Virus record (IMG/VR): IMGVR_UViG_3300045988_180981
Span: 1-37,188 of that record
DNA length: 37,188 bases
Source of the DNA: a virus
Reading direction: 5' to 3' (one strand)
In this document: one piece after another, positions 1-37,188 of the stretch
How the letters are laid out: the number at the start of each line of letters is the position of its first letter
Position numbering within the stretch: the stretch's first letter is position 1
Position numbers and translations under genes: made by a program
The notes under the pieces: model-generated
What the model was told of the DNA's origin: nothing
Seen by the model: only the letters and a program-made list of their open reading frames with translations
The model's database searches: none

Positions 1-119
1 CCAACATCGCACGCGCACACGGGCGATTTGGGATTTACGAAGTAAAGCCCATGAAAGTAATGCCACCGCGGAAAAAAGGGAAAAAAATTCGAAGGGGTTG
101 GGTAGCCCCGAAAAAAAGG
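1..119. repeat. Left copy of a 119-bp exact direct terminal repeat; identical to 37070-37188
   Basis: Base-by-base comparison of the two window ends (ccaacatcgcacgcgcacacggg ... ccccgaaaaaaagg). Confidence 0.9.
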
Positions 120-360
120 AGAAAAAATGCGAGGGGGGAATCCCGACATACCCCCGAAATTTCGAGGGGGTGTGTAGGGGGGGCTATAAGGGGGGTTATT
201 TTCTTTTTATTCCATGAAGATAGATTGACAAGGAAGAACCCCTTTCTTTTAGGGTGGGAAGAAGGGACGGGGGGATAGAGAAAAAGGGGGAAAGAAACTC
301 GAAGGGATAGGGGAAGAAGAAAAGAGGGGAAAGAACCGGCAAGGGGAAAGGAAGGTGTTC
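80..360 (+). repeat. Polypurine (G/A-rich) tract on the plus strand, dense in G4-G7 runs; G-quadruplex or triplex-prone
   Basis: Runs GGGGGG, GGGGG, GGGGGGG, GGGGGG, GGGGGG, GGGGG, GGGG x3 separated by short A-rich spacers. Almost no pyrimidines across ~250 nt. Confidence 0.6.
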
Positions 361-436
361 AAGCTGCTAGAGACCCATAAAAAAGGAATAGGTATAAATG
401 AGTCCATTTGATCCATGGGATACCGTTTTAAGTGTA

Positions 437-545
437 AAGTAAAAGTACTTAACACTAGGGGAAATAGGGGAAAAAATAAATCGGGAAAAAATTATTGTTT
501 TGTGCACTCTGCACAATTCCCCTGTCAAGTAAAACTGCTTAACAC
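437..545. repeat. Two ~19-bp direct repeats, AAGTAAAAGTACTTAACAC (437-455) and AAGTAAAACTGCTTAACAC (527-545); candidate protein-binding sites in the terminal non-coding region
   Basis: Seen by eye; 17/19 identity, about 90 bp apart. Confidence 0.5.
500..516. promoter_or_regulatory. Inverted repeat TTGTGCA-ctc-TGCACAA
   Basis: Perfect 7-bp arms with a 3-nt spacer. Confidence 0.4.
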
Positions 546-558
546 CCCCACGCGTAAC

Positions 559-572
559 GTTTCACGTGAAAC
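559..572. promoter_or_regulatory. Perfect 14-bp palindrome GTTTCACGTGAAAC with a CACGTG core; candidate dimeric protein-binding site
   Basis: Self-complementary on inspection. Confidence 0.5.
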
Positions 573-971
573 ATAAAACCGTTTAAATCCTCTTCCCATG
601 AACCAAAAAATACCCAATGCCCCCAGAAGCCCTAGAAACCCCTATAATTTCAACGAAAAGAATTTCCTAGGGTAAATATTCAAACTTTCATCAAATTCGC
701 TTCTATCGCGAAATGGGCTTTTCATCGATACTTTTTGCTATGCCATTTTTAAGCAATTTTCATATCCATATCGAAAAAAAAGGATCTCTTCCCTATTCCA
801 TCGTTTCCCATTCTTGAGCGATAGAGCGAAAAGCCTAGAACGCCTCTAAAACCCTTTTAAAGCCATCTAGAAGCCTTTTACCGTGTCGGTTGGGGAATTT
901 ATCCATCTAAACAATTAAAACGCTTCTAAGAGCCTAAAAATGGCTTTGTGTTGGAAATGACGGGAAATAGG

Positions 972-1004
972 CAAAATAAAAAGAGGGGAGCAGCTCGCCC
1001 CCCT
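972..1004 (-). terminator. Rho-independent terminator closing the early operon
   Basis: Minus strand reads GGGGGGCGAGCUGCUCCCCUC followed by UUUUUAUUUU, immediately 3' of the stop codon of gene 1021-1644. Confidence 0.5.
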
Positions 1005-1020
1005 GATTATTGAACGCTTT

Positions 1021-1644
1021 TCAATAGTTATACCATTTAGACCTTTTGGACTCGCTATAGGAATCTTCTAATAATTTAAGCTCTTTAGCGTTTTTCCGCG
1101 GCTTTCCCTTAAATTCGTGGACGATTGAATAGTTATACACTTTTTTATCTTTTTGCCATCCCTTCGTGATTATGGCAGCTTTGCCTTTTATTTTGGCTAA
1201 AAAGTTTTGCTGGCATTCGTAGATTCTCGCCCACTTTTTAGATCCCCTATTTTCGGTCCAATAATAAGTTATAATCGCGTATTTGTCGGAACATTTAGCA
1301 ATTTTCGCTTCTTCCATTTTTGACCTCGTCCATCTATCGATTTGGTCGAGGTCGTCAAGGTTGATTTTAGAGAAATCGTCTACTACATCGTAGAAATCAG
1401 TTTCATTGTAATACTTGCCGGTGTGATGCCAACTAGTCTTTTTCAAAAAAGCGTGTTTTACCGTTTTAGCAGATAGCCGCTTAATCCTTTTCATATCCTC
1501 GTCACTAGATTCAAGATCTCCCGAGTCAATTAGCTTCTGCAAGCGCTCGATAATCTCGCTTTTCGTCCATTTCGAAAAAGGGCGCTCGCCCATGTCATAG
1601 GCTTCTGCCGCCCTCTCGCTCATCCTTTGCCCAATGTATCCCAT
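1021..1644 (-). CDS. Hypothetical protein (207 aa); last gene of the early operon
   Basis: ORF with AAGGAG 13 nt upstream of the ATG; no motif recognised. Confidence 0.6.
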   Translation of the reverse strand: MGYIGQRMSERAAEAYDMGERPFSKWTKSEIIERLQKLIDSGDLESSDEDMKRIKRLSAKTVKHAFLKKTSWHHTGKYYNETDFYDVVDDFSKINLDDLDQIDRWTRSKMEEAKIAKCSDKYAIITYYWTENRGSKKWARIYECQQNFLAKIKGKAAIITKGWQKDKKVYNYSIVHEFKGKPRKNAKELKLLEDSYSESKRSKWYNY

Positions 1645-1668
1645 AATCTTATTTTTCTCCTTTTTTAT

Positions 1669-1694
1669 CGCCCCCTTTTGTGAGGGTGGGGGCG
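1669..1694 (-). promoter_or_regulatory. Copy A of a 29-bp exact repeat forming a GC-rich hairpin (CGCCCCC-12 nt-GGGGGCG) directly 5' of the SD and ATG of gene 1021-1644
   Basis: GCCCCCTTTTGTGAGGGTGGGGGCGAACC is identical at 1670-1698 and 2056-2084. Confidence 0.6.
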
Positions 1695-1705
1695 AACCCT
1701 GTTTT

Positions 1706-2035
1706 TTATTGATTGTCGATTATCGCCTTGATGATGTCCGCGGTGCTCATGCAATCCGCGTTCTTTTCTAGGTATTTGCAAATGTCGTACTTGATGGTTT
1801 CTCCTACTAAGTTTCGGTAGCCAGTCGTCAATACGATGGGGTGCGCTCCTTTTTCATCGGTAATTAGGTAGCAATCGAAGTTCCATCCATAATAACCGCA
1901 ATTGTAGCCGATTTGCTGGACACATCCGCGAGAATGGAGCGCGTTAATCGTGTATTGAAGCGAGCAATACGAGGCGGAGCGGTGCGTTCCGCAAATGTCG
2001 TTCAAGGCTTCTTTTTTCGTTAATTTTAAGTTCAT
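1706..2035 (-). CDS. Small papain-like (C39-like) cysteine peptidase domain protein (~110 aa)
   Basis: Cys motif CGTHRSASYCSLQY (CG..S....L.Y) and His motif HPIVLTTGY (resembles the HYVVL.G of C39 peptidases). AAAGGAG 8 nt before the ATG at 2035. The track ORF extends to 2149 across the hairpin repeat, so it was truncated. Confidence 0.35.
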   Translation of the reverse strand: MNLKLTKKEALNDICGTHRSASYCSLQYTINALHSRGCVQQIGYNCGYYGWNFDCYLITDEKGAHPIVLTTGYRNLVGETIKYDICKYLEKNADCMSTADIIKAIIDNQ

Positions 2036-2055
2036 TTTTTTTACTCCTTTATGAA

Positions 2056-2079
2056 GCCCCCTTTTGTGAGGGTGGGGGC
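2056..2079 (-). promoter_or_regulatory. Copy B of the 29-bp hairpin repeat, directly 5' of the SD and ATG of gene 1706-2035
   Basis: Same 29-mer as copy A, in the same position relative to AAAGGAG and the ATG. Confidence 0.6.
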
Positions 2080-2141
2080 GAACCATGTTTTTAGTCCTCG
2101 TCTTCTTCGTTTTCGTCTTCTTTTCCTCCTTGCCTTTCGGC

Positions 2142-2180
2142 GCTATCATAGTAGCCCTAAGAGCAATCGTAAGTCAACAA
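2142..2180 (-). promoter_or_regulatory. Promoter-like motif TTGACT...TTGCTCTTAGGGCTACTATGAT, related to the AGGGCT family; hexamer spacing is non-canonical
   Basis: Sequence similarity to P3 and P4; resembles CCAAGGGCTATGATAGTGG at 36707-36725 on the plus strand. Confidence 0.25.
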
Positions 2181-2314
2181 GAAAAAGCAAAAATTTTGAA
2201 ACTTTTTTGATCTTCTTTTTTCGTTGACGCTCTTCTTTTAGGCGAGATCTCTCTATGCCGCGCCCCCCCCTATTTTTCGCCCTTTTTCTCGCGATCTCCC
2301 CGAACCCCCTTACG

Positions 2315-2380
2315 CACGCATAATGCGCCCATTCGCGCAATTCGCGCCATGCCCGTGCGCATAATGAGCACCCATAGCGC
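2315..2380. promoter_or_regulatory. Two copies, 40 bp apart, of a near-palindromic GC-rich site: CGCATAATGCG in copy 1 (perfect 11-bp odd palindrome) and GCGCATAATGAGC in copy 2 (one-mismatch variant of GCGCATAATGCGC)
   Basis: Copy 1 is a perfect 11-bp odd palindrome; copy 2 has one mismatch in the flanking arms. Confidence 0.35.
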
Positions 2381-2399
2381 CCGTATGCACGAAAAAAGC

Positions 2400-2640
2400 C
2401 GTCAAACCAACGGGTTCAACGGCTAATCCAACGGTCAACGGTGACGGCCAACGGTGGTTTCAACGGCAACGGCAACGGTGACGGCCAACGGTGACGGCTA
2501 ACGGTGACGGCCAACGGCAACCGCTAACGGTAACGGCCAACGGCTACAGCAAACGGGTGGGGTAAACGGGAACGGCCAACGGTGGTTTTCTTTCCTCGTA
2601 CGGATAAAAGCAACGGCACGACCTAACGGTGACAACAACG
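2400..2640. repeat. Iteron-like array: about 20 copies of the pentamer AACGG, including four tandem 13-bp units AACGGTGACGGCC
   Basis: Counted by eye at 6-13-nt spacing. The distal part overlaps the 3' end of the rusA ORF. Confidence 0.7.
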
Positions 2641-3062
2641 GAGGGTGTCAAATCGTAGTGCTTCGCCATGCAAACATTAACCACTTGGGAATCGTCAACA
2701 AAGGCAATCCCATTCAATCCATCCAAAACGGCTTTCAAAACGTTGTCCAAGTCGGGCTTCTTCGTGGGCAATTCCTCACCGCTCAACTTCGCCAAGCCAT
2801 GCTTGTTCGGTTGCCCCTTCGAGTTGTAATCCGCCTTCTTCAAGCCGAACCACGCCATGACTTCCACCGCGATAGGCCCTGTGAGTGGCTTCGCCTCGGG
2901 GTACTTCTCCTTGAACTCATGGGCGAACCTCGCTTCGTAAGAGAGCGTTTTCGATGGGGTGTAAATGTGCGTGTGCCCCCCGAAGGAGGTTGCCCTAGGC
3001 CTTTGCTTTCCCATCGGCTCTCCCAAAACGTTAATCGTGTACTTAAATTCTTCTTCTGCCAT
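2544..3062 (-). CDS. rusA: RusA-family Holliday junction resolvase
   Basis: GKQRPR near the N-terminus and KPDLDNVLKAVLDGLNGIAFVDDSQV, which are RusA hallmarks. GAGGAG 10 nt upstream of the ATG at 3062. The C-terminus runs into the AACGG repeats, so the 3' extent is uncertain. Confidence 0.75.
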   Translation of the reverse strand: MAEEEFKYTINVLGEPMGKQRPRATSFGGHTHIYTPSKTLSYEARFAHEFKEKYPEAKPLTGPIAVEVMAWFGLKKADYNSKGQPNKHGLAKLSGEELPTKKPDLDNVLKAVLDGLNGIAFVDDSQVVNVCMAKHYDLTPSVVVTVRSCRCFYPYEERKPPLAVPVYPTRLL

Positions 3063-3076
3063 ATCTTCAAAACTCC

Positions 3077-3367
3077 TCAATAGCATTTATAACGCATTAT
3101 GTGGTTTTTATTCTCGTCCAAACCCTTCGATTCAAACCTTTCGAGCAATGTTGATTCTTTGATATTTCCTCGTGAGGTGTTTCGCACATCTTCGACTTTC
3201 AACAACTCAATGATTCCTTTGAACCCAGTGCTCATTTCCTGCTCGCACGTCTTGACGAAGCATAGGCTGGCGCCATCGCGGTCTTGCTCCTCATACTCGG
3301 TTACTTTGGTGAAGTCCGCGTATTCGGAAGTTGAGCGCACTATGTAATAAGGTACTTTCATTTCCAT
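3077..3367 (-). CDS. Hypothetical protein (~96 aa)
   Basis: AAGGAG 9 nt upstream of ATGGAAATG; start taken at the internal Met of track ORF 3077-3391. Confidence 0.55.
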   Translation of the reverse strand: MEMKVPYYIVRSTSEYADFTKVTEYEEQDRDGASLCFVKTCEQEMSTGFKGIIELLKVEDVRNTSRGNIKESTLLERFESKGLDENKNHIMRYKCY

Positions 3368-3486
3368 TTTGTTTATCTCCTTTTTAGACAATTAGAGGGC
3401 TTTCTTTCAATCAATCGAACAATTTGCCATGGGAAGCGACAATTCGCCTCCATGAGCCTAGAAATGGCTTTTAATGGCATTGTGGG

Positions 3487-3945
3487 CTATTCCTTCCGCT
3501 CATTGCGCATGAGTTCATCCCAAACTTCTTGGTCGAACGTGTCGATGGACTTCACCGCCTTGGTTAGATTCCCATTGCGGATGTCGCCAATAGCACCGCT
3601 TTCCATCAATTCCCTCAAAGTCATTTTCGATGGCTTGTTGAAGATGAAGATAGGGCAATCTTTGTTGCACGCTATTCCCATGACGAACTCGCCCACGTTG
3701 CAAATCCCGATGTTGTGGCTACCCATGTTGTCATGGCCGATATTTCCATCGCCAACGTTGTAATCGCCAACGTTGTTCGATCCATAGTTGCCATTGCCTT
3801 TGTTTTGGCTTCCGTGGTTGCAATCGCCATGGTTGCAATCCCCAACGTTGAAGTCTCCCTCGTTCCAAGAGCCGTGGTTGCAATTGCCTCGGTTCTCAAC
3901 GCCCTTGTTGAGAGCGCCTAAGTTGTTGTCTCTAGTCTTGCTCAT
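3487..3945 (-). CDS. Pentapeptide-type beta-solenoid repeat protein: 17 consecutive N-x-G-x-x pentads; candidate DNA-mimic (Qnr/MfpA-like) protein
   Basis: Gly at residues 10,15,...,90 and Asn at 8,13,...,83 without a break. The 15-nt periodicity is also visible in the DNA. Start overlaps the upstream stop (ATGA at 3942-3945). Confidence 0.7.
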   Translation of the reverse strand: MSKTRDNNLGALNKGVENRGNCNHGSWNEGDFNVGDCNHGDCNHGSQNKGNGNYGSNNVGDYNVGDGNIGHDNMGSHNIGICNVGEFVMGIACNKDCPIFIFNKPSKMTLRELMESGAIGDIRNGNLTKAVKSIDTFDQEVWDELMRNERKE

Positions 3946-4427
3946 GCTTTTGAATCCTCCTCAATCGCTTTTTTCTCGCTCATCATTTTCTGGATTCTCC
4001 TCAATAAATCGGGGTGGGTGACAATCACCTCGTCAAAGTCTTCCGCTTCCGCTATCGCGAAGAAGATAGTCCTTGAGCTCAATTGCCTTCCCCATTCTCC
4101 TTCTTTCGGCAAATCCTCGAAATCGACACCTTCCCATTGTGTTGGGTCAAAATCAATGATGGCATGGGTTTTCAAGGTAACTGCTTCGATTGTCCTATCT
4201 TCGTTTCCTCTTTCGTCCGTAGATACGAAAACTTCAGCAATTTTAGTGGAATATGCCCTCATCAAAACGCTTCCATTATTCGCTTTCATGTTTCCCTTAA
4301 CCGTTTCCGCAATGTTGGATTCCGCCTCTTTTGCGAGTTCAAGGGATTCATATTCCCCTTCGAAGAAAGGCTTTTTCGCTCGGCTAATCATATCGCAAGC
4401 GGTCAATACGTATTTGTACATTTTCAA
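3942..4427 (-). CDS. Hypothetical acidic protein (161 aa)
   Basis: Minus-strand ORF, translationally coupled to the pentapeptide-repeat gene. Confidence 0.55.
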   Translation of the reverse strand: MKMYKYVLTACDMISRAKKPFFEGEYESLELAKEAESNIAETVKGNMKANNGSVLMRAYSTKIAEVFVSTDERGNEDRTIEAVTLKTHAIIDFDPTQWEGVDFEDLPKEGEWGRQLSSRTIFFAIAEAEDFDEVIVTHPDLLRRIQKMMSEKKAIEEDSKA

Positions 4428-4432
4428 TTCTC

Positions 4433-4693
4433 CTATAAAGTTTCCTTTTTAGTCCACTTTCTCATTCGGTATCCATTTTGGCAAAGTGTAATGCTCTTCA
4501 ATTCACTTTTTGGGCATAATGCCGACTTTTCAATCAACGAAAGAGCCATATTGTGGATTCCTTCGTAATCATAATCCTCAATCACTACTCTTTTTTCTCC
4601 TTTAAAATCGAGAACTAATGAAAAATATTCCATTTTGTGCAATGCGTCCTCTGCGTCACACGTGCTACTAACTTCCCATAAATCTTCTTTCAC
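4433..4693 (-). CDS. Hypothetical protein (~87 aa); start set at the GTG preceded by AGGAG. An alternative ATG lies at 4720.
   Basis: Track ORF 4433-4774 read in frame. The AGGAG overlaps the stop of the upstream acidic ORF. Confidence 0.45.
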   Translation of the reverse strand: MKEDLWEVSSTCDAEDALHKMEYFSLVLDFKGEKRVVIEDYDYEGIHNMALSLIEKSALCPKSELKSITLCQNGYRMRKWTKKETL

Positions 4694-4704
4694 TTTCAAT
4701 TCTC

Positions 4705-4869
4705 CTATTCGTCTTCCCATAGTTTCGAGTCTCGCCACTCTTCGTATTTGGCATCCTCGTATGGATCTTCCCAATCCTCAAGTTGCGTTCCAAAATCTTC
4801 TTCGTCTTCGTCTTCTTCGTCTAGCAATTCTTCGTCTTCGTCCAACAATTCTTCATCTTTCTTCGGCAT
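4705..4869 (-). CDS. Unannotated 54-aa hyper-acidic protein MPKKDEELLDEDEELLDEEDEDEEDFGTQLEDWEDPYEDAKYEEWRDSKLWEDE; candidate DNA-mimic anti-defence protein
   Basis: Translated by hand from the minus strand. AAGGAGG 8 nt before the ATG at 4869, TAG stop at 4705-4707. Absent from the ORF track because it is under 60 aa. Confidence 0.6.
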   Translation of the reverse strand: MPKKDEELLDEDEELLDEEDEDEEDFGTQLEDWEDPYEDAKYEEWRDSKLWEDE

Positions 4870-4892
4870 TTTCTTGCCTCCTTTTCGATACC

Positions 4893-4917
4893 ATTATAAT
4901 AAGCCCTTAGAGCAAGT
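4893..4917 (-). promoter_or_regulatory. Promoter-like element CTAAGGGCTTATTATAAT: a TATAAT -10 hexamer preceded by the conserved AGGGCT motif; -35 is weak
   Basis: Lies between the methyltransferase stop and the acidic ORF's SD. Confidence 0.4.
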
Positions 4918-4933
4918 GCATCTAATGGATTTT

Positions 4934-6379
4934 TCACAACAATTCTTTGAATATGTCCATCAGCACGTCCACAACGATGGAATCACCGGCGCAATGGTAT
5001 ATGGCAGAATCGCTCATCCCGATGGCGCGCATGGCTTGCTCGTCCTTGTCATTGAACCCCATGAGCCTCATGCATTCCAATGGGGTGAGTTTGCGAAGCT
5101 TCCCTTCGGATTGCGTGACAATGTCGATGGTTGTTTTAATCGTCTGGCTCATTCCGCTTTGCACGGTTCCGCGGTGGTATTGCATTCTCGTTCCACAATC
5201 GATTCCATCCCCTTCCTCGGCTTCTAGGTAACCCTTCTTGGTTGCGTTGCGGACGAGGATCTTCCCCATGAAGAACGGGGAAGTTGTGACACACGTGGAC
5301 AATCCGCCATCGCTGTAAACGCGATTGCCGAGCGATGGCTGCTTTCCATTCACCTTGGGGTTCAGGCATTCGGTGACAACCGTCCACCCAGAATCGAAAG
5401 AACCTTTGGCTTTTAATGTCCTTGCAACTCCCTTCTTCCCCGATTCTATGGAATTTTCGAAATCGCCTTTTCGGTCGAACCCCTTGGAATCTCCATAAAG
5501 CATGGTCTCAATAATTCTTGGGGATAGATTGTATTTTTGATCGGGGTTTTCCTCCAAAAGGTCGCGAAGCCTCTTGACGAGTTTCCTCTTCTTCGGGAAG
5601 TGGTATCCATATTCACCGAGAATGGAGACCATGAACACGCGGAGGCGGTTTTGGGGGATTCCATGGTCTTTGGCATTCACCTTCGCCCAATAGGAAGAAT
5701 ACCCAAGTTCCTCCAAGCGGTCTAGCCACTCGTTCCAAGGCTTGAGGTTTCTATCTCCGCAAACTCCGGGGACGTTCTCCATCAAGAGCACATCTGGCCT
5801 CTGCCCTGCTTCCTTAAGCTCACCGAGAAGCCTTTCGACCTCCCAAAGCAATCCCGACCTTGTGCCGCTACCCTTTTCCATGCCGGCCAATTTCCCCGCT
5901 TGGGAAAGGTCTTGGCATGGAAATGAATAAGTGAGAACGTAGCAATGCTGCCTATCTCCCTCCTTCTCGATGGATAAGCCGCTAGGGTGAATCTCCGAAA
6001 CGTTGGGGCAAAAGTCATTGCACGCGTCCATTGCTCCGCAAAGTTCCTCCAAAGCTTTTCTCCCCAATTTTTCCCTTTCTTCTTCCGATAGTGGGGAATT
6101 GTAATCCTTGGAAACACCGCAAGTTCTTTTTAAAAGTTCTTCCATTGGCGCTTCTTCCCACTTGCCTTTCTCGCACCTCCAGCCATTGTGGATTGCTGCG
6201 TAAGATCTAATGGAGGGAATTGCCCACTCGCACAAGCGCCATCTTTCAAAATCGGCATTGATGTTTTCCAAAGCTTTCGCTTGCGAACCAATACCACCGA
6301 ATAATTCGATGAGGCGGATTGGCTTGTTGATTTTGTATTCTCTTCTGCTTTGGGCGAACAGATTCAATTGCTCGTTCAT
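4934..6379 (-). CDS. DNA (cytosine-5) methyltransferase (orphan MTase, ~481 aa)
   Basis: Motif I LFGGIGS, motif IV SFPCQDLSQAG, motif VI LLMENVPG, motif VIII QNRLRVF, a long variable (TRD) region, then motif IX LTPLECMRLMGF and motif X GDSIVVDVL. Start at MNEQ, with GGAG upstream. Confidence 0.9.
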   Translation of the reverse strand: MNEQLNLFAQSRREYKINKPIRLIELFGGIGSQAKALENINADFERWRLCEWAIPSIRSYAAIHNGWRCEKGKWEEAPMEELLKRTCGVSKDYNSPLSEEEREKLGRKALEELCGAMDACNDFCPNVSEIHPSGLSIEKEGDRQHCYVLTYSFPCQDLSQAGKLAGMEKGSGTRSGLLWEVERLLGELKEAGQRPDVLLMENVPGVCGDRNLKPWNEWLDRLEELGYSSYWAKVNAKDHGIPQNRLRVFMVSILGEYGYHFPKKRKLVKRLRDLLEENPDQKYNLSPRIIETMLYGDSKGFDRKGDFENSIESGKKGVARTLKAKGSFDSGWTVVTECLNPKVNGKQPSLGNRVYSDGGLSTCVTTSPFFMGKILVRNATKKGYLEAEEGDGIDCGTRMQYHRGTVQSGMSQTIKTTIDIVTQSEGKLRKLTPLECMRLMGFNDKDEQAMRAIGMSDSAIYHCAGDSIVVDVLMDIFKELL

Positions 6380-6380
6380 T

Positions 6381-6659
6381 TTACTTGTCTCCAAAATCCC
6401 CGAAATATTCATCGACCCATGTTTTCAATCCCTTTATGATTTCGCGCTTTTTCCTAGCTATTTCCTCATAAGAGCCATTCCCTTTGTTTCCTTGAGGAAC
6501 ATAACTATATTCGGCAAGGCTTTCAATCATCATGTCAATCATGTTGCTAAGCAAATCCAAGTTCTTCACGCTCTCGGAATCATGGTTCGTTTCTCCCCAC
6601 CACGAAGTGTCGGGTATAAGCCTCTTTAAGGCCTCTAGAACAAATTCTTTGTCATTCAT
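6381..6659 (-). CDS. Hypothetical protein (92 aa)
   Basis: Minus-strand ORF packed against its neighbours. Confidence 0.5.
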   Translation of the reverse strand: MNDKEFVLEALKRLIPDTSWWGETNHDSESVKNLDLLSNMIDMMIESLAEYSYVPQGNKGNGSYEEIARKKREIIKGLKTWVDEYFGDFGDK

Positions 6660-6672
6660 TTCCTTTCCTCCT

Positions 6673-7302
6673 TTAAATAAGTCCTACTAATATCATTACG
6701 AAGAATGCAAGGGAAACGGGGCATTCTATCAACGCGATTATCCCGATGATGGAGTTAGGCCTTGGACCTAAGTCAGCGCTTAGGAGAAGTATTCCGCTTG
6801 CCATTGCACATATCCACGTATTGCCAAGTGCCAGAGACGAATCGTGTGTCAATACCGCGGTGACTATTAGCGCAGGGCTTACCAAGAACGTGATGGCGTA
6901 GAGCACCGCGCAAAACACGAAGAACTCCCTTTGCTCCGAATCATCAATGCTCTCCATGAGCACCTTCTTCCTCGCTTCTTGCACTTCCGATAATGTCATG
7001 GTTTTCCAATGGTGCTTCTTCTTCCAACGTTCCAAATAGGGGCGGTAGTCGATCCATGATGGGTAAAACACGTACAATCCCTCGAAAGCGTTCTCAGTAA
7101 TGAGGATGGCTTTGTATACTTGCCACCCACCTCCGCTCAATGGGCACTTGATGTATATCCCCTCTTCCTCTTGGTTCGGGAATACCTTGCACCCATCAAC
7201 GTTCAATCCGAATGCTTTTACGTAATCATCTCTGGTGCGAAGGATTCTTTTGCTTCTCAATATGCGGACTTCCTCACCGAACCTGTTCATTCTCTCTTCC
7301 AT
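6673..7302 (-). CDS. Membrane-anchored hypothetical protein (209 aa): soluble N-terminal domain and about 3 C-terminal TM helices
   Basis: C-terminal hydrophobic stretches; no motif recognised. Confidence 0.5.
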   Translation of the reverse strand: MEERMNRFGEEVRILRSKRILRTRDDYVKAFGLNVDGCKVFPNQEEEGIYIKCPLSGGGWQVYKAILITENAFEGLYVFYPSWIDYRPYLERWKKKHHWKTMTLSEVQEARKKVLMESIDDSEQREFFVFCAVLYAITFLVSPALIVTAVLTHDSSLALGNTWICAMASGILLLSADLGPRPNSIIGIIALIECPVSLAFFVMILVGLI

Positions 7303-7311
7303 TGGTTATTC

Positions 7312-7605
7312 CTATTCTCTTTCGACCGTATATGATTTTGTTAGCGTTCCATCATTCATGATGAATATCTTTTCGATTGTATAACCAGAGCTTTTTAAGC
7401 AATCAGCGATTTCGGAAATTTTTTCTTCCCTTTCTTTTTTTATTTCCGATTCGCTACCAAAAAACAATCCACCGGTAATAACTTCAACAGAAATTTCGTT
7501 TAACTTTTTAAATATTTCGTCTCCAAATTCTTTTATCTCGTTGTTTTGGATGTAGTAGTAATCCAATCCACATGGGTAATCATAAGTTTCAATCAATAGG
7601 TTCAT
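7312..7605 (-). CDS. Hypothetical protein (~97 aa)
   Basis: AAAGGAG 8 nt upstream of the ATG at 7605. Confidence 0.55.
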   Translation of the reverse strand: MNLLIETYDYPCGLDYYYIQNNEIKEFGDEIFKKLNEISVEVITGGLFFGSESEIKKEREEKISEIADCLKSSGYTIEKIFIMNDGTLTKSYTVERE

Positions 7606-7618
7606 TTTGATTACTCCT

Positions 7619-7714
7619 TTAATGTTTCCATGTGTAGTACCACAAGATAGTAGCCACAACCACTACCGCCAAGGTAAGACCGGCGACCGTCCAAACAAGC
7701 TTCATTTCTTCCAT
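7619..7714 (-). CDS. Possible 31-aa single-TM peptide MEEMKLVWTVAGLTLAVVVVATILWYYTWKH
   Basis: GAGGAG 8 nt upstream of the ATG at 7714; hydrophobic core. Confidence 0.3.
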   Translation of the reverse strand: MEEMKLVWTVAGLTLAVVVVATILWYYTWKH

Positions 7715-8145
7715 AGGCGCAACTCCTCTATCGTGTATTCGCGGTTGATTTCTAGTTTTGCGTACATTTTCCCCTTCTTGAAGGGGGGGAGGTATATCCA
7801 ATCATCGTAGGTGTGGATAGCGAGCGCCACGTAGTCTATTTTCTCAATGCGGTACTCCAACGCGATTCCCTCAACTTCATTCCTGAATGGCGCTAGGAAG
7901 TTCCTCAAATACTTCCTCTCGGCTTTGTCCAAGAGGTGTTCTTTCTTTAGGTTCCCCTCTTTGAATAGCCTTTTGTTGTGCTTCTTTGCGATTTTGTTCC
8001 AACCGCCTACCGACAACGCGCTTTTGTGCTCCACCGACTTGCTCATGCGGTAGGTGACGATAACCTTGTCCTTCTTGTCGCCTTTGAGAATGGGCCACTT
8101 GTTTTCATCGTTGAACCCATTCATTTCGATTTCGGTTTTCTTCAT
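7702..8145 (-). CDS. Hypothetical protein (~147 aa)
   Basis: AAGGAG upstream of the ATG at 8145. Confidence 0.55.
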   Translation of the reverse strand: MKKTEIEMNGFNDENKWPILKGDKKDKVIVTYRMSKSVEHKSALSVGGWNKIAKKHNKRLFKEGNLKKEHLLDKAERKYLRNFLAPFRNEVEGIALEYRIEKIDYVALAIHTYDDWIYLPPFKKGKMYAKLEINREYTIEELRLWKK

Positions 8146-8378
8146 TGTTGCTCCTTGTATCCGCATTCGTGCCAGATGATTTTCCATTTGTTGTCCTCCG
8201 TCCATTCGTAGATGGTTGAGGACACGTTCGACTTTTCGCTGATCTCCAACATTTTGTCTCTAGCGTGGATTATTGCGGTGTCCTTGTCATGAAATACTTT
8301 TGTCAAAGAATCTTCGTAGGTGATTTTGACGATGTAGCGCCTATTCCCCTTGTTCGGGTTCACTTGGTAGGATTCCAT
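8142..8378 (-). CDS. Hypothetical protein (~78 aa)
   Basis: GAGGAG 6 nt upstream; TAATG overlap with the upstream gene. Confidence 0.5.
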   Translation of the reverse strand: MESYQVNPNKGNRRYIVKITYEDSLTKVFHDKDTAIIHARDKMLEISEKSNVSSTIYEWTEDNKWKIIWHECGYKEQQ

Positions 8379-8725
8379 TAGAACTCCTCTCCGAAGCCCA
8401 TCGTGGATAGGATATCCACCATGTCGCATTGCGCTTGTTCCATGACTTCTCGAATGCGGTTTAGTTGTAGTTCGCCGGCGCTCATGAGTTTGAATGATTC
8501 CACATCGAATTTAATGTCCTTCGCGGTGATTGGGTCTCCATAGATGTTGCAGATGGAATCGTCCATCGTGTTCCAATGGATCATAACGCTCCCGACAACC
8601 TCACCGTCCAATTCGTAGTCTTTATAGGCAAAGGCGAACTCCATGCCATCGCTTTCGTACACATCGTATCCCGCTTCTTTCATCGCTTTTAAGGTGTTAA
8701 GCGTAACCAGTCTTTTTTTGTTCAT
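8378..8725 (-). CDS. Hypothetical protein (~115 aa); first gene downstream of promoter P1
   Basis: GGAGG 9 nt upstream of the ATG at 8725. Confidence 0.55.
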   Translation of the reverse strand: MNKKRLVTLNTLKAMKEAGYDVYESDGMEFAFAYKDYELDGEVVGSVMIHWNTMDDSICNIYGDPITAKDIKFDVESFKLMSAGELQLNRIREVMEQAQCDMVDILSTMGFGEEF

Positions 8726-8746
8726 TACTTGAACCTCCATGCCACC

Positions 8747-8774
8747 ATTATACTAGCCCCTAGAACGATTGCAA
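8747..8774 (-). promoter_or_regulatory. Sigma-70/sigma-A-like promoter P1: TTGCAA-16 nt-TATAAT, spacer contains CTAGGGGCTAG
   Basis: Read from the reverse complement of 8747-8774. Confidence 0.65.
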
Positions 8775-8783
8775 TAGCATTTT

Positions 8784-8813
8784 GAAAAAATAAAAAAGAG
8801 GGCCGAAGCCCCC
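8784..8813 (-). terminator. Rho-independent terminator
   Basis: Minus strand GGGGGC-UUCG-GCCCUC hairpin followed by UUUUUUAUUUUUU. Confidence 0.6.
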
Positions 8814-8830
8814 AACGAGTATCTCTCTCG

Positions 8831-9025
8831 TCACCTGCGTTTATAATAATCGAGCAAGGCTTTTATGGCAACCATAATCCAATGGGTTAATATGCCAATG
8901 CAAAGCCAGAATGAACAACTCATGAGAACCAATGCCACGATTTGTAATGCCCCTTGTTGTGTGAGCATTATAGACAGGCAACACAAGCATAAAAGAGCCG
9001 ATAGGAAGAATGAAACAATCGTCAT
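8831..9025 (-). CDS. Small membrane protein (64 aa, 2 TM helices)
   Basis: Hydrophobic ORF followed by a terminator. Confidence 0.45.
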   Translation of the reverse strand: MTIVSFFLSALLCLCCLSIMLTQQGALQIVALVLMSCSFWLCIGILTHWIMVAIKALLDYYKRR

Positions 9026-9028
9026 TTG

Positions 9029-9505
9029 CTATTCCTTCTTAGATTCTCCAATCACTCTAGGTTTAATAAATTCTCCGTAATCCTCCTCCTTCTTTGTTTG
9101 CTCTTTTTCTTTTTCATTCTCTTCTCCCATTTCGGTTAAGATTTTAATGCACATTTTTATGTATGCACGGATGTTCATGTAGTCCGTATCAAGGAACATA
9201 TAATGAGCACTTTTCATTCTTTTGTACTCGTGCTCATCATAAAACCTTTCGTCAATTTCTTCCCATTCCTCTTTTCGGTGGTTTTTGCTTGCTACGGCTT
9301 GGCTCAATAGCCTTACCAATTCTCGCAAATCCTTCAAATCGGATTCATTCTTTTTCATCATGTTGTGTCGCTCGATTCCCTTCTTGTCGATATGCACCTC
9401 ATACTTCTCAACTTTATCTCCATCGTAGTTATAAACCAAAATAGGCCTTATCCGCTTGGGATACTTTAGGCTTGGCATTAAAGAATATTTTCTTTCAAAT
9501 TTCAT
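9029..9505 (-). CDS. Hypothetical protein (158 aa)
   Basis: Minus-strand ORF, coupled to its neighbours. Confidence 0.5.
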   Translation of the reverse strand: MKFERKYSLMPSLKYPKRIRPILVYNYDGDKVEKYEVHIDKKGIERHNMMKKNESDLKDLRELVRLLSQAVASKNHRKEEWEEIDERFYDEHEYKRMKSAHYMFLDTDYMNIRAYIKMCIKILTEMGEENEKEKEQTKKEEDYGEFIKPRVIGESKKE

Positions 9506-9852
9506 ACCATAATCTCCCGTAATGTATTGAGCGAACGCGATTGCCCCAGAATAACCGTTCTAGGCTCTTTGAGCGCGTTCGTGGGCAATAACTCCACTAA
9601 TGAGCCGTTTAAGCGCGTAGAGGGGCTTTTAAGGGTTTTCCAAGCCGTTCCGCCATCGTCTCGCACAATCTCCAACACGTTGAATTGCGTGTAATCGTCT
9701 CGAATGGTATCGACCGTGCACAAAGCCACGAACGCTCCTCCCATTGACTTTTGCTTCATGGTTTGGGCTTTGGCCACAAGGAAGTATCGCCCTGCGGTGC
9801 TATCGAACATGGTCTTTCCAGACAAGGCGATTCGATGGAACTCCCTTAGCAC
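9502..9852 (-). CDS. Hypothetical protein (116 aa)
   Basis: ATGA-type overlap with the downstream gene. Confidence 0.5.
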   Translation of the reverse strand: MLREFHRIALSGKTMFDSTAGRYFLVAKAQTMKQKSMGGAFVALCTVDTIRDDYTQFNVLEIVRDDGGTAWKTLKSPSTRLNGSLVELLPTNALKEPRTVILGQSRSLNTLREIMV

Positions 9853-10202
9853 GGTCTAGCCCTCTTAACGCTTGGGGCTTTTTGCTCAAGGATCTTAATC
9901 CTCTTATTGCCAACTATGTGGTAATGGATTGGCCACTTGGGTGGAATCCCGTGCCCCTTGAACGAAACCGTGCCCAACGGGAATAGGAGAATCGTCTTTG
10001 GGGTCATTTGGATGATTTCCGCATCATAGACCACGTAGCCGGACATTGGGCTTTTTGGACTTGTTCCCATGGACATTCGTACCGCAATCTTGATATATGG
10101 GCTTGTGAGGTCTTTTGGGCCAATGGAAGGAAGGGACTCGAACTCATCGTAAGCTTCTTGCTCAATCCCTTCCCTTTTCGCTCTATCAAATCCCATAGGC
10201 AT
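9846..10202 (-). CDS. Hypothetical protein (118 aa)
   Basis: Minus-strand ORF in operon context. Confidence 0.5.
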   Translation of the reverse strand: MPMGFDRAKREGIEQEAYDEFESLPSIGPKDLTSPYIKIAVRMSMGTSPKSPMSGYVVYDAEIIQMTPKTILLFPLGTVSFKGHGIPPKWPIHYHIVGNKRIKILEQKAPSVKRARPC

Positions 10203-10404
10203 CGAACCCCAGTAAATCTTTGAGAGCTTTGCGCAGAGGGCCGCTCATTTTGAAAACGCTTTTGTCACCATGCTCCAAATGGGTATAGTGGGAAATGGAA
10301 ACCCCAACGGCCTCCGCCACTTGCTCTTGGGTCATTCCCTTTTTTCTACGGGCTTCGGCCAAAGCCTTTCCCCCAAGTTTGTTTTTCTCTTGCAATCCGA
10401 TCAT
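10186..10404 (-). CDS. XRE-family helix-turn-helix transcriptional regulator (72 aa)
   Basis: MTQEQVAEAVGVSISHYTHLEHG is a classic HTH_3 signature; GAGGTGA SD. Confidence 0.8.
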   Translation of the reverse strand: MIGLQEKNKLGGKALAEARRKKGMTQEQVAEAVGVSISHYTHLEHGDKSVFKMSGPLRKALKDLLGFDAYGI

Positions 10405-10422
10405 ATTATCACCTCACTTTGT

Positions 10423-10905
10423 TTAGAATGGCAAATCATCTTCCGACAATTCCTCAATGGCTTGCGAGCGCATATTCGGAATGGTTCTCTCTTGCGGTTT
10501 CGTTGGCGCTCTGGATACAAATTGCGCGGTCTCGATGGCTGGCGCGTAAGAGAGCGGTTGTTGTTCTTGCGGTTGCGGTTTGGCCTCGCCTTTTGGTTGC
10601 GCATGGCATAGGCACTCGACCCTATCCGCGTAGACCTTCACGCCCAATCGCTTCGAGCCGTCTTTTCCTTGGTATGGGTGAACCGACAAGCGACCGTCAA
10701 CGAGAATCAAGTCTCCCGTTTTTAGATACTTAATGCAATAGTCTCCCGTAGTGCCCATGGCGGTGCAATCGAGAAACATCGTCTCCTCCGCACCGTCTTT
10801 CGTCTTGTAGGATTGAGCGACCGTGAAAGCCACCCATCTATTTTGGTTTCCTGCCATTTCTGGCGCTTTGGTCAATCGACCTTCGTAGATAACTTTGTTA
10901 TACAT
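10423..10905 (-). CDS. ssb: Single-stranded DNA-binding protein
   Basis: N-terminal NKVIYEGRLTKAPEM OB-fold start, Gln/Pro-rich linker and the acidic C-terminal tip DDLPF. Confidence 0.85.
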   Translation of the reverse strand: MYNKVIYEGRLTKAPEMAGNQNRWVAFTVAQSYKTKDGAEETMFLDCTAMGTTGDYCIKYLKTGDLILVDGRLSVHPYQGKDGSKRLGVKVYADRVECLCHAQPKGEAKPQPQEQQPLSYAPAIETAQFVSRAPTKPQERTIPNMRSQAIEELSEDDLPF

Positions 10906-10922
10906 TTGATATATACCTTCTT

Positions 10923-10960
10923 ATATATTTTGATAACCCGACTTACGCTTTTATGCAAAT
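10923..10960. promoter_or_regulatory. 10-bp perfect inverted repeat GATAACCCGA...TCGGGTTATC with an 18-nt loop, between sak and ssb
   Basis: Seen in sequence. No U-tract follows on the minus strand; the plus strand has TTTTTC after it. Confidence 0.45.
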
Positions 10961-10988
10961 CGGGTTATCTTTTTCAATAACTTTCTTC

Positions 10989-11813
10989 CTAAAAGGGCAT
11001 TTCGTCCTCCGTGACGAATTTGTTCGGCTGCTCGGCAGGTTTAGTCTCTGCTGGCTTTTGCACCTCGTAGGAAGCCTCGTACAATCCTTGTTGAGTGGGT
11101 TGCGGTTGATAGGACTTCTTAATCCCTTGCAATAGCATGATAGCCTTTTGAGCGTTCTCGAAGGTGTCGATGGGATTGTATTTGTATTTATCCACGAAGT
11201 CATTCAAGTTAAGCCCCCTCTCGCTCAATAGGCGGTTGATGAACGCCACTTGCTTGTCGGTTGCTTTCCCGTAAGTGTGGGAAGCAGGTCTAACCGCATA
11301 CCCTGCGTTGGCGGTGTACGGGTTCGGCTCTTTAGCTTCGGCTTCCTCAAACTTCGTTCCCTTGGGGGCTTCTAGTTTGCCCTCGTAGATATACAAGCCA
11401 ACTCCGAAGCGAGCCACGCATTTGGTTAGACCGCGCTGGATGGAATCGTTGATGTCTCTTCCATCGATTTTGTCCATTGGCATGGAATCGTTTCTATTGT
11501 CCATGATGGGGAAGGTTTCAACGCGCTCGACACCGAGAGCCGACACCGCGCATTTCACGAACCCAAACCCATTCACGTTCCACACGGGGTTGCCTAACGC
11601 GTCCTCGATAATGCGGAAGTTCGCGTCCGGGTAGATCTCGAGCATTGCCCTCCAAGCGACCGCCCAATTCAAGTAGGCTAGTTGGACGGTGACCGTTTTA
11701 CCGCTTTTCGTGTTGTATTTGATTTCCTTCCAATCGATGTCTTCTTTCGAAGCCCTCCAAGCACTTGCCTTGGCGAACTTATCGGCCAATAAATCCAAAT
11801 ATTCTTTATCCAT
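10989..11813 (-). CDS. Rad52/Sak-like single-strand annealing protein with an SSB-like acidic C-terminal tip (DEMPF)
   Basis: VQLAYLNWAVAWRAML resembles the LxWA.AW motif of phage Sak (DUF1071) proteins. Placed between a DUF1351-like gene and ssb. Confidence 0.55.
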   Translation of the reverse strand: MDKEYLDLLADKFAKASAWRASKEDIDWKEIKYNTKSGKTVTVQLAYLNWAVAWRAMLEIYPDANFRIIEDALGNPVWNVNGFGFVKCAVSALGVERVETFPIMDNRNDSMPMDKIDGRDINDSIQRGLTKCVARFGVGLYIYEGKLEAPKGTKFEEAEAKEPNPYTANAGYAVRPASHTYGKATDKQVAFINRLLSERGLNLNDFVDKYKYNPIDTFENAQKAIMLLQGIKKSYQPQPTQQGLYEASYEVQKPAETKPAEQPNKFVTEDEMPF

Positions 11814-11829
11814 TGTACAAATTCTCCTT

Positions 11830-12414
11830 TTATTCTTTTAACGTCCAATCGATTTTTAGGCTTTGAGCGTATTGCCTTAGTTGTAGCAATGCGTTGCGAG
11901 AGCCTTTGAGTTCCACGTTGGCGGTGGTCTTTTGGGCCAATTCCAACGCGTTCTCAATGTAGTGGTGAATCGTCTCCTTGGAAGCCGATTGCGGAATCTC
12001 CAAGTAAATCGAATCGAAGCTCGGGATTTCCGCGTAGGGCATTTCCCCGTCCTCGTTTGGCGCGATTAGCGAATCGTAGTAGCACTTGGCTTCCTTGTAG
12101 CGCTTCGCTTTCTTCACTTCGAGAATCTTCGCGGAGAAGTCCTTGTTTTCGAGTTCAAGGGGCTTTATTGCTTCCAGAACCTTTTGCTCCACCGCGGTGA
12201 ATGGCTCTAGAAACGCTTCCTTGGCTTCCTTAAGCGAATCTTTCGTTCCCTTGATGAATTTGTTGGCTTGCGTGCGCAAGTCCTCCAACGAGGTCGCGTT
12301 GTCCTCGGTGATGGCTAGGGCATTTAGATGTCCTGCCATTTCCAATGCCTTGTCCGAGATGGCTTGCAAGTCCACTTGGGGCAATTGGTTTTCAATCGTC
12401 TTAATTAGTTCCAT
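11830..12414 (-). CDS. DUF1351-like phage protein (194 aa), the usual partner gene upstream of Sak in Firmicutes siphophages
   Basis: Helical, acidic protein; assignment by position and composition only. Confidence 0.35.
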   Translation of the reverse strand: MELIKTIENQLPQVDLQAISDKALEMAGHLNALAITEDNATSLEDLRTQANKFIKGTKDSLKEAKEAFLEPFTAVEQKVLEAIKPLELENKDFSAKILEVKKAKRYKEAKCYYDSLIAPNEDGEMPYAEIPSFDSIYLEIPQSASKETIHHYIENALELAQKTTANVELKGSRNALLQLRQYAQSLKIDWTLKE

Positions 12415-12425
12415 TTTAGAACCTC

Positions 12426-12454
12426 CTTCCCCATAACTATACTAGCCCCTTGGA
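12426..12454 (-). promoter_or_regulatory. Sigma-A-like promoter P2: TTGCAA-17 nt-TATAGT, spacer contains CAAGGGGCTAG
   Basis: Reverse complement of 12426-12454; the -35 hexamer abuts the upstream stop codon. Confidence 0.6.
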
Positions 12455-12901
12455 CTAGTTGCAAGGGCTATTTTCCAAGTTTTCCACAAAGGAATCCACA
12501 AAGCGCTTGGCGAGCAATTCGCCCTCTTCGGCATTGTCCGCCATAATCCCTTGCCCGTCCTTGCGGATTTTCTTCGTAATGCAAGATACCTTCACCAAGG
12601 CTTTCATGGCTTTGTCTTTGAGGGTCTTGCGGTAGGCTAGCGTTTCCTCCAAGTTGCCCATGTGGTAGGTGAAGTTGTCGATGATTATTACTTTGTCCGC
12701 TCCCCAATCGCAATTGATGGCGGTTACATCGCTCCAGATTTGAAAGCATTTGTCATGCACCTTTGGGTTGTCGGAGTAATTGTAACCGTCCGAATAGGTC
12801 GCTTTCTGGTAGTTCGACACGATTTCCTCTTGGGTGGTGACTTTGCCTTGAAGAGAGTTTTTCAAGATGAGGTTGTAGGTCGCTAATTGTCTATTTGTCA
12901 T
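12455..12901 (-). CDS. Hypothetical protein (148 aa)
   Basis: Minus-strand ORF. Confidence 0.5.
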   Translation of the reverse strand: MTNRQLATYNLILKNSLQGKVTTQEEIVSNYQKATYSDGYNYSDNPKVHDKCFQIWSDVTAINCDWGADKVIIIDNFTYHMGNLEETLAYRKTLKDKAMKALVKVSCITKKIRKDGQGIMADNAEEGELLAKRFVDSFVENLENSPCN

Positions 12902-13448
12902 TTTCGTTCACCATTATCTTTTCGCCATCGGGCGTTTTCACCCAAATGGGCTTATCGTCTTTCAACATCACAATGTATTTCTCAACTGGCGGATAATATG
13001 GCATTGTTATCGGGAACATCTTGTTCACCAATCTCGAACCAACCGAGGAAATGAATGGTATTTTCTTGGGGTCTTCTTCGTCATAGCAAACAACCCTATC
13101 GACATCGTTGTAAGTCACTTTCCCATCAAGTGTTTCCCTTCTGAAAACGGAACACATCCTATTGCAAGAAAGATCGGATTTGAGACCCTGTTCTTTTAGG
13201 TAGCGTGGGTCTTCTTGCGTTATCCCCTCTTGGTCTAAAAAGTCTTCATCGACAATCGGGGTGAGGGGTAAGTCATTCAACAATCTCGTGAGAAGATGAG
13301 TAGTAATATTCCAACTAAATCCGCTATGGCTGTCTTTTGCCATCGACATAAACGCTCTTAAGGCGCTATCCGCACACATTTGTCCGTAAATGTCTTGTTT
13401 TTTCTTAAAGAGTTCGACTTCTCTTTTCGCTTCTTCGCTCATTGTCAT
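12891..13448 (-). CDS. Hypothetical protein (185 aa)
   Basis: AAAGGAG 8 nt upstream of ATGACAATG. Confidence 0.55.
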   Translation of the reverse strand: MTMSEEAKREVELFKKKQDIYGQMCADSALRAFMSMAKDSHSGFSWNITTHLLTRLLNDLPLTPIVDEDFLDQEGITQEDPRYLKEQGLKSDLSCNRMCSVFRRETLDGKVTYNDVDRVVCYDEEDPKKIPFISSVGSRLVNKMFPITMPYYPPVEKYIVMLKDDKPIWVKTPDGEKIMVNENDK

Positions 13449-13462
13449 TTTAATTTTCTCCT

Positions 13463-13993
13463 TTAATAGAATTTGATTTCGGCATTTTTTAGATTCTTCT
13501 TCACTTGCGATTCATCGTAAGGCAATGGATCGGCGAATTTTTGATAGTGCTCAATTTCTTTGTAACTCATTGGAACTAAGAACAATCTAGGGTTCATCGT
13601 CTCGCGGTGGCTCGCGATGAAGTCCAAGATTTCCTCTCCGGTGCACCGTTTCTTCCACGCTTCGCTCAAATGGGTGGTGAACTTAGGCCTTCTCCACAAA
13701 GCTTGCGCTTGTTGCATGAGGAAACCGCTTTTTGACGGTATGTGCATATCAACCACGTAAATCACCCAAAGGCAAGTCAATCCATCGTATTCTGGCTTGA
13801 ATCCGTAACCCTTGTCAAAGAGGGGGTTCAAGTATCCTTTCCGCTCTCCACGGTTCATCGTCCTCTTTTGAGGGAGGGAAGCGGTAGGCTCGTACAATTT
13901 CTTTTGCGGCTCGATTGGTAGGGAAGCTTCCCCAGTTTCCAAAGCCCTCTTTTGAGCATCTTCCAACGCTTTCTTTTCTTCTTCGGTTTTCAT
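13463..13993 (-). CDS. Hypothetical protein (176 aa)
   Basis: Minus-strand ORF. Confidence 0.5.
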   Translation of the reverse strand: MKTEEEKKALEDAQKRALETGEASLPIEPQKKLYEPTASLPQKRTMNRGERKGYLNPLFDKGYGFKPEYDGLTCLWVIYVVDMHIPSKSGFLMQQAQALWRRPKFTTHLSEAWKKRCTGEEILDFIASHRETMNPRLFLVPMSYKEIEHYQKFADPLPYDESQVKKNLKNAEIKFY

Positions 13994-13997
13994 GTTA

Positions 13998-14636
13998 TTA
14001 TCCTAAATAAACGTAGGATTGCGGAACTCCCTTCAATCCGTATTCCTCAATGCCGATCGGCTCGGGGAATCTCATTGGTTTGCTGAGAACGTATGCGTAT
14101 GCCACGTCCGCCCCGTTGAAGTACTCAATGTAATCTTCCAACGATATTCCCGAATGGTCTTTGGTTCTTTCATAAAGATTGTATGGCGAGTCTTTTATTA
14201 CTTTTAATACGTTTACTTCGCCAACAACCTTTTTCACTGGAGCAGTCTCGTAAATGACGATTTTGGACACATGGTGGTTCGGCAATTTCCTACGATATTC
14301 GAACCACTTCTTATCGTCTAGGATTTTCTCCGCATATTCAGGTTTGATTGGGAGGATGATTTTGCTTCCGCATTGTACTTGATTACGTTCCGAGGCTAAC
14401 AGCAAATCGCCCTTGTACTTTAAAAAGCACAACGAATACCGTTTTCCGTCCCGTTCATTGAACCTCTCGGTTTCAAAGAACTCCTCTGCCTCTTCGCGAT
14501 CGGTGAAATATCCAATCGTATATGGTAAGCGGTCTTCTTCTTTGATGAGTTCCACTTCGTAGTACGTTGGCAACATTTTGTTTTCGGAAATGCACTTATC
14601 GCAGTAATTCAATAATTCGAGTTTAGTCATTTTCAT
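13998..14636 (-). CDS. Hypothetical protein with a possible ASCH/PUA-like C-terminal domain (212 aa)
   Basis: The C-terminal half (KIILPIKPEYAEKILDDKKWFEYRR ... VAYAYVLSKP) has an ASCH-like pattern; this is a weak call. Confidence 0.3.
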   Translation of the reverse strand: MKMTKLELLNYCDKCISENKMLPTYYEVELIKEEDRLPYTIGYFTDREEAEEFFETERFNERDGKRYSLCFLKYKGDLLLASERNQVQCGSKIILPIKPEYAEKILDDKKWFEYRRKLPNHHVSKIVIYETAPVKKVVGEVNVLKVIKDSPYNLYERTKDHSGISLEDYIEYFNGADVAYAYVLSKPMRFPEPIGIEEYGLKGVPQSYVYLG

Positions 14637-14648
14637 TTTCTTTCTCCT

Positions 14649-15308
14649 TCAATCCTTTATATATTCGTAAGTTCCGGTCTCTTTGTTAAAGCGGAATTCG
14701 TTGGCATTTCCCCATAGTTTGAACGAGAGTTCGTAAGCCTCTTTTGAATCCGCAACGAATTGCTCAAAGGATACGCACGTTCCGTTTTTGTATTCGGCTC
14801 TTCCAGTGACACGTCCATTGTCTTCGTCCGCCCATTCATGCTCGAACGAGAAATCTTTGTGCATTTCCGCAAGTTTTTGAATAATGGGGGTAGGCGGTGT
14901 CCAAGCGGTGAGAAGCTCAATCGTGTCGCCATCGATTTTCGTTTCCCCTGCGTTCCATTTACATCCCCAATGATGAATACTCCAATCGAACCAAGTGGCG
15001 AATCCGTATTTTTGGAGATTCTCGAACGCGCGTTTTCCAAGTTTAATGGTGTCTTCCAAATTCCCTTCGTTTCTCTTTTTCAATTCTTCGACTTTGTGTT
15101 CATCAATTATCTTTTCTGGAGAGGTGATGGAAGCGATATATAACTTAAGCCCGTCTCTCGTTCTAGGGCCACATTCTATTCTCAAATCATCGGGCATTGT
15201 CTCAATGGTATTGAAGTCGAAGTCGCCATCGTTGTCGAGGTGCTTTTGGATTATTGATTTGGCGTTCTTTCCTTTTATGGTCAATCTATTTTTGATGAAA
15301 TTCGGCAT
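14649..15308 (-). CDS. Hypothetical protein (219 aa) with a conserved W.DW..HHWGCKWNA motif
   Basis: Motif seen; the family could not be named with confidence. Confidence 0.45.
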   Translation of the reverse strand: MPNFIKNRLTIKGKNAKSIIQKHLDNDGDFDFNTIETMPDDLRIECGPRTRDGLKLYIASITSPEKIIDEHKVEELKKRNEGNLEDTIKLGKRAFENLQKYGFATWFDWSIHHWGCKWNAGETKIDGDTIELLTAWTPPTPIIQKLAEMHKDFSFEHEWADEDNGRVTGRAEYKNGTCVSFEQFVADSKEAYELSFKLWGNANEFRFNKETGTYEYIKD

Positions 15309-15319
15309 TTTGTTTCTCC

Positions 15320-15505
15320 TTAGCGACTCTTAACGGTCACGATAAACAACCCTTCTTTTGGGGTGATTAAATAGACTTCTTTTTCTGCTACTTCGTTGTA
15401 GCAGAGTTCGCTCGAATCGCCTTCTGCAAGGGTGCGACCAGCAAAGTCGATAACGCGCATTTTTTTGTAACCGTTCACGTAGTTAAGAAAATGTTTTATT
15501 TTCAT
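15320..15505 (-). CDS. Small hypothetical protein (61 aa)
   Basis: Minus-strand ORF, first after P3. Confidence 0.4.
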   Translation of the reverse strand: MKIKHFLNYVNGYKKMRVIDFAGRTLAEGDSSELCYNEVAEKEVYLITPKEGLFIVTVKSR

Positions 15506-15530
15506 TTTTAGTTCCTCCTTAAGAACTGGA

Positions 15531-15563
15531 TATATTATATAACTAGCCCTTAGGGATTGTCAA
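15531..15563 (-). promoter_or_regulatory. Sigma-A-like promoter P3: TTGACA-16/18 nt-TATATA/TATAAT, spacer contains CTAAGGGCTAG
   Basis: Reverse complement of 15531-15563. Confidence 0.6.
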
Positions 15564-15574
15564 ATAGGGAAGTG

Positions 15575-15616
15575 AAAAAAATTTTAAAAAACAAAAAGCG
15601 CCCATGTTGAGCGCTA
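15575..15616 (-). terminator. Rho-independent terminator overlapping the stop codon of gene 15614-16645
   Basis: AGCGC-9 nt-GCGCU hairpin followed by UUUUUGUUUUUUAAAAUUUUUUU on the minus strand. Confidence 0.5.
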
Positions 15617-16645
15617 TTTCATTTCAATCCCAATGGCTTCAGATTCGGGGATTACCACATTCTTTATGGCTTCCTCCCTCGCCTTTTCCTCGGCTTCGTA
15701 TTGAGCCTTTGCCAACTCTTCGTAGGTTTTTGGAGTGAACTCTTTCTTGTCGATACACGATTGGAATCCACGAAGAATCTCGGTCTTGTTTTCGAGCACT
15801 TGAGCGCGGATTTTAACGTCAATCACGCTCGTTGCCCAACCAGAGCAAAATGAGGTCACGAACGCGGTCAAACGGGCTATGAGGTTCAACCACGCTTGCG
15901 CATTGTTTCCGCTCATGAACTCTCGGACGGTCATGGTAGACCACAAGAACGAGATGAAGAGGGAAGCGACAATCTTCAAGGCTCGGTTCACTCCCTTGTT
16001 GATTTTGATTTCTTTCGCAAAGGCTTTCGGTTGCTCGAGAATATCGCGGTTGCTCGCCTTGCCGTGCGCGGATAGGTAATACACGTAGGAAGGGGCTTCG
16101 AGTTTCAAAGACCCGTCAAACACGTATTTCAATACCTTGGCTTGGCGCTCGGTCACCTTCTTGATGATTGTGCCATCGTCTTTGCGGATGGATTGGACTT
16201 CTAGCATGGGGAGTTCCCCTTCTTCGAGATGGTCAACTATTGCGTGCGCCCATTCCTCATCGAACCCCTCGTCCACCAAGAAGTTGATTTTCTTAATGTA
16301 TGCTCGCTTCTCCTTGTACCATTGGTAGAATTGGGGGAAATAGATTTCGATCGGCTCAATCGAGCGCCTAACCGCCATGTATTCTCCCAAGTTGGTTTGA
16401 TAGATTCCGCCCACTTTTTCGAGTTGCCTATCCTCGCCAACGCTTTCGCCCATAACCAAGCCAAAGACCATGATTCCGACAAGGATCAATGAGTTACAAA
16501 TGTATTCCTTGAGATTGAGCTTTCCGGTGTCGAAGGTGATGTTCGCCACCGTCATGAACACGATGAGAGCAATGCCCATCACGATGGTGAAGCCCTTCAT
16601 GGCTTTCTTGAGGTTGAAGTTCTTTTTGAGATTGTCTTTGTTCAT
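15614..16645 (-). CDS. Polytopic membrane protein (343 aa); second gene of the early operon; candidate superinfection-exclusion or abortive-infection-like protein
   Basis: Two N-terminal and about two C-terminal hydrophobic helices; no motif recognised. Confidence 0.5.
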   Translation of the reverse strand: MNKDNLKKNFNLKKAMKGFTIVMGIALIVFMTVANITFDTGKLNLKEYICNSLILVGIMVFGLVMGESVGEDRQLEKVGGIYQTNLGEYMAVRRSIEPIEIYFPQFYQWYKEKRAYIKKINFLVDEGFDEEWAHAIVDHLEEGELPMLEVQSIRKDDGTIIKKVTERQAKVLKYVFDGSLKLEAPSYVYYLSAHGKASNRDILEQPKAFAKEIKINKGVNRALKIVASLFISFLWSTMTVREFMSGNNAQAWLNLIARLTAFVTSFCSGWATSVIDVKIRAQVLENKTEILRGFQSCIDKKEFTPKTYEELAKAQYEAEEKAREEAIKNVVIPESEAIGIEMK

Positions 16646-16911
16646 ATATCAACGCTCCTATCCACCCACCAAAGGATGAAAGCCCCCATGCCATAGAGAC
16701 CTAACGCAACGTAGGCCAAGATTGCGTAATCGCTCGTGAACCACTTTAAGACGGCTTCCCAACCATCGAGAAGCCCATAGCCCACCACGAAGCAAGCAAG
16801 GCCGAATATTAGGAAGCACCCCGTTGCTAGGTACGCTATCCATTTTTTCTTTTTGCTTTCCATATTGGCTATGATAGCCCCTAGGCTTTCCCGTTGCAAG
16901 TTTTCTCCCAT
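16642..16911 (-). CDS. Small membrane protein (89 aa, 2 TM helices); first early gene
   Basis: ATGA overlap with the downstream gene; hydrophobic. Confidence 0.5.
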   Translation of the reverse strand: MGENLQRESLGAIIANMESKKKKWIAYLATGCFLIFGLACFVVGYGLLDGWEAVLKWFTSDYAILAYVALGLYGMGAFILWWVDRSVDI

Positions 16912-17220
16912 TTGGTTTCCCCTAGGACAAAAGCACTCTCCCTTAATGGTTTTCTAGGGGAAAGAAAAAAGAGAACGAAAAGAAGGTTCTCTTAAGAATC
17001 TTTTAAGAATAAGTTAGAGTGTTTAATTGAACAATACTTACTCATATATGCAATTGCTTACTATGAACGCAATTAAAAAAGAAATCCGTTACTTTCTTTA
17101 ATCGTGCGCGAAAAAAGCCGTATCCTTTCCAATTCATGAGCAGGAGCGGAGTTGCCCCTTACGGGGCAAAGAACGAACGCGCACGGAAAAAAGAATTTTC
17201 TAACGGACTTTCATGTGGTA

Positions 17221-17302
17221 GTTTTCCACTTTTCCACAAAAGTTTTCCACTTTTCCACATTGAATCAAAAAGTTTTCCACAATAACCAAAAGTTTTCCAC
17301 AT
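17221..17302 (+). promoter_or_regulatory. Cluster of six direct DnaA-box-like 9-mers: TTTTCCACA x4 (match TTATCCACA/TT[AT]TNCACA) and TTTTCCACT x2; candidate origin of replication
   Basis: Copies at 17222-17230, 17230-17238, 17243-17251, 17251-17259, 17273-17281 and 17293-17301. A degenerate GGTTTTCCAT lies at 17337. An adjacent AT-rich stretch (16980-17100) is a possible DNA-unwinding element. Confidence 0.6.
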
Positions 17303-17508
17303 TTGCAAAAATAGTCTCTAGGGGGTCATAGAGAAGGTTTTCCATCACTTGTATTTTCTGGGAAGCCTTTTCGATTTACGGAGGTTGTTTTTAGGGGCGG
17401 TAGCGTTCTTCCGAATGGAATAGTCCTCCATTGATTGAGCGCAAATGCCCAAGAAAGCGTTTTAACGGCCCGTTGAAGCGTTTCGTGACTTCGATGGACA
17501 AATTCCCC

Positions 17509-17542
17509 GTACAAAAGAAAAAGAGGGCTTAAATCGCCCTCT
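17509..17542 (-). terminator. Rho-independent terminator ending the late operon
   Basis: AGAGGGC-7 nt-GCCCUCU (7-bp stem) followed by UUUUUCUUUUU on the minus strand, right after the stop at 17551. Confidence 0.7.
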
Positions 17543-17550
17543 AGAAGGTT

Positions 17551-18108
17551 TTAGTCCACGGGGTGGTATGTTTGCTCTTGGAACTCCTCTTGGACTTTCT
17601 TTTGAATATCGTCTTTGACTTTGTCCTTGATGGTGTCTTTGGTCACCTCTTTGATGGCTTCGTCATAGAGGTCGGCTTTTTCCTTCATGTTTTGGGAAGC
17701 TACGTTGAGGCCTAGCGCCCCGAAGATTCCTAGCGCACCGCAAATCATAATCATGGCAATATCGCCCAAGATGGACGATAGCATGAAGAACACGAACCCA
17801 ACGGCAAGCCACCCAAGGCCGAGAGTTAGCAAACCCGAAGTCTTGGGATTATCATCGTCCTTCTTCTTGCCGATAAGCCAAATCGTCATGCCCATGAGCG
17901 CCATGGCGATAGTTCCGCCCGTGCCAACTTTCCATCCTTCGGGGTTGTAGACGAAGTATTCATCGAAGTTCACCGCCCCGATTACGATGTAGGGGGCGAA
18001 GATTGAGATGAACTCGCTTCCGAAGAGGGTGTACTGCAAAGCGCGGTACTTCCTCTTTTCTTGGCTAGCCGTTAATGGCTTCTTCTGCTTTTTCTGCTTC
18101 TTTTCCAT
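17551..18108 (-). CDS. Polytopic membrane protein (about 4 TM helices, ~185 aa) with a basic N-terminus; holin-like candidate
   Basis: GAGGAGG 9 nt upstream of the ATG at 18108; last late gene. Confidence 0.45.
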   Translation of the reverse strand: MEKKQKKQKKPLTASQEKRKYRALQYTLFGSEFISIFAPYIVIGAVNFDEYFVYNPEGWKVGTGGTIAMALMGMTIWLIGKKKDDDNPKTSGLLTLGLGWLAVGFVFFMLSSILGDIAMIMICGALGIFGALGLNVASQNMKEKADLYDEAIKEVTKDTIKDKVKDDIQKKVQEEFQEQTYHPVD

Positions 18109-18616
18109 TATCGGTCGCCTCCTCTTCAACGGGTTCTTCCTTGCGCTTATCGGCTTCGTTCAAAGCGTTCTTCACGTTCTTATTTCGAGAGTTCGCGCAA
18201 ACGATTTCAAGCGCGCTTCGGAGGTTTTGAATATCTTCTTGGCTATCCGCGAGTTGCTTCTTCAAGGCTTCGTTCTCGGCTCGGTACTCGTCAAGGGCTT
18301 TCCCCGTGTCGGCCTTGGTTTGCTCAAAGGCATCGTTCATCTTCTTCAAGGCTTTCTTTCCCACGGAAGTGGTGGTTAGGAAGCGCCAAAGGAAGATGAT
18401 TACCGCGATGAGCGAGAACCCGACAATCGGAAGGGGTTGGTTCATCCACTCCCAAGCCTTTTGAATCCAATCGGCTACTGGTTGGACGGACGGGGGAATG
18501 GCAATCCCCTCGGAGGAGGAAACGGCTTCCCCAACGGAACTCATATCGGAGGTGATTTCGCTCGTGATTTCCGAAGTGAGTTCGCTTGAAATGGTAGAGA
18601 TTGCTTCTAATAGCAT
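18065..18616 (-). CDS. Membrane protein with one TM helix and a C-terminal coiled coil (holin, spanin-like or tail-associated)
   Basis: GGAGG 7 nt upstream of the ATG at 18616; SEITSEITSD repeat near the N-terminus. Confidence 0.4.
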   Translation of the reverse strand: MLLEAISTISSELTSEITSEITSDMSSVGEAVSSSEGIAIPPSVQPVADWIQKAWEWMNQPLPIVGFSLIAVIIFLWRFLTTTSVGKKALKKMNDAFEQTKADTGKALDEYRAENEALKKQLADSQEDIQNLRSALEIVCANSRNKNVKNALNEADKRKEEPVEEEATDNGKEAEKAEEAING

Positions 18617-18618
18617 AA

Positions 18619-18993
18619 TCAATCCTCCTTAAGCGCGTTGTAGGGCACTAGGAACTCTTCGGGCATGGAGGTTGGGTCAATGCCCCACCCCGTGCCGAAA
18701 GCCGTCTCAAATGCCTCGTATTGCTCTTCCGTCATGGTCACCGTTCCGTTCGCCAAAGCGTTCTCGAGCCACAAACGTGAAATCCAAGCGGATTGGGCAT
18801 TGTGGCGTAGTTTGGCTTCGTTCTCCTTTTGGAGTGCTTTTTGCTCGGCTTGCCTCAAACGCTCATCGCGCTTTTTTGCATTGCCTGCGCATAGGGCTTT
18901 GAACGGCTCTACGCTATCGTCTCGGAACTCGCGCACGTCCGTCAATTTGACGGGGTTTCCGAGTTCATCGTATTCGACTATCGCTCTTTTCAT
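18619..18993 (-). CDS. Hypothetical protein (124 aa)
   Basis: ATG with a GAGGT SD. Confidence 0.5.
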   Translation of the reverse strand: MKRAIVEYDELGNPVKLTDVREFRDDSVEPFKALCAGNAKKRDERLRQAEQKALQKENEAKLRHNAQSAWISRLWLENALANGTVTMTEEQYEAFETAFGTGWGIDPTSMPEEFLVPYNALKED

Positions 18994-19004
18994 TTTCTAT
19001 TACC

Positions 19005-19457
19005 TCATTTCGGCAAGCACACGGAATCGGCAATGGTCAATCCAACGAATTGGTCTAGGTTGATGGAGACCAACGCCAACGGGTCGTCCCCCGTTCCCAC
19101 GTAGTAGGCGATGTTGTCGGTGTTGATTCCTCCACCGTGCAAATCAAGGTACTTCGTGTCTCGCACCGTGCCATCGACAATCACCTTCCCGTGTAGTTCG
19201 AGGGTCTCGCCCCCGAACAATTTCGTCAGTTTTTCGTAGGTTGTCACTGGCTCGTTCGAGGAGTTGTACCCCGTGAAGAGCGCGGAGAGTTTTTTGACAC
19301 CTGCTTCTTCAAACGATAGGTTCACCACGTGCTTGTAGCGTGCCGTGGAATCGGGGGTCAGATACAATTCGTTCTCGTTCTTCGTGGCGATTGCGTCATA
19401 TTGGGCTTGGGTCAAGTAGTTTATAACCAAGTTATTCAATTTCGTGTCGGTCGGCAT
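19005..19457 (-). CDS. Hypothetical virion or assembly protein (150 aa)
   Basis: GGAGGAG SD. Confidence 0.5.
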   Translation of the reverse strand: MPTDTKLNNLVINYLTQAQYDAIATKNENELYLTPDSTARYKHVVNLSFEEAGVKKLSALFTGYNSSNEPVTTYEKLTKLFGGETLELHGKVIVDGTVRDTKYLDLHGGGINTDNIAYYVGTGDDPLALVSINLDQFVGLTIADSVCLPK

Positions 19458-19653
19458 TTTCCTTCTCCTCCTGCTCTTTCAAAAGAGCGTTGTATTCTTC
19501 CATCGTGATTTCCTCGAAGTCGCTCGGCTTCGAGAACTTCCCGATGAAGATTTCGTAGTCGGAGAGCAATTCCCCGTCCTTCGATTTGAGGGCATAGCCC
19601 TCTTTGGGGGCTAACCCCCTAGTCTTTTCGTTGTAAATCATGCCAATGTCCAT
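19432..19653 (-). CDS. Small hypothetical protein (73 aa)
   Basis: ORF in operon context; SD is weak. Confidence 0.35.
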   Translation of the reverse strand: MDIGMIYNEKTRGLAPKEGYALKSKDGELLSDYEIFIGKFSKPSDFEEITMEEYNALLKEQEEKENADRHEIE

Positions 19654-20330
19654 CCTTTGTTCGTGGCTATAGCCTTGTCCTCGTCCGTGAGTTTGTCGAG
19701 GTTCGTAGAACCCATTTTTAGGGTTTTCGTTCCGCTCGTTTGTGCTTTGAGGTTGCCGATGATTTCGAGCAGAGCCTCACGGGTGAATTTGGTGGAATAG
19801 TGAATGTCGAGCTGCGCGTTGATGTTAACCATGTGGATTGCTTCTAGTTTTTTGCAAGAATTGAACATGGAATTCAGGTTCGTAACGTTCGATGCGTCGA
19901 ATCGCGGAACGGTTGTGAGGCTGGAGCAATAGTAGAACATACTATTCATGTTCTCCACTTTCGATGTATCGAACAATGGAACGGTGGTGAGGTTTGAGCA
20001 ACTATTGAACATGTAAGACATGTTCGTCACTTTCGATGTGTCGAACAAAGGTACGGTGGTGAGTTTGAAGCAATAATTGAACATGGAATTCATGTTCTCC
20101 ACTTTCGATGTATCGAACAATGGAACGGTGGTGAGGTTTGAGCAATTAATGAACATGGAACTCATGTCCGTCACATTAGCGGTATCGTCATACTTCCAGC
20201 ACCCTTCAAATGAGGAGGCTAAACTTTGCGCGCACTTACCCCCAGCCTCGAAGAAAGCCTTCATCGATGTGATTTGCTTCTCAACGGTGTTCGTCACCGC
20301 GACTTTTTTGCTTCCTAAGTACAATGCCAT
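19638..20330 (-). CDS. BspA/DUF285-type leucine-rich-repeat protein; five ~23-aa repeats (FDTSKVTNMSYMFNSCSNLTTVPL); receptor-binding accessory candidate
   Basis: Repeat consensus D.S.V.NM..MF..C..LTTVP; AGGAGGTG SD before the ATG at 20330. Confidence 0.7.
   Translation of the reverse strand: MALYLGSKKVAVTNTVEKQITSMKAFFEAGGKCAQSLASSFEGCWKYDDTANVTDMSSMFINCSNLTTVPLFDTSKVENMNSMFNYCFKLTTVPLFDTSKVTNMSYMFNSCSNLTTVPLFDTSKVENMNSMFYYCSSLTTVPRFDASNVTNLNSMFNSCKKLEAIHMVNINAQLDIHYSTKFTREALLEIIGNLKAQTSGTKTLKMGSTNLDKLTDEDKAIATNKGWTLA
19850..20160. repeat. About 4.5 tandem 69-bp nucleotide repeats (75-100% identical) encoding the LRR units
   Basis: The 55-nt stretch CATGTTCTCCACTTTCGATGTATCGAACAATGGAACGGTGGTGAGGTTTGAGCAA is identical at 19955-20009 and 20093-20147. 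Confidence 0.7.
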
Positions 20331-20332
20331 AA

Positions 20333-22225
20333 TCACCACCTCCTAATGGTAACGGAAGAACCGCTCTCGGGAATATCGCTCCACGATGGTGCTCCGTCCA
20401 CTACGGAGAGGAATTTTCCGTTTTGCGTAGAATCGGCTGCAAGCAAAAAACCAGTTGGCAAAGCAATTACCGAACCGCTTTTAGTTGTTCCTTCAATCAT
20501 AACAACATAACTTATAGCGCCTGAAAAAATGAATCCTGCGTACAATTTCGTCTCTGAGGCGAAAACGGTCATTAAAATTTTTCCAAGGTCTGGAATATTC
20601 AAAAAGAAAATCTCATCATTTGGCTCTGACCCAATGCTAAAGTCGGTTTGATTTCCACTAGTGCTTGTAATAGTAGCGTCAATCGTCTTGATTTTGCCTT
20701 CGTATTCCTTGTCCGCGTATGCCTTCGTGATGAGTTCGTAATTCAACACGTGAGCGATTTCGGGGTCTTCGCTCACTTGGGAAGAACGACCGTAAATCGC
20801 CCCATTATCTGCCCTGATGGGAATGGAATTTCCGATATTTTGAAGGCTCGCTTGGATGAACTTGTCAGCGTAAGACGATTCCGCGCCCCCTGCTTCGCAA
20901 GCGTAAACAAGGGTTTCGGGAGTAACCGAAAGCCCAGATTTCCTATTTAATTTCTCCGATTGAAGAGCGGTGATGTTGTCCGCGTTCCTCTTGCCCTTAT
21001 CGCCTGCGTAAGCGGTCTCGGAGGTTTCGCCCAACGCTAGGGAAGAGCCGATTTCAACGTAGACCGTTCCGCCCCAACGATAGGTTTTGTTCGTGTCCAA
21101 TGCGATGTAAATCTTGTTCACTTCGCCCGTGGTTGGGAAATCGTTGAAGGTTGGAAATTCCAAAACGTCCGACACGTAGGACGGAAGTTGGGAAGTGGGG
21201 ATTTTGCCGTCAAAGTCCAAGGAAGCGACACCCCTGCCTCCTCTTTGCCCAAGCAATCGCGAAGTGAGGAAAATTTCCCCTGATACTGGCATATAACTAT
21301 CGGCCACCCAACGTATTAGGTTGTTGTTGAGCGAAAGCCCGTCCAAAGTGAATACCGCGGAAGTAGCCATAGCCGAGGGACTTCTTCCATTGAACGTGAT
21401 TTTCGGAGAATTGATGAAGGAACGCAACGTTAAATTTGCAGGGCCAACATAGTTCCCCTCAAACTTGAATATCGGCTCGAATTGCTCAACTCCTGCGACT
21501 TCTTGCATTTGCTTAAGCGTTTCGGAATATAGCGTGAAATCAACGGGCGCTCCCTCACCTTTGGCATACCATGCGAAAGAGCCTTCGCCTTCCGCGTTTT
21601 TCTTTCTAAGGAACTTGTCCACCGCCAATCCATCGAGCGAAACCCCTTCGAGTTTGTCTCCGATTTTTTGGAAAACGGAACTCGTCTCGCTGTCCGCGGT
21701 TTCCTTCGCAAGAATCATTTGCCCCTCGGATAGGTTTGGCAAGTCCTCGGTCGCTTCCGCGAGCGTATCGTAGGAGCGCATATTCGAGCGAGCGTATTGG
21801 AGTTGGTAGTCCGCCATCATCGCCCGAAGAGCCTCGTATTGGTCTTGGGTGATGGGGTCTCCTCCCCTCCCCGTTGTCTCGTTTACGTATAGCGTTACGG
21901 GGTAGGTGAATAGCGTGGTCTTGTCCGAGTTGAAAACTTGGATGGAAAGAGCCACGTCTCCTTGGTATTCCGTAACCACCGCGGTTATGGTGATTCGGTA
22001 GCCCTCATAGACCCCCGTTGATGTCTTTATTTTGTTGGTGAAAGCTCCCGTTAGGGAAACAACTTCGTTGTTGGGCAATTTGAAGTTCCCGTCCGCGGTG
22101 TATTCGTCCACGCTTTTGCCAACAATGGAAACGTCAATGAAATTGACACCATCCGAATGTTGGTTTATGTAGTCCGTCAACTGGCTTTCGGAAACCGATC
22201 CGTCTTTATTGAAGATAATGTACAT
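20333..22225 (-). CDS. Tail fibre / receptor-binding protein candidate (630 aa)
   Basis: Beta-rich, Gly/Ser/Thr-rich; sits in the tail module directly upstream of the LRR protein. Confidence 0.4.
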   Translation of the reverse strand: MYIIFNKDGSVSESQLTDYINQHSDGVNFIDVSIVGKSVDEYTADGNFKLPNNEVVSLTGAFTNKIKTSTGVYEGYRITITAVVTEYQGDVALSIQVFNSDKTTLFTYPVTLYVNETTGRGGDPITQDQYEALRAMMADYQLQYARSNMRSYDTLAEATEDLPNLSEGQMILAKETADSETSSVFQKIGDKLEGVSLDGLAVDKFLRKKNAEGEGSFAWYAKGEGAPVDFTLYSETLKQMQEVAGVEQFEPIFKFEGNYVGPANLTLRSFINSPKITFNGRSPSAMATSAVFTLDGLSLNNNLIRWVADSYMPVSGEIFLTSRLLGQRGGRGVASLDFDGKIPTSQLPSYVSDVLEFPTFNDFPTTGEVNKIYIALDTNKTYRWGGTVYVEIGSSLALGETSETAYAGDKGKRNADNITALQSEKLNRKSGLSVTPETLVYACEAGGAESSYADKFIQASLQNIGNSIPIRADNGAIYGRSSQVSEDPEIAHVLNYELITKAYADKEYEGKIKTIDATITSTSGNQTDFSIGSEPNDEIFFLNIPDLGKILMTVFASETKLYAGFIFSGAISYVVMIEGTTKSGSVIALPTGFLLAADSTQNGKFLSVVDGAPSWSDIPESGSSVTIRRW

Positions 22226-22242
22226 ATTACTACCTCACTTCC

Positions 22243-25200
22243 CTATTGTATGCGTTCGGAATCGATTTTGAAATGCAAACATGGCACAACGGCTTCATGA
22301 GACAACAAATTATCCCAATTGCACGCAACCAAGATATTTTGGTTCTCGTCCGCGATGGCGAATGAGGTGAACACCGGTGGAACTCCTTGCATTGCCAAAG
22401 CCGACAACTTGAACTCGATAACAACGTCTTTGGACTTTCCATCATCCGCCAAATCGCTTTCCCGATAGGAAATGTCCAGCGGAGAGGGAATCCTATGCCC
22501 CTTTGCTTTCGTATCCATCGGGGTGTACTTATGGGAATCTTCTCCGCCAAACCACACAAAGCACTTGTGGTTTGGCTTTTGCTCCTTGAACATATCCATG
22601 AAGGTTTTTCCAAAGAAAACCTCTTTATCGCCATGGAAACGGCTCAAAAGGGCAATCTCATAATTGAGCGCGAATATCTCGTTCGGCATTTTGCGGAATT
22701 TGAGGTCTTTCAGCGTTCCGACTTTGGTGGTGTTGCGGTCATAGACAATCGGGAACTCATGCGAGAACGTAGCATTGTCACCCATCACGTAGTCTATAGA
22801 AACCGTTTCGGCATAACCTTCCGAATCTGCGCATTTAACATCTTTTCCGAAGTATTGCTTCGTGCCCGTGGCGGTTTGAAGCCCCTTCCACCACTTGTCA
22901 TTCTCGCTATCCGACTTCACTTCCATTTTGATTCCAGCGGAGATTGGACTATCAAAGGCGGTCTCGAAGCAAATGCAATTCCCAGCGCCATAAACGGATA
23001 GTGGAATGTAAATGTCGCGAACTCCGCTCGTTGAAGGCTCTAGGTAATATCTAGCGAAATCCACGTTCTTGGATTCGCCAGAATAAGCGCTTCCGAATCC
23101 CTTCATCATGATTCCGCCAAAGGCAATCCCCGTGAATGGGGTTTTCTTTTCATCGTTGAAGCCACTATCGGCTTTGGTTGAAATGGATGGGTAGAATGTC
23201 GCGTAGTTCATGACGATAGCTTCGCATTTCTCCACGATGGATTCCGAGATGTTCGAGAAGCGCTTGTTTTGGTCTAAGGCGATTCTTTGGGAAAGACCGT
23301 TGAAGTCTCTCGTGAACTCGATCGTTCCCTTGATGATTCCATCCCCGATGGTTTGGTAGTCGCATTTGTTCGCCACCCACGTGTGCCCGAATCTCTCGGT
23401 GGTTTGCCCTTTGAGGATTCGTTTTTCCCACGTGCTCATCACTTGGTTGCAAGTCATGGTTGGAACTCCCGTGCGCATGGAAATTCCGAGCATATTCACG
23501 CCCAACTTCCCCAAATCGATGGAAGCGCCACTAGCGGAAACATTCATTTCCCCATCGGCTTTCGCAACGGGGCTTTCAACGCGGACGCGCCCGTCCAAAT
23601 CGGAAGCGTATTCGCAACGATAGAAGATTTCAGAGTAGTCTCCTTGGCTTGGGTATTCGAACGTCAAGAACGGGTCTACAACTTGATCATCGGTCGGGCA
23701 ATTCTGCGCGTGCTCGCCAAACTTTCTATAGGAAGCGTCTTGCCAACACCGCCAAAAAGTCAAATAAACGCGATTCCATTGGTTGGTTTGCTTGTTGCCC
23801 AAGTCAATGTACTTAGAACCCTTGATGAAATGCAAGCAATTCATTTGCAAGCGGATATTGTGGTTAGGCGAAGGATATTGCCCTTGGTCGCTCAAAGCGC
23901 TTGAATAAACGCTTTCCTCGAAGGTGAATGGGGAAACGTCAATGGGCATTTGCACGAAGCAATCGCCTCGGTAGCACTCTTCATCCCAAGATGGGTTCTC
24001 TTTGGGCCAAACTCCCAAAAAGCCCACTTTGGTTTTCACTTCCAAGCGCTTTATGTACTTGATGGGTTTGTCCATCGTCATGGCGAAGTCCTGCAATTCT
24101 GGAACTCCATAGGTTTTTAGGCGAACCCCAACGTAATTGTCATTCCCATTGCTGAATGTTGGGAAAGTCCTAACGAGTTCCGCACGTTGATAGTTCGACA
24201 CCAAGCCGTTCACGTATTTGCTTTCGGAGAAGCCAGAAGTGTAGCCAGCAACGATGGGAGAGGTAATCTTCTCTCCCCTCTCGTTCAAGTAGTCGATTTT
24301 CAAAGTGTTCGTTGTTGATCCGTCCGCGTTTTGCGTGGTGACGAACTCTGGAAGCGCGTCAATTGTTGATAGCACTTGCGAGACCGCCTCGAACACTGTT
24401 TGGTTCGTGAAGGTGAACTCGGGGCTTTCCACGCTCGTTAGCGTATCGTAATCCGCTCCGCTGGTCGGCAATTTGAAAAGGGGTTTCTTGTTCCCTTGCG
24501 AATATTCGCATTGTTGCCTGTCTATGATTCTTTGGAGCGTATCGTATAGGAAAGTTCTCTTATAGGTGAAAACCAACTCCATGCTCAACATGGTCTTTTG
24601 GTATCCGTTCTTCTTGTATTCGTCCACATCGGTGAACAATCGATCATAGAGCTTAGCGTAGAAGGTCGCGGGGGCACTTGCGGTTGCGCCAAAAGCGCTC
24701 GGAACTTGCCCGACAACCTTGGTTTTCAGGTCAATGCAAATATAGCCATCTTCATAGGAATTGATTGTGTCAATCGTTGCTTGGTTCAAGGCGATTTCCA
24801 TGTATTCGCCCTTCCAAGAGGTTGTGGTTAAATCATAGGTGGCTATTTCTACTCGATCTTGGATTTTCCCATCATCATCGATTTGCGAAACGTTCGTGGG
24901 AGTGTGGTAGATTTCAATGTATGGTTGAAGCCATGAGGGAGACTTGAACGTTCTTTTCATGTTGACGATTTCGCCCGTCAAATTGGAATCAACGCCCCTT
25001 CCCGTGATATGCAAGGCGGAAAAGCGAAGCCTTAAGACCGCTTTCTCCACTTTCTCGTTCTTCGAGCAAGCGTAAGGCTCTTCCCAATATCGAGAACCGG
25101 TGCTTCTTGCGCGTGGGGTGATTGGCGAACCCTCGTTGTACGCGTAATCGTTCGACAAGAAGCCGTTCCACGTGTCAACGCTAGTTGTTGGCTTGGTCGC

Positions 25201-25584
25201 GGATGTGTAGTGCGCGATATTCAAGGTGTTCGTGGTTGAGAAATAAACGCGCTCCGTTTTCTCCCTAGGCTTTGTGATTACCATGTTCGGGAGGATATGG
25301 TGAGACAATTCCCTTGTGGTTTGGATGAGGGAAAGAGCGTGTTTGTACGTCAAAGGGGTAAGCGAAAAGGCGGAAACCATGTCCGTTCCCGTGTAGAAGT
25401 ATTTCGTAGTTCCCTTCTCGATGATTTTGCAAGGCGTGCGAGATGGGTACGCTTCCGCCCTATCGTCCGCAAGGATGTTCAAGGAAGCGGTGTCCAACGT
25501 TTCGTCTTTCACGTCCTCTTGTACGGCTAAAAGGTTGACTTTCTTCTCAACCCATTGCCCTTTTAGGTAAATGTAGAACCTCAT
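22243..25584 (-). CDS. Large virion structural protein (1113 aa), beta-rich. It does not look like a tape-measure protein and may be a host-specificity, baseplate or internal-core protein.
   Basis: Size and position only. No coiled-coil or Ala/Lys/Glu-rich character. Confidence 0.4.
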   Translation of the reverse strand: MRFYIYLKGQWVEKKVNLLAVQEDVKDETLDTASLNILADDRAEAYPSRTPCKIIEKGTTKYFYTGTDMVSAFSLTPLTYKHALSLIQTTRELSHHILPNMVITKPREKTERVYFSTTNTLNIAHYTSATKPTTSVDTWNGFLSNDYAYNEGSPITPRARSTGSRYWEEPYACSKNEKVEKAVLRLRFSALHITGRGVDSNLTGEIVNMKRTFKSPSWLQPYIEIYHTPTNVSQIDDDGKIQDRVEIATYDLTTTSWKGEYMEIALNQATIDTINSYEDGYICIDLKTKVVGQVPSAFGATASAPATFYAKLYDRLFTDVDEYKKNGYQKTMLSMELVFTYKRTFLYDTLQRIIDRQQCEYSQGNKKPLFKLPTSGADYDTLTSVESPEFTFTNQTVFEAVSQVLSTIDALPEFVTTQNADGSTTNTLKIDYLNERGEKITSPIVAGYTSGFSESKYVNGLVSNYQRAELVRTFPTFSNGNDNYVGVRLKTYGVPELQDFAMTMDKPIKYIKRLEVKTKVGFLGVWPKENPSWDEECYRGDCFVQMPIDVSPFTFEESVYSSALSDQGQYPSPNHNIRLQMNCLHFIKGSKYIDLGNKQTNQWNRVYLTFWRCWQDASYRKFGEHAQNCPTDDQVVDPFLTFEYPSQGDYSEIFYRCEYASDLDGRVRVESPVAKADGEMNVSASGASIDLGKLGVNMLGISMRTGVPTMTCNQVMSTWEKRILKGQTTERFGHTWVANKCDYQTIGDGIIKGTIEFTRDFNGLSQRIALDQNKRFSNISESIVEKCEAIVMNYATFYPSISTKADSGFNDEKKTPFTGIAFGGIMMKGFGSAYSGESKNVDFARYYLEPSTSGVRDIYIPLSVYGAGNCICFETAFDSPISAGIKMEVKSDSENDKWWKGLQTATGTKQYFGKDVKCADSEGYAETVSIDYVMGDNATFSHEFPIVYDRNTTKVGTLKDLKFRKMPNEIFALNYEIALLSRFHGDKEVFFGKTFMDMFKEQKPNHKCFVWFGGEDSHKYTPMDTKAKGHRIPSPLDISYRESDLADDGKSKDVVIEFKLSALAMQGVPPVFTSFAIADENQNILVACNWDNLLSHEAVVPCLHFKIDSERIQ

Positions 25585-25585
25585 G

Positions 25586-26101
25586 TCACACCCCCTTCGT
25601 CAAAGTGTTGATTTGCGTATCGCCCAAAAGGGTTCGTTGCTCGTCCTTCGCCATATTGCTTCTCTCCCACGCTTCTTGCGTTAGAAACGCGTTGATGGAC
25701 GAAGAGATTGGGTGAATCACGTTTTTGATTCCCCTATCCAAGTTATCCCATTTCAATTTGGAGGAATAATCGCCAGTTTGAACCGACACGTAATTGTTGA
25801 TTGCCGTGGTGGTTTGTTCCGCTATTTGTAGGGTTTTGGCAAGTATTGCAACGCTGATGGAAGCCTTTACAAAAGCGCTCGTTCCATTTGAAAACAATTT
25901 GCCTACCGTATTCATTTGGCTCGAATACGGAACAAAGGAAGGAACGCGTTTGCCTCCTCCATCATTGGGTGGAGTTGGCTTCGTTCCGCCATTTCCCTTG
26001 TCGGAATCTCCGCCATAATCGGACGGGGCTTTCGGAGTGGTTTTCTTATTCTCTTGCTTTACGTTTTTGATGTAAATGTAGTAGGAACTATTGCTAGCCA
26101 T
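25586..26101 (-). CDS. Hypothetical structural protein (171 aa) with a Gly/Pro-rich N-terminal region
   Basis: Coupled to its neighbours. Confidence 0.45.
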   Translation of the reverse strand: MASNSSYYIYIKNVKQENKKTTPKAPSDYGGDSDKGNGGTKPTPPNDGGGKRVPSFVPYSSQMNTVGKLFSNGTSAFVKASISVAILAKTLQIAEQTTTAINNYVSVQTGDYSSKLKWDNLDRGIKNVIHPISSSINAFLTQEAWERSNMAKDEQRTLLGDTQINTLTKGV

Positions 26102-27122
26102 TGTTCACCACCGCCTTTTTAACCAAGTTGAATGTCGCGCTCAAGGGGCTTCCCAAGGAAATCGGCATTCGGAAATCGACAATCGTTACTTCCATATAGA
26201 AATTCAATCCCGTTAAGGTAGTTCCGTTACGCGATTTCACCTCTAGGGTAGCAGGAACGCTTGATAGTTTCCCAGTTGAGTACATGGAAAGAAGGTAATT
26301 CCAAAAATCGTTGTCCTTGATAACGGCTTCAAAGCCCGTTCCGCGAGCGTTCGTGACAGGCAAGGAAGAACTTTCGCTATCCGCCTTGCCACCGATTTCA
26401 AATCCTTGTTGGGAGGAAGTCGAAGCGGTGTAAGTGAGATTGATGGTATCCGTTTTCACTTCCTCGGACAAATCCTCCAAAGTTCCGTCCGATTTCTTCC
26501 TCGTGATGGTCAAAACTTCTTTGAACGCGTTCCCGTAAACGTATCCGTCTTTCGCGTTTGCGTTCTTCATCGTGGACACGTATAGCGTGAAATTAAGGCT
26601 AATCCACGGCTCCATCGTGTTGACGGGCAACTTGTATTGCTCGGAAATGTAAGCGTTTAGTTGCTTCAATAGGGATTGCCCGTATTGATCCAAATCCAAA
26701 TCGGTGATTTCCCCAAGTTCAAAGGCGGAAATGTTGGTCACCGCGCCTTGCTTATATGCGATTTTTCCATCGTCTCCGTAAACGGAGAACAAAGGGTTTT
26801 GCCCAACGAAGCACTTTACGAGATATTCTTGCATTGCAAGCATTTTGTCTTTGAAACGGACGGGGAAATAGATGGAAACGGGGAACGAATAATCCACTTG
26901 CTCCAAATCTTTTATCGGGTTGAACTCGCCCGTTCCGTTCTCCATGAAAACGGGGAAGAAGTTGGATTTCGTTTTCGGGTCATAAACGTGGTCTAGGTGA
27001 TAGCCCGAAGTCTTAACGGAAAACACCCCGTCAAAAGGACGGGTTGCTTCTTCTGGGATGTTTGGCGAAGTTCCATTGAGGATGGAATCAAGTTCCTTAG
27101 CGATTTCCTTTACGGTCAACAT
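26094..27122 (-). CDS. Virion structural protein (342 aa); possible major tail or tail-tube protein
   Basis: Position after the connector genes; no motif. Confidence 0.3.
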   Translation of the reverse strand: MLTVKEIAKELDSILNGTSPNIPEEATRPFDGVFSVKTSGYHLDHVYDPKTKSNFFPVFMENGTGEFNPIKDLEQVDYSFPVSIYFPVRFKDKMLAMQEYLVKCFVGQNPLFSVYGDDGKIAYKQGAVTNISAFELGEITDLDLDQYGQSLLKQLNAYISEQYKLPVNTMEPWISLNFTLYVSTMKNANAKDGYVYGNAFKEVLTITRKKSDGTLEDLSEEVKTDTINLTYTASTSSQQGFEIGGKADSESSSLPVTNARGTGFEAVIKDNDFWNYLLSMYSTGKLSSVPATLEVKSRNGTTLTGLNFYMEVTIVDFRMPISLGSPLSATFNLVKKAVVNNG

Positions 27123-27414
27123 TTCCGATTACCCCCATTATATTTCCTGCAAACGAAGTGACGATAGCGCCCAAACCAAAGCAACAAGCCTTAACCGCGG
27201 ATGAATAAACTCCCGTCAGTTTAAGAGCCAAAATGAAGTCTTGCGTAGTTACGGGAACGCTAAAATCTGTTTGAGATCGAACGTAATCGCTTATCACATT
27301 CAAGTCCGCCTTTGAAAAAGCGGTAGCTACGAAAGCAAGGGCAACAATGCCCAAAACCATTGAGCAAACGTGCAAGATGATGGTAAACGTTTTAAATAAT
27401 TTGTTAGAAACCAT
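27097..27414 (-). CDS. Small membrane-associated protein (~105 aa)
   Basis: AAAGGAAG SD before the ATG at 27414; hydrophobic segment. Confidence 0.4.
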   Translation of the reverse strand: MVSNKLFKTFTIILHVCSMVLGIVALAFVATAFSKADLNVISDYVRSQTDFSVPVTTQDFILALKLTGVYSSAVKACCFGLGAIVTSFAGNIMGVIGNVDRKGNR

Positions 27415-27820
27415 GCCTACTTCCTTTCGTTTTGTAAATTTTCGCCCCATAGTTACGCTCGAAATAATTCAAAGCGTAACCGATTACGGTGTTATCCCTA
27501 GAATCATCGTCAACGAACCCAACCCATTTTCTAGAACCAGGGTGGAACTTTCCATTGAACCTTCCGCCAATGCCAAATTCTGGACCTTTGTTGAAAGAGT
27601 TCGGAATATCGTGTGGTGTAGTTCCGGTGTTCAAATAGTATGCATATGGCGCTATGAAGTCAGAAATGGTCAAACAATACAAGTTGTTGTTCAAAAAAAT
27701 GCCATAAGTGGCATTGTTCGCCAAATTTCCCGAAGCAAAAGGCATACAACCGCCTTTGAAAAACGGTCTTTTAACGTGCGTTGTGATATTTCGGCAATCC
27801 CTTTTGAAGTTGTAACTCAT
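27404..27820 (-). CDS. Hypothetical structural protein (~138 aa)
   Basis: ATGA overlap with the upstream gene at 27817-27820. Confidence 0.45.
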   Translation of the reverse strand: MSYNFKRDCRNITTHVKRPFFKGGCMPFASGNLANNATYGIFLNNNLYCLTISDFIAPYAYYLNTGTTPHDIPNSFNKGPEFGIGGRFNGKFHPGSRKWVGFVDDDSRDNTVIGYALNYFERNYGAKIYKTKGSRHGF

Positions 27821-28170
27821 TTCAACGTGATTCCCTTCGGGCATTTAGCCATCAATTTGCCGGAATCCATGATTCCTGCGTTCACGAAGCGCCCTTGCTC
27901 GAAATACACGCCAACGCTCGTGACGCTCCACAATTTACCAAGGAACTCGATTCTATCGCCATCGGAAATATCCTCGGGCATATTGCTTGAAAAAATGTAG
28001 GTATCATCGGAACCGTTGACGATTCCCCTTGAGAACGTGTAGGAATTTTTCTCCAATGGCTTCGCTGGGCGACCACGAAAAGTTGCTGAGGGAACGTCCT
28101 CGTATTCGTAAGAGGAGTTTTTAACCCTCTTGTATAGTTTTAAAACGTAAGTTTCACCCCTTGAGACCAT
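27817..28170 (-). CDS. Head-tail joining protein candidate (117 aa)
   Basis: Position downstream of the major capsid protein and connector genes. Confidence 0.35.
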   Translation of the reverse strand: MVSRGETYVLKLYKRVKNSSYEYEDVPSATFRGRPAKPLEKNSYTFSRGIVNGSDDTYIFSSNMPEDISDGDRIEFLGKLWSVTSVGVYFEQGRFVNAGIMDSGKLMAKCPKGITLK

Positions 28171-28642
28171 GAATTATTGCCCTTATGTTCCACGGATAAT
28201 AAAACGAAGTAAAGATATTGAAATGGAAGTACATGGATGAGTTGTCCAAAATCATTTCTGCGCTAGGGCACAAAATGTTGATTCGAATCGCGTTCCTGTC
28301 GATCACTTGCCCATTTGCCATGTTGATGGGGGAGGTAACTCCCAAATCGTTGTAACCGTTTTGGATGTCCGCTTCCATTTGCTCCGTCAAAACGTCTTTG
28401 ATGAACTTTCTACCAGAGTCGGTTTCGTTAATCAAATACAAGCCCATTTGTACGTTATTCGAGTTTAACTTGTCTCGAATCGCGTTGTAAACAACCCTTG
28501 AGTTCTTCACTCTCCGCTTATCTAGCGTTCCATCGTCTCGGTATGCAATGTCAAAATGTTGCTTGCAATAAGCGCGCGTTAGAACGAATTGCTCTCCGTT
28601 CCATTCCAGTTCTTCATCGGTTTTTGGCTCTAAATATTTCAT
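28154..28642 (-). CDS. Head-tail connector/adaptor candidate (~162 aa)
   Basis: First gene after the terminator that follows the major capsid protein; start at MKYLEPK. Confidence 0.35.
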   Translation of the reverse strand: MKYLEPKTDEELEWNGEQFVLTRAYCKQHFDIAYRDDGTLDKRRVKNSRVVYNAIRDKLNSNNVQMGLYLINETDSGRKFIKDVLTEQMEADIQNGYNDLGVTSPINMANGQVIDRNAIRINILCPSAEMILDNSSMYFHFNIFTSFYYPWNIRAIIHGLKG

Positions 28643-28655
28643 AGAAACATAATAG

Positions 28656-28686
28656 CACGAAAAAACCCCTATTTGCATAGGGGCTT
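28656..28686 (-). terminator. Rho-independent terminator directly after the major capsid gene
   Basis: GCCCCUAU-GCAA-AUAGGGG followed by UUUUUU on the minus strand. Confidence 0.7.
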
Positions 28687-28704
28687 TCTCAAAGGGGGTT
28701 AACC

Positions 28705-30150
28705 TTAAGCGGTGGCTTTGACGGAGGTCAAGGCAACAGAGCCATCATCGGAAATGACTAAGACGTTGATGAACTTGCTAGCCGTGATGGTGGAAGCGGT
28801 GGTCGCTCCTCCATTCAAGTAGGTCAAATCATCGTTGACATCATTGGCTTTGCAAGCCTTGTAGAAGTCCTCAACGGTTTCCACTGGAGCGTCGGTTTGG
28901 ACGTAGTGCCCAAGCATGACGTGGTTGGAATTAGCATCATCCATGGCGGTGGCGGTGACTTTGATTCCGCTCGTTTTGGAAGCGGTGACCGCTCCAAAGA
29001 CCGGGAAGAGACGGCTACCAGCGCCCTTCAATTTGAAGGAAATTCCGTTGAACTCACTATTCTTCTTTTCGAAGATGGTTTTGAGTTCGGAAAGGAATCC
29101 AACTTTGTCCGCGTTGCCGCGATACATAAGCGCGTTGCCGAGAGGATACCAAGACTTCACACCGAATTTGGTGAACGGTTGAAGGATGAATCCCTGCCCT
29201 GCGATAGCGTCAACGATTTTGGTGCTTTCAATCATGGAAACACCGCGAGCGGTGGCATAGTCGGAGGCAATGTAGCCAACGAAAGAGCCTTTCTTGAGTT
29301 CGGTGGACGGCATACCCAAGAACTCGGAAGCGTGGCGGAGGGATTCGTTGGAGATTCCGTGGCACGGAACTCCATCGATGTCACCCCAATATCCGTTCTC
29401 GGAAGTGGTGTCGCGAGCGCCTTCCGCGAGGGAACGTCCCTTCAAGATGGCTTGCGCGTAGTTAGAACCGCCAATTGATAGGATACCGGCCGCTTTCAAG
29501 ATGGGGCGGAAACCCATTTTGAATACCGCGATACGACCATTTTCGGGGAAAATGTCGATTCCGTGCGCATCGTCTCCTTCGTCCAAGAGGGAGTTTAGCT
29601 CGATGAAGCGTTGGGCAACATTTTTTTCCTTGATATCATCTTCGGAAATGTTGATTGCATTGTAGCCAGTTCCTTTAGCTTCGCCTTCCCAAGCACTTAA
29701 GAGGTGAGCTCCTGCGGTAGCGCCATTGATAACGGTGTTCAAATAGCGACCGTGTACGTCAACTTCCTTAGCGAGCATATCCACCTTGATGGTGTCTTGG
29801 CGAGCTCTCGGAACGAAGATGGGATCGTCCAAAACTTGGAGAATGTCGATACCAACTGTTTCAGTTTGGACGAAATGCTGGTCTTGGGAGAAAGAACCGC
29901 CATTTTTGGTAGCGCCCATTTCACGGGGCTTCATTTTGATCGGAACAATGCGGTTGACGAAGATTTGGGCGTTGGTGTTCGCTTCCTCTTCGGTCACGTA
30001 TTTGTCATTGACACCGCGACCCGCGGTCTCAATCAAGCCTTGGAACATATTTTCCAAAAGGGCTTGGGAAATTTTCGCTTCGGCACGAACGCGGTTAATG
30101 GAAGGCGCGTTATCGGGAGCGAGAATCTGTTGGATTACTTCGATAGCCAT
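28705..30150 (-). CDS. Major capsid protein candidate (481 aa), possibly with a C-terminal Ig-like decoration domain
   Basis: Sits after the scaffold gene and is followed by a terminator. Size and Gly/Ala-rich composition fit; no search was run. Confidence 0.55.
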   Translation of the reverse strand: MAIEVIQQILAPDNAPSINRVRAEAKISQALLENMFQGLIETAGRGVNDKYVTEEEANTNAQIFVNRIVPIKMKPREMGATKNGGSFSQDQHFVQTETVGIDILQVLDDPIFVPRARQDTIKVDMLAKEVDVHGRYLNTVINGATAGAHLLSAWEGEAKGTGYNAINISEDDIKEKNVAQRFIELNSLLDEGDDAHGIDIFPENGRIAVFKMGFRPILKAAGILSIGGSNYAQAILKGRSLAEGARDTTSENGYWGDIDGVPCHGISNESLRHASEFLGMPSTELKKGSFVGYIASDYATARGVSMIESTKIVDAIAGQGFILQPFTKFGVKSWYPLGNALMYRGNADKVGFLSELKTIFEKKNSEFNGISFKLKGAGSRLFPVFGAVTASKTSGIKVTATAMDDANSNHVMLGHYVQTDAPVETVEDFYKACKANDVNDDLTYLNGGATTASTITASKFINVLVISDDGSVALTSVKATA

Positions 30151-30169
30151 AATTTTATCCTACTTTCGT

Positions 30170-30727
30170 TTATCTCCTTCCGCGATTTAGTTTGTCGAGG
30201 GTTCTCGCAATTCCCTCATTCGTTCCGACTGATGGCGCGGAAGATCCACTCAAGCCAATGTCTTGGCCCTCATCGGTTTTGTCGCGAAGCACATTCGCGT
30301 CTCTCAACGCGGTGCGCAACGCTTCGTTTTCTTTCGCCATTCCGTCCAACGCTTTAGACAAAGATTCGATTTTGGTCATGACGGCCTCCATCGACACTGC
30401 GTTCTCGGGATTTCCAGCCTCAATTGTCGCTTCGGGGGTGACTGGTGTCGGAGCGCCCCCTGCTTCGGGGGTCTTATCTTCGGCTACGGGTGCTTCCGTT
30501 GCGGTCGGGGTTGGGGCGTTTTCGGTCGGCTCGGCTTCTTTGCCTTTCGCGCCTTCGGCTACTTCCGCTTGTGCGTTTTCATCCATTGGCTGGGCTTTTT
30601 CGGCTTTGCCTTCCATCGGGTCTTCGTCTTCATCGGGGGCGAAGAACGTTGCGAGTTCGTCTTCGGAAATGCCACCCTTCTCGATGAGTTTCCCGATTTT
30701 GCTTAGAAATTTTTCCTTGTTGTTCAT
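30170..30727 (-). CDS. Scaffolding protein candidate (185 aa): acidic, Pro/Ala/Glu-rich middle, helical C-terminus
   Basis: Composition and position directly upstream of the capsid gene. Confidence 0.45.
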   Translation of the reverse strand: MNNKEKFLSKIGKLIEKGGISEDELATFFAPDEDEDPMEGKAEKAQPMDENAQAEVAEGAKGKEAEPTENAPTPTATEAPVAEDKTPEAGGAPTPVTPEATIEAGNPENAVSMEAVMTKIESLSKALDGMAKENEALRTALRDANVLRDKTDEGQDIGLSGSSAPSVGTNEGIARTLDKLNRGRR

Positions 30728-30793
30728 GGAACAGCCTTTCTAACAAATGATTTTCGGCAGTCGCGCTTGGCGAGACCACCTATTGCCACGTGT

Positions 30794-30822
30794 ATTATAC
30801 ACTTTTTTAGACAATGCAACAA
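30794..30822 (-). promoter_or_regulatory. Promoter-like element TTGTTG-17 nt-TGTATAAT overlapping a 13-bp palindrome GTGTATTATACAC, immediately 3' of a terminator
   Basis: Reverse complement of 30794-30822. Confidence 0.4.
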
Positions 30823-30857
30823 AAAACCCGTTCTCCTGTGCAAGAACGGGCTTTTTC
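30821..30857 (-). terminator. Strong rho-independent terminator flanked by an A-tract and a T-tract, so it is formally bidirectional
   Basis: CCCGTTCT-8 nt-AGAACGGG (8-bp stem); UUUUUUGUU follows on the minus strand. Confidence 0.75.
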
Positions 30858-31089
30858 GCCATTCATCGGGTTGCAAATCCGACTTGTGGCTTCCCACCAA
30901 CGCGCCATGCGGAGGAAACAAAATAAAACTCAACATCGCGTTCAATGGGGTTTGTTGGCTTCGAGTCATGAGTATTGCGACTTTTTTTATGAACAAGACA
31001 TACAAGTTAAGAAAGGAGGTGGCGCTCCCGAAGCCAACGCTCATTAAGGAGATATTAGAACCACGTAGGTTGACTAGGCCTACAAGGAA

Positions 31090-31118
31090 ATAATATATCC
31101 TTAAAGGATATATTGCAA
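31090..31118 (-). promoter_or_regulatory. Sigma-A-like promoter TTGCAA-17 nt-TATTAT whose spacer is a perfect 23-bp palindrome AATATATCCTTAAAGGATATATT (31092-31114); operator-controlled promoter
   Basis: Read from the reverse complement; the palindrome was checked arm by arm. Confidence 0.55.
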
Positions 31119-31122
31119 CGCT

Positions 31123-31395
31123 TTATTGGTCGTCTTTCGCGGAAGCCCCGTATTTATTGACCGCTTCCTTGAAACCAACGGAGTTGTCCTTCGGCATTGG
31201 TTCGGCAAGTTGCCGTTCTTGGACGTGCTCCAACGGTCCAACGATTTGGATGGTTTGCCCATTGTATTCCACGGTCACAACCGCTTTCTTGGTCTCCGCA
31301 ACCTGCCGAGGTTGGGCTTTGTTGCCACTACCGAATTTCCCCGTGGAGGGGTCATAAGTTTGGAGTTTTCCTTTTCCACCGACTTTAACTGGCAT
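31123..31395 (-). CDS. Small hypothetical protein (90 aa)
   Basis: AGAGGTG SD. Confidence 0.5.
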   Translation of the reverse strand: MPVKVGGKGKLQTYDPSTGKFGSGNKAQPRQVAETKKAVVTVEYNGQTIQIVGPLEHVQERQLAEPMPKDNSVGFKEAVNKYGASAKDDQ

Positions 31396-31399
31396 AATT

Positions 31400-32320
31400 T
31401 CACACCTCTATTCTGTAGGAGTGCCATTGGTAGCCGTGCTTCTTGGCGAACGCTTTGTAGCGCTTCGTGGCTTCCTTGGCTTTGTTGGCATAGGTTTCCG
31501 CCAACTTCCTATCGATGTCATTATACAACTTTGCCATGCGCTTCAAATAGCGGATTTGCCGTTCCATCTCGCGCAACTTTGCTTCGATTTTCCGTTCCCT
31601 CTCCATTTCCTCGTCCGTGTAGGCCCTCGGTGGCTTAGAACCTTTCGTGTAGGGAATCAAATGGTGACGGCAATTGAAGCCGTTGATGATGTTGTTGTGG
31701 TATCCGTACTTATCGGTTTGAGCCATGATGGAAGGAAGCGAATACACCTCGTTCCCATCGACTTTCCTCCCCATCTTGAAGGACGGGTCTTTCGATTTAT
31801 TGCGGATGTCCACCAACTTTCCTTGCCACGGGGCGCAACGCTTCGAGCAATTCACGTGGGATGAGAGCCAACAAAGCGTATATCCGTGCTTCAATAGCGC
31901 GTCCAACTTCTTTTGTTGCTCCTCGGCCCTCAAATCGATTTCGGATTTCGCGAAAATGGAGATTTGGCGCTTCCCTTCCTCTTTGTGCGTGGGGTCTTTC
32001 ATCGCCTCCTCTTTGATTCTCTCGCGCAATTTCTTAGCGTAGGCCTTGCAATTCGGGTTTTGAACCAACTTTCGGTGCTTGGAAGCCTCCATAACGTTGT
32101 GGAACTCGGTCTTATTGAAATTGTCGATGAACTCTTTGGGGTTAGAAATTCCGTGCATTGCTTCCTTTTCGTCCTCTTTGAGTTTCTTGAAGTCCTTTTT
32201 GAGTGCTTTCACCTCCTCCAAGTCTTCAAAACCACCGCTACGAAGCCCTAAAACGAACCCTTTTCCGTCCTCGTAGGACAATCCAAGCCACTTTTCGGGG
32301 TTCGCGAGCAATGCGTTCAT
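31400..32320 (-). CDS. Minor head (head-morphogenesis) protein, SPP1 gp7 / Mu F-like, placed by position. Start uncertain; the ORF stays open to 32596.
   Basis: Basic, helical protein directly downstream of the portal gene with a Cys/His-containing core (NCRHHLIPY). Confidence 0.4.
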   Translation of the reverse strand: MNALLANPEKWLGLSYEDGKGFVLGLRSGGFEDLEEVKALKKDFKKLKEDEKEAMHGISNPKEFIDNFNKTEFHNVMEASKHRKLVQNPNCKAYAKKLRERIKEEAMKDPTHKEEGKRQISIFAKSEIDLRAEEQQKKLDALLKHGYTLCWLSSHVNCSKRCAPWQGKLVDIRNKSKDPSFKMGRKVDGNEVYSLPSIMAQTDKYGYHNNIINGFNCRHHLIPYTKGSKPPRAYTDEEMERERKIEAKLREMERQIRYLKRMAKLYNDIDRKLAETYANKAKEATKRYKAFAKKHGYQWHSYRIEV

Positions 32321-32417
32321 TTTACGGGTGAAGAAAAATCTCGATTTTAGGTATAGCAAGCAAAAAAGAGCCAAGAGCAAAATCTCGGTTCTTTTTTTAG
32401 AAGATCTTTCTATGGTC

Positions 32418-34202
32418 TCAGTTGAATATTTCTGGCTTTCCTTGCTTTTGCGTAGGGAAGGTGCTTCCGCGTAAATTGTTTCCGCCATTGTCGTCCTCGT
32501 TGTCATTGAAAATCGAATCCAAATTCGGGCCATCTTCGAGTTGGTTGCCTTGATCGGCTTCCTTTTGCATGGCGCTTTCGTCCATGATTCCGCCAAATTC
32601 GGCTTGGCGCTTCATCGCCTTGTCGATTTTTGCCCTCAAGGAAACCTCGTCCAAGTCGGGGTTCACCTCGCGTACGGCTTCCTCTAGGTCAATCAATCCC
32701 ATTTCGTATTCTTTCTCAACACGTGCGAGCAAGCGGTCTTTGTTCACCAAGGATGGATTGCCGAAGGTGAGAACCGCGTTGGCTTCTACTCCCAAGAAAT
32801 TTAGGGTGGTGTCGAGCAAGCGGTTGAACGGCTCAACGAAATAGGAGCGCTCTTGCTGGATGAACGCGATGGACATATCGTCCTCGGAATCGATTTGCGT
32901 TGCGGTTTGCTGGGCTTCCCCTTGCGACAAGTAAGAGGAGAGTGCTTTCGGGGTAGTTCCCCATTTCGTTGCGATGGCTTTTAGCGAATCGTCAATCATC
33001 TTTTGCCATTCAGTGGTTCGCAATTCGAATTGCTTCACGATGGCTTGTTGGGATTCCGCGTCCATGCCCTTCATGAGTTCAACGGGGGAATCCGGCAATC
33101 CGCCATACACGTTGGGCCGAACCATTGGGTTCGCTCCAACCAAGTCACCCATGCTCATGGATTTCGGCAAATATAGAGTGCCTTTCCCGAGGTAAGCGTC
33201 TCGCAGGCGGTACGCGTTCGCGATTTCGTAGTTGATTAAATCGCTTTGCACATCGATGATTTTCGATTTCCCGAAGCATTGGGCGGTAGGAACGGAAATG
33301 TCAATTTCACCGTCACGGCACACCTCAACTCCAAGATTCAAGAACGGAAGCGGTCTAGGCTCGTTCAAGCGGATAGCGCCGTAATCATTTCGGATTGCGT
33401 TCCGCAAGAATTTCGGCATTTCCGCCCATGGTACGCTAGCGCTCAAATCAGCATTGATCGGACCGTCCGTTTTGTTCAGCGTTTGCCCAGATGAGCGAAA
33501 CACTTTGTACGCAACCATTGGGATTTTCTCACCGACTTTGCGCACAACGCGGAGAGTTCCATCTGGCAATTCCTCGATTTTCCCCTCTTTCTCGGTCTCG
33601 TAGAAGCGCTTTTCGATGAGGTAATAGGAAGCCCGTTGACCGTCTCCCGTTGCCCTTGTGTCCGCGTAGTTGCGGATGAAAAAGGAAGCCTCTTGCACGC
33701 AACCGCGAAAATCGGTTGTGAAATAGCAATTGTCCAAGCGGACGGCTTCCCACCACGGCTTTCCATAGGCGGTTGAGTTCAATTTGATGAGGGAAGTCCC
33801 CGTGGTCATGGCGAAGGATACCGCCCCGTACATGGCTTTTCGGAACTCGCCTTCTTTGGAGATTTTGTCGCAAATCGCAACCGCGCTGTCTCCAACGTGG
33901 CATGGGTTCGTTCCCTTGTTCTTGAATATTGGCTTCTCACCGACCACTTGCTTCGCCATTCCCGATATGAGGGAAGTGGCGATACGCGTGGAAACGATTC
34001 CAAAGCCGTCTCCATGAAGCGCAGGCACGTATCCGTCCACCCATTGGCAACACGGAAGGACGTACTTTTGCGCGTAATCCTTCAAGTGGGACGGAACGAG
34101 CGCGCAAAAAAGATTCGATTGGTTGTTATACGAATAGGTGTTGTTAATCGCGAGTTGAAGGGAATTTTGGAACGTTCCCCATCCGCTTTTTTCTTCTTCC
34201 AT
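32418..34202 (-). CDS. Portal protein candidate (594 aa)
   Basis: Size, position after the large terminase gene, and an acidic C-terminal tail; AGGAG SD. Confidence 0.6.
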   Translation of the reverse strand: MEEEKSGWGTFQNSLQLAINNTYSYNNQSNLFCALVPSHLKDYAQKYVLPCCQWVDGYVPALHGDGFGIVSTRIATSLISGMAKQVVGEKPIFKNKGTNPCHVGDSAVAICDKISKEGEFRKAMYGAVSFAMTTGTSLIKLNSTAYGKPWWEAVRLDNCYFTTDFRGCVQEASFFIRNYADTRATGDGQRASYYLIEKRFYETEKEGKIEELPDGTLRVVRKVGEKIPMVAYKVFRSSGQTLNKTDGPINADLSASVPWAEMPKFLRNAIRNDYGAIRLNEPRPLPFLNLGVEVCRDGEIDISVPTAQCFGKSKIIDVQSDLINYEIANAYRLRDAYLGKGTLYLPKSMSMGDLVGANPMVRPNVYGGLPDSPVELMKGMDAESQQAIVKQFELRTTEWQKMIDDSLKAIATKWGTTPKALSSYLSQGEAQQTATQIDSEDDMSIAFIQQERSYFVEPFNRLLDTTLNFLGVEANAVLTFGNPSLVNKDRLLARVEKEYEMGLIDLEEAVREVNPDLDEVSLRAKIDKAMKRQAEFGGIMDESAMQKEADQGNQLEDGPNLDSIFNDNEDDNGGNNLRGSTFPTQKQGKPEIFN

Positions 34203-34256
34203 GCTTCGCTCCTAGATAATTTCACGCCCATTATAAGGCAAAGGAATCGAAATGCG

Positions 34257-34685
34257 TTACGCTTTTCTCTTTTTCGCGAGTTCTTTTGCTTGCTTTTGGA
34301 TTTCCTCGCAAAGTTCGTCCAACTCGCCAACAACGTCCTTCGTGCCCATTTTCTTGAGCACGAGCATCAGGAGGCGCTGGATGTCCACGAGGGATTGATT
34401 CATGCTGTCGAGCACCGCGCATTGTGCCACCGTGAACTTGTATACGAGTTGGCGGTAGGCTTTCACGGACAAATTGCGCACGTCAATCTCGCGAGCGCCC
34501 ATTTGGATGTCCTCGTCCTTCAACTCAATCGGCATATTCATCTTTTCCATGAAAGCCTTGATTTTCTCCTCGTCTTTCGGGGAGATGGTGGTGGTTTCCT
34601 TCTTCACCGCGTCCGCGAACTTCTCGTAGTCCGCATCGGCTTCGGCTTTCGCCTCTTTCTTTTCTTTTTCGTCCATGTGAATCAT
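34257..34685 (-). CDS. Hypothetical acidic helical protein (142 aa) between the large terminase and portal genes
   Basis: ORF in operon context. Confidence 0.45.
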   Translation of the reverse strand: MIHMDEKEKKEAKAEADADYEKFADAVKKETTTISPKDEEKIKAFMEKMNMPIELKDEDIQMGAREIDVRNLSVKAYRQLVYKFTVAQCAVLDSMNQSLVDIQRLLMLVLKKMGTKDVVGELDELCEEIQKQAKELAKKRKA

Positions 34686-34709
34686 TTTCCTTTCCGCCCT
34701 TATGGGCTA

Positions 34710-36158
34710 TCACCTGACGGTTTTCGCGTTTCTAGTGAAATCGTAAATCTTCTCGCTTGAGGTTCGGATGTTGAACCATTGCATATTCTCGATTCGCCCA
34801 TACCATGCGTTCACCGCGTAGGTGAAGGCATCGCAATCATCGTTTGGAAGGGCTGGGTCATATCCAGTGCCAGAATCGTTCCACAGCAGGTTTTGTAGCT
34901 GATGGTGCAACGGGTTCACAGCGTTCACCCAAGTTTGGCGCACGTAATCGTAGTAGCCCCCATAGTCGATGATGTTCACCATATCGTTGGATAGGGCGCT
35001 TTGCACCACCGCGACCATTTGGGGGATTCGGTTCTTTTTGATCGGCTTCACCAAGGCTCGCGGAGAGAAGAAGTAGTTGCACGCTTGGCGCAAGTCCGCG
35101 GAAGCCTCGTCAATCACCATAAGTATCGGTATTTGCCTAAGATAAGGGGTCTCGTACAATTCCTTGCGAGTTCCCAATGCCCAAGCCTTGCACAACTCAT
35201 CGAACCATTTCTGCAAAAAGTTATCCGCCAATTTCTGCGAGCCGAACACCCCGTCCACCGTGGGGTCGTGGTGGAATATCGGCCCAACGAAGGATTGCCC
35301 GTTGCTCATGATGATGAGCGGAACGAATGATGTGCAGTCTCGCGTTACCGCGCCATCGCCTCCAATCACGCAACCAACGGGGTAAACGCCCTTGATTTCC
35401 ATGAAGTGGCGCACCTGATCTAGCGTGTATTTGTGGCGGTTCTCGTTGTACATGATGTAGACGCTACCAAGCGAAGCGGACGGGTGTCCCATGTAGAACC
35501 ACTCGTAGTACTCTCGGTTCGTGTATTTGCACTTGAGGATTTCCTTGATGTCATAATCGTTCAAGAATGGGATGATGTCCTCCCAAGTAAATTCGAGTTC
35601 GAGCCAATCGCGGTCTCTGGCTTTCTCCTCTTTGAGCTGGTTGAACCAATGCGCCTTTTGGGGAGGTGGGTTTCCAAGGATCAATACTTTTGCGTCTCTC
35701 CCGAAGTTTCTCCGGAAAGAGGCGAGCGTTTGGTCGAAGTGCAAACGGGAGGGCAATTCTTGGGCTTCTTCCATCACCACGATCTTGATGGGGTGGTCGG
35801 GCTTGAAGCCCTTCGTTCGGTCGAGGTTCGAGCCACCGATTCCCATGAAATAGATTTTGTTGAGGTTTCCGCGCTCGAAGCGCAGAGGGGAGCGCCTCTC
35901 GGAGAACTCGTTCCCCAAGCCGTTTGGGAGAGAGTCCAGCGCGTCTTTGTATTCCGCGAAGCACGAATCCGCCATCGAGCCGTATGAAGCTCGGCAATAG
36001 ATTTGGTCGGTGTTCGGGAATTGGAACGCGAACAAAGTCGATATGATGGCCGCGGTTTTCGTCTTTCCTCCGATTCGTCCGCCCGTTATCAGGTTGTAGA
36101 TTTTGTCGGAGGAGAGAAGCGCTTTGGCTTTCGAGGTCAATTTGATCGTTTCCGCCAT
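34710..36158 (-). CDS. terL: Terminase large subunit
   Basis: Walker A LITGGRIGGKTKT near the N-terminus; size ~480 aa; follows the small terminase gene with a stop/start overlap. Confidence 0.8.
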   Translation of the reverse strand: MAETIKLTSKAKALLSSDKIYNLITGGRIGGKTKTAAIISTLFAFQFPNTDQIYCRASYGSMADSCFAEYKDALDSLPNGLGNEFSERRSPLRFERGNLNKIYFMGIGGSNLDRTKGFKPDHPIKIVVMEEAQELPSRLHFDQTLASFRRNFGRDAKVLILGNPPPQKAHWFNQLKEEKARDRDWLELEFTWEDIIPFLNDYDIKEILKCKYTNREYYEWFYMGHPSASLGSVYIMYNENRHKYTLDQVRHFMEIKGVYPVGCVIGGDGAVTRDCTSFVPLIIMSNGQSFVGPIFHHDPTVDGVFGSQKLADNFLQKWFDELCKAWALGTRKELYETPYLRQIPILMVIDEASADLRQACNYFFSPRALVKPIKKNRIPQMVAVVQSALSNDMVNIIDYGGYYDYVRQTWVNAVNPLHHQLQNLLWNDSGTGYDPALPNDDCDAFTYAVNAWYGRIENMQWFNIRTSSEKIYDFTRNAKTVR

Positions 36159-36160
36159 CT

Positions 36161-36700
36161 TCACTTCTCCATGACCTTGCCATCGATTTCCGCAATCGTC
36201 TCCCGTTCAAGTTTGAGCATTCTCTCGGAATCGGATTCCGGATTTACCAACTCGATTTTGATGGAAGGAGCTTCGGGTGCTTCTGGCCTAATGGGCGGAA
36301 GTTCCCTCTTCGCGTACATCTCTGGCATACGTCTTTCGAGAAGCCACGCGGCCGCCTTCCAATCGCCCATCTCCGCGGATTTGAGTATCACCCCGACTTG
36401 GTTGCGCTCGAACTCCATGAGAGACCCCTTGGCCTCGCAATAGAACTCCGCCATCGCCATTTCCCTCTCATTTCGTTGCTTGTATGGCATGAGCAGACAA
36501 CGATAGCCCTCTTTGAGCGCCCTATCGTATTCGGGTTTGGAGATTCCCAAGGCTTCGCACGTCACTTTGGGGTCGCGACCCTCTCGGAGGCCGTCCATGA
36601 GTTGGGTTCTTTTCTCATCGTCCAACCAAAACTCCGTGTCTTCCAATCGTCTTTGGATTTCGTGTTTCTTCGGTTCAATCGCTTTCGGCATATAGACCAT
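36161..36700 (-). CDS. terS: Terminase small subunit candidate (~180 aa). The N-terminal 93 codons of track ORF 36161-36979 are treated as non-coding.
   Basis: HTH-like segment VTCEALGISKPEYDRALKEG; sits immediately upstream of the large terminase gene. The start at MVYMPK has no clear SD, so the 5' end is uncertain. Confidence 0.5.
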   Translation of the reverse strand: MVYMPKAIEPKKHEIQRRLEDTEFWLDDEKRTQLMDGLREGRDPKVTCEALGISKPEYDRALKEGYRCLLMPYKQRNEREMAMAEFYCEAKGSLMEFERNQVGVILKSAEMGDWKAAAWLLERRMPEMYAKRELPPIRPEAPEAPSIKIELVNPESDSERMLKLERETIAEIDGKVMEK

Positions 36701-36913
36701 TATATCCCAAGGGCTATGATAGTGGAAGAGAGAAGCCGTGGAAGCCCGTTCCGCGCACGAATCACGCACAAGTGAGCACGATATTGCCCATCTTTGATTG
36801 TTCATAAGCGAGATGGATGGGCGATGAGAGAATGGCTTCATCGCGTAGCGCGCCTCCCCATAAACAATCCGTAGAAAGAGGAATGGGCAAGACCGTTTTA
36901 CCGATAAACCGCT

Positions 36914-36950
36914 ATTGTTCATATAAAAGAATATTTTTTTATAGAACAAT
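36914..36950. promoter_or_regulatory. 37-bp imperfect palindrome ATTGTTCATATAAAAGAATATTTTTTTATAGAACAAT about 215 bp upstream of terS; candidate late-operator or packaging-protein site
   Basis: The outer arms ATTGTTC / GAACAAT are exact; the inner A/T arms are offset by 1 nt. Confidence 0.45.
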
Positions 36951-37069
36951 CTCGCGCACCCCCGTAGCGAATAGTTCATTTATTGAACAATCTATAACGC
37001 GTATGCGCACATATGCTCGCACGGGGCTAGGCGGAGTTATCTAGGGAATGGGAATTACTTAAGGAAATA

Positions 37070-37188
37070 CCAACATCGCACGCGCACACGGGCGATTTGG
37101 GATTTACGAAGTAAAGCCCATGAAAGTAATGCCACCGCGGAAAAAAGGGAAAAAAATTCGAAGGGGTTGGGTAGCCCCGAAAAAAAGG
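37070..37188. repeat. Right copy of the 119-bp direct terminal repeat. Either genuine terminal redundancy or overlap from a circular or circularly permuted assembly.
   Basis: Identical to 1-119. The window stops where the repeat stops, so the true repeat could be longer. Confidence 0.9.

Follow-up and report, generated by a model that had tools for sequence, protein, structure and literature searches.

At the end of the early operon of the phage genome analysed here (a stretch of 37,188 nt, hereafter the window) we identified a non-coding, single-orientation run of short units that is conserved across the phage lineage with 9–26 units per genome, and that we regard as a putative cis-acting recognition array with lineage-specific motif variants. 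What was observed directly comprises the array, its conservation, the motif differences between lineages, and the order in which terminator, boxes and promoter lie beyond it. Together with the invariant box region and the promoter, the array forms the clearest control element of the genome, and it is at the same time the left border of a hot spot at which cassette genes are exchanged.

Genome organization and search scope

The first 118 nt of the window recur at 37071–37188 as a terminal direct repeat; the window is thus a circularly closed assembly of ∼37.07 kb. Every convincing ORF lies on the minus strand, and in this direction the terminase genes are followed by the structural and lysis genes and, after an intergenic region, by the early genes (Table 1). 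Beyond rusA come the array, ∼500 nt of non-coding DNA, two small genes, ∼1.1 kb of non-coding DNA and then terS again. TerL belongs to the Pfam family Terminase_3, and the early genes specify, amongst others, an HTH_3 protein, SSB, a Sak-like annealing protein, a C5 methyltransferase and a pentapeptide-repeat protein. No integrase was detected in the phage, and in the early region neither an initiator nor a late regulator was recognisable, nor any repressor except the Cro/XRE-type HTH_3 protein. Among the early minus-strand genes at 12891–13448, 14649–15308 and 3487–3945 there were matches of the anti-defence type, namely to Tad3, a Thoeris inhibitor (Pfam E = 6e-15), and to a DUF1281_C/Api92-like domain. 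Few early proteins are as well conserved as the pentapeptide-repeat protein (97 % identity in the relative L005+L086 and 90 % in L087), and its gene lies immediately upstream of rusA in most relatives.

All relatives described below were found in human-gut metagenomes, and the clade is known solely from this source. Using nt 1000–4000 of the window as a nucleotide query and a portal-size protein, zero matches were obtained among 50,697 deposited phage records, and the same region and the portal protein gave zero matches to deposited plasmids. An exact-sequence look-up of RusA likewise returned no record.

Table 1. Features of the window, listed in minus-strand order
Feature	Position	Strand	Remarks
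terS and terL (small and large terminase)	36979..34710	minus	First in minus-strand order
Structural and lysis genes	down to 17551	minus	After the terminase genes
Early genes	16911 down to rusA (3086..2544)	minus	Intergenic region between them and the late genes
rusA (RusA Holliday-junction resolvase)	2544..3086	minus	Pfam RusA domain at residues 22–155 of 180
Repeat array	2409..2641	minus (coding)	26 units of 6–7 nt, core CCGT(T/C)
Three tandem 13-mers	2474..2512	minus	+ strand AACGGTGACGGCC/T, i.e. coding-strand CCGTTGG+CCGTCA; fourth copy at 2437–2449
Intrinsic-terminator-like hairpin	2397..2424	minus	12 pairs, then TTTTTT at 2391–2396
GCGCATTATGCG-like near-palindromic boxes	2305..2369	minus	2316–2328 and 2357–2369, with 0 and 1 mismatch
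Sigma-70-like promoter TTGACT-18-TACTAT	2148..2177	minus	232 nt downstream of the array; equivalents in L168 and L260
Two cassette genes behind the promoter	1021..2035	minus	Unrelated genes in relatives
∼109-aa cassette ORF	about 2035..1706	minus	Likely start ATG near 2035, after AAAGGAG
207-aa cassette ORF	1644..1021	minus	
Terminator closing the cassette unit	984..1004	minus	terS leader next

Composition of the array

Between 2409 and 2641 the pentamer AACGG occurs 21 times on the + strand and never on the opposite strand, whilst its core ACGG is present 26 times in this orientation and once inverted, the lone inverted unit being the 3′ arm of the terminator. In the rest of the 37-kb genome, CCGTT/AACGG is distributed over the two strands with 49 and 61 copies. 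When we ran 60 first-order Markov simulations, the maximum per 250 nt was four copies for AACGG and eight for any 5-mer; with 21 copies counted, the earlier claim from a sequence-only reading that some 20 dense AACGG repeats exceed chance is therefore borne out. On the coding strand the units (CCGTTG, CCGTTGG, CCGTTAG, CCGTCA and others) form a continuous run, in which gaps of 12–13 nt consist of one good and one degenerate unit. Spacings of 6, 7, 9, 12 and 13 nt alternate irregularly, and the positions of ACGG show a dominant period of 6.5 nt (vector strength 0.67). Tandem Repeats Finder reported periods of 6, 7, 13 and 26 within 2429–2584, and the base composition of the array is 58 % G+C. 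The 13-mer AACGGTGACGGC(C/T), previously described as four tandem copies, is indeed present four times (at 2437, 2474, 2487 and 2500), but only three of these are in tandem. Searching viral contigs with an exact 18-mer taken from the 13-mer core yielded four chance matches, none of them with an array.

The array extends into the final ∼32 codons of the rusA ORF. As the Pfam RusA domain stops at residue 155 of 180 (∼nt 2622), the overlap is mostly with the non-conserved C-terminal tail (residues 156–180), which is translated from the array. Thus, of the proposal that the array overlaps the RusA C terminus and thereby constrains the protein, the overlap stands, whilst most of what is overlapped is tail beyond the Pfam domain. 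In L087, L250 and L251, two units are located within conserved RusA codons, where they encode Val-Ala-Val-Ala-Val.

A coding hexamer repeat was ruled out, as 13 of the 25 spacings within the array are not multiples of three and break the frame, whereas nearly all short spacings in the dense CCGTT arrays of 57 other viral contigs are multiples of three, marking those arrays as coding repeats. These (CCGTTG)n/(CAACGG)n repeats of the Gly-Asn type share the dense hexamer with the phage array and keep the frame, which the array does not; the 18-mer (CCGTTG)3 is common in viral contigs. A GCCTAGAA array in L244, as well as dense repeats in L099, L176, L206 and L222, also proved to be coding and unrelated to the CCGTT array. 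Elsewhere in the window, a tandem repeat of 72/144 nt (4.4 / 2.2 copies; 19860–20174) lies within a 233-aa ORF (20339..19638) and is a coding repeat of a tail- or receptor-region protein.

Conservation and variation in related phages

Eight related gut-metagenome phages possess an array of the same type at the end of the early operon, with 9–22 units each (Table 2). The core is CCGTT in six of the eight and CCGTA throughout in the other two. As eight related phages carry such an array at this position, a recent slippage artefact was ruled out, and the expectation that relatives would keep the repeats whilst varying their number was met by close and distant relatives alike (9–26 units). The closest relative, L248, has 11 units compared with 26 in the window, and amongst close relatives the arrangements differ through whole-unit insertions and deletions. 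In each of the nine arrays the units share one orientation, save for one to three inverted units at most, which are always distal; all arrays have a best period of 6.3–6.7 nt with a mixed 6/7-nt pattern; and all are found at or just beyond the 3′ end of the last early gene. In L260 the array lies 3′ of a 140-aa ORF downstream of rusA, a gene unrelated to that of the window, and in L168 and L500 it follows the gene for a 105–109-aa CxxC protein, ∼1 kb beyond rusA. The 105-aa gene of L168, used as an anchor in viral contigs, gave no match, whilst a large protein search retrieved one additional array, that of L500. The L005+L086 contig closes by a 70-nt overlap within its own repeat array.

Table 2. 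Arrays in the window and its relatives (identities are to the window, except for L500, whose neighbour gene is compared with that of L168)
Phage	Identity	Units	Core
Window	Reference	26	CCGTT/C
L005+L086 (single circular contig)	RusA 87 %	20	CCGTT/C
L087	RusA 77 %	19	CCGTT/C
L248	TerS 93 %	11	CCGTT/C
L250 (L255 identical)	TerS 85 %	18	CCGTT/C
L251	TerS 85 %	21	CCGTT/C
L260	TerS 50 %, RusA 63 %	22	CCGTT/C
L168	RusA 58 %	12	CCGTA
L500	Neighbour gene 83 % identical to L168 counterpart	9	CCGTA

Two further relatives, L244 and L245, have no such array in the sequence examined (13.6 kb for L244); the TerS and RusA proteins of L244 are 81 and 73 % identical to those of L260. Directly after the rusA terminator of L244 (4140–4440), in place of a CCGTT array, we observed three copies of GGGGGACAAA and a purine-rich stretch, possibly a repeat element that occupies this boundary but is unrelated to the array.

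Terminator, boxes and promoter beyond the array

The array runs directly into the intrinsic-terminator-like hairpin, the 5′ arm of which is formed by the final two array units and the 3′ arm by the lone inverted unit. Within the first 19 kb, no other terminator-like site of the coding strand is as strong as this hairpin. It is invariant in the five phages that were aligned (the window, L005+L086, L248, L250 and L251), and the same terminator sequence is present in L087. L168 and L500 have a strong terminator hairpin at the start of the array, with most units downstream of it, and L260 has no clear terminator. The boxes come next, including the 25-nt block GGCGCATTATGCGTGCGTAAGGGGG (2305–2329), and are followed by G/C runs, an AT-rich stretch and the promoter, the −35 element of which (GTTGTTGAC) is conserved. 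Amid varying surroundings, the terminator, this block and the −35 element are invariant in the five phages. Two near-palindromic sites near 2315–2380 and a promoter-like motif downstream of the array had been noted in the sequence-only reading, and both were recovered here, the latter as the minus-strand site 2177..2148. The order of array, CGCATA-type boxes and promoter is the same in L168, L500 and L260. CGCATA/TATGCG-type boxes and then a sigma-70-like promoter come after every array, the promoter at a distance that ranges from ∼150 to 360 nt across phages.

A possible protein-bound array at the early/late boundary

We tentatively favour a reading in which the array is a stretch of duplex DNA that is coated by a sequence-specific oligomerising protein and that acts on transcription at the early/late boundary; protein binding, duplex DNA as the target and a transcriptional output are each what we infer from the arrangement. 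An oligomeric protein, encoded by the phage or its host, would recognise the array units and coat this stretch of duplex DNA. The coated array could then insulate or reinforce the early-operon terminator, control the promoter 150–360 nt downstream, or both, and transcription from this promoter would cover the exchangeable cassette genes and might read through into the late genes. In support of this, the copy number is far beyond chance, the orientation is pure, and the nine arrays occupy an equivalent position and differ by whole-unit indels; furthermore, L260 shares the CCGTT core despite its different upstream gene. The out-of-frame spacings, the boxes and promoter beyond every array, the invariance of terminator, block and −35 element in five phages, and the likeness of the layout to Ltr sites (see below) also count in its favour. 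As the relatives keep the word and vary its copy number, the array is probably a docking site for a putative protein, and the CCGTA in every unit of L168 and L500 is what would be expected if the binder and its sites change specificity together. The absence of a consensus promoter just before terS makes the boundary region a plausible control point for the downstream genes.

A number of observations speak against a protein-coated array of this kind. A rigid filament assembling cooperatively on duplex DNA would not usually have such irregular 6/7-nt spacing, the promoter distance is too large and too variable for a classical activator, and L244 and L245 do without an array in the sequence examined. 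Moreover, the first units are inside rusA, such that a roadblock there would cut into rusA transcripts. Candidate binders were sought by adjacency and by all-against-all phmmer comparison of the window, L260, L168, L500 and L244, and none was shared; nor does any gene consistently adjoin the array across relatives. Scans of ∼40 proteins against Pfam, PHROGs, NCBIfam and PDB sequences gave a DNA-binding match only for the HTH_3 protein (72 aa), the presence of which in the array-less L244 counts against the favoured reading. Given the irregular spacing and the lack of a binder in these searches, readings at the level of RNA, of an origin and of a scanned motif keep some probability and are weighed below.

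The layout resembles that of the sites of the Ltr late activators of Gram-positive phages (RinA, ArpU and LtrC), in which direct repeats begin right behind the coding sequence of the final gene past the replication module and are followed by a terminator and then a promoter (PMC3753634); in the phage too, the repeats are distal to the upstream coding sequence and precede terminator and promoter. Ltr sites, however, have 2–4 repeats of 7 nt (PMC3753634) as opposed to 9–26 units, and the gene upstream of them specifies a small basic activator, whereas the phage array follows rusA or an unrelated gene. The Ltr promoter also drives terS directly, whilst the phage promoter drives cassettes, with terS 2.5–3.9 kb away. 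With copy number, neighbouring genes and promoter target all differing, we do not assign the array to the Ltr family.

The conserved array with its CCGTT and CCGTA lineage variants offers a ready bait for the putative early-to-late switch factor. In addition, as the mixed 6/7-nt spacing is unlike the rigid arrays of known duplex-DNA binders, the putative binder might turn out to recognise its sites in another way.

Alternative explanations

It is also conceivable, although unlikely, that the array works at the RNA level, the early transcript carrying CCGUU(G) repeats near its 3′ end that bind a TRAP- or HutP-like oligomeric protein and thereby cause terminator read-through into the cassette and late genes. 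As the final two units make up the 5′ arm of the terminator, binding of such a protein would block hairpin formation. This arm is invariant in the five aligned phages and has the same sequence in L087, every unit is on the sense strand, and terS has no consensus promoter directly before it. Much as in the Bacillus trp leader, with its 11 (G/U)AG repeats bound by TRAP, short sense repeats with variable spacers of 1–2 nt adjoin a terminator in otherwise unstructured RNA (PMC4027176); z was +0.79 for the array, and Rfam searches and RNA folding found only the terminator. TRAP, however, binds triplets in a 5′ leader, promotes termination and is a known cognate protein, whereas the phage array has a five-base core, sits at the 3′ end of an operon and not in a leader, and has no Rfam match and no candidate RNA-binding protein in the Pfam, PHROGs and NCBIfam scans. 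Nor is the arrangement conserved: sense-strand repeats overlap the terminator in the window, L005+L086, L087, L248, L250 and L251, but most units are downstream of the hairpin in L168 and L500, and L260 has no clear terminator. A previously undescribed phage cis-element, namely a one-directional pad of 6–7-nt units for a flexible oligomer or a scanning enzyme, is about as unlikely. Such a pad might serve a ring- or filament-forming protein that binds nascent RNA or a single DNA strand and thereby toggles the early terminator, or it might act as a polar barrier or as a decoy that engages a host DNA-scanning nuclease or defence protein. A clade with such a pad may also be borrowing host chromosome signals, i.e. 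the DnaA-box cluster and parS core described below. That the array is a replication origin (the second origin suggested in the sequence-only reading), its units being short iterons for an unrecognised initiator, we consider unlikely. SaPI origins have 6–12 penta- or hexanucleotide iterons immediately downstream of the rep ORF (PMC9371898), and the phage units likewise come just after an ORF; in addition, the array ends a recombination/replication module (Sak-like annealing protein, SSB, RusA), contains one to three inverted units at its distal end, and belongs to a phage in which no initiator is recognisable anywhere, hence a novel one may exist. The SaPI iterons, however, are in opposed orientation around a central AT-rich region and follow a rep helicase gene (PMC9371898), whereas the phage array has no central AT-rich region, has its inverted units at one end and has no rep gene. 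Genes for Rep, a helicase, a primase or a replisome organiser were found neither next to the array nor elsewhere when the early genes were scanned against Pfam, PHROGs and NCBIfam. The array is neither bordered nor interrupted by AT-rich DNA; the nearest such stretch lies 150–250 nt off and coincides with the promoter, and what follows the array directly is the terminator and GC-rich boxes rather than an AT-rich element. L244 manages without an array in the 13.6 kb examined, and a cluster of DnaA boxes near the GC-skew minimum (see below) is a better candidate for the origin.

Quite improbable, in our view, is a motif that is read singly on unwound or scanned DNA, whether for Chi-like attenuation of AddAB, as a guide or stop for a translocase, or as a decoy for a defence protein. 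Strict uniformity of orientation combined with irrelevance of spacing would suit it, as would the reliance of the phage on recombination functions (Sak, SSB and RusA), its anti-defence genes (e.g. Tad3-like) and the lineage-specific motif, which could reflect different hosts. The Chi sequence of Bacillus subtilis is AGCGG, and the + strand core (A/G)ACGG is one base away from it. Outside the array, however, CCGTT/AACGG is neither over-represented nor strand-skewed, no exact matches to Chi, KOPS or SRS motifs and no skew beyond codon usage were found, and naturally occurring tandem arrays of Chi sites or of decoys are not known to us. The heptamer CCGTTGG does occur outside the array eight times on the coding strand and zero times on the other (2.3 expected per strand); as all copies are in genes and mostly span Val-Gly codons, this is probably a codon effect. 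We give an equally small chance to a slippage-prone microsatellite, homogenised by concerted evolution and without a function of its own. Close relatives do differ in copy number by entire units (11 versus 26), perfect hexamer runs are present and L244 lives without an array, but the same core and position persist at 50 % TerS identity, where the flanks can no longer be aligned; pure hexamer runs do not exceed six copies, all nine arrays being 6/7-nt mixtures; and units extend into conserved RusA codons in L087, L250 and L251. A role in packaging, be it as a small-terminase recognition site or another packaging-related repeat block, is very unlikely. Recognition sites of the pac and cos type commonly contain short repeated boxes, examples being the pac hexamers of P1 and the blocks of short repeats that adjoin the terminal repeats of T7; a Terminase_3 TerL and assemblies that close on themselves at differing breakpoints also fit headful packaging, which needs a pac site. 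The array is, however, ∼2.5 kb from terS in the window and ∼3.9 kb in L260, with opposite-strand genes in between, and no array was found in 13.6 kb of L244 in spite of its L260-like TerS, so that the small-terminase site suggested by the sequence-only reading was not upheld. The conserved non-coding leader directly upstream of terS would be a more conventional place for pac. Least of all do we expect a plasmid-type centromere or anchoring site of a non-integrating prophage. The absence of an integrase and a perfect parS core at 559–572 would be compatible with it, and precedents exist in the centromeres/operators of pSM19035, which are arrays of 7–10 contiguous 7-bp heptads, and in tubC, which is composed of direct repeats (PMC5016525, PMC9499535). 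In the former, many very short contiguous units serve as both operator and centromere, and the small dimeric ribbon-helix-helix ParB protein omega coats them as a protein helix around the DNA (PMC9499535, PMC5016525). Omega heptads require strict contiguity (PMC9499535), are of mixed orientation, overlap the regulated promoters and have a ParA partner, whereas the phage array is a 6/7-nt mix of single orientation that lies 150–360 nt from a promoter (232 nt in the window), overlaps no partition-operon promoter and precedes genes that are exchangeable between relatives. Scans of Pfam, PHROGs and NCBIfam found no gene for ParA, ParM, TubZ, or a ribbon-helix-helix or TubR-like protein. The suggestion of a partition site accordingly has little support, and of the proposed iteron- or centromere-type architecture there remains a real, non-coding, iteron-like array, the centromere part being weakened by the lack of par-gene matches and the irregular spacing.

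Other elements of the non-coding regions

At 17220–17301, in the gap between late and early genes and beside AT-rich DNA (17000–17100), we found six copies of AGTTTTCCAC(A), the last three of which are ∼21 nt apart. The DnaA-box consensus is TTWTNCACA, and four of the six copies match it, whereas the remainder of the genome has two such matches. After detrending, the cumulative GC skew reaches its minimum at 16942. The cluster is likely a host-DnaA-dependent origin or an early control region. A scan of viral contigs with the DnaA-box pattern gave >100 unrelated matches, with the relative not among them.

The terS leader comprises ∼1.1 kb of non-coding DNA (1–1020 and 36980–37070), and leader and terS together are 89 % conserved in a relative. 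Rfam returned no match above threshold for it, and a consensus promoter is absent, including directly before terS. Its + strand between 61 and 480 is 70 % purine, compared with 45 % genome-wide, and contains many GGGGAAAG-type words. The leader also includes the perfect 14-nt parS core GTTTCACGTGAAAC mentioned above, which is equally perfect in L005+L086 (L086:1337–1350). In L248, L244 and L260, by contrast, the core is degenerate, and L250 and L251 lack it altogether, so that its significance is uncertain.

The genes behind the promoter are exchanged between relatives, which have unrelated genes in their place. When the 147/109-aa and 207-aa ORFs were used as search anchors, no conservation in relatives was seen; both were therefore rejected as the array binder. 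Each of the two small cassette genes is preceded by one copy of a hairpin element, GCCCCCACCCTCACAAAA(A)GGGGC (2056–2092 and 1670–1707), which also occurs in the relative at L086:676–713 and could act in RNA processing or stability, or mark a border of recombination.

Follow-up and report, generated by a model that had tools for sequence, protein, structure and literature searches.

The window, by which we mean the whole 37,188-nucleotide stretch analysed, is the ~37 kb genome of a siphophage-like human-gut phage. The locus studied here is encoded on the minus strand, in a transcription unit that probably starts, judging from its sequence signals, at the hairpin/promoter-like site at 8747..8813. 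In order of transcription, the features are:

8813-8798, minus strand: terminator-like hairpin upstream of the promoter-like site, within the feature 8747..8813
8774-8747, minus strand: promoter-like site TTGCAA-16-TATAAT, from the promoter scan
6673..7302, minus strand: 209-aa protein, hydrophobic in its C-terminal half; no family match
6381..6659, minus strand: 92-aa ORF found in this genome alone; relatives have nothing or an unrelated 98-aa ORF
4934..6379, minus strand: C5 cytosine DNA methyltransferase (MTase), 481 aa; Pfam DNA_methylase, PHROGs, PADLOC, M.MpeI alignment
4870..4933, minus strand: conserved MTase-peptide intergenic region; alignment, promoter scan
4705..4869, minus strand: 54-aa hyper-acidic microprotein; ORF with Shine-Dalgarno site, composition, homologues, synteny
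4694..4707, minus strand: 14-nt linker, copy 1; cassette boundary
4433..4693, minus strand: orf86, GTG start; unique to this genome, with a linker copy on each side
4422..4435, minus strand: 14-nt linker, copy 2; cassette boundary
3942..4421, minus strand: 159-aa acidic ORFan, start ATG 4421, pI 4.74, net charge -11
3487..3945, minus strand: Pentapeptide_2 repeat protein, 152 aa; Pfam PF01469, E=3e-19
3077..3367, minus strand: orf96; occupies the second small slot of variable content, after the repeat protein and before RusA
2544..3062, minus strand: RusA Holliday-junction resolvase; conserved downstream flank
2397..2424, minus strand: terminator-like hairpin, 12 bp stem plus T-run, closing the MTase-region transcription unit

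A first-pass annotation of this DNA had grouped the six genes between 3077 and 6379 as a probable anti-defence island, a description that we can confirm in part. All of the listed genes are real, lying on the minus strand with a Shine-Dalgarno site each, although the acidic protein given as 161 aa is, from its real start, 159 aa long. Less accurate were the size of an insert in the MTase, an internal promoter and the placement of the cluster downstream of the recombination genes: Sak and SSB do lie upstream, but more than 4 kb away with ~11 ORFs intervening, and RusA is located downstream, followed by two further ORFs.

The MTase scores 165.9 bits with Pfam PF00145 (curated cut-off 22; E=2e-48) and likewise matches phrog_116 (E=2.6e-56) and a PADLOC profile for orphan MTases that has the same length. 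Motifs I (FxGxG, residue 27), IV (PCQ with the catalytic Cys, 154), VI (ENV, 201), VIII (QxRxR, 243), IX (429) and X (465) are present in order and invariant among eight homologues. Among the eight, variation is greatest in the motif I-IV insert, whereas the target-recognition region is near-invariant, a pattern suggestive of selection on a functional enzyme. As initially described, the enzyme appears to be an orphan, with no recognisable partner endonuclease nearby: searching the 10 neighbouring ORFs against Pfam, PHROGs and PADLOC gave no hit to a restriction endonuclease or defence protein, although such searches register recognisable nucleases only.

The best solved relative is M.MpeI (E=4e-42), with residues 19-297 of our MTase aligning continuously to residues 9-286 of the chain, the long motif I-IV segment included. 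The spacing between these motifs is 127 aa as compared to 67 aa in SPR; the extra length noted previously is thus genuine, but amounts to ~60 rather than 100 aa. With M.MpeI and M.SssI (CpG-specific; PDB 4dkj, 8c56) the likeness extends over the catalytic domain and not over the recognition region: residues 297-418 (121 aa) have no counterpart in the ~41 aa of M.MpeI (286-327) between the aligned blocks. Since the M.MpeI recognition region is unaligned, CpG specificity cannot be inferred for the phage enzyme; the genome contrasts favour AGCT instead.

For the comparison of gene order we used 11 genomes, this one and 10 related contigs. The C5 MTase is found in 8/10 of the group contigs; it is missing in L071, and L074 carries a non-homologous phrog_757 MTase instead, although ~20 nt from the 3' end of the C5 MTase gene are retained in that contig. 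Two further contigs, L082 and L085, have an N6_N4 MTase in the slot that in this genome contains orf86 and the 159-aa protein. MTases of different families thus occur at the locus across relatives, and the position has therefore been repeatedly used for DNA-modification genes. The 209-aa protein is present in all relatives carrying the C5 MTase and missing wherever the MTase is missing.

We used the same relatives to look for the target site. When all 4-mers were compared, CCGG and AGCT separated MTase-carrying from MTase-lacking relatives best by far, with observed/expected ratios of 0.38 in carriers versus 0.01 in non-carriers for CCGG, and 0.34 versus 0.04 for AGCT; the next-best 4-mer has a log2 ratio of 0.99. 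This contrast is between related genomes and involves only two MTase-lacking lineages. Furthermore, the perfect co-occurrence of the 209-aa membrane protein with the MTase means that the contrast cannot separate the two. In aligned homologous segments of the window and L074 the AGCT result is 10/0/1, control motifs being symmetric. Even in carriers, AGCT remains rarer than expected (O/E about 0.3). Of independent lineages, the distant carrier L003 does not avoid AGCT at all (49 observed, 47 expected). L070, with an essentially identical recognition region, has eliminated CCGG (2 versus 46 expected) and tolerates AGCT (21 versus 60). Collectively, these differences in site avoidance among relatives point to AGCT as the best candidate target of the C5 MTase.

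The separation of carriers from non-carriers by two different sites could also be taken to mean that the MTase is multispecific, as the first-pass annotation had proposed, i.e. that it methylates at least two unrelated sites via tandem target-recognition domains as in the Bacillus phages SPR, phi3T and rho11s. Like the phage-borne C5 MTases of SPR and rho11s (K02124, X05242), ours has an enlarged variable region, 186 aa between motifs VIII and IX, close to the ~170 aa originally estimated and longer than the roughly 110 aa that we estimate, in part from the M.MpeI alignment coordinates, for M.HhaI and M.MpeI; three T[ILV]-type motifs can be seen in it by eye. The region does not, however, reach the length seen in SPR (220 aa) or rho11s (284 aa), and the identity to SPR is 26% with long gaps, which does not amount to close kinship with that group. 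A single segment, residues 340-385 (NPxxNG...VYxxxGLSxxxTT), resembles the SPR and rho11s domain core (z=6.4 and 5.3, respectively), whereas segments 300-340 and 385-429 show no significant similarity to these cores (p=0.19-0.78). We thus find one significant core, not two or more tandem domains of the SPR/phi3T type, and the motif I-IV insert is a trait of the subfamily, common to the monospecific M.MpeI. GGCC, CCGG, CCWGG and GCNGC, the sites methylated by the SPR and phi3T MTases, are strongly avoided in this genome, which argues against protection of such sites. The single SPR-like core and this avoidance therefore do not support multispecificity, and the CCGG elimination in L070 also speaks against it; we consider it very unlikely.

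The 54-aa peptide contains 29 D+E residues and has a net charge of -24 and a pI of 4.05, in agreement with its first description as acidic. Its homologues form 35 clusters, 44-61 aa in length, whose C-terminal half hardly varies; the C-terminal FGTQLEDWEDPYEDAKYEEWRDSKLWEDE is nearly invariant. Within the phage group, the peptide gene always follows an MTase gene. In the intergenic region between the two, CTAAGGGCTTA[T/A]TATAAT is invariant in seven genomes; no RNA structure is supported in 4870..4933. The internal promoter previously placed at 4893-4917 pairs TTGCTC with TATAAT over an 11-nt spacer, and the promoter scan makes no call there. An alternative pairing, TTAGAT (4925-4920), 18 nt and TATTAT (4901-4896), has a poor -35 in this genome, whereas relatives have TTGACT, the orthologous site of L079 reaching a scan score of 10 of 12.

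T7 Gp5.9 is a small acidic phage inhibitor peptide. The 54-aa peptide resembles both Gp5.9 and Igy of LUZ24 (PMC10886550) in that all are ~50 aa long, strongly acidic and encoded in the early phage region, a likeness by these traits. Phage peptides of ~50 aa are known to inhibit host enzymes that bind DNA, examples being Gip and Igy, the latter an acidic peptide and putative DNA mimic directed at gyrase (PMC10886550). One possibility, albeit a remote one, is that the 54-aa peptide acts as a DNA mimic neutralising methyl-dependent (type IV) restriction provoked by a self-methylating phage.

A slot separates the peptide gene from the repeat-protein gene. In this genome it contains orf86 and the 159-aa ORFan, whereas relatives have the N6/N4 MTase or different ORFans there. 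The gene junctions of the slot carry the 14-nt linker TAGGAGAATTGAAA, which comprises a stop codon, a ribosome-binding site (RBS) and a spacer; it occurs twice in the window against 0.04 copies expected and is found at slot gene junctions in nine further relative loci. The 159-aa ORFan has three close clusters and one remote relative among 1.8 billion representatives. It shares 92.5% nucleotide identity with its L003 counterpart, while the adjoining MTase shares only 77%, and a remote copy is found at a different position in L074; judging from these comparisons, it is a mobile cassette. That the 54-aa peptide is a new MTase-linked counter-defence factor and the linker a recombinase-free cassette-exchange site for gut phages is a combination that we consider a long shot.

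The repeat protein and RusA are kept in 9/9 contigs at 90-97% identity, the former being encoded just upstream of RusA in every relative, either adjacent to it or, as here, with one small variable ORF in between (orf96 is shared with three relatives, others having unrelated ORFs in its place). The two are, on this synteny, conserved backbone and not cargo. The pentapeptide-repeat assignment of 3487-3945 itself stands: the protein consists of ~16 NxGxx repeats and a C-terminal domain, and indels of 5 and 30 aa among its homologues, multiples of five, fit the five-residue repeat.

This bears on the view that all six genes form one counter-defence island with its own internal promoter, in which the acidic and pentapeptide proteins are nuclease-inhibiting DNA mimics. 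The extreme acidity of the 54-aa peptide, the precedent of Igy and Gip, the MTases in the slot of relatives and the 10-of-12 promoter-like site upstream of the peptide in relatives are in its favour, as is the fact that the canonical pentapeptide proteins Qnr and MfpA are DNA mimics (PMC10886550). The repeat protein shares tandem five-residue repeats with Qnr, MfpA and AlbG, but its repeats are NxGxx, it is encoded beside RusA and is neither plasmid- nor toxin-linked, and its beta-helix is putative. It matches PF01469 only and not the Qnr/MfpA type (PF00805, at least eight A[D/N]LXX repeats), has no sequence match in the PDB, solved pentapeptide proteins included, and its AlphaFold2 model failed (mean pLDDT 34.5). 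The four unknown ORFs (54, 86, 159 and 96 aa) have no Pfam or PHROG match, including to Ocr, ArdA, Acr and other anti-defence families, and their earlier nomination as anti-defence candidates by association is thus not borne out by homology. Nor does acidity discriminate: several early ORFs adjoining the cluster also have a pI of 4.3-4.8, which leaves only the 54-aa peptide as exceptional. With the pentapeptide protein being backbone and the promoter copy of this genome having a degraded -35 and no scan call, a six-gene island is decidedly unlikely.

What does stand of the island proposal is its upstream part. The C5 MTase, the 54-aa peptide and the slot are accessory and mosaic among relatives, and a variable hotspot between conserved flanks, the comparative pattern that had been predicted, is found for 6659-3946 and does not include the pentapeptide gene. 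One recognised anti-defence gene is present at the locus here, the C5 MTase, and two MTases are present in L082 and L085; as judged by homology, a recognised role in counter-defence is limited to the MTases. A real orphan MTase and a slot swapped between relatives make for a fairly ordinary anti-restriction hotspot with a backbone flank, a reading to which we assign a probability of about 0.6. The interval would be the accessory part of a second transcription unit, predicted to be delayed-early. The MTase, of the long-spacer M.MpeI/M.SssI-like subfamily and with AGCT as the best candidate target, most likely methylates the phage DNA and thereby protects it from cleavage by type II restriction enzymes of the host. 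The 54-aa microprotein would be a lineage-specific companion travelling with the MTase, short genes would be exchanged between relatives at the recurring stop/RBS linker in a true cassette slot, and the pentapeptide-repeat protein and RusA would constitute the downstream flank.

The same mosaicism could be accommodated with no defence link at all, if the locus were a generic accessory region in which the MTase is regulatory or serves packaging and the small ORFs are accessories of host takeover or replication. The nin region of phage lambda is such a mosaic block of small genes, located between the replication/recombination genes and the late genes and containing a RusA-type resolvase and sometimes MTases, and mosaic temperate phages exchange modules at short conserved boundary linkers. 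The mosaic block, the RusA-type resolvase and the short-boundary exchange are common to our locus, but there is no sequence relationship to nin, and here a 14-nt stop/RBS linker recurs inside a single slot. Consistent with a generic region, indels relative to the closest relative are seen across the whole early region, the RusA and Sak/SSB recombination genes share the operon, and no unknown ORF bears an anti-defence signature. Mosaicism also reaches beyond this interval in L002, a relative that departs from the window at ~7.3 kb, 12.9-13.4 kb and ~14.0-14.6 kb. Against a generic region are the three unrelated MTase families at the locus in different relatives, and the AGCT and CCGG tolerance tracking the presence of the MTase gene, as an anti-restriction function predicts. 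We regard this alternative as unlikely.

The anti-restriction hotspot has precedents in the orphan phage MTases used for anti-restriction and in the clustering of anti-defence genes in mobile elements (Pinilla-Redondo 2020, PMC7648647; Samuel 2024, PMC11541004), with which it shares the partnerless phage MTase, the variable locus between conserved flanks and the small neighbour genes without assigned function. It differs in that only MTases are recognisable, with no Acr, Aca, Ard or Ocr homologue, and in that its position is towards the end of the early operon and not entry-proximal. While orphan MTases in mosaic accessory regions of phages are already well known, AGCT provides a concrete testable target for an uncharacterised gut-phage MTase, and true cargo is separated from backbone in a locus open to over-reading as a six-gene island. 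The conserved 54-aa hyper-acidic protein and the handful of slot cassettes are sensible candidates for anti-defence screens.

We found no prophage copy of the phage in 185,579 species genomes. Finally, one gene alone is homologous to a dedicated anti-defence protein. It encodes a Tad3-like Thoeris inhibitor and is located at 12891-13448, 6.5 kb from the cluster, in the promoter-proximal part of the operon.

The gene inventory that the first-pass annotation gave for positions 3077-6379 (minus strand) is largely correct: all of its ORFs are real, and each has a Shine-Dalgarno site. The C5 cytosine methyltransferase (MTase; 4934-6379) is a 481-aa protein with its start codon at ATG 6379 (Pfam DNA_methylase, E=2e-48), and has motifs I, IV, VI, VIII, IX and X at residues 27, 154, 201, 243, 429 and 465. 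As its neighbours have no nuclease or defence match in Pfam, PHROGs or PADLOC, the label 'orphan' that it had been given is reasonable. The 54-aa acidic peptide (4705-4869), with 29 acidic residues and a net charge of -24, is a genuine microprotein; its family comprises 35 clusters of 44-61 aa, with a nearly invariant C-terminal half and an acidic N-terminal repeat of differing length. The protein described as '161-aa' and acidic is indeed acidic (pI 4.74), but is 159 aa long when read from ATG 4421 (3942-4421), and its acidity carries no special signal, being common to several other early ORFs. The pentapeptide repeat protein (3487-3945; Pentapeptide_2, E=3e-19) is likewise present, and consists of ~16 NxGxx units followed by a C-terminal domain of ~60 aa; its sole named-phage homologue is in C. 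difficile phage AR1086-1, where the neighbours are all hypothetical and so give no information on context. The gene was detected in hundreds of samples. The AlphaFold2 models of the pentapeptide and 159-aa proteins (pLDDT 34.5 and 55.4, respectively) were too poor for a fold search.

All genes are carried by the minus strand, and the following features define the transcription layout.

Transcription signals and reference genes
15563-15534, minus strand: perfect sigma-70 consensus (promoter scan), before the early genes
10989-11813, minus strand: Sak, early gene
10423-10905, minus strand: SSB, early gene
8813-8798, minus strand: terminator-like hairpin, preceding a promoter-like site
8774-8747, minus strand: promoter-like site, heading a series of thirteen ORFs
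2544-3062, minus strand: RusA, last of the thirteen ORFs
2424-2397, minus strand: strong terminator-like hairpin, after RusA

Beyond the last hairpin lie two ORFs, ~1.2 kb of non-coding DNA and the small terminase gene. The interval had been placed downstream of the recombination genes; instead, it sits inside the second transcription unit, upstream of RusA. Directly after the early promoter we found an ASCH-domain ORF and a DUF1281_C/Api92-like ORF (13998-14636 and 14649-15308, minus strand), the ASCH-domain ORF being absent from relative L002.

We clustered the proteins of the window together with those of ten related contigs (IMG/VR, ENA and Logan assemblies). The gene order in this group is:

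o8205 - [o7659] - [c6] - mem209 - [o6659 or c17] - C5 MTase - 54-aa peptide - {slot} - [c8] - pentapeptide protein - [o96, c15 or c18] - RusA - {variable tail} - terminase

Here, mem209 is a 209-aa ORF (6673-7302), o6659 a 92-aa ORF (6381-6659), o96 a 96-aa ORF (3077-3367), and the slot a variable gene position. The pentapeptide protein and RusA occur in 9/9 contigs covering the position, with identities of 90-97% and 87-96%, respectively, on par with SSB; both are backbone, not cargo. The MTase is found in 8/10 group contigs, with truncated copies in L083 and L084. L071 and L072 lack it, and L074 carries a phrog_757 MTase in its place, together with a ~20-nt remnant of the 3' end of the C5 MTase. 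The proposal of an anti-defence island, expected to appear among relatives as a variable hotspot between conserved flanks, is therefore partly supported: an MTase-anchored variable hotspot extends over ~6659-3946, but the pentapeptide protein, which had been counted as island cargo, is conserved and lies outside it. Anti-restriction loci of this MTase-anchored type are already known (PMC7648647, PMC11541004). As judged by genome comparison, mosaicism is not exclusive to the interval, since three more sites, lying further upstream, also differ between the window and its closest relative, L002, and this limits the hotspot argument. A 299-aa PAPS_reduct gene (PF01507) is present in L070 (4520-5419), L079 (1058-1957), L081 (2067-2966) and L083 (2698-3300) at the position taken in the window by the 158-aa orf9505 (9029-9505); it is another variable slot, and its occupant may be a DNA-modification gene.

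Content of the slot between the 54-aa peptide and the pentapeptide protein
Window: orf86 (4433-4693) and the 159-aa protein
L002 and L079: a 227-aa protein
L070: a 177-aa homologue and a 228-aa protein
L081: 105-aa and 111-aa proteins
L084: 145-aa and 111-aa proteins
L082 and L085: a 56-aa ORF and an N6_N4 MTase (PF01555)

Among the genomes compared, orf86 and o6659 occur in the window only. The 159-aa protein moves as a cassette, given that it shares 92.5% nucleotide identity with the distant phage L003, as compared to only 77% for the MTase of that phage. A 14-mer linker, TAGGAGAATTGAAA, made up of a stop codon, RBS and spacer, is present in the window in two copies (0.04 expected) that flank orf86, and is found again where slot genes meet at nine more loci in relatives. 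This distribution suggests that slot genes are exchanged by recombination at the 14-nt linker. One family of slot cassettes has a common N-terminal M[IV]TLKD[VI]ExxG[YF]EF motif (L071 1276-2201; L003 9480-9929 and 10659-11204; L084 7198-7635; L074 5639-5812). The 177-aa L070 protein has a C-terminal extension, GDCTADSFEFVYKI, with a match in the C-terminus of the 149-aa L003 protein, which points to recombination scars between cassettes.

The MTase had been suggested to be multispecific, in part on account of the insert between motifs I and IV. Among proteins of solved structure, the CpG enzyme M.MpeI is its closest relative (E=4e-42), and the alignment of the two runs unbroken over residues 19-297, spanning the long motif I-IV segment (127 aa vs 67 in SPR, an excess of ~60 aa instead of the ~100 aa that had been given); this segment is characteristic of the subfamily and does not indicate multispecificity. 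In close homologues, the I-IV insert is the most variable part and the recognition region is almost invariant. While M.MpeI has the catalytic part and the long I-IV segment in common with the MTase, its recognition domain differs and does not align, and so we rejected CpG as a specificity to be deduced from this match. The variable region, at 186 aa, is shorter than in SPR (220) and rho11s (284). Local alignment with shuffling controls detected one segment, 340-385 (NPKVNGKQPSLGNRVYSDGGLSTCVTT...), resembling the SPR/rho11s recognition core (z=6.4 and 5.3), and no such likeness in the flanking segments. With a single recognition-core segment, multispecificity is unsupported.

Short palindromes are strongly avoided across the window genome, with observed/expected (O/E) ratios of 0.05 for CCWGG (1 site vs 21 expected), 0.22 for CCGG, 0.31 for GCNGC, 0.45 for GGCC, 0.28 for AGCT, 0.31 for GATC, 0.11 for GGWCC and 0.13 for CCNGG; GCGC, CGCG and TCGA are not avoided. 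CCWGG, CCGG, GCNGC and GGCC are the sites protected by the SPR and phi3T enzymes. In the 13.5 kb of L071, which is without the C5 MTase, there is not one CCGG or GATC site. When all 4-mers were contrasted between relatives with and without the MTase, CCGG (O/E 0.38 vs 0.01) and AGCT (0.34 vs 0.04) stood far apart from every other 4-mer, and the asymmetry holds within aligned homologous segments. CCGG is a doubtful target, as L070, with the same recognition region, has 2 of 46 expected sites. Since L070 tolerates AGCT (21 of 60) and the distant MTase carrier L003 does not avoid it (49 observed, 47 expected), we consider AGCT, with moderate confidence, the best guess for the MTase target, in what is a small sample of genomes that are not independent.

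The 54-, 86-, 159- and 96-aa ORFs have no Pfam, PHROGs or PADLOC match, the MTase being the sole PADLOC match. Among 1.8 billion representatives, the 159-aa family comprises three close clusters and, at 31% identity, the only remote relative that an exhaustive HMMER search recovered. The counter-defence role proposed for such ORFs is argued for only by slot position, as the slot holds an MTase elsewhere. The 54-aa peptide follows an MTase in every group genome that has the peptide, which fits a functional link, and is also explained by simple adjacency to the recombination breakpoint. Inhibition of host DNA enzymes is known for some small, acidic peptides of phages (PMC10886550); the likeness is an analogy, not evidence. 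Outside the interval, a 185-aa ORF (12891-13448, minus strand) in the promoter-proximal early operon matches Pfam PF25185, 'Type I Thoeris inhibitor Tad3' (E=6.4e-15, 55.4 bits vs a cut-off of 27). Absent from L002 and the other relatives checked, this Tad3-like ORF is, by homology, the phage's only gene with a dedicated anti-defence match.

The internal promoter drawn at 4893-4917 (TTGCTC, 11 nt, TATAAT) does not hold in that form: a spacer of this length is too short, and the site is not called by the scan. The stretch between the MTase and peptide genes is nevertheless conserved: seven genomes have an invariant CTAAGGGCTTA[T/A]TATAAT. For L079, TTGACT-18-TATTAT is called (10 of 12), and in the window's copy of this site the -35 reads TTAGAT; the lineage may have an internal promoter, though a weak one in the window. 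RNA structure in this intergenic stretch was rejected (z=-1.77, no covariation).

An exact 119-nt direct repeat at the two ends (1-119 = 37070-37188) identifies the window as a circular assembly of ~37,069 bp. A 12-kb megablast query had no match among 50,697 phage records, an MTase scan of genome contigs for a prophage or host yielded distant MTases only, with neither found, and Rfam and tRNA scans gave no match; a human-gut metagenome scaffold from ENA is 100% identical across every part compared. Other repeats were also seen. A tandem array of ~12 copies of the 13-nt unit ACGGCCAACGGTG (2431-2584; hexamer CAACGG ~14 times) covers the RusA 3' end and the region ahead of the 2424-2397 terminator, and may be protein-binding or iteron-like. 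A 58-nt direct repeat (1649-1706 and 2035-2092, 83% identity) contains an RBS and a G+C-rich hairpin; its copies are located upstream of orf1644 and upstream of a start site within orf2149, whose true start is probably near 2029, because the relatives' calls are 107-130 aa. Finally, four tandem copies with a 72-nt period (19846-20205; 144-nt units, 66-100% identity) lie inside a 233-aa ORF (19638-20339) in the tail or lysis region.

What the first reader, a model, noticed from the sequence alone, without database searches (positions are those of the whole stretch)
3487..3945. Phage-encoded pentapeptide-type beta-solenoid protein: 17 uninterrupted N-x-G-x-x repeats
Gly recurs at residues 10,15,...,90 and Asn at 8,13,...,83, a perfect period of 5 over 85 residues. 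That is the signature of a right-handed quadrilateral beta-helix, as in Qnr, MfpA, AlbG and McbG. Those proteins mimic B-DNA and bind DNA-processing enzymes such as gyrase. The consensus here (hydrophobic-N-h-G-x) is not the canonical A[DN]LxG, so this may be an undescribed subfamily. The gene sits in a cluster with an orphan methyltransferase and two highly acidic proteins, which suggests a DNA-mimic anti-defence or host-takeover role against targets such as restriction enzymes, RecBCD, gyrase or a nucleic-acid-sensing defence system.
Basis: partly seen in the sequence, partly recalled or inferred. Interest (0 to 1): 0.8.

Follow-up and report, generated by a model that had tools for sequence, protein, structure and literature searches.

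The report
Phage Asn-Gly pentapeptide solenoid protein
This is a real, conserved phage gene for a small protein made of 17 "x-x-Asn-x-Gly" repeats; it belongs to the catalogued Pentapeptide_2 repeat family (function unknown) rather than the Qnr/MfpA DNA-mimic family, and nothing found here supports DNA mimicry.

Summary
The minus-strand ORF 3487-3945 encodes 152 aa with Gly at 10,15..90 and Asn at 8,13..83. It is the coding frame: against a relative there are 32 synonymous and 6 non-synonymous codon changes, while the plus-strand ORF shows 1 versus 14 and acquires a stop.

The repeat is not undescribed. It is Pfam PF01469 Pentapeptide_2 (69 bits, cut-off 26.4) and PHROG 14105. PF00805-type models hit none of 106 family members. 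AlphaFold models do not superpose on MfpA, QnrB1 or AlbG. Published AlphaFold work predicts a much thinner 10-residue-coil solenoid for PF01469, and a two-repeat periodicity in the family agrees.

The protein is a short member of a very large family from Clostridia phages and prophages (>6,000 clusters). Most members carry an N-terminal DUF7666 domain, which this protein lacks. The repeat region is near-neutral across the family. The methyltransferase neighbourhood is not conserved in close relatives.

The function is unknown. My best guess is an early-region accessory binding or scaffold protein.

Side finding: DUF7666 models as an ADP-ribosyltransferase-like fold.

The parts
3487..3945 (-). 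Coding sequence, 152 aa plus stop: a short, DUF7666-less member of the phage Pentapeptide_2 repeat family
   Evidence: ORF list and translation. Pfam PF01469 E=3e-19, 69.1 bits against a cut-off of 26.4. PHROG 14105 E=2.3e-20. 32 synonymous versus 6 non-synonymous codon differences against L002. Its 90%-identity cluster holds 427 member sequences, on contigs of about 35-37.6 kb among those listed.
3956..3962 (-). Shine-Dalgarno sequence GAGGAGG, 10 nt upstream of the ATG. The ATG (3945-3943) overlaps the TGA (3944-3942) of the upstream ORF 3942-4427, which suggests translational coupling.
   Evidence: Read directly from the sequence and the ORF coordinates.
3676..3930 (-). Residues 6-90: 17 contiguous pentapeptide units x-x-N-x-G (the last, EFVMG, keeps only the Gly). 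Predicted beta-solenoid rod.
   Evidence: Register and positions. The AF2 model has one beta-bridge per pentapeptide at repeat position 4, pLDDT 70-79. Asn and Gly never vary among 17 close homologues, while positions 1, 2 and 4 do.
3616..3675 (-). Residues 91-110, IACNKDCPIFIFNKPSKMTL: the conserved post-repeat module (family consensus G-x-F-N-T...I-x-x-F-N-K-P-S-x-x-T). Interpreted as the C-terminal cap of the solenoid.
   Evidence: F102 is invariant and G90 conserved across 106-122 family members. Short strands are modelled at 98-101 and 104-109. The equivalent part of homologue P0006 is modelled at pLDDT 74-96.
3490..3615 (-). Residues 111-152: short helical tail (RELMESGAIGDIRNGNLTKAVKSIDTFDQEVWDELMRNERKE). 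IDTFDQEVWDEL aligns with the family's LPNFDxxIFxEI motif. The roughly 60-residue middle segment of the mainstream family is missing.
   Evidence: Alignments A1 and A3. Helices predicted at 110-115, 118-123, 129-132, 139-144 and 147-151, but pLDDT is only 47-66 here. The same tail occurs in P0006, P0007 and P0021.
3715..3921 (+). Antisense ORF (68 aa). Not coding; it is a by-product of the repetitive codon pattern on the other strand.
   Evidence: Against L002 this frame shows 1 synonymous versus 14 non-synonymous changes and an in-frame stop in the relative. All neighbouring genes run on the minus strand.

Best explanation
The gene encodes a cytoplasmic phage accessory protein of the early/replication region. 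It is a short member of the large Pentapeptide_2 (PF01469) repeat family carried by Clostridia phages and prophages.

Shown:
- It is a real gene under purifying selection.
- Its 17 xxNxG units meet the PF01469 model and do not meet the Qnr/MfpA-type (PF00805) models.
- A family-conserved post-repeat module (...IFNKPS..T...) and a short helical tail follow the repeats.
- It lacks the N-terminal DUF7666 domain that 102 of 106 aligned relatives carry.

Inferred structure: the repeats form a thin Asn-ladder beta-solenoid with two pentapeptides (10 residues) per coil. That is about 8.5 coils, or roughly 4 nm. The invariant Asn and Gly build the core and turns, positions 1, 2 and 4 are exposed, and the conserved C-terminal module caps the rod.

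Inferred function (weakest step, about 0.3 on its own): the rod is a rigid scaffold or binding surface rather than a DNA mimic. In full-length relatives it links an ADP-ribosyltransferase-like N-terminal domain to the C-terminal module. Those genes sit in phage early regions and can form tandem arrays of up to seven paralogues, so the family probably acts on host or phage proteins early in infection. The window protein would then be a binding-only version, a modulator or competitor for the same kind of target, with no enzymatic head.
For: Gene reality: 32 synonymous versus 6 non-synonymous; 427-member cluster; Asn and Gly invariant.

Family membership: PF01469 at 69.1 bits; PHROG 14105; 836 representative-level relatives at E<=1e-3; >6,000 clusters at 90% identity, typically DUF7666 plus Pentapeptide_2, named 'pentapeptide repeat-containing protein' in Clostridia; 373 relative-encoding stretches in IMG/VR.

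Fold:
- AF2 places a beta-bridge every 5 residues.
- AF2 predicts a 10-residue coil for PF01469 (PMC9663297), and four prediction methods agree on the fold (bioRxiv 10.1101/2024.10.30.621056).
- Across 299 repeat runs, residue identity at repeat position 4 is higher at even lags than at odd lags (about 0.57 versus 0.51, z about 20 against shuffles), with no extra lag-4 signal (z 0.3).

Scaffold role: the same repeat occurs in PPE proteins, in a wall-anchored MucBP/MBG adhesin and in a cNMP-binding protein.

Context:
- In prophages the gene follows the cro/HTH switch and precedes an SNF2 helicase.
- Here it lies between a C5 methyltransferase and RusA.
- 26 of 122 non-redundant loci hold two or more copies, up to seven.
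- DUF7666 models with an ART-like fold and has conserved H, Y and E residues.
Against: - No experiment or literature exists on this family, so the function is inference from architecture and position.
- Model confidence for the window protein is only moderate (mean pLDDT 64.8, tail 47-66). In the homologue model the repeats are modelled worse (47-71).
- I could not inspect coordinates, so the 10-residue coil rests on published AF2 work plus an indirect sequence-periodicity test. Only 164 of 299 individual runs show that periodicity, and duplication of two-repeat units could also produce it.
- AF2 is known to over-predict beta-solenoids for repeats (bioRxiv 10.1101/2024.10.30.621056).
- Within its own lineage the protein is strongly conserved, with no sign of the diversifying selection that an arms-race role might predict.
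- Short forms could have a function unrelated to the full-length proteins.
Confidence: 0.6

Rival explanations
1. One reading: a Qnr/MfpA-like right-handed quadrilateral beta-helix that mimics B-DNA and blocks a DNA-processing enzyme or a nucleic-acid-sensing defence.
For: The period of 5 is perfect. The protein is mildly acidic (net -6, pI 5.3). PF01469's sister families form four-sided helices (PMC4858275). The gene lies near a C5 methyltransferase and a hyper-acidic 54-aa ORF. A Lar restriction-alleviation gene lies 1.7 kb from homologue P0006.
Confidence: 0.06
2. An anti-defence or host-takeover protein that works through protein-protein binding rather than DNA mimicry. For example, it could act as a decoy or inhibitor of a host immune protein through the exposed residues of the solenoid. 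This is a more specific version of the best explanation.
For: Early-region or nin-like location among small accessory ORFs. Tandem arrays of divergent paralogues in some phages. Exposed position 2 is rich in Arg, Tyr, Cys and Trp, a typical binding-surface composition. Repeat number varies from 4 to 40, and by 1 and 6 repeats even among close homologues. Several ART-fold hits of the sister domain are toxins or an anti-CRISPR, AcrF11.
Against: No match to any known defence or anti-defence model. Strong conservation within the lineage. Evidence by position only; no target identified.
Confidence: 0.2
3. A decaying remnant: an N-terminally truncated leftover of a full-length DUF7666-pentapeptide gene with no function of its own.
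For: It lacks DUF7666 and the roughly 60-residue middle of the mainstream C-terminal region. The subfamily with this tail is rare.
Against: Clear purifying selection, 32 synonymous versus 6 non-synonymous. An intact ORF with a good ribosome-binding site is kept in a 427-member cluster on near-complete phage contigs. The homology block is retained while its flanks are swapped. Other short forms without DUF7666 recur, such as P0021 and P0043.
Confidence: 0.05
4. The plus-strand ORF 3715-3921 is the expressed product and the repeat protein is an artefact.
For: An open 68-codon frame exists.
Against: 1 synonymous versus 14 non-synonymous differences and an in-frame stop in the relative L002. It runs opposite to every assigned gene in the window. 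The minus-strand frame has significant Pfam and PHROG hits and hundreds of homologues.
Confidence: 0.01

Closest known systems
Pentapeptide_2 (PF01469) repeats of mycobacterial PPE-MPTR proteins
   Same: The same xNxGx unit with invariant Asn and Gly. It scores 69 bits on the Pfam model. Repeat number is variable. AlphaFold predicts a beta-solenoid with a 10-residue coil (PMC9663297). No solved structure exists.
   Different: There is no PPE or PE secretion domain and no signal peptide. It is phage-encoded and presumably cytoplasmic, far shorter (17 repeats), and ends in a conserved ...FNKPS... cap and helical tail that are specific to the phage and Clostridia family.
DUF7666 plus Pentapeptide_2 proteins of Clostridia phages and prophages (PHROG 14105; NCBI 'pentapeptide repeat-containing protein')
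   Same: True homologues: the repeats, the post-repeat module (F102 invariant) and the terminal xxFDxxxW/F motif all align. They share the phage early-region location.
   Different: The window protein lacks the roughly 95-aa DUF7666 domain and the MTDEEK...GGYLK...WW middle segment. It has 16-17 repeats against a family median of 24. Its exact subfamily is seen only in metagenome assemblies, with no NCBI or UniRef entry among the members read.
Qnr, MfpA, AlbG and McbG (PF00805 pentapeptide repeat proteins; Rfr quadrilateral beta-helix; DNA mimics acting on gyrase)
   Same: A five-residue period and a repeat-built beta-solenoid. PF01469 has been called a sister family of these repeats (PMC4858275).
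   Different: A different consensus, with no central Leu/Phe and no A(D/N)LXX. No HMM, profile or structural match. Two pentapeptides per coil are predicted instead of four. No consistent negative charge in the family.
Narrow two-sided beta-solenoids (curli CsgA, ryegrass ice-binding protein, UspA1 head)
   Different: The matches are weak (rmsd 7.6-9.5 A) with no sequence relation. Their coils are longer than 10 residues (from my own knowledge of those structures), and they are extracellular proteins.

Membership tests
Pfam PF01469 Pentapeptide_2 | Score above the curated gathering threshold of the family HMM | tested here: met
   69.1 bits against a cut-off of 26.4, E=3e-19, two stretches.
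Pfam PF01469 Pentapeptide_2 | Tandem xNxGx units with Asn and Gly conserved | tested here: met
   Asn at 8..83 and Gly at 10..90 in register. Both are invariant in 17 close homologues and invariant or at least 90% conserved across 106 family members.
Pfam PF01469 Pentapeptide_2 | Predicted thin beta-solenoid with two pentapeptides (10 residues) per coil (Akdel et al. 2022, PMC9663297) | tested here: inconclusive
   AF2 gives one beta-bridge per pentapeptide at pLDDT 70-79 and no match to any solved solenoid class. A family-wide periodicity of two repeats is seen (z about 20) with no four-repeat signal. Coordinates could not be inspected, and only 164 of 299 runs show the signal individually.
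PF00805-type pentapeptide repeat proteins (Qnr, MfpA, AlbG, McbG) | Match to the PF00805, PF13599 or PF13576 HMMs | tested here: not met
   No such hit at E<=10 for the window protein or for any of 106 family members. The only other pentapeptide model seen was GETHR (PF05671), in 1 member at E=0.026.
PF00805-type pentapeptide repeat proteins (Qnr, MfpA, AlbG, McbG) | A(D/N)LXX consensus with an inward-facing central Leu/Phe and a small residue at i-2 (consensus from my own knowledge of the family) | tested here: not met
   Position preferences across the family: position 1 N/D/S, position 2 R/Y/C/W, position 3 Asn, position 4 S/T, position 5 Gly. No position is conserved as hydrophobic.
PF00805-type pentapeptide repeat proteins (Qnr, MfpA, AlbG, McbG) | Right-handed quadrilateral (Rfr) beta-helix fold | tested here: not met
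   [not shown]
PF00805-type pentapeptide repeat proteins (Qnr, MfpA, AlbG, McbG) | Electronegative, DNA-sized surface; binding to gyrase or topoisomerase | not testable with these tools
   Only charge could be computed. The window protein has net -6; the family median is -0.09 per repeat, ranging from -0.42 to +0.19.
DUF7666-pentapeptide phage family (PHROG 14105) | PHROG HMM match and alignment of the post-repeat module | tested here: met
   PHROG 14105 E=2.3e-20, residues 11-140 on profile positions 102-222 of 297. G90 and F102 are invariant in alignments of 21 and 106 sequences.
DUF7666-pentapeptide phage family (PHROG 14105) | N-terminal DUF7666 (PF24703) domain | tested here: not met
   The protein starts 5 residues before the first repeat. 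DUF7666 is found in 102 of 106 aligned members but not in this one. The upstream ORF 3942-4427 shows no profile similarity to the family profile that contains DUF7666 (hhalign probability 0.2%).
DUF7666-pentapeptide phage family (PHROG 14105) | C-terminal LPNFDxxIFxEITGI motif and the MTDEEK/GGYLK middle segment | tested here: inconclusive
   The middle segment is absent. IDTFDQEVWDEL aligns with the motif but is degenerate, as in P0006, P0007 and P0021.
Acidic DNA-mimic anti-restriction proteins (Ocr/ArdA-like) | Very high density of Asp and Glu that imitates a phosphate backbone | tested here: not met
   D+E make up 14% of residues, pI 5.3. The neighbouring 54-aa ORF 4705-4869 has 54% D+E.

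The most novel reading that the evidence does not exclude
The Clostridia-phage Pentapeptide_2 family is an uncharacterised class of early phage effectors. A minimal Asn-ladder beta-solenoid, the thinnest coil yet proposed, would serve as a length-adjustable arm carrying an ADP-ribosyltransferase-like head (DUF7666). Head-less forms such as this protein would act as binding-only inhibitors or decoys for the same host target, for example a defence or DNA/RNA-metabolism protein. Because it is small, soluble and head-less, this 152-aa protein would also be a convenient object for the first experimental structure of the PF01469 fold.
Probability: 0.15. Interest if true: 0.7.

Novelty: new member of a known kind. 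Interest (0 to 1): 0.4.

Why it matters
As a DNA-mimic claim it does not hold, so it should not be passed on as a Qnr-like anti-defence candidate. Three things remain of interest.

1. PF01469 repeats, usually regarded as a mycobacterial PPE feature, are very common in gut Clostridia phages, and nobody has assigned them a function.

2. No structure of this repeat has been solved, and AlphaFold proposes the shortest possible beta-solenoid coil for it. A 152-aa cytoplasmic protein that is little more than 17 repeats plus a cap is a practical target for testing that prediction.

3. The partner domain DUF7666 models with an ADP-ribosyltransferase-like fold and has conserved His, Tyr and Glu residues. 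This turns a large family of unknown function into a testable enzymatic hypothesis, although the domain is absent from this particular gene.

Tried and rejected
- Megablast of window 1-12000 against GenBank phages found no match.
- tblastn of the protein against phages gave only two distant hits, Clostridioides phage AR1086-1 and a faecal phage, both unannotated or hypothetical.
- NCBIfam gave no hit for the protein or for 10 homologues. PADLOC gave none.
- A PDB sequence search with the protein, and a second with a family profile, found nothing significant.
- The afdb50 fold library was unavailable, so the model could not be compared with AlphaFold PPE models.
- The search for related loci with the broad alignment A1 failed for lack of a conserved stretch. 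The single protein found one IMG/VR relative and none in the reference genomes.
- A third homology search with the tail alignment returned only 5 near-identical proteins, so the MSA for the tail could not be deepened.
- Split-gene idea: the upstream 161-aa ORF shows no profile similarity to the family profile that contains DUF7666.
- Thg1 lead: the mainstream C-terminal region weakly resembles Thg1 residues 41-135 (E 0.43 in PDB; 2 of 106 members in Pfam; hhalign probability 58%). I judged this not significant, and by my reading of the alignment the catalytic acidic residues do not line up.
- Promoter and terminator scans across 2400-7400 found no more than shuffled sequence gives.
- Literature searches for DUF7666, and for pentapeptide repeats together with phage, prophage or anti-defence terms, found nothing on this family.
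- Parity of repeat number (even/odd, mod 4) shows no preference, so it says nothing about coil length.

Full report
**1.

Window 3487-3945 on the minus strand is a 152-codon ORF. Its product has Gly at 10,15...,90 and Asn at 8,13...,83. That makes 17 contiguous x-x-N-x-G units spanning residues 6-90; the last unit, EFVMG, keeps only the Gly. Gly is 22/152 of the residues, so 17 fixed positions all being Gly has a chance of about 5e-15 (my arithmetic).

At the DNA level the units have diverged. Only two short 15-nt arrays are detected, so the period is maintained at the protein level and is not a fresh amplification.

A GAGGAGG ribosome-binding site lies 10 nt upstream. The ATG overlaps the stop of the preceding ORF (ATGA).

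**2. Which strand codes**

I compared the window with the 90%-identical DNA of a related phage contig, L002.
- The minus-strand frame shows 32 synonymous and 6 non-synonymous codon differences.
- The plus-strand ORF 3715-3921 shows 1 synonymous and 14 non-synonymous differences, plus an in-frame stop in the relative.

The exact protein sits in a 90%-identity cluster of 427 member sequences. It is seen only in ENA and Logan metagenome assemblies, on contigs of about 35-37.6 kb among those listed. None of the 40 members read carries a name or an NCBI/UniRef accession. In 17 of these sequences Asn and Gly never change. The few substitutions in the repeats fall at positions 1, 2 and 4.

**3. What the window is**

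The window is a tailed-phage genome, and every gene I assigned a function to lies on the minus strand:
- large terminase, 34710-36164
- portal, 32418-34202
- Sak-like annealase, 10989-11813
- C5 cytosine methyltransferase, 4934-6412
- RusA, 2544-3086.

The target lies in the accessory stretch between the methyltransferase and RusA.

**4. What the repeat is**

- Pfam gives a single hit even at E<=10: PF01469 Pentapeptide_2, at 69.1 bits against a gathering score of 26.4.
- PHROGs gives phrog_14105, function unknown, E=2.3e-20.
- NCBIfam and PADLOC give nothing.

So the N-x-G-x-x consensus is not an undescribed subfamily. It is the xNxGx repeat best known from mycobacterial PPE-MPTR proteins.

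No PF00805-type model, the family of Qnr and MfpA, matches the window protein or any of 106 aligned relatives at E<=10. A profile of the family finds no solved pentapeptide-repeat protein in the PDB.

Position preferences over 256 proteins are: position 1 N/D/S, position 2 R/Y/C/W, position 4 S/T. No position offers the conserved inward Leu/Phe that builds the core of the four-sided Rfr helix (that core description is from my own knowledge of the family).

**5. The family**

- A full HMMER scan of 1.84 billion representatives gives 836 hits at E<=1e-3.
- A profile search gives more than 6,000 clusters at 90% identity.
- There are 373 relative-encoding stretches in IMG/VR.
- There are 164 in species-representative genomes, mostly gut Clostridia (Lachnospiraceae, Oscillospiraceae, Clostridium), with a few Enterococcus, Fusobacterium and others.
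- Source names are 'pentapeptide repeat-containing protein', 'DUF7666 domain-containing' and, wrongly, 'PPE family protein'.

The typical member is 300-400 aa and has four parts:
- DUF7666 (PF24703)
- about 24 repeats (range 4-40)
- a conserved post-repeat module, G-x-F-N-T....I-x-x-F-N-K-P-S-x-W-T
- a C-terminal region ending in LPNFDxxIFxEITGI.

The window protein aligns through the repeats and the post-repeat module (G90 and F102 invariant). Its IDTFDQEVWDEL matches the terminal motif. It lacks DUF7666 and the MTDEEK...GGYLK...WW middle segment. Its closest full-length relatives with the same short tail are P0006 (312 aa, with DUF7666), P0007 and P0021. That tail subfamily is rare. The upstream ORF is not a detached DUF7666.

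**6. Fold**

AF2 with a 106-sequence alignment gives mean pLDDT 64.8. The repeats score 70-79 and the tail 47-66. There is an isolated beta-bridge at position 4 of every pentapeptide, then two short strands and several short helices.

Comparison with solved structures:
- Foldseek against the PDB finds nothing significant. MfpA, QnrB1 and AlbG appear only at E 2.9-8.7, with TM 0.1-0.2 and rmsd about 10-12 A.

[quoted passage not shown] A later study finds that four prediction methods agree for this family, while warning that AF2 over-predicts solenoids for perfect repeats (bioRxiv 10.1101/2024.10.30.621056).

As an independent check I measured residue identity between repeats as a function of lag over 299 repeat runs. 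At position 4 the even lags give about 0.57 and the odd lags about 0.51 (z about 20 against within-run shuffles). There is no additional lag-4 signal (z 0.3). This fits a two-repeat structural unit rather than a four-repeat one. Two caveats apply: only 164 of 299 runs show it individually, and duplication of two-repeat units could contribute.

I could not see coordinates, and afdb50 was unavailable. The 10-residue coil is therefore the best-supported reading but is not proven.

**7. DNA mimicry and the gene-cluster argument**

The protein has net charge -6 and pI 5.3. Across the family the repeat region is near neutral: median -0.09 per pentapeptide, with a 5-95% range of -0.42 to +0.19. A consistently electronegative surface is therefore not a family property. 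A 10-residue coil would also be roughly half the width of B-DNA (my inference).

The neighbourhood is mosaic:
- In L002 and L003, homology to the window runs through 3342-3939 and then jumps to 7325. The whole block with the methyltransferase and the acidic ORFs is replaced there.
- In L007 the methyltransferase is kept, but 3940-4684 is replaced (gene tables).

The gene is thus an independent module, not part of a fixed methyltransferase/acidic-protein cassette.

Weak points in favour of an anti-restriction setting remain. C5 methyltransferase-like ORFs occur within the flanks of 12 of 122 non-redundant family loci. A Lar gene lies 1.7 kb from P0006.

**8. Context elsewhere**

In two prophages the family gene directly follows the cro/HTH switch genes and lies upstream of an SNF2 helicase, directly in one and about 1.2 kb away in the other. 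The same arrangement recurs in IMG/VR loci.

In 26 of 122 non-redundant loci there are two or more copies. One phage lineage carries tandem arrays of up to seven divergent paralogues.

Pentapeptide_2 repeats also occur behind a PPE domain, in a KxYKxGKxW-signal/MBG/MucBP wall protein and in a cNMP-binding protein. This fits a generic rod or stalk role.

**9. Side finding on DUF7666**

- PARP15, PARP13, Arr and KptA/Tpt1.
- The Rhs toxins TreTu and TreX, MbcT, AcrF11, the diphtheria and pertussis toxins, RES and DarT.

Across 116 members, H69 (GFHFC) is conserved at 94%, Y81 at 97%, E91 at 88% and E115 at 90%. This resembles an H-Y-E triad. No paper mentions DUF7666. The domain is absent from the window protein, so this bears on the family and not directly on this gene.

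**10. Most likely mechanism**

Shown: this is a conserved, translated-looking early-region phage gene. It is a Pentapeptide_2 repeat protein, a member of the Clostridia-phage family, without the DUF7666 head, and not a PF00805-type protein.

Inferred: a thin Asn-ladder solenoid of about 8.5 coils (roughly 4 nm), capped by the ...IFIFNKPS... module and followed by a small helical tail.

Further inferred, with low confidence: the rod is a rigid binding or scaffold element. In full-length relatives it presents an ART-like head, and the head-less form binds the same kind of partner without modifying it.

Rivals:
- Anti-defence by protein binding is compatible with the data and unproven.
- Qnr-like DNA mimicry is disfavoured.
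- A decaying remnant is disfavoured by the purifying selection.
- The plus-strand ORF is refuted.

**11. Verdict**

The repeat is real and striking, but it belongs to a catalogued repeat family and a catalogued, functionally unknown phage protein family. The Qnr/MfpA analogy and the DNA-mimic story are not supported.

Interest is moderate. The fold has no experimental structure, and this small protein is a good test object for it. The family is abundant and uncharacterised, and the ART-like partner domain gives a concrete hypothesis to test.

Noticed in passing
[not shown]
   Followed up: partly
window 4705-4869 (-): A 54-aa ORF with net charge -24, 54% Asp+Glu and pI 4.05, just downstream of the C5 methyltransferase. 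It overlaps the TTG-started ORF 4433-4774. On charge alone it is a better DNA-mimic or anti-restriction candidate than the repeat protein. It has no Pfam, PHROG or PADLOC hit.
   Followed up: partly
L081, L083, L087 and also L063, L069, L076, L079, L080, L082 (IMG/VR contigs of sample 3300045988 and one of 3300008479): Tandem arrays of five to seven divergent DUF7666-pentapeptide paralogues, most separated by roughly 120-nt spacers, in one phage lineage. 26 of 122 non-redundant family loci hold at least two copies.
   Followed up: partly
window 3939/3940 and 3152-3341: Mosaic junctions. Relatives L002 and L003 match the window at 3342-3939 and then jump to 7325, so the methyltransferase block is absent. 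L007 keeps the methyltransferase but replaces 3940-4684. The 190 bp at 3152-3341, inside the 104-aa ORF 3077-3391, are missing from L002 and L003.
   Followed up: yes
Mainstream family C-terminal region (alignment A6); the window retains only the flanking motifs at about 3490-3650: Weak resemblance to tRNA-His guanylyltransferase Thg1 residues 41-135 (FEKPND ... LPNFDAR). PDB profile E 0.43, Pfam Thg1 in 2 of 106 members (best E 0.024), hhalign probability 58%. Not significant, and by my reading of the alignment the catalytic acidic residues are not aligned.
   Followed up: partly
window 3676-3930 compared with P0002 and P0003: Near-identical homologues differ by clean deletions of 1 repeat (5 aa) and 6 repeats (30 aa). 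Rod length therefore changes in whole-repeat steps, including odd numbers.
   Followed up: yes
L088:8612-8821: A Lar restriction-alleviation gene (PF14354) lies 1.7 kb downstream of homologue P0006, within a run of small unknown ORFs.
   Followed up: no
Proteins P0008, P0010, P0033: Pentapeptide_2 repeats also occur fused to a cNMP-binding domain, to a KxYKxGKxW signal with MBG and MucBP wall-adhesin domains, and to PPE. This suggests a general stalk or scaffold module.
   Followed up: partly
L001:685-1296 (Clostridioides phage AR1086-1): In this 130-kb C. difficile phage, the DUF7666-pentapeptide homologue (315 aa) lies 2.3 kb downstream of a gene annotated as kptA RNA 2'-phosphotransferase. 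KptA is itself an ART-fold enzyme (my own knowledge of the fold).
   Followed up: no

Follow-up and report, generated by a model that had tools for sequence, protein, structure and literature searches.

A frame of 54 codons on the minus strand of a viral sequence, more than half of which specify aspartate or glutamate, raises two questions: is so short a frame a gene at all and, if so, does its product act as a mimic of DNA? The sequence-only reading of the window, i.e. the whole stretch of 37,188 nucleotides analyzed here, described this acidic ORF as an unannotated early protein of the kind represented by T7 Ocr, T7 Gp5.9 and ArdA, preceded by its own Shine-Dalgarno (SD) sequence and a promoter-like element. 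The two questions turn out to have answers of very different firmness.

Coding status and conservation of the acidic ORF

Minus-strand translation of positions 4705-4869 gives MPKKDEELLDEDEELLDEEDEDEEDFGTQLEDWEDPYEDAKYEEWRDSKLWEDE, identical to the peptide originally quoted. The product (6.7 kDa, net charge -24) contains 29 Asp/Glu among 54 residues (53.7%, close to the initial estimate of about 55%), five Lys/Arg and six aromatic residues. No other ORF of 40 aa or more in the window comes near it in acidity, the runner-up having 26% Asp/Glu. It can be called unannotated only where a 60-aa ORF cut-off is applied, since the gene callers used on public assemblies already call it. The AAGGAGG sequence is present upstream of the ATG, at a distance one nucleotide shorter than the 8 nt first given (Table 1). 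Also the overlap noticed at the other end is seen in the sequence: the TAG stop codon (4707-4705) runs into the AGGAG SD (4706-4702) of the next gene, which starts with the GTG at 4693 after an 8-nt spacer.

Table 1. Features at and around the acidic ORF (window coordinates).
Feature	Position	Strand	Description	Basis
Acidic ORF	4705..4869	-	protein-coding gene, 54 aa, stop codon included	translation and frame-specific selection
N-terminal polyacidic tract	4795..4869	-	codons 1-25; MPKK and DEELLDE repeats; length-variable, predicted disordered	indels, pN/pS 0.20, pLDDT 58-64
C-terminal aromatic-acidic motif	4708..4794	-	FGTQLEDWEDPYEDAKYEEWRDSKLWEDE, codons 26-54; conserved; predicted helix at residues 40-49	alignment, pN/pS 0.12, pLDDT
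Shine-Dalgarno sequence	4877..4883	-	AAGGAGG, 7-nt spacer to the ATG of the acidic ORF	sequence and diversity
-10-like hexamer	4893..4898	-	TATAAT, 23 nt before the ATG, which would give a leader of ~16 nt	sequence
Constrained core cis-element	4900..4916	-	CTTGCTCTAAGGGCTTA, 17 nt, holds the CTWRGGGCTW motif	diversity and motif count
-35-like hexamer	4920..4925	-	TTAGAT, degenerate in the window	alignment; 2/6 matches
Next gene	4433..4693	-	86 aa, GTG start; slot filled by different genes in relatives	ORF and comparison of loci
C5 cytosine DNA methyltransferase	4934..6379	-	481 aa from MNEQ, upstream; ORF extends to 6412	Pfam PF00145, 2e-48
Pentapeptide-repeat protein	3487..3945	-	152 aa, further down the gene string	Pfam PF01469, 3e-19

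Identical copies of the protein are indexed in 39 metagenome-assembly blocks, with samples labelled ZEEV15, XIAO16 and MUNK18, which we take to be human- and animal-gut studies. In addition, there are 35 variant clusters with proteins of 44-61 aa and 78-100% identity. In their alignment 14 columns are invariant and 27 nearly so, most of them in the C-terminal half, where WEDPYEDAKYEEWRDSKLW is invariant in most variants, and all of the length variation falls within the N-terminal acidic tract. At the DNA level the indels between loci are 3, 6 or 15 nt long, all multiples of three, and the N-terminal tract accepts substitutions of Leu by Ser, Phe or Pro. Such indels and substitutions suggest that this tract is constrained in composition and not in structure.

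Selection was assessed by the Nei-Gojobori method on eight loci, six of which had been picked for their differing proteins and two (L016 and L017) had been found via an intergenic DNA motif only, so that the set is biased against purifying selection. In the frame of the acidic ORF, pS was 0.40 and pN 0.062 (pN/pS 0.155), with ratios of 0.20 in the N-terminal tract and 0.12 in the C-terminal motif. The other sense frames gave 1.28 and 1.52 and the antisense frames 1.12, 0.30 and 2.21, the value of 0.30 belonging to the wobble-sharing frame. The ATG is conserved across the loci, and nucleotide diversity in the SD sequence is 0.00 in the divergent loci and 0.018 over all 16 aligned sequences. No Rfam family was found anywhere in the window, nor any tRNA. 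Loss of the reading frame in relatives had been named at the outset as the finding that would speak against a gene; when relatives were compared, the frame proved to be conserved, by its pN/pS as well as by its in-frame indels. Frame-specific selection, in-frame indels, conservation among variants and the blank Rfam scan lead us to regard the coding status as settled: the acidic ORF is almost certainly a real protein-coding gene under purifying selection.

It could still be argued that only the act of translation matters, the ORF feeding ribosomes to the next gene or regulating it through the stop/SD overlap, with a functionless peptide as the by-product. The overlap is indeed kept in nearly all loci, whatever gene comes after. 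However, the SD of the next gene is strong by itself, and constraint at the amino acid level (pN/pS 0.12-0.20), together with the nearly invariant C-terminal motif, is unexpected of a mere leader, which makes this explanation very improbable. The possibility that the frame is open by chance, in GA-rich DNA that is non-coding or antisense, suggested by the shortness and low complexity of the ORF and by the long plus-strand ORFs that overlap it (4635-4910 and 4748-5227), is effectively refuted by the frame-specific selection, the in-frame indels, the SD invariance in divergent loci, the conserved ATG and the blank Rfam scan, the antisense ORFs being the expected stop-free complement of GAA/GAC runs. 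The ORF was also considered as a read-through extension of the upstream methylase; this was ruled out by the coordinates, which place the two in different frames with 64 nt between them.

The upstream element and the genomic setting

The element upstream of the ORF had been described as a TATAAT-containing, promoter-like member of an AGGGCT family. The family stood up well. The motif CTWRGGGCTW occurs in six copies in the window against 0.30 expected, and none of 100 shuffles reached six. Five copies are on the coding (minus) strand, at 16884-16875, 15553-15544, 8763-8754, 4910-4901 and 2161-2152, and all five lie in intergenic gaps between -35-like and -10-like hexamers, two of them after hairpin-plus-T-run terminators; the sixth (9871-9880) is on the plus strand. 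Upstream of the acidic ORF, TATAAT (4898-4893) comes directly after CTAAGGGCTT (4910-4901), and the diversity of the core element is 0.007-0.02 as against 0.24-0.53 in the adjacent spacer (16 aligned sequences) and a pS of about 0.40 in the ORF. Six copies where 0.30 are expected, five of them by -10-like hexamers, support the reality of the family and argue that the acidic ORF heads a unit of its own.

Less of the promoter itself could be recovered. A consensus sigma-70 scan called no promoter at the acidic ORF, and in place of the poorly matching -35-like hexamer of the window the relatives have TTGACT, TTGACG or TTGGCT. From the TTGACT of the relatives the distance is 21 nt to TATAAT, or 18 nt to a TAATAT that overlaps it. 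Both the 4,920 and the 2,175 site carry TTGCTCT(A/T)AGGGCT and an unusual 21-nt gap between the best hexamers. The promoter geometry upstream of the acidic ORF is non-canonical, and the motif may serve as an operator, as an activator site or as a promoter element specific to the phage, with the 72-aa helix-turn-helix (HTH) protein encoded at 10186-10404 (minus strand) as a candidate binder. At the site at 2,175, the mechanically assigned ATG of a 147-aa ORF (1706-2149, minus strand) lies inside the -10-like TATGAT, and the true start of that ORF is probably further downstream, after the AAGGAGG at ~2,120.

Bases 1-119 of the window are duplicated exactly at 37,070-37,188 (119 bp), and the window is therefore the circular assembly of a complete phage genome with a length of 37,069 bp, the related contigs measuring 35-38 kb. 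One strand carries almost all of the genes. Those recognized include the terminase, a Sak-type annealase, a single-stranded DNA-binding protein (SSB) ending in EELSEDDLPF, the 72-aa HTH protein, the C5 methylase, the pentapeptide-repeat protein and RusA; no integrase was recognized among the ORFs scanned. The terminase shares only ~24% identity with its counterparts in Streptococcus and Bacillus phages. Among 50,697 phage records no DNA similarity was found for positions 3900-7400, and tblastn of the acidic peptide against phage records gave no match. The distant terminase relatives, the lack of a DNA match in the phage records and the strong SDs point to a phage, as yet uncultured, that infects a gut member of the Bacillota. 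A host search in 185,579 representative genomes returned no match for the pentapeptide protein or the acidic family. A 640-bp non-coding gap (16911-17551) separates the end of the late genes from the first promoter-like site. It contains about seven copies of TTTTCCAC in iteron-like repeats of 20-21 nt, especially at 17220-17311, and this array is a candidate replication origin or regulatory array.

In a profile search of 1.84 billion representatives the acidic family formed a single 50%-identity cluster, and sampling by DNA motif added just one locus from IMG/VR and one from JGI. The distribution of the family is restricted to this phage lineage. The only other match of the profile search, P0036, was rejected as a distant relative: it is a five-fold repeat protein with an hhalign probability of 1.9%, and its contig (130 kb, sparse, eukaryote-like, with an adjoining reverse-transcriptase fragment) counts against kinship as well.

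In the loci found through the protein, the C5 methylase is followed by a 64-nt spacer, the acidic ORF, variable genes, a gene of ~110 aa, the pentapeptide gene and RusA. The slot after the acidic ORF holds a gene of 86 aa, 105-112 aa, 56-58 aa or 137-145 aa, and sometimes an N6/N4 methyltransferase. In three loci (L005 3776-4534, L013 6328-7087 and L014 6319-7077) this extra N6/N4 DNA methyltransferase, with an ORF of 56-58 aa before it, comes directly after the acidic ORF. The stretch from the acidic ORF to the pentapeptide gene is a gene-exchange hotspot among near-identical phages. The pentapeptide-repeat protein itself shows 92-97% conservation wherever a related locus extends far enough to include it, also where the acidic ORF is missing, and is likewise confined to the lineage (one 90% cluster, 427 sequences). 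DNA mimicry is a property of pentapeptide-repeat proteins such as MfpA and Qnr, and this gene may for that reason be a second gene of the mimic type.

Three loci were sampled independently of the acidic ORF, L025 and L026 via the pentapeptide protein and L029 via the methylase, and all three lack it; the acidic ORF is thus accessory. L025 and L026 keep both flanks (p167, p115, the pentapeptide protein at 96% and RusA at 94%), and in them the methylase, the cis-element and the acidic ORF are missing together. Their cassette slot (L025 1027-2664, L026 1378-3015) is occupied by four genes of 78, 150, 157 and 153 aa, for which no Pfam or PHROG match was found. L029 has a methylase of 80% identity with neither the cis-element nor the acidic ORF. 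Conversely, L011 and L012 retain the cis-element, the SD and the acidic ORF despite a methylase devoid of motif I and the catalytic PCQ. Among 59 distant methylase loci, none had a small ORF with at least 35% Asp/Glu on the methylase strand, which rules out a general methylase-plus-acidic-ORF module. Absence from L025, L026 and L029, retention in L011 and L012 and the 0/59 count indicate that the element, the SD and the ORF form a discrete accessory cassette, usually located by the methylase and not dependent on it.

Some further features of these loci deserve mention. L011 and L012 are the most divergent lineage, and their C5 methylase is an N-terminally truncated remnant (L011 5489-5959, L012 5042-5959). 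Upstream they carry a PAPS-reductase-family gene (PF01507; L011 1698-2300, L012 1213-1776), which may indicate a different DNA-modification strategy. A 209-aa protein without a family match (6673-7302, minus strand), whose hydrophobic C-terminal half is probably membrane-spanning, is often found together with the methylase cassette; the window has it, as do at least eight fetched loci (L001-L006, L011 and L014, for example), and L025 and L026 lack it.

Predicted structure and comparison with known acidic proteins

AlphaFold2 with the family alignment gave a model of the acidic protein with a mean pLDDT of 68.6 and a pTM of 0.28, in which residues 40-49 make up the sole helix. Confidence is about 82 for residues 31-50 and 58-64 for residues 1-30, and there is no secondary structure in residues 1-35. 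The alignment is shallow, which makes the model weak evidence, in agreement with the sequence all the same: the protein is predicted to be mostly disordered, with one short helix. The hydrophobic moments are low, leaving no obvious docking face on the predicted helix, and an amphipathic docking helix was discarded on these grounds. A surrogate for the SSB tail was ruled out as well, since the phage SSB has its own acidic end.

Orphan small acidic genes are common in phage genomes, and none of the homology searches gave this one a family. A Pfam scan at E <= 10 returned only a sub-threshold DUF6271, PHROGs contained no family for it, and hmmsearch with the family profile gave 0 hits at E <= 10 against 177,635 PDB sequences, and thus none to a solved DNA mimic or anti-CRISPR. 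Foldseek, queried with the low-confidence, mostly disordered model, gave 0 hits in the PDB, which with such a model is uninformative. By BLASTP there was no significant match to T7 Ocr (E = 0.12, over 11 residues), T7 Gp5.9 (E = 18), SPO1 Gp46 (E = 32) or SPO1 Gp44 (E = 40). No fusion proteins containing the acidic ORF were found among the variant clusters or in the profile search of 1.84 billion representatives. The proposed kinship with Ocr, ArdA and Gp5.9 therefore received no support from Pfam, PDB profiles or BLASTP, and a rigid, folded protein with the shape of DNA is not what the model predicts.

Comparison with the individual proteins leads to the same point. Ocr is a folded helical protein of ~116 aa, the dimer of which mimics bent B-DNA. 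The net charges are similar (-28 in Ocr, -24 here), and competition with DNA is the presumed common principle, for ArdA too. However, Ocr and ArdA, inhibitors of type I restriction-modification enzymes (and, for Ocr, of BREX), are rigid B-DNA mimics, whereas the acidic ORF encodes a product at most half their size, with no predicted DNA-shaped scaffold: its 54 residues include only the ten of the predicted helix, which is no Ocr-type fold, and neither Pfam nor the PDB-chain profile search (0 hits) places it in ArdA. T7 Gp5.9, the RecBCD inhibitor, is of nearly the same length (52 aa), is acidic and is also encoded among replication and recombination genes away from the leading end of the genome; the acidic ORF lies between the Sak/SSB module and RusA, a likeness in size and setting that is resemblance only and does not define a family. 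Gp5.9 is a folded helical dimer, and Ocr is folded too, in contrast to the mostly disordered protein predicted here. The Asp/Glu contents also differ, with 54% in the acidic ORF as against 29% in Ocr and 25% in Gp5.9.

The closest analogue, and the best precedent in kind, is the acidic disordered tract of SPO1 Gp44 (residues 56-122). This central domain is 57% Asp/Glu and disordered, with scattered Trp, Tyr and Phe, and it too comes from a Bacillota phage; the acidic ORF likewise combines at least 50% Asp/Glu with predicted disorder (low pLDDT over residues 1-35), as expected of a disordered polyacidic protein. The Gp44 domain has been described as a flexible mimic of ssDNA, with RNA polymerase beta/beta' as its binding partner (PMC8208478). 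The tract of Gp44 is, however, embedded in a protein of 237 aa whose N-terminal domain is folded and binds DNA; the acidic protein, in contrast, is free-standing and has a conserved C-terminal motif, and 54 residues leave no room for the Gp44 architecture of an N-terminal DNA-binding domain, an acidic tract and a C-terminal domain. TifA of the enterococcal phage phi47 is similar in being a small electronegative orphan of a Bacillota phage with homologs only in close relatives. It binds type IV restriction enzymes directly and thereby inhibits them, and its authors stop short of classing it as a strict DNA mimic (PMC11322646). By its published description TifA has 21% acidic residues and is predicted to adopt an SH3-like fold, in contrast to the 54% and the disorder of the acidic ORF.

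A type II antitoxin, i.e. the small acidic first gene of a two-gene operon, was also considered; a fixed downstream toxin partner inherited with the ORF is lacking, the gene in that place varying by locus. Judged from its sequence, the acidic ORF represents a new orphan family among small acidic phage accessory proteins, unrelated to the known DNA-mimic families. What sets it apart is mainly the extreme density of its charge, along with disorder and a minimal size.

Possible functions of the acidic protein

We infer DNA mimicry by the acidic protein from its composition, and extreme acidity alone is weak evidence for such a function. With this in mind, it seems quite possible, though short of probable, that the protein serves as a nucleic-acid-like charge decoy on a nucleic-acid-binding protein. 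The nearly invariant C-terminal segment with its short helix would dock on a conserved nucleic-acid-binding protein, and the length-variable Asp/Glu tract would then occupy the positively charged DNA- or RNA-binding surface of this partner in competition with nucleic acid. The peptide would thus be a flexible charge decoy and not a rigid look-alike of B-DNA. As the target, a host end-processing nuclease of the AddAB/RecBCD type would be our first candidate, because the phage has its own Sak/SSB/RusA set, a situation comparable to that of T7 Gp5.9 among DNA-metabolism genes. A restriction enzyme of type I or type IV would come second, and third place would go to RNA polymerase or to a nucleoid protein, by analogy with SPO1 Gp44 and Gp46.

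Several observations support the decoy reading. The composition (54% Asp/Glu, net charge -24) is joined with disorder and one confident short helix, and conservation is in two parts, the N-terminal tract tolerating even Pro and the C-terminal motif being nearly invariant. TifA sets a precedent for a small electronegative phage protein that inhibits a restriction enzyme directly. A host-interaction accessory gene would be expected from a unit that is present or absent as a block and is the first gene after its own promoter-like element. The setting also fits an anti-defence reading, with the ORF opening a variable stretch that includes one or two methyltransferases and the pentapeptide protein. 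Against the decoy stand the lack of homology to any characterized mimic, the lack of a usable fold and a position that is not demonstrably early: the first promoter-like sites are ~12 kb upstream of the gene, which closes the replication/recombination module at its distal end, and the original designation of the protein as early received no support. Anti-defence genes are often under diversifying rather than purifying selection, which counts against the decoy as well. The nearly invariant C-terminus points to a conserved partner, and this could equally be a phage protein.

Such a phage-internal partner is a serious rival given the strong purifying selection on the motif, which suits a partner inherited together with the acidic ORF. 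The peptide would then regulate, chaperone or inhibit a basic DNA-handling protein encoded by the phage itself, be it the C5 methylase, RusA, the Sak annealase or the pentapeptide protein, and keep it away from DNA until it is required. The methylase would be the obvious choice by position: the acidic ORF usually comes directly after it, 80%-identity alleles included, and the two loci without a methylase, L025 and L026, have no acidic ORF either. No candidate partner, however, co-varies perfectly with the acidic ORF in the loci compared. L011 and L012 keep the ORF, the SD and the cis-element beside a methylase without motif I and PCQ, L029 has a methylase and no acidic ORF, and in L025 and L026, from which the ORF is gone, RusA and the pentapeptide protein are retained with 94-96% identity. 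In addition, there are no fusion proteins, and none of the 59 distant methylase loci has an acidic mini-ORF. Altogether we consider an internal partner unlikely, yet well worth keeping in mind.

The same neighborhood invites a special case of the decoy, in which a self-methylating phage needs an inhibitor of McrBC/GmrSD-type enzymes and the acidic protein is this anti-type-IV factor, a functional analogue of TifA or of T4 Arn/IPI*. Its place immediately downstream of the C5 methylase in most loci and its absence together with the methylase in L025 and L026 agree with this, and TifA is a small electronegative type IV inhibitor in a Bacillota phage (PMC11322646). The idea is weakened by L011 and L012, where the ORF is kept beside a dead methylase remnant, and by the methylase-positive L029, where it is missing; nor was the pairing of methylase and acidic ORF met with in the 59 other phage loci. 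We regard it as improbable.

Returning to the decoy in its general form, the protein might be a free-standing minimal inhibitor, a disordered polyanion whose aromatic-acidic anchor delivers the tract onto a host DNA-processing or defence enzyme. It would then be a "portable acidic tail", a mobile unit of element, SD and ORF among gut Bacillota phages, a proposal that we consider possible but doubtful.

Of the initial interpretation as a DNA mimic, a real and selected gene with its own SD and a conserved cis-element has been retained, while membership in the known mimic families, a folded mimic and early expression have found no support. The acidic ORF is well supported as a gene, and the function suggested for it is a reasonable guess, poorly constrained. 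If the decoy reading is true, some 50 residues of disordered charge with a short anchor motif would suffice to inhibit a DNA-binding enzyme. Structure-based screens for anti-defence proteins would miss such proteins, which offer no fold to match, and the acidic protein would be a compact tool for blocking a nuclease or a restriction system in gut Bacillota.

Follow-up and report, generated by a model that had tools for sequence, protein, structure and literature searches.

Several described phage control systems resemble parts of the arrangement reported here. The Cro-type XRE repressors of phages 434, P22 and lambda are proteins of about 72 aa with only an HTH_3 domain, made from the early operon that they repress, and they act at one or two operator clusters on dyad or partly dyad sites of 14-17 bp inside core promoters. 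The repressors of the heteroimmune phages P2, P2 Hy dis and W-phi recognize operators built from direct repeats of 8-10 bp, spaced by 22-34 bp, which differ among close relatives, as do the repressors acting at the same promoter (PMC1904268). In T4-type phages, repeated units in which an early promoter is combined with a stem-loop (PeSLs) flank variable genes and mark the end-points of insertions and replacements between close relatives (PMC2839356, PMC4122927), and the stoperators of mycobacteriophages, many asymmetric sites lying in transcribed regions in one orientation, allow one repressor specificity to act all over the genome (PMC9283540).

The DNA analyzed here (the window, 37,188 nt) is the complete, circularly assembled genome, of ~37 kb, of an uncultivated gut phage, a Firmicutes-type siphophage. 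No DNA match to it was found among isolated phages, its large terminase showed only ~24% identity, and a PHROG family was found for only one of the 20 unassigned early proteins scanned. The minus strand is the coding strand for every gene of the window, with a single direction of transcription, and the early region, which runs on this strand from 16.9 kb down to 1 kb, is divided into transcription units. The window was compared with close relatives (~88-90% nucleotide identity) and with sister lineages sharing 52-66% identity with it in a conserved 343-aa protein.

Six promoters, P1 to P6, were located in the early region (Table 1), and P1, P2 and P3 were the top sigma-A-type promoters of the window. 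Matches to the consensus hexamers amounted to 12 of 12 positions for P3, 10 for P1, 9 each for P2, P4 and P6, and 8 for P5, whose -35 is TTAGAT in the window versus TTGACT in relatives. In agreement with the preliminary description, P1, P2 and P3 have their hexamers 16-18 nt apart, here assigned to the minus strand, but P2 had to be moved, its hexamers lying at 12464-12436, 10 nt off the interval given before (12426-12454). The weaker motif copies reported at 4893-4917 and 2142-2180 turned out to be true promoters, P5 and P6, because they are conserved in relatives with a better -35 (TTGACT/TTGACA). A further copy, reported on the plus strand at 36707-36725, was not supported; it contains no box match, its -35 (TAGACC) is poor, and it is antisense to the putative small-terminase gene that contains it, itself named from position and without a family match. 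Each of the six promoters lies 15-110 nt upstream of a GGAGG-type ribosome-binding site (RBS) and start codon on the minus strand, with the exception of P4, where an ATG (16863) follows 7 nt after the -10 without an RBS, and whose mRNA may be leaderless. The -10 of P4 sits within the dyad GGCTAT-C-ATAGCC, and the P4 unit would encode a 73-aa and then a 343-aa product, which hydrophobic stretches in relatives suggest to be membrane proteins. The end of the preceding gene and the -35 of P2 overlap, and the genes behind P2 are DUF1351, Sak, SSB and XRE, whereas a hypervariable cassette region including a Tad3 anti-Thoeris homologue lies downstream of P3. The five top-ranked intrinsic terminator sites are all on the minus strand. 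Two of them precede P1 and P3, which bears out the proposed terminator-promoter units, and the substitutions found in relatives in the terminator upstream of P1 either change the loop or retain a wobble pair.

Table 1. Promoters, terminators and candidate regulator gene in the window
Feature	Coordinates	Strand	Description
P1	8747..8774	-	TTGCAA(8774-8769)-16-TATAAT(8752-8747); spacer TCGTTCTAGGGGCTAG, box 8764-8754
P2	12436..12464	-	TTGCAA(12464-12459)-17-TATAGT(12441-12436); entire spacer is the near-palindrome CTAGTCCAAGGGGCTAG (12458-12442)
P3	15534..15563	-	TTGACA(15563-15558)-18-TATAAT(15539-15534); spacer ATCCCT-A-AGGGCT-AGTTA, box 15554-15544
P4 (added in the follow-up)	16871..16899	-	TTGCAA-17-TATCAT; spacer box CCTAGGGGCTA (16885-16875)
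Second CCTAGGGG copy	16919..16926	-	41 bp upstream of the copy in the P4 spacer
P5	4896..4925	-	TTAGAT-18-TATTAT, followed 3 nt later by TATAAT; box TCTAAGGGCTT (4911-4901)
P6	2148..2177	-	TTGACT-18-TACTAT; box TCTTAGGGCTA (2162-2152)
P7 (outside the P1-P6 set)	31090..31118	-	TTGCAA-17-TATTAT, late region
Terminator ending the P4 unit, just upstream of P3	15597..15615	-	AGCGCTCAACATGGGCGCT then T-run
Terminator ending the P2 unit, just upstream of P1	8798..8813	-	GGGGGC-TTCG-GCCCTC then T-run
Terminator upstream of P6	2397..2424	-	Intrinsic terminator
Terminator ending the early region	984..1004	-	Intrinsic terminator
Further intrinsic terminator	17542-17522	-	Among the five top-ranked sites
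XRE/HTH_3 protein, 72 aa	10186..10404	-	Cro-sized, candidate box-binding repressor; Pfam HTH_3 E=1.4e-9, also HTH_19, HTH_31

A common box lies within the -35/-10 spacer of all six promoters, i.e. overlapping the core promoter. When the whole window was searched with the degenerate form YCWWRGGGCTW, 8 matches were found versus 0.39 expected, a number reached in none of 100 shuffles; six of them were the spacers of P1 to P6, and the other two were located in coding regions on the opposite strand. The heptamer GGGCTAG, three of whose five copies in the window fall in the P1-P3 spacers, was the top non-RBS 7-mer recurring across short intergenic regions. The box spans 10-15 bp with the core (C)CTAGGG(G)CTA, and its family-wide ideal dyad is TA[T/G]CCCTAGGG[A/C]TA. 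An AGGG(G)CTAG motif had been described immediately 5' of the -10 in P1-P3, and GGGCTAG is indeed present in each of these spacers, but its position is not fixed and ranges from a 1-nt overlap with the -10 to 5 nt upstream of it, a spread of up to 6 nt. The small dyads noted earlier likewise held in part: P2 contains the 17-bp near-palindrome CTAGTCC-AAG-GGGCTAG (6 of 8 arm positions) and P3 contains ATCCCT-A-AGGGCT, whereas in P1, P4 and P5 the right half is the single good half-site, so that these three show no obvious site for a simple symmetric dimer. Good dyads were also observed in the P6 of relatives, in all promoters of lineage L186 and in P7, whose spacer, TATATCCTTTAAGGATATA, is perfectly palindromic over 19 bp and has half-sites of the same family as the boxes (TATCC/GGATA).

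Among the close relatives, 5 of 44 box columns varied versus 62 of 223 columns in other non-coding sequence, a modestly significant difference (Fisher p=0.02). In nine of these relatives the P4 box (CCTAGGGGCTATCATAGCC) and -10 are invariant, whereas the -35-proximal part of the spacer varies freely. The 17-nt P2 spacer is exactly reverse-complemented in relative L046, with unchanged hexamers, and at the P6 position the close relatives carry instead a 15-bp dyad, TAGCC-CCTAG-GGATA, in the opposite orientation. At the P3 position most of them have AGCCCTAGGAGATAGAC, without GGGCTAG, and therefore the exact core is dispensable for a working promoter there. The sister lineages keep the hexamers and their spacing and have a different box at the same place: TATCCCTAGGG in the three promoters of L037, TATCCTTAAGGGATA in the three promoters of L186, GTACACGA in L038 (GTACACG, the 7-mer used for counting, occurs six times, five of them within promoters), TCTACAAG in L043, and GTTTATACGC in L185 and L033, with every copy in promoters. 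A box that changes in this way at a constant place in related phages suggests that a phage-encoded repressor binds there. The earlier view of the spacer element as a putative operator is thus upheld by its conservation above that of the non-coding flanks, its tolerance of inversion, its partial dyad symmetry and its replacement in sister lineages.

The leading candidate for the box-binding protein, plausible but unproven, is the 72-aa product of the XRE gene, whose earlier assignment was corroborated by the Pfam match (Table 1). This gene is located behind Sak and SSB in the P2 operon, and its product is the only recognisable HTH/DNA-binding protein among the core early genes common to all lineages. 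Homologues were found in all lineages, in six of six downstream of a box-bearing promoter. A short class (72-73 aa) accompanies dyad boxes at the centre of the spacer, and a long class (85-94 aa) accompanies direct repeats on both sides of the -35, spaced 22-26 bp, and the residues of the recognition helix differ among lineages, a covariation drawn from six phylogenetically nested lineages that are not independent and in which nearly everything differs. A PDB search gave C.BclI (E=1.2e-3), a controller C protein of a restriction-modification system, as the nearest solved natural relative by sequence. Other conserved proteins (148 aa, 118 aa and 176 aa) could also be the binder.

From these data we infer a circuit in which each early unit would start at a host sigma-A-type promoter, several of them directly after an intrinsic terminator, and the box in P1-P6 would be the operator for a phage-encoded DNA-binding protein, most likely the XRE protein, which would occupy the stretch between the hexamers and thereby obstruct RNA polymerase. 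The early units would be transcribed separately and shut down jointly by a Cro-like negative feedback. Because the box is shared, they would constitute one regulon rather than the independently regulated segments initially suggested. The conserved terminator-promoter-RBS units would double as homology patches for the exchange of accessory cassettes between related phages. Taken as a whole, we consider this proposal moderately probable; counting against it are the lone half-sites of P1, P4 and P5, the variable place of the box relative to the -10, the P3 position of close relatives, the nested lineages behind the XRE covariation and the alternative binders.

The terminator-promoter units do flank swapped gene cassettes. 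Relative L001 has an extra two-gene cassette, with its own terminator, between two P3-type promoters, the homology between the window and L001 ends at the start codon after P3, and the gene content between P3 and P2 is different in every close relative. These facts, together with the alignment of P1 with P2 and of P5 with P6 far beyond the box, RBS region included, and with the PeSL precedent in T4-type phages (PMC2839356, PMC4122927), would also be expected if one promoter-RBS cassette, with or without a terminator, had been duplicated and spread by recombination, the spacer being kept only because the copies are young or homogenised and not because a protein binds it. Shared ancestry alone, however, leaves unexplained why the box is particular to each sister lineage and recurs in all promoters of that lineage, next to unchanged hexamers, why an invariant box lies beside varying spacer bases, the dyad symmetry and the exact inversion in L046, and the extra box copies located about 2 or 4 helical turns upstream of the -35; we regard it as unlikely, and it is compatible with an operator function as a second role of the units.

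The box might instead be read by the transcription machinery or a positive factor, such as a phage activator, a sigma-appropriation factor or a Q-like antiterminator whose loading leads to read-through of the terminators. The Q protein of lambda binds between the -35 and -10 at PR', the place that the box occupies here; terminators separate the units, and the hexamer arrangement of P5 and P6 is sub-optimal, with the best -10 at 21 nt from the -35. Nevertheless, P1-P3 have near-consensus hexamers at 16-18 nt, for which an activator is unneeded, and a separate promoter comes after each terminator, which makes read-through unnecessary. Moreover, inversion tolerance speaks against a directional contact with RNA polymerase, and proteins of the sigma, Q, RinA or ArpU type were not detected, all of which makes a positive role for the box quite improbable. 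Finally, a palindrome of 4-6 bp, of the kind typical of restriction-modification sites, is present in the box of every lineage (CTAG, CCTAGG, GTAC, GTATAC, TTAA), and the window encodes a C5 cytosine methyltransferase and relatives N6/N4 methyltransferases, as would suit a host-regulator or DNA-methyltransferase site that tunes the promoters to host physiology or methylation. Yet the called gene sets of the close relatives L019 and L023 contain no methyltransferase family and the same boxes are kept, and sister phages of comparable G+C content have different boxes, which makes a conserved host factor improbable; to our knowledge, the box has no match among known Firmicutes regulator motifs. 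Such a site is, in our opinion, hardly credible.

The proposed operator-repressor pair shares with the Cro-type repressors the small HTH_3-only protein encoded in the operon that it would repress, the partly dyad sites of 14-17 bp inside the core promoter and, as proposed here from sequence, the negative feedback on early transcription. In contrast with those phages, neither a partner CI repressor nor a divergent switch region was detected in the window, all genes have the same orientation, six or seven separate promoters carry the box, and several sites have a single good half-site. The core GGGCTA is asymmetric at promoters P1, P4 and P5, as are the dispersed operators of the C1 repressor of phage P1, in which one specificity also serves many genome sites. 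The situation in the P2 family, i.e. different operators and repressors in close relatives, is paralleled here, and the boxes of L038, L043 and L185 are, as in P2 Hy dis, 8-10 bp direct repeats, in this case 22-26 bp apart and flanking the -35. However, the window has a dyad box in the spacer, this phage group has many promoters per genome, and no integrase was found in the scanned early- and late-region proteins, hence no sign of a temperate lifestyle. The resemblance to PeSL cassettes, whose repeated units also lie at the limits of exchanged genes, is an analogy only, with a Gram-positive-type siphophage using sigma-A promoters in place of a T4-type myovirus; in the window the terminator precedes the promoter between units, and the units also carry a lineage-specific operator-like box. 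As with stoperators, one putative repressor specificity would serve many sites, but these are restricted to promoter spacers instead of lying within transcribed genes, number only 6-8, and show dyad symmetry at the best sites, and the two matches in coding regions are on the other strand; an array of stoperator type was not found. The system is thus a putative Cro-like multi-promoter early regulon, a familiar type of phage control circuit, and the mechanism would be unsurprising to phage biologists.

A broader reading, which we think doubtful, would join all these features: non-integrating gut Firmicutes phages, with CI and integrase undetected, would be split into immunity-like specificity groups, each with one small XRE protein acting on every early promoter through a lineage-specific box; the perfect-palindrome promoter would drive a ~260-nt structured non-coding RNA inside the head-gene module; box-bearing terminator-promoter cassettes would be the joints for swaps of anti-defence genes; and operators would be flipped by template-switch inversion. 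If true, such a system would be the Gram-positive equivalent of PeSLs, merged with heteroimmunity.

Since this phage group is essentially uncharacterised, the map of promoters and boxes is its first regulatory annotation, and it gives the start and stop points of early transcription and the co-regulated genes, including the cassette region with the Tad3 homologue. The candidate repressor-operator pair is directly testable, and the sister lineages, with the same scaffold and a changing box, provide a natural set for studying repressor-operator co-evolution, from which orthogonal promoter-repressor parts could also be drawn for Gram-positive hosts.

All long ORFs in the window lie on the minus strand, and positions 1-118 and 37071-37188 are identical over 118 bases; such overlapping assembly ends belong to a genome that is circular or terminally redundant, and here they indicate a circular assembly and a genome of ~37 kb. 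The products of the early region include Sak, SSB, a 72-aa XRE/HTH_3 protein (hereafter XRE), a Tad3 anti-Thoeris homologue, ASCH and DUF1281_C proteins, a C5 methyltransferase, a pentapeptide-repeat protein and RusA. This phage group is unstudied: megablast of the early region gave no DNA match to isolated phages, the only relatives found for the large terminase were Bacillus and Streptococcus phage terminases of ~24% identity, a PHROGs search with 20 unassigned early proteins gave a single match, to a family of no known function, and Rfam had no match anywhere in the window. The close relatives share the gene order of the window at ~88-90% nucleotide identity; they comprise one IMG/VR contig and ~10 others from ENA, Logan or metagenomes, all 35-37 kb long, and their sources are gut assemblies, pig gut among them.

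Features of the window
Feature	Position	Strand	Description
Late module	~37.0 to 17.55 kb	minus	terminase, capsid, tape-measure-sized and holin-like genes
Putative small terminase		minus	late module; by position
Large-terminase homologue		minus	late module; by homology
Portal-sized ORF		minus	late module; by position
Minor capsid protein		minus	late module
Tape-measure-sized ORF, holin-like gene		minus	late module
P7	31118-31090	minus	late region; TTGCAA-17-TATTAT; 19-bp palindrome TATATCCTTTAAGGATATA fills spacer
Terminator after P7	30850-30827	minus	intrinsic
GTGTAT-A-ATACAC	~30805-30785	minus	palindrome containing TATAAT
Scaffold-like gene	30170-30727		
Terminator after late module	17542-17522	minus	intrinsic
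Non-coding stretch after that terminator	600 bp		repeats resembling DnaA boxes
(T)GTGGAAAAC repeats	17310-17210	minus	at least 6 copies
Early region	16.9 to 1.0 kb	minus	
P4	16899-16871	minus	TTGCAA-17-TATCAT
P3	15563-15534	minus	TTGACA-18-TATAAT
Hypervariable accessory island	15505-12455	minus	Tad3, ASCH, DUF1281_C; equivalents in L001, L019-L026
P2	12464-12436	minus	TTGCAA-17-TATAGT
XRE	10186-10404	minus	72 aa
P1	8774-8747	minus	TTGCAA-16-TATAAT
P5	4925-4896	minus	
P6	2177-2148	minus	
Tandem array	2560-2440	minus	CCGTTGCCGT/CCGTCACCGTT-like units
Terminator after array	2424-2397		
GGTTCGCCCCCACCCTCACAAAAGGGGGC	2082-2052; 1706-1676	minus	30 nt; hairpin GCCCCC...GGGGGC
Terminator	1004-984		
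TTGTGCA-GAG-TGCACAA	~510-494		inverted repeat

The P1 and P3 promoters proposed in the preliminary description were borne out, as were the terminators said to precede them, which end 24 and 34 nt upstream of the respective -35 hexamers. P2 is also real, its earlier coordinates having been displaced by 10 nt, and downstream of each of the three lies a GGAGG ribosome-binding site followed by a start codon. Each of the five top terminator-like sites of the early half falls between genes, on the minus strand. Alignment on GGGCT brings out the two weaker copies of the preliminary description, P5 and P6, and also a sixth promoter missed there, P4, with which the early region opens. A copy proposed on the plus strand at 36707 was dropped, having a box mismatch and a poor -35 and lying antisense within the putative small-terminase gene. 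Because the 73-aa gene behind P4 has its ATG 7 nt past the -10 TATCAT and lacks a ribosome-binding site (16876-16861, minus strand), its mRNA is probably leaderless; the equivalent gene in the sister-lineage contigs L185 and L033 shows TACAAT-N7-ATG. A TTGCCA-18-GATAAT site directly upstream of XRE (10434-10405) was rejected as a promoter because its -10 abuts the XRE start codon.

The earlier observation that these promoters share a short motif, or box, in the spacer between -35 and -10 is correct, and the sharing is far beyond chance. Of the five GGGCTAG copies in 37 kb, three are within the P1, P2 and P3 spacers, and a window-wide search with the degenerate form that fits all six promoters (YCWWRGGGCTW) gave eight matches against 0.39 expected, a count reached in none of 100 shuffles; the two remaining matches are in plus-strand coding sequence. 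The best sites of the window are dyads (P2, P3 and the perfect palindrome of P7), and P1, P4 and P5 carry the GGGCTA half only, P4 with a second CCTAGGGG copy 41 bp upstream; we infer as plausible a range of affinities in which some sites are cooperative. An exact-pattern scan of IMG/VR with TTGCAA-N6-10-GGGCTAGTATA returned 17 loci, one of them on a related contig and the others chance matches.

P1, P2, P4 and P5 are kept in the close relatives. At P4 the eight spacer bases beside the -35 vary freely and CCTAGGGGCTATCATAGCC is invariant, at P1 the stretch from -35 through -10 is nearly invariant, in contrast to the variable 5' leader and 20 nt upstream, and at P2 the sole recurrent change affects the base beside the centre of a 17-bp near-palindrome. 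Pooling the four promoters, 5 of 44 box columns were variable against 62 of 223 other non-coding columns (Fisher p=0.02), which lends modest support to a constraint on the box. Two observations say more than this pooled count. In the close relative L046, the whole 17-nt P2 spacer is exactly reverse-complemented with the hexamers unchanged (CTAGCCCCTTGGACTAG vs CTAGTCCAAGGGGCTAG; L046 3598-3626 vs window 12464-12436); five coordinated changes indicate inversion and not drift. The inversion, which looks like a template-switch inversion of a quasi-palindrome, shows that the element would work in either orientation. P6 of the relatives, in turn, carries a clean 15-bp dyad, TAGCC-CCTAG-GGATA, oriented opposite to the other promoters. 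The P3 position cuts the other way: most close relatives have TTGACA-AGCCCTAGGAGATAGAC-TAAAAT there, which keeps CCCTAGG and not GGGCTAG, so that the exact GGGCTAG core is not obligatory.

Five sister lineages of similar G+C content were compared, found through a graded set of homologues of the 343-aa protein behind P4, which have 34-67% identity and are encoded on equally long contigs. All of them keep the order 73 aa, 343 aa, terminator, promoter, variable genes, 148 aa, DUF1351, Sak, SSB, XRE, 118 aa, RusA, with TTGCAA/TTGACA-17-TAnnnT promoters at equivalent places, and each has its own box. The L037 (66%) boxes ACTATCCCTAGGGGACT, CTATCCCTAGCGACTAG and ATATCCCTAAGGGCTAT belong to the same family as the P3 spacer of the window, ATCCCTAAGGGCTAG; L186 (65%) has TATCC-N5-GGATA palindromes in all three promoters (for example CTATCCTTAAAGGATAT); L043 (59%) has TCTACAAG/CTTGTAGA; L038 (57%) has GTACACGA in the spacer and a copy 24 bp upstream, flanking the -35; and L185 and L033 (52-53%) have GT(T/G)TATACGC in two direct copies 22-24 bp apart that flank the -35, the promoter box form in L185 being GTTTATACGC. 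An unbiased count of recurrent 7-mers in short intergenic regions recovered, after the ribosome-binding site, exactly these lineage boxes; most or all of their genome-wide copies are in promoters, and the box of each lineage is rare or absent in the others. Distant relatives with 30-38% G+C (L029-L031, L034, L035, L040) gave no interpretable promoter family.

A box that is constant within a lineage and wholly replaced between lineages, on an unchanged -35/-10 scaffold, fits a co-evolving protein-DNA recognition pair; it is not the pattern to be expected if the box were a contact with the conserved host polymerase. A link to methyltransferases was rejected because L019 and L023, whose called gene sets contain no methyltransferase family, keep the boxes, and MerR-type activation because the spacers are 16-18 bp rather than 19-20 bp; sigma-54, sigma-H, sigma-B and ECF promoters do not fit, judged by their known consensus sequences. 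Given their near-consensus hexamers at optimal spacing, P1-P3 should be used by the host sigma-A holoenzyme unaided, and transcription from them would start immediately after infection. A protein bound inside the spacer, or to either side of the -35 in lineages like L038, L043 and L185, is predicted to keep polymerase off, which makes a repressor operator the best reading of the box. This reading is well supported by the comparison, and the bound repressor would turn down all early units together. The early operon had been described as a set of independently regulated segments, which is not supported: the terminators make separate transcripts, yet the shared box makes them one regulon.

Such a circuit is similar to Cro-type early shut-off, but differs from it in lacking a CI partner or divergent switch and in being spread over six or seven promoters. 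A documented parallel is provided by the heteroimmune operators of the P2 family (PMC1904268), where closely related phages likewise differ in operator; the parallel extends to the direct repeats of 8-10 bp that bracket the -35 in the sister lineages at a distance of 22-26 bp. With its sites confined to promoters, the window does not fit the stoperator type of system (PMC9283540).

Among the 9-10 core early genes common to all lineages, XRE encodes the only recognisable DNA-binding product, which is Cro-sized, has an HTH_3 domain only and finds its nearest solved natural relative in the R-M controller protein C.BclI (E=1.2e-3). In six of six lineages the gene stands behind Sak and SSB in an operon headed by a box-bearing promoter, the arrangement that negative autoregulation would call for. 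A dyad box inside the spacer goes, in three lineages, with a short XRE (72-73 aa) and similar recognition helices (VSISHYTH, VSTSHYCH, ISTNYYCH), and the three with direct repeats flanking it have (the -35) a longer one (85-94 aa) with an N-terminal extension and two readable helices (RSIQYYGH, LTTAYYGH; that of L038 lies past the end of the fetched locus). This match of length class to box layout fits XRE as the binder, but the sample splits phylogenetically along the same line. L188, which at first seemed to lack XRE, was rejected as a natural knock-out, the gene being present though uncalled by the gene caller. A search for XRE homology in metagenomes and IMG/VR gave 140 loci, three of them close relatives and the remainder rejected as generic XRE genes. 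No fold could be assigned to the conserved 118-aa, 148-aa and 176-aa proteins, and PDB sequence searches with the 148-aa and 118-aa proteins were uninformative. XRE may be named as a reasonable candidate, with about an even chance of being the binder, and it is fairly probable that the binder, of some kind, is encoded by the phage.

Homology between the window and its close relative L001 runs through the P3 promoter and ribosome-binding site and ends at the start codon, and L001 has an additional two-gene cassette, with its own terminator, between two P3-type promoters. The gene set behind P3 is different in each close relative with a compared gene table and the flanking promoters persist; the contents of this island fit early-expressed anti-defence cargo. 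The window and its relatives swap genes at promoter units as do the PeSL promoter/stem-loop cassettes of T4-type phages, for which the same exchange behaviour has been described (PMC2839356, PMC4122927). A role of the promoter units as exchange joints is compatible with the operator reading and not its replacement.

Other elements were observed in the window. Downstream of P7, ~265 nt without a credible ORF (31118-30818, minus strand), in which the close relative L189 has frameshifting indels, end at an intrinsic terminator whose stem pairing is kept in L189; the stretch folds at -84.7 kcal/mol (z = -3.4) without an Rfam match, and the P7 unit is a candidate phage non-coding RNA inside the head-gene module. 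Right after this terminator, upstream of the scaffold-like gene, the GTGTAT-A-ATACAC palindrome is similar to the L185 GTGTATAC box and may mark a late promoter with another type of operator. The (T)GTGGAAAAC repeats cluster within 100 bp of the non-coding stretch that separates P4 from the lysis genes, where sister lineages have canonical DnaA boxes (TGTGGATAA/TTATCCACA), and this segment is likely a DnaA-dependent replication origin. The tandem array just past RusA is conserved in L043 and L185, and the two GGTTCGCCCCCACCCTCACAAAAGGGGGC copies closely precede the ribosome-binding sites of the final two early genes. Between the terminator at 1004-984 and the putative small-terminase gene lies ~1.1 kb of pyrimidine-rich non-coding DNA containing the inverted repeat, and L043 has a similar motif at the same place.

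Taken together, the box brings nothing conceptually new: it adds one more case of a familiar regulatory design, from a phage group not studied so far, and is useful in annotation and as a naturally occurring set of orthogonal promoter-operator pairs.

Follow-up and report, generated by a model that had tools for sequence, protein, structure and literature searches.

DnaA acts as a transcription factor at dnaA, sda and other Firmicute promoters, and auxiliary DnaA boxes accompany the iterons of replicons such as P1 oriR/incA, RK2 and pSC101. Unwinding in Bacillus subtilis needs correctly oriented boxes beside DnaA-trios (PMC6669920), and the geometry box, trio, DUE is essential to Firmicute origins (PMC6669920, PMC7561715). 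The trio element consists of more than three DnaA-trios (3'-[G/A]A[T/A]-5') that follow a GC cluster in a fixed orientation to a box pair (PMC7561715, PMC6669920), and a DnaA-box cluster of at least three boxes with a mean spacing below 100 bp (PMC7561715). Clusters located outside the unwinding site bind DnaA without unwinding (PMC4447404, PMC6669920). In the lactococcal c2-type phages (Ceduovirus) the early and late clusters are separated by a non-coding region that holds the origin. This origin replicates plasmids without a phage protein, a structured non-coding early transcript takes part in its function, and the otherwise conserved group has several unrelated ori types (PMC7150918). The injection-stop region of phage T5 is a large untranslated region with conserved, precisely arranged DnaA boxes that has been argued not to be an origin (10.1101/866236). 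Finally, boxes for the host protein Spo0A modulate early transcription and replication of the lytic Firmicute phages phi29 and Nf (PMC2731898).

The stretch of DNA analysed here (37,188 nucleotides, hereafter the window) contains the complete, circularly closed genome (37.07 kb) of a small, virulent-looking gut phage belonging to a clade of siphoviruses. The genome has no DNA similarity to cultured phages and its TerL is merely 21-25% identical to terminases of Streptococcus and Bacillus phages, so that no annotated relative could be used. Metagenome-assembled genomes give hints of a host among Firmicutes bacterium CAG:95, uncultured Bacilli and uncultured Clostridia. The genes and outlying sequence elements to which we refer below are the following:

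2417-2590, plus strand: about 13 tandem 13-bp units AACGGTGACGGCC (sense strand CCGTTnnCCGTT)
2544-3086, minus strand: RusA Holliday-junction resolvase (PHROGs/Pfam/NCBIfam)
10423-10905, minus strand: SSB (PHROGs/Pfam/NCBIfam)
10989-11813, minus strand: Sak annealase (PHROGs/Pfam/NCBIfam)
12455-12901, minus strand: conserved 148-aa protein of unassigned function, winged helix in a structure model
12471-12488, plus strand: outlying doublet TTTTCCAAG + TTTTCCACA, at the 3' end of the gene for the 148-aa protein and about 60 bp upstream of DUF1351-Sak-SSB
15614-16645, minus strand: 343-aa protein that follows the 89-aa membrane protein, used as query for finding relatives
16642-16911, minus strand: 89-aa membrane protein, the first gene after the gap, with its ATG at 16911

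The phage thus encodes recombination/replication proteins of its own, Sak and SSB (10423-11813, minus strand), together with RusA, in agreement with the preliminary description, which had listed an SSB, a Rad52-like annealase and RusA. That description had also claimed that a replication initiator, helicase, primase and polymerase are all lacking. A scan of the 28 larger ORFs in the block that follows the gap, with PHROGs and Pfam throughout and NCBIfam for ten of them, found none of the four, and within that scope the claim stands. The scanned ORFs did not contain a Rep, DnaD-like or organiser family either (PHROGs, Pfam, NCBIfam). An initiator hidden among the conserved unknowns was considered and rejected, as sequence searches against PHROGs, Pfam, NCBIfam and PDB were all negative.

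The main non-coding region of the phage is a gap of 639 bp (16912-17550) at the junction of the late and the next operon. It is bordered by an intrinsic terminator on the minus strand (17542-17522) and by the ATG at 16911, and contains these features:

16986-17085, no strand assigned: AT-rich stretch, candidate unwinding element or promoter/leader region (stability scan)
17100-17195, minus strand: structured element in the interval from the AT-rich stretch to the array (RNA fold -37.5 kcal/mol, z = -2.27)
17217-17301, plus strand: array of six co-oriented DnaA-box-like 9-mers, read from the sequence; the gene-sense strand reads TGTGGAAAA
17222-17230, plus strand: one-mismatch box TTTTCCACT, overlapping the next exact box
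17230-17238, plus strand: exact box TTTTCCACA, overlapped at its 5' end by the TTTTCCACT copy at 17222-17230
17243-17251, plus strand: one-mismatch box TTTTCCACT, overlapping the next exact box
17251-17259, plus strand: exact box TTTTCCACA, overlapped at its 5' end by the TTTTCCACT copy at 17243-17251
17273-17281, plus strand: exact box TTTTCCACA, read from the sequence
17293-17301, plus strand: exact box TTTTCCACA, read from the sequence
17279-17308, minus strand: best sigma-70-like promoter candidate of the gap on the gene strand (relaxed scan; weak)
17522-17542, minus strand: intrinsic terminator of the late (structural/lysis) operon, kept in L001 and L053

The six co-oriented TTTTCCAC[A/T] boxes occupy 17222-17301 (80 bp), which places them well within the definition of a DnaA-box cluster. 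Four of them match TTWTNCACA / TTATNCACA exactly and two with one mismatch. The original observation of four exact and two one-mismatch copies, co-oriented within 80 bp of a 640-bp gene-free gap between the late terminator and the early operon, is therefore accurate apart from the rounding of the gap length. The four exact TTTTCCACA boxes start 21, 22 and 20 bp from one another, that is about two helical turns. In both doublets the one-mismatch copy shares 1 nt with the exact copy that follows it (8-bp offset), so that probably no more than four sites can be occupied simultaneously. The extended repeat unit of the array is AAAAGTTTTCCAC, and a 21-bp unit is duplicated exactly once (17216-17236 versus 17237-17257, 81% identical), so that duplication gave rise to part of the array. 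Across the genome the 9-mer shows no enrichment (15 matches with at most one mismatch versus 17.3 expected), and the signal of the array is its clustering alone, not abundance in the genome. This clustering is not random: six copies are present in 100 bp, and in 30 genomes simulated with a Markov-1 model no 8-mer formed a cluster of more than three. Outside the array, the doublet at 12471-12488 is compatible with chance, about 1.1 TTWTNCACA matches being expected per strand, and a regulon comprising the extra boxes at 12480 and 4930 was rejected because their number equals the chance expectation.

The AT-rich stretch noticed beside the array at 16980-17100 is indeed exceptional, since the segment 16986-17085 (75% A+T) has the lowest stability of all 100-bp windows in the genome (dG -113.5 versus a mean of -138.9, sd 7.3). 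Between it and the nearest box are 135 bp, and since it is located 5' to TTTTCCACA the boxes point away from it. The structured element in between has as its core a hairpin at 17152-17170 (TTGCCCC GTAA GGGGCAA). A near-twin contig carries a compensatory change in this hairpin (GCCCC/GGGGC to GCCAC/GTGGC), and the hairpin sequence is found again in L053. The promoter candidate consists of TTGCAA (17308-17303), an 18-nt spacer and TATTGT (17284-17279), and overlaps two boxes. A stricter sigma-70 scan yielded no minus-strand site in the gap, its single match (16899-16871) being located inside the first downstream gene. Searches of Rfam (gathering threshold, and a permissive threshold on the gap) and for tRNAs gave nothing credible.

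Of the described systems, the B. subtilis DnaA-box clusters, incA/incB and E. coli datA resemble the array in having consensus or one-mismatch 9-mers less than 100 bp apart, without trios and often next to a promoter. The array differs from these chromosomal clusters in that it is located on a virulent-looking phage genome and has all six boxes in one orientation with two-turn phasing. With a Firmicute oriC it shares boxes and an unusually unstable AT-rich stretch within one non-coding region. However, there is no box pair, GC cluster and trio in that order, the AT-rich DNA lies on the wrong side rather than directly downstream of trios, and no dnaA gene is present, so the locus is not a member of this class. 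No trio run adjoins the boxes on either strand of the window, nor in the relatives as judged by reading; the only three-unit runs in the window lie in A-rich stretches 214, 146 and 260 bp from the boxes. The likeness to c2-type phages resides in the position of the array at the late/early junction, in the structured element with its compensatory change in the same relative place, and in the switching of gap type among relatives (see below), which matches the c2 ori types. The gene clusters are divergent in c2 and co-directional in the window. To our knowledge DnaA boxes have not been reported as part of c2 origins. In T5 the box pairs are 3 bp apart in inverted repeats of the terminal repeat, and the phage encodes its own replication proteins, whereas the boxes of the window are direct and phased and lie in the middle of a circularly closed, initiator-less genome; the array is not of the T5 type. 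The phi29/Nf case is similar in that a phage carries sites for a host master regulator, and differs in the host protein and the motif.

The near-twin contig differs from the array at a single position in 85 bp, which falls in a spacer; the boxes themselves are unchanged (0/52 nt). In the flanks it diverges by 12.3% between terminator and array and by 8.5% between array and AT-rich stretch, but by only 2.1% across 16912-17099, which includes the AT-rich stretch. Four other lineages of the clade (L047, L062, L058/59 and L056/57), whose neighbouring protein is 52-59% identical to that of the window, carry boxes in the same gap. Each has six to seven boxes with CTTTCCACA copies included, or four to seven if only the strict TTNTCCACN pattern counts. 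As sequences we find TTATCCACA, TTGTCCACA, TTTTCCACA, TTCTCCACA or CTTTCCACA, in both orientations. Variation is confined to position 3, with two exceptions: position 1 is now and then a C, and the two overlapping copies of the window have a terminal T. In a four-phage alignment the box cores are invariant and the spacers have diverged in sequence with their lengths kept (69, 15, 15, 50, 9 and 18 bp). Hence the pattern of conserved cores, changing spacers and variation at tolerated positions holds for L047, L062, L058 and L056 as well as for the twin. A promoter is predicted in L047, L062 and L058 (TTGGAA/TTAGGC-17-TACAAT/TATAAT), and the centre of the last box lies 78-79 bp before its -10 element; this distance is 63 bp in L056. 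Placement and orientation of the array differ between the window and the relatives. Inversion of the module was considered as an argument for orientation independence and dropped, because the T-rich tract is on the same strand in both.

The sister lineages L050-55 and L067-68, the closest by the neighbouring protein (about 65-67% identical), have no box cluster and carry other repeats in the gap. They share the Sak/SSB/RusA set with the box-bearing phages, which indicates that the boxes are not indispensable to the replication strategy of the clade. In L053-55 the gap contains ATTGTAAAGAA five times at the same promoter-proximal place, a sequence that is related to the box repeat but is not a DnaA box. 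The tandem motif of 2417-2590 is interleaved with DnaA boxes in the gaps of L047 and L062. The interleaved repeat reads CCGTTGCCGTTG and also forms a large tandem array elsewhere in those genomes. This arrangement recalls oriR plus incA of iteron plasmids, with the differences that no Rep gene could be identified and that the two repeat classes are 14.7 kb apart in the window. It is possible that the CCGTT-type tandem array is a second cis element linked to the box array.

Unrelated elements also have arrays of the same style, AAGTTTTCCACA with co-oriented, overlapping doublets. They were found in gokushoviruses, in a 137-kb circular element, between mutL and mutS of a Vescimonas chromid and in the non-coding region of an ssDNA microvirus of 4.5 kb, whose record annotates five coding genes (two for capsid proteins, one for a replication initiator and two hypothetical). 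Among the first 119 IMG/VR stretches in which two boxes lie close together, at least 35 carry four or more boxes within 300 bp. In the 137-kb element the idea of a ParA/RHH centromere was examined, and the ORFs neighbouring the array had no Pfam match. The microvirus, the 137-kb element and the chromid share no candidate phage binder of the 148-aa or HTH type. Since one array style recurs in unrelated phages and in a bacterial chromid, the sequences indicate that the common binder is almost certainly a host protein, and DnaA fits this role. Together with the absence of a replication starter of the phage's own, the clustering and conservation of the boxes make host DnaA the protein that most likely docks at the array, and we hold binding of DnaA to this candidate site to be well supported by the sequence comparisons. 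Boxes mostly of the form (A)AGTTTTCCACA in the host oriC would support DnaA as the binder.

The likeliest use of docked DnaA would be to start replication of the phage. We tentatively favour, as the best single reading, that the array is the docking part of a host-dependent, non-canonical origin. The headful-packaged genome would circularise, after which host DnaA would bind along one helix face at the four phased TTTTCCACA copies and bring the helicase-loading chain of the host (DnaD/DnaB/DnaI-DnaC in Firmicutes) to the adjacent, easily melted and presumably transcribed region 16986-17195. This would result in a theta-type start using host proteins only, and Sak, SSB and RusA of the phage would then continue with recombination-dependent or concatemer-forming synthesis. 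Such an origin would be trio-less, and like the c2-type origins of lactococcal phages it would need transcription or DNA structure to assist its opening. The preliminary description had proposed an oriC-like origin. The DnaA-box behaviour of the repeats (perfect TTATCCACA and position-3 variants in relatives, a pattern pointing to a host protein), the lack of an initiator and the AT-rich stretch agree with an origin, whereas the likeness to oriC is contradicted by the missing trios and by the distance and side of the AT-rich DNA. Nor does strand composition help: bulk GC skew shifts near 17 kb, but there is no switch at 4-fold degenerate sites (-0.117 late versus -0.094 early, p = 0.26). The shift, an effect of amino-acid or codon composition and not of mutational strand bias, was rejected as evidence of an origin. 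As for an iteron-type origin, phased direct repeats (21/22/20 bp) and the AT-rich minimum are found in the same gap, but a cognate initiator co-varying with the repeats is not. Finally, the phage could do without a dedicated origin if it replicated in a recombination-dependent way through Sak/SSB and host PriA.

A predicted promoter adjoins all the arrays, and in the window the best candidate overlaps the boxes; this fits control of transcription as well as it fits an origin. According to this close rival, DnaA would act as a transcription factor and the array would be the control region of the early promoter, switching the downstream operon up or down; a phage that relies wholly on the host replisome would in this way tie its programme to the replication status of the host, like phi29 with its Spo0A sites. 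The distance of 78-79 bp between boxes and -10 element in the relatives and the overlap with the candidate in the window make this a serious rival. The box geometry is kept along with the promoter distance in L047, L062 and L058, and the absence of trios is the usual state of DnaA-binding clusters outside oriC, some of which are transcriptional (PMC4447404, PMC6669920). The five ATTGTAAAGAA copies of L053-55 are placed as expected of exchangeable regulator sites, and the Spo0A boxes of phi29/Nf are a precedent for host-regulator sites governing a lytic phage (PMC2731898). The promoter of the window is, however, weakly defined, with no gene-strand site in the gap by the stricter scan. Moreover, the boxes of the window either overlap the promoter or lie more than 200 bp upstream of the alternatives, whereas the box centres of the relatives are roughly 85-270 bp upstream of the start, which implies opposite regulatory signs. 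In microviruses and other phages some similar arrays have trio-like runs and AT-rich DNA after them, which points to replication in those cases, and transcriptional control leaves the start of replication in an initiator-less phage unexplained. We consider promoter control somewhat less likely than an origin.

It is more doubtful still that the repeats are iterons for a protein other than DnaA (the 148-aa winged-helix protein, the 72-aa HTH protein or another host factor) and resemble DnaA boxes by coincidence or mimicry. Direct repeats with a periodicity of about 21 bp and an extended unit are as expected of iterons, doublets overlapping at an 8-bp offset would be awkward for two DnaA monomers, and the related repeat of the L053 lineage looks as if specificity had shifted. 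On the other hand, an arbitrary 9-mer has a probability of only about 1e-4 of falling within one mismatch of TTATCCACA, and the boxes of the relatives include perfect matches to the DnaA consensus on either strand and vary mainly at position 3. In addition, identical arrays exist in a microvirus, the 137-kb element and a bacterial chromid that lack such a phage protein. Among the proteins examined, the 148-aa protein (winged helix in the model, pLDDT 85) is the only one that is conserved in the clade and qualifies by its fold as a candidate DNA-binding or organiser protein of the phage. Its putative recognition helix is acidic and hydrophobic, near-identical in L050 and L053 despite their different repeats, and variable among box-bearing phages. 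We did not adopt it as the binder because it does not co-vary with the repeat type. The similarity pattern of the 72-aa HTH protein does not track the boxes, and no protein of the window has a phyletic pattern that matches their presence and absence.

Slightly less probable again is a function as a DnaA sink. The array would have no function in cis, and its amplified copies would titrate host DnaA or, like datA and DARS, change its nucleotide state. Hundreds of copies of four strong boxes would block new initiations on the host chromosome and free replisome components. Multicopy cloned DnaA-box regions of B. subtilis oriC reportedly inhibit host initiation. A function independent of position and orientation suits both the different placement of the array in window and relatives and the presence of strong, phased boxes without an unwinding apparatus, and the T5 boxes are a proposed non-origin use of such sites (10.1101/866236). 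A mere sink would nevertheless not need the spacing and promoter distance conserved in three lineages, its benefit in a short lytic cycle is not evident, and the sister lineages manage without the array. Lastly, a non-functional repeat left by replication slippage or duplication in an AT-rich spacer is very improbable despite the duplicated 21-bp unit, given that the boxes are fully kept in the twin while the flanks diverge by 8-12%, that four other lineages have independent arrays with invariant cores, and that the simulations gave no comparable cluster.

The reading of the array as a host-dependent origin can be extended to a wider proposal, which we consider possible and put forward with more reserve than the origin itself. 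Initiator-less gut phages may build origins from host DnaA boxes and replicate under the initiator of the host, this siphovirus clade being one case and gut microviruses as well as other uncultivated phages with co-oriented TTTTCCACA arrays being independent ones. In the clade the origin would then lack trios and be linked both to the early promoter and to CCGTT arrays, and the junction would switch between unrelated 'ori types' among sisters.

Among the small siphophages of Firmicutes, many have genes for a recombinase, an SSB and a resolvase but none for an initiator, helicase or primase, and beyond a few dairy-phage models the start of their replication is little understood. The clade described here provides a concrete candidate, a conserved putative docking site for host DnaA at the late/early junction, and its sister lineages with other repeats at this junction are natural 'knock-outs'. 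Should the array instead control transcription or titrate DnaA, this would make it a DNA-only device for sensing or taking over the host, of which none is described for Firmicute phages in the literature searched. If DnaA binds the array and fires or gates the phage programme, host range and timing of infection would vary with the state of the initiator in the host, the origins and hosts of metagenomic phages could be predicted from DnaA-box arrays, and the recurrence of these arrays in microviruses would point to a general strategy of initiator parasitism.

The six DnaA-box-like 9-mers reported in the preliminary description were all found, by sequence search of the window, exactly where it had placed them (17222-17301). 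Four of them are exact boxes (TTTTCCACA) starting at 17230, 17251, 17273 and 17293, and their start-to-start distances of 21, 22 and 20 bp would place them on the same face of the helix. Each of the other two (TTTTCCACT) begins 8 bp before one of the first two exact boxes and shares one base with it, which makes it unlikely that all six are occupied at once. The extended repeat unit of the array is AAAAGTTTTCCAC. Genome-wide the 9-mer is not over-represented (15 matches with at most one mismatch versus 17.3 expected), but the array holds six copies of one 8-mer in 100 bp, versus a maximum of three for any 8-mer in 30 Markov-1 genomes; its signal is clustering and not genome-wide frequency. The consensus TTWTNCACA has six matches in the whole genome, all on the + strand. 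Four belong to the array, and the other two (4930 and 12480) are within chance expectation. The nearby AT-rich stretch is equally real, 16986-17085 being the genome's least stable 100-bp window (3.5 sd below the mean).

Bases 1-119 of the window are identical to 37070-37188, indicating a circularly closed genome of ~37,069 bp. Nearly all genes are on the minus strand, and are arranged around the array as follows.

Layout of the window around the array
36979-17551, minus strand: late genes, in transcription order terS (36979-36161), terL, portal, tail genes and the gene of a holin-like protein (18129-17551)
17542-17522, minus strand: intrinsic terminator after the late genes
17550-16912: gene-free gap of 639 bp
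From 16911 to 1021, minus strand: post-gap operon, starting with the genes of an 89-aa membrane protein and a 343-aa protein

The post-gap operon also encodes a DUF1281_C protein, an ASCH protein, a Tad3-like anti-Thoeris protein, a conserved 148-aa protein, DUF1351, Sak (10989-11813), SSB (10423-10905), a 72-aa HTH protein, a DNA methyltransferase, a pentapeptide-repeat protein and RusA (2544-3086). Among the ORFs scanned against PHROGs, Pfam and NCBIfam, no initiator, helicase, primase, helicase loader, polymerase or integrase family was matched, so that the earlier inventory (SSB, Rad52-like annealase and RusA, but no replication initiator, helicase, primase or polymerase) was correct. The Tad3-like Thoeris inhibitor (12891-13448; PF25185, 6e-15), the Api92-like DUF1281_C protein (14649-15308) and the pentapeptide-repeat protein (3487-3945) are possible counter-defence genes or odd cargo. 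Two small genes in succession close to the operon end are directly preceded by a 58-nt repeat with a GC-rich hairpin (GCCCCC...GGGGGC; 1649-1706 and 2035-2092, 83% identical), possibly a regulatory RNA or attenuator element. Among the late genes, one encoding 233 aa (19638-20339) holds four tandem 72-bp repeats (19846-20205, 66-82% identical), probably a repeated 24-aa module of a tail or fibre protein. A second large non-coding region, upstream of terS (1-620 plus 36980-37188), is extremely purine-rich on the + strand (G and A runs; GC skew +0.10, AT skew +0.21), unlike the remaining genome, and could hold pac or a late promoter.

Comparison with a near-twin contig (IMGVR_UViG_3300045988_177591; also OBLI01000697.1 at 99%) revealed a marked difference between segments of the gap. 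Divergence was 12.3% from terminator to array and 8.5% from array to AT-rich stretch, versus 1.2% in the array (one spacer base), 0/52 positions in the boxes and 2.1% in the AT-rich/T-rich segment. By this base-by-base measure, both the array and the least stable DNA are under constraint. Between them lies a structured element (17100-17195; RNA fold z = -2.27). In the near-twin, two stem bases of its core hairpin (17152-17170) have changed in a compensatory way (GCCCC/GGGGC to GCCAC/GTGGC). The hairpin sequence recurs in the related contig L053, there followed by a T-run. The element may act as RNA, in a leader or at an origin, or may form a cruciform in the DNA.

The 343-aa protein retrieved 44 homologue clusters (34-98% identity), whose contigs were fetched for comparison. 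Phages at 52-67% identity are syntenic (late genes, terminator, 550-980-bp gap, membrane protein, 343-aa homologue, Sak, SSB, HTH, RusA), and no helicase or primase family was recorded for them. Four lineages among them have a cluster of DnaA-consensus 9-mers in the gap.

Box clusters in the gaps of relatives
L047 (a MAG contig labelled Firmicutes bacterium CAG:95) and L062, both orientations: seven boxes, TTGTCCACA, two TTATCCACA, three TTTTCCACA and TTGTCCACA
L058/59: six to seven boxes
L056/57: four strict boxes and three CTTTCCACA

Over all instances, box variation is confined to position 3 (A/T/G/C), with two exceptions: C at position 1 in CTTTCCACA and the terminal T of the two overlapping copies in the window. 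In a four-phage alignment the box cores are invariant and the spacer sequences have diverged, their lengths being kept at 69, 15, 15, 50, 9 and 18 bp. Together these features are the footprint expected for sites of a conserved protein with DnaA-box specificity, and the DnaA proteins of E. coli and Firmicutes share conserved box-reading residues (PMC7561715). On its sequence, then, the array is a genuine, conserved DnaA-box cluster, which confirms and strengthens the original observation. Sister lineages at 65-67% identity lack the cluster. In its place, L053-55 have ATTGTAAAGAA(A) five times in direct orientation, paired at 12-bp spacing (L053 8925-9040; neighbouring protein 65% identical). 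On the opposite strand this repeat reads TTCTTTACA, which departs from TTWTNCACA at two positions; the repeats may be degenerate DnaA sites or serve another factor. L050-52 have other repeats again. In more distant relatives (L060/L061, L063, L064) the small membrane protein and 343-aa homologue directly follow the holin-like gene; the non-coding region of the window's clade thus splits a block that is elsewhere single and of late/lysis type, and calling the 343-aa protein an early gene is uncertain.

BLAST of the array identified the same array style in unrelated replicons. In the Capybara microvirus Cap1_SP_128 (4.5-kb ssDNA phage, five coding genes annotated; L090, MK496718.1, 2439-2640), the 500-bp non-coding region preceding the Rep gene contains eight TTTTCCACA in one orientation, among them AAGTTTTCCACA units and a doublet whose copies abut; the style is shared by two human-gut gokushoviruses. 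Gut microvirus L091 (KT264792.1, 1837-2020) has its co-oriented TTTTCCACA array in a non-coding region. A three-box cluster, TTTTGCACTTTTCCACAaagTTTTCCACC, in the mutL-mutS spacer of the Vescimonas fastidiosa (Oscillospiraceae) chromid pMM35_01 (L092, NZ_AP023416.1, 4001-4030) hints that the AAGTTTTCCAC flavour is a host-lineage feature. The 137-kb circular element IMGVR_UViG_3300045988_091192 (137,771 bp; same sample prefix, 3300045988, as the near-twin) has about eight (A)AGTTTTCCACA units spaced 11 bp apart and a single inverted TGTGGAGAA, followed by four to five iterons ATTTTCATTTTCAA; this array, which spans contig ends (L038 12489-12561 plus L012 1-200), looks like a plasmid or phage-plasmid origin. 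In a different phage group of 35% GC, without a match in the cultured-phage collection, L008 (IMGVR_UViG_3300029256_000193, 5721-5830) has two plus two inverted TTTTCCAC boxes, then CTACTACTAC and AT-rich DNA, all intergenic; L002, L004 and L023 are laid out similarly. IMG/VR contains more than 119 stretches with two exact boxes within 13 nt, and at least 35 of the 119 listed have four or more boxes within 300 bp. No window protein was found whose presence or absence tracks the boxes, and IMG/VR gave no homologue of the 148-aa protein apart from that of the near-twin. A shared host factor is therefore the economical explanation, and host DnaA probably binds the boxes.

The preliminary description had proposed that host DnaA fires an oriC-like origin. 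The phage likely uses host DnaA, but without an oriC-like architecture. Neither the window nor its relatives have a DnaA-trio run next to the boxes, and the AT-rich minimum lies 135 bp away, on the side from which the boxes point away. A GC-skew change near 17 kb was discarded as an origin sign, since the bulk shift disappears at 4-fold degenerate sites. The contrast with the other replicons is informative: trio-like runs and AT-rich DNA follow the arrays of the microvirus (CTATTATTAccaCTA), a gokushovirus (CTACTACTACgaCTACAA) and L008 (CTACTACTAC), and in gut microviruses L090 and L091 this layout resembles the bacterial basal unwinding system.

Several observations nevertheless count for an origin of another kind. 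Replication must start somehow, yet the phage encodes no recognisable initiator, and the array and the least stable DNA, both constrained, share the sole large non-coding region inside the gene map. A likeness to iteron replicons counts too. CCGTTGCCGTTG repeats, with copies of CACCGTTGCCGTTG, are interspersed among the boxes in the L047 and L062 gaps, and these repeats build tandem arrays as well. Just downstream of RusA, the window has about 13 tandem 13-bp units AACGGTGACGGCC (sense strand CCGTTnnCCGTT; 2417-2590, mostly non-coding); L058 (18530-18673) and L062 (19057-19187) have the same kind of array there, which is absent from box-less L050-55. A precise precedent exists in the lactococcal c2 group, where the ori occupies the non-coding DNA that separates late and early clusters, three unrelated ori types occur in the otherwise conserved group, and ori plasmids replicate without any phage protein, with involvement of a structured non-coding early transcript (PMC7150918). 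This fits the structured element of the window, and neutralises the objection that sister lineages lack boxes.

Alternatively, the array might be a DnaA-responsive control of the early promoter, which we consider somewhat unlikely. In its favor, L047, L062 and L058 have a predicted promoter whose -10 follows the centre of the last box by 78-79 bp (63 bp in L056), two boxes in the window overlap the top-ranked candidate for a gene-strand promoter (TTGCAA-18-TATTGT), and the sister lineages carry different repeats in that position. Only 6-8 nt separate the end of the predicted -10 (TACAAT or TAGAAT) from the ATG that opens the first post-gap gene (L047 2189-2204; L062 9773-9790; L056 9772-9785), which suggests that its mRNA is leaderless in these three phages.

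That the boxes are sites for a binder other than DnaA is improbable. The 148-aa protein (12455-12901, minus strand), of an uncharacterised family of more than 100 clusters without Pfam domain, has a confidently predicted winged helix plus long helix, residues H49, D50, C52 and W56 invariant or nearly so among close relatives, and a gene always upstream of DUF1351-Sak-SSB. Its third helix, however, is acidic and hydrophobic, nearly identical in L050 and L053 despite their different gap repeats, and variable among box-bearing phages. The array was accordingly not assigned to this protein, which is a possible organiser. A role as DnaA sink is very unlikely. Non-origin readings stay alive through the DnaA boxes of T5 iss (10.1101/866236) and the Spo0A boxes of phi29 (PMC2731898), both non-origin uses of host-factor sites in phages. 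Chance, against which the clustering stands, is extremely improbable.

DnaA-box clusters are already known in phage T5, and also in P1 and lambda. The literature searched gave no report of an initiator-less clade of Firmicute siphophages in which DnaA boxes are the principal candidate for origin or sensor. Tentatively, we read the array as what may be a non-canonical, host-dependent origin coupled to early transcription.
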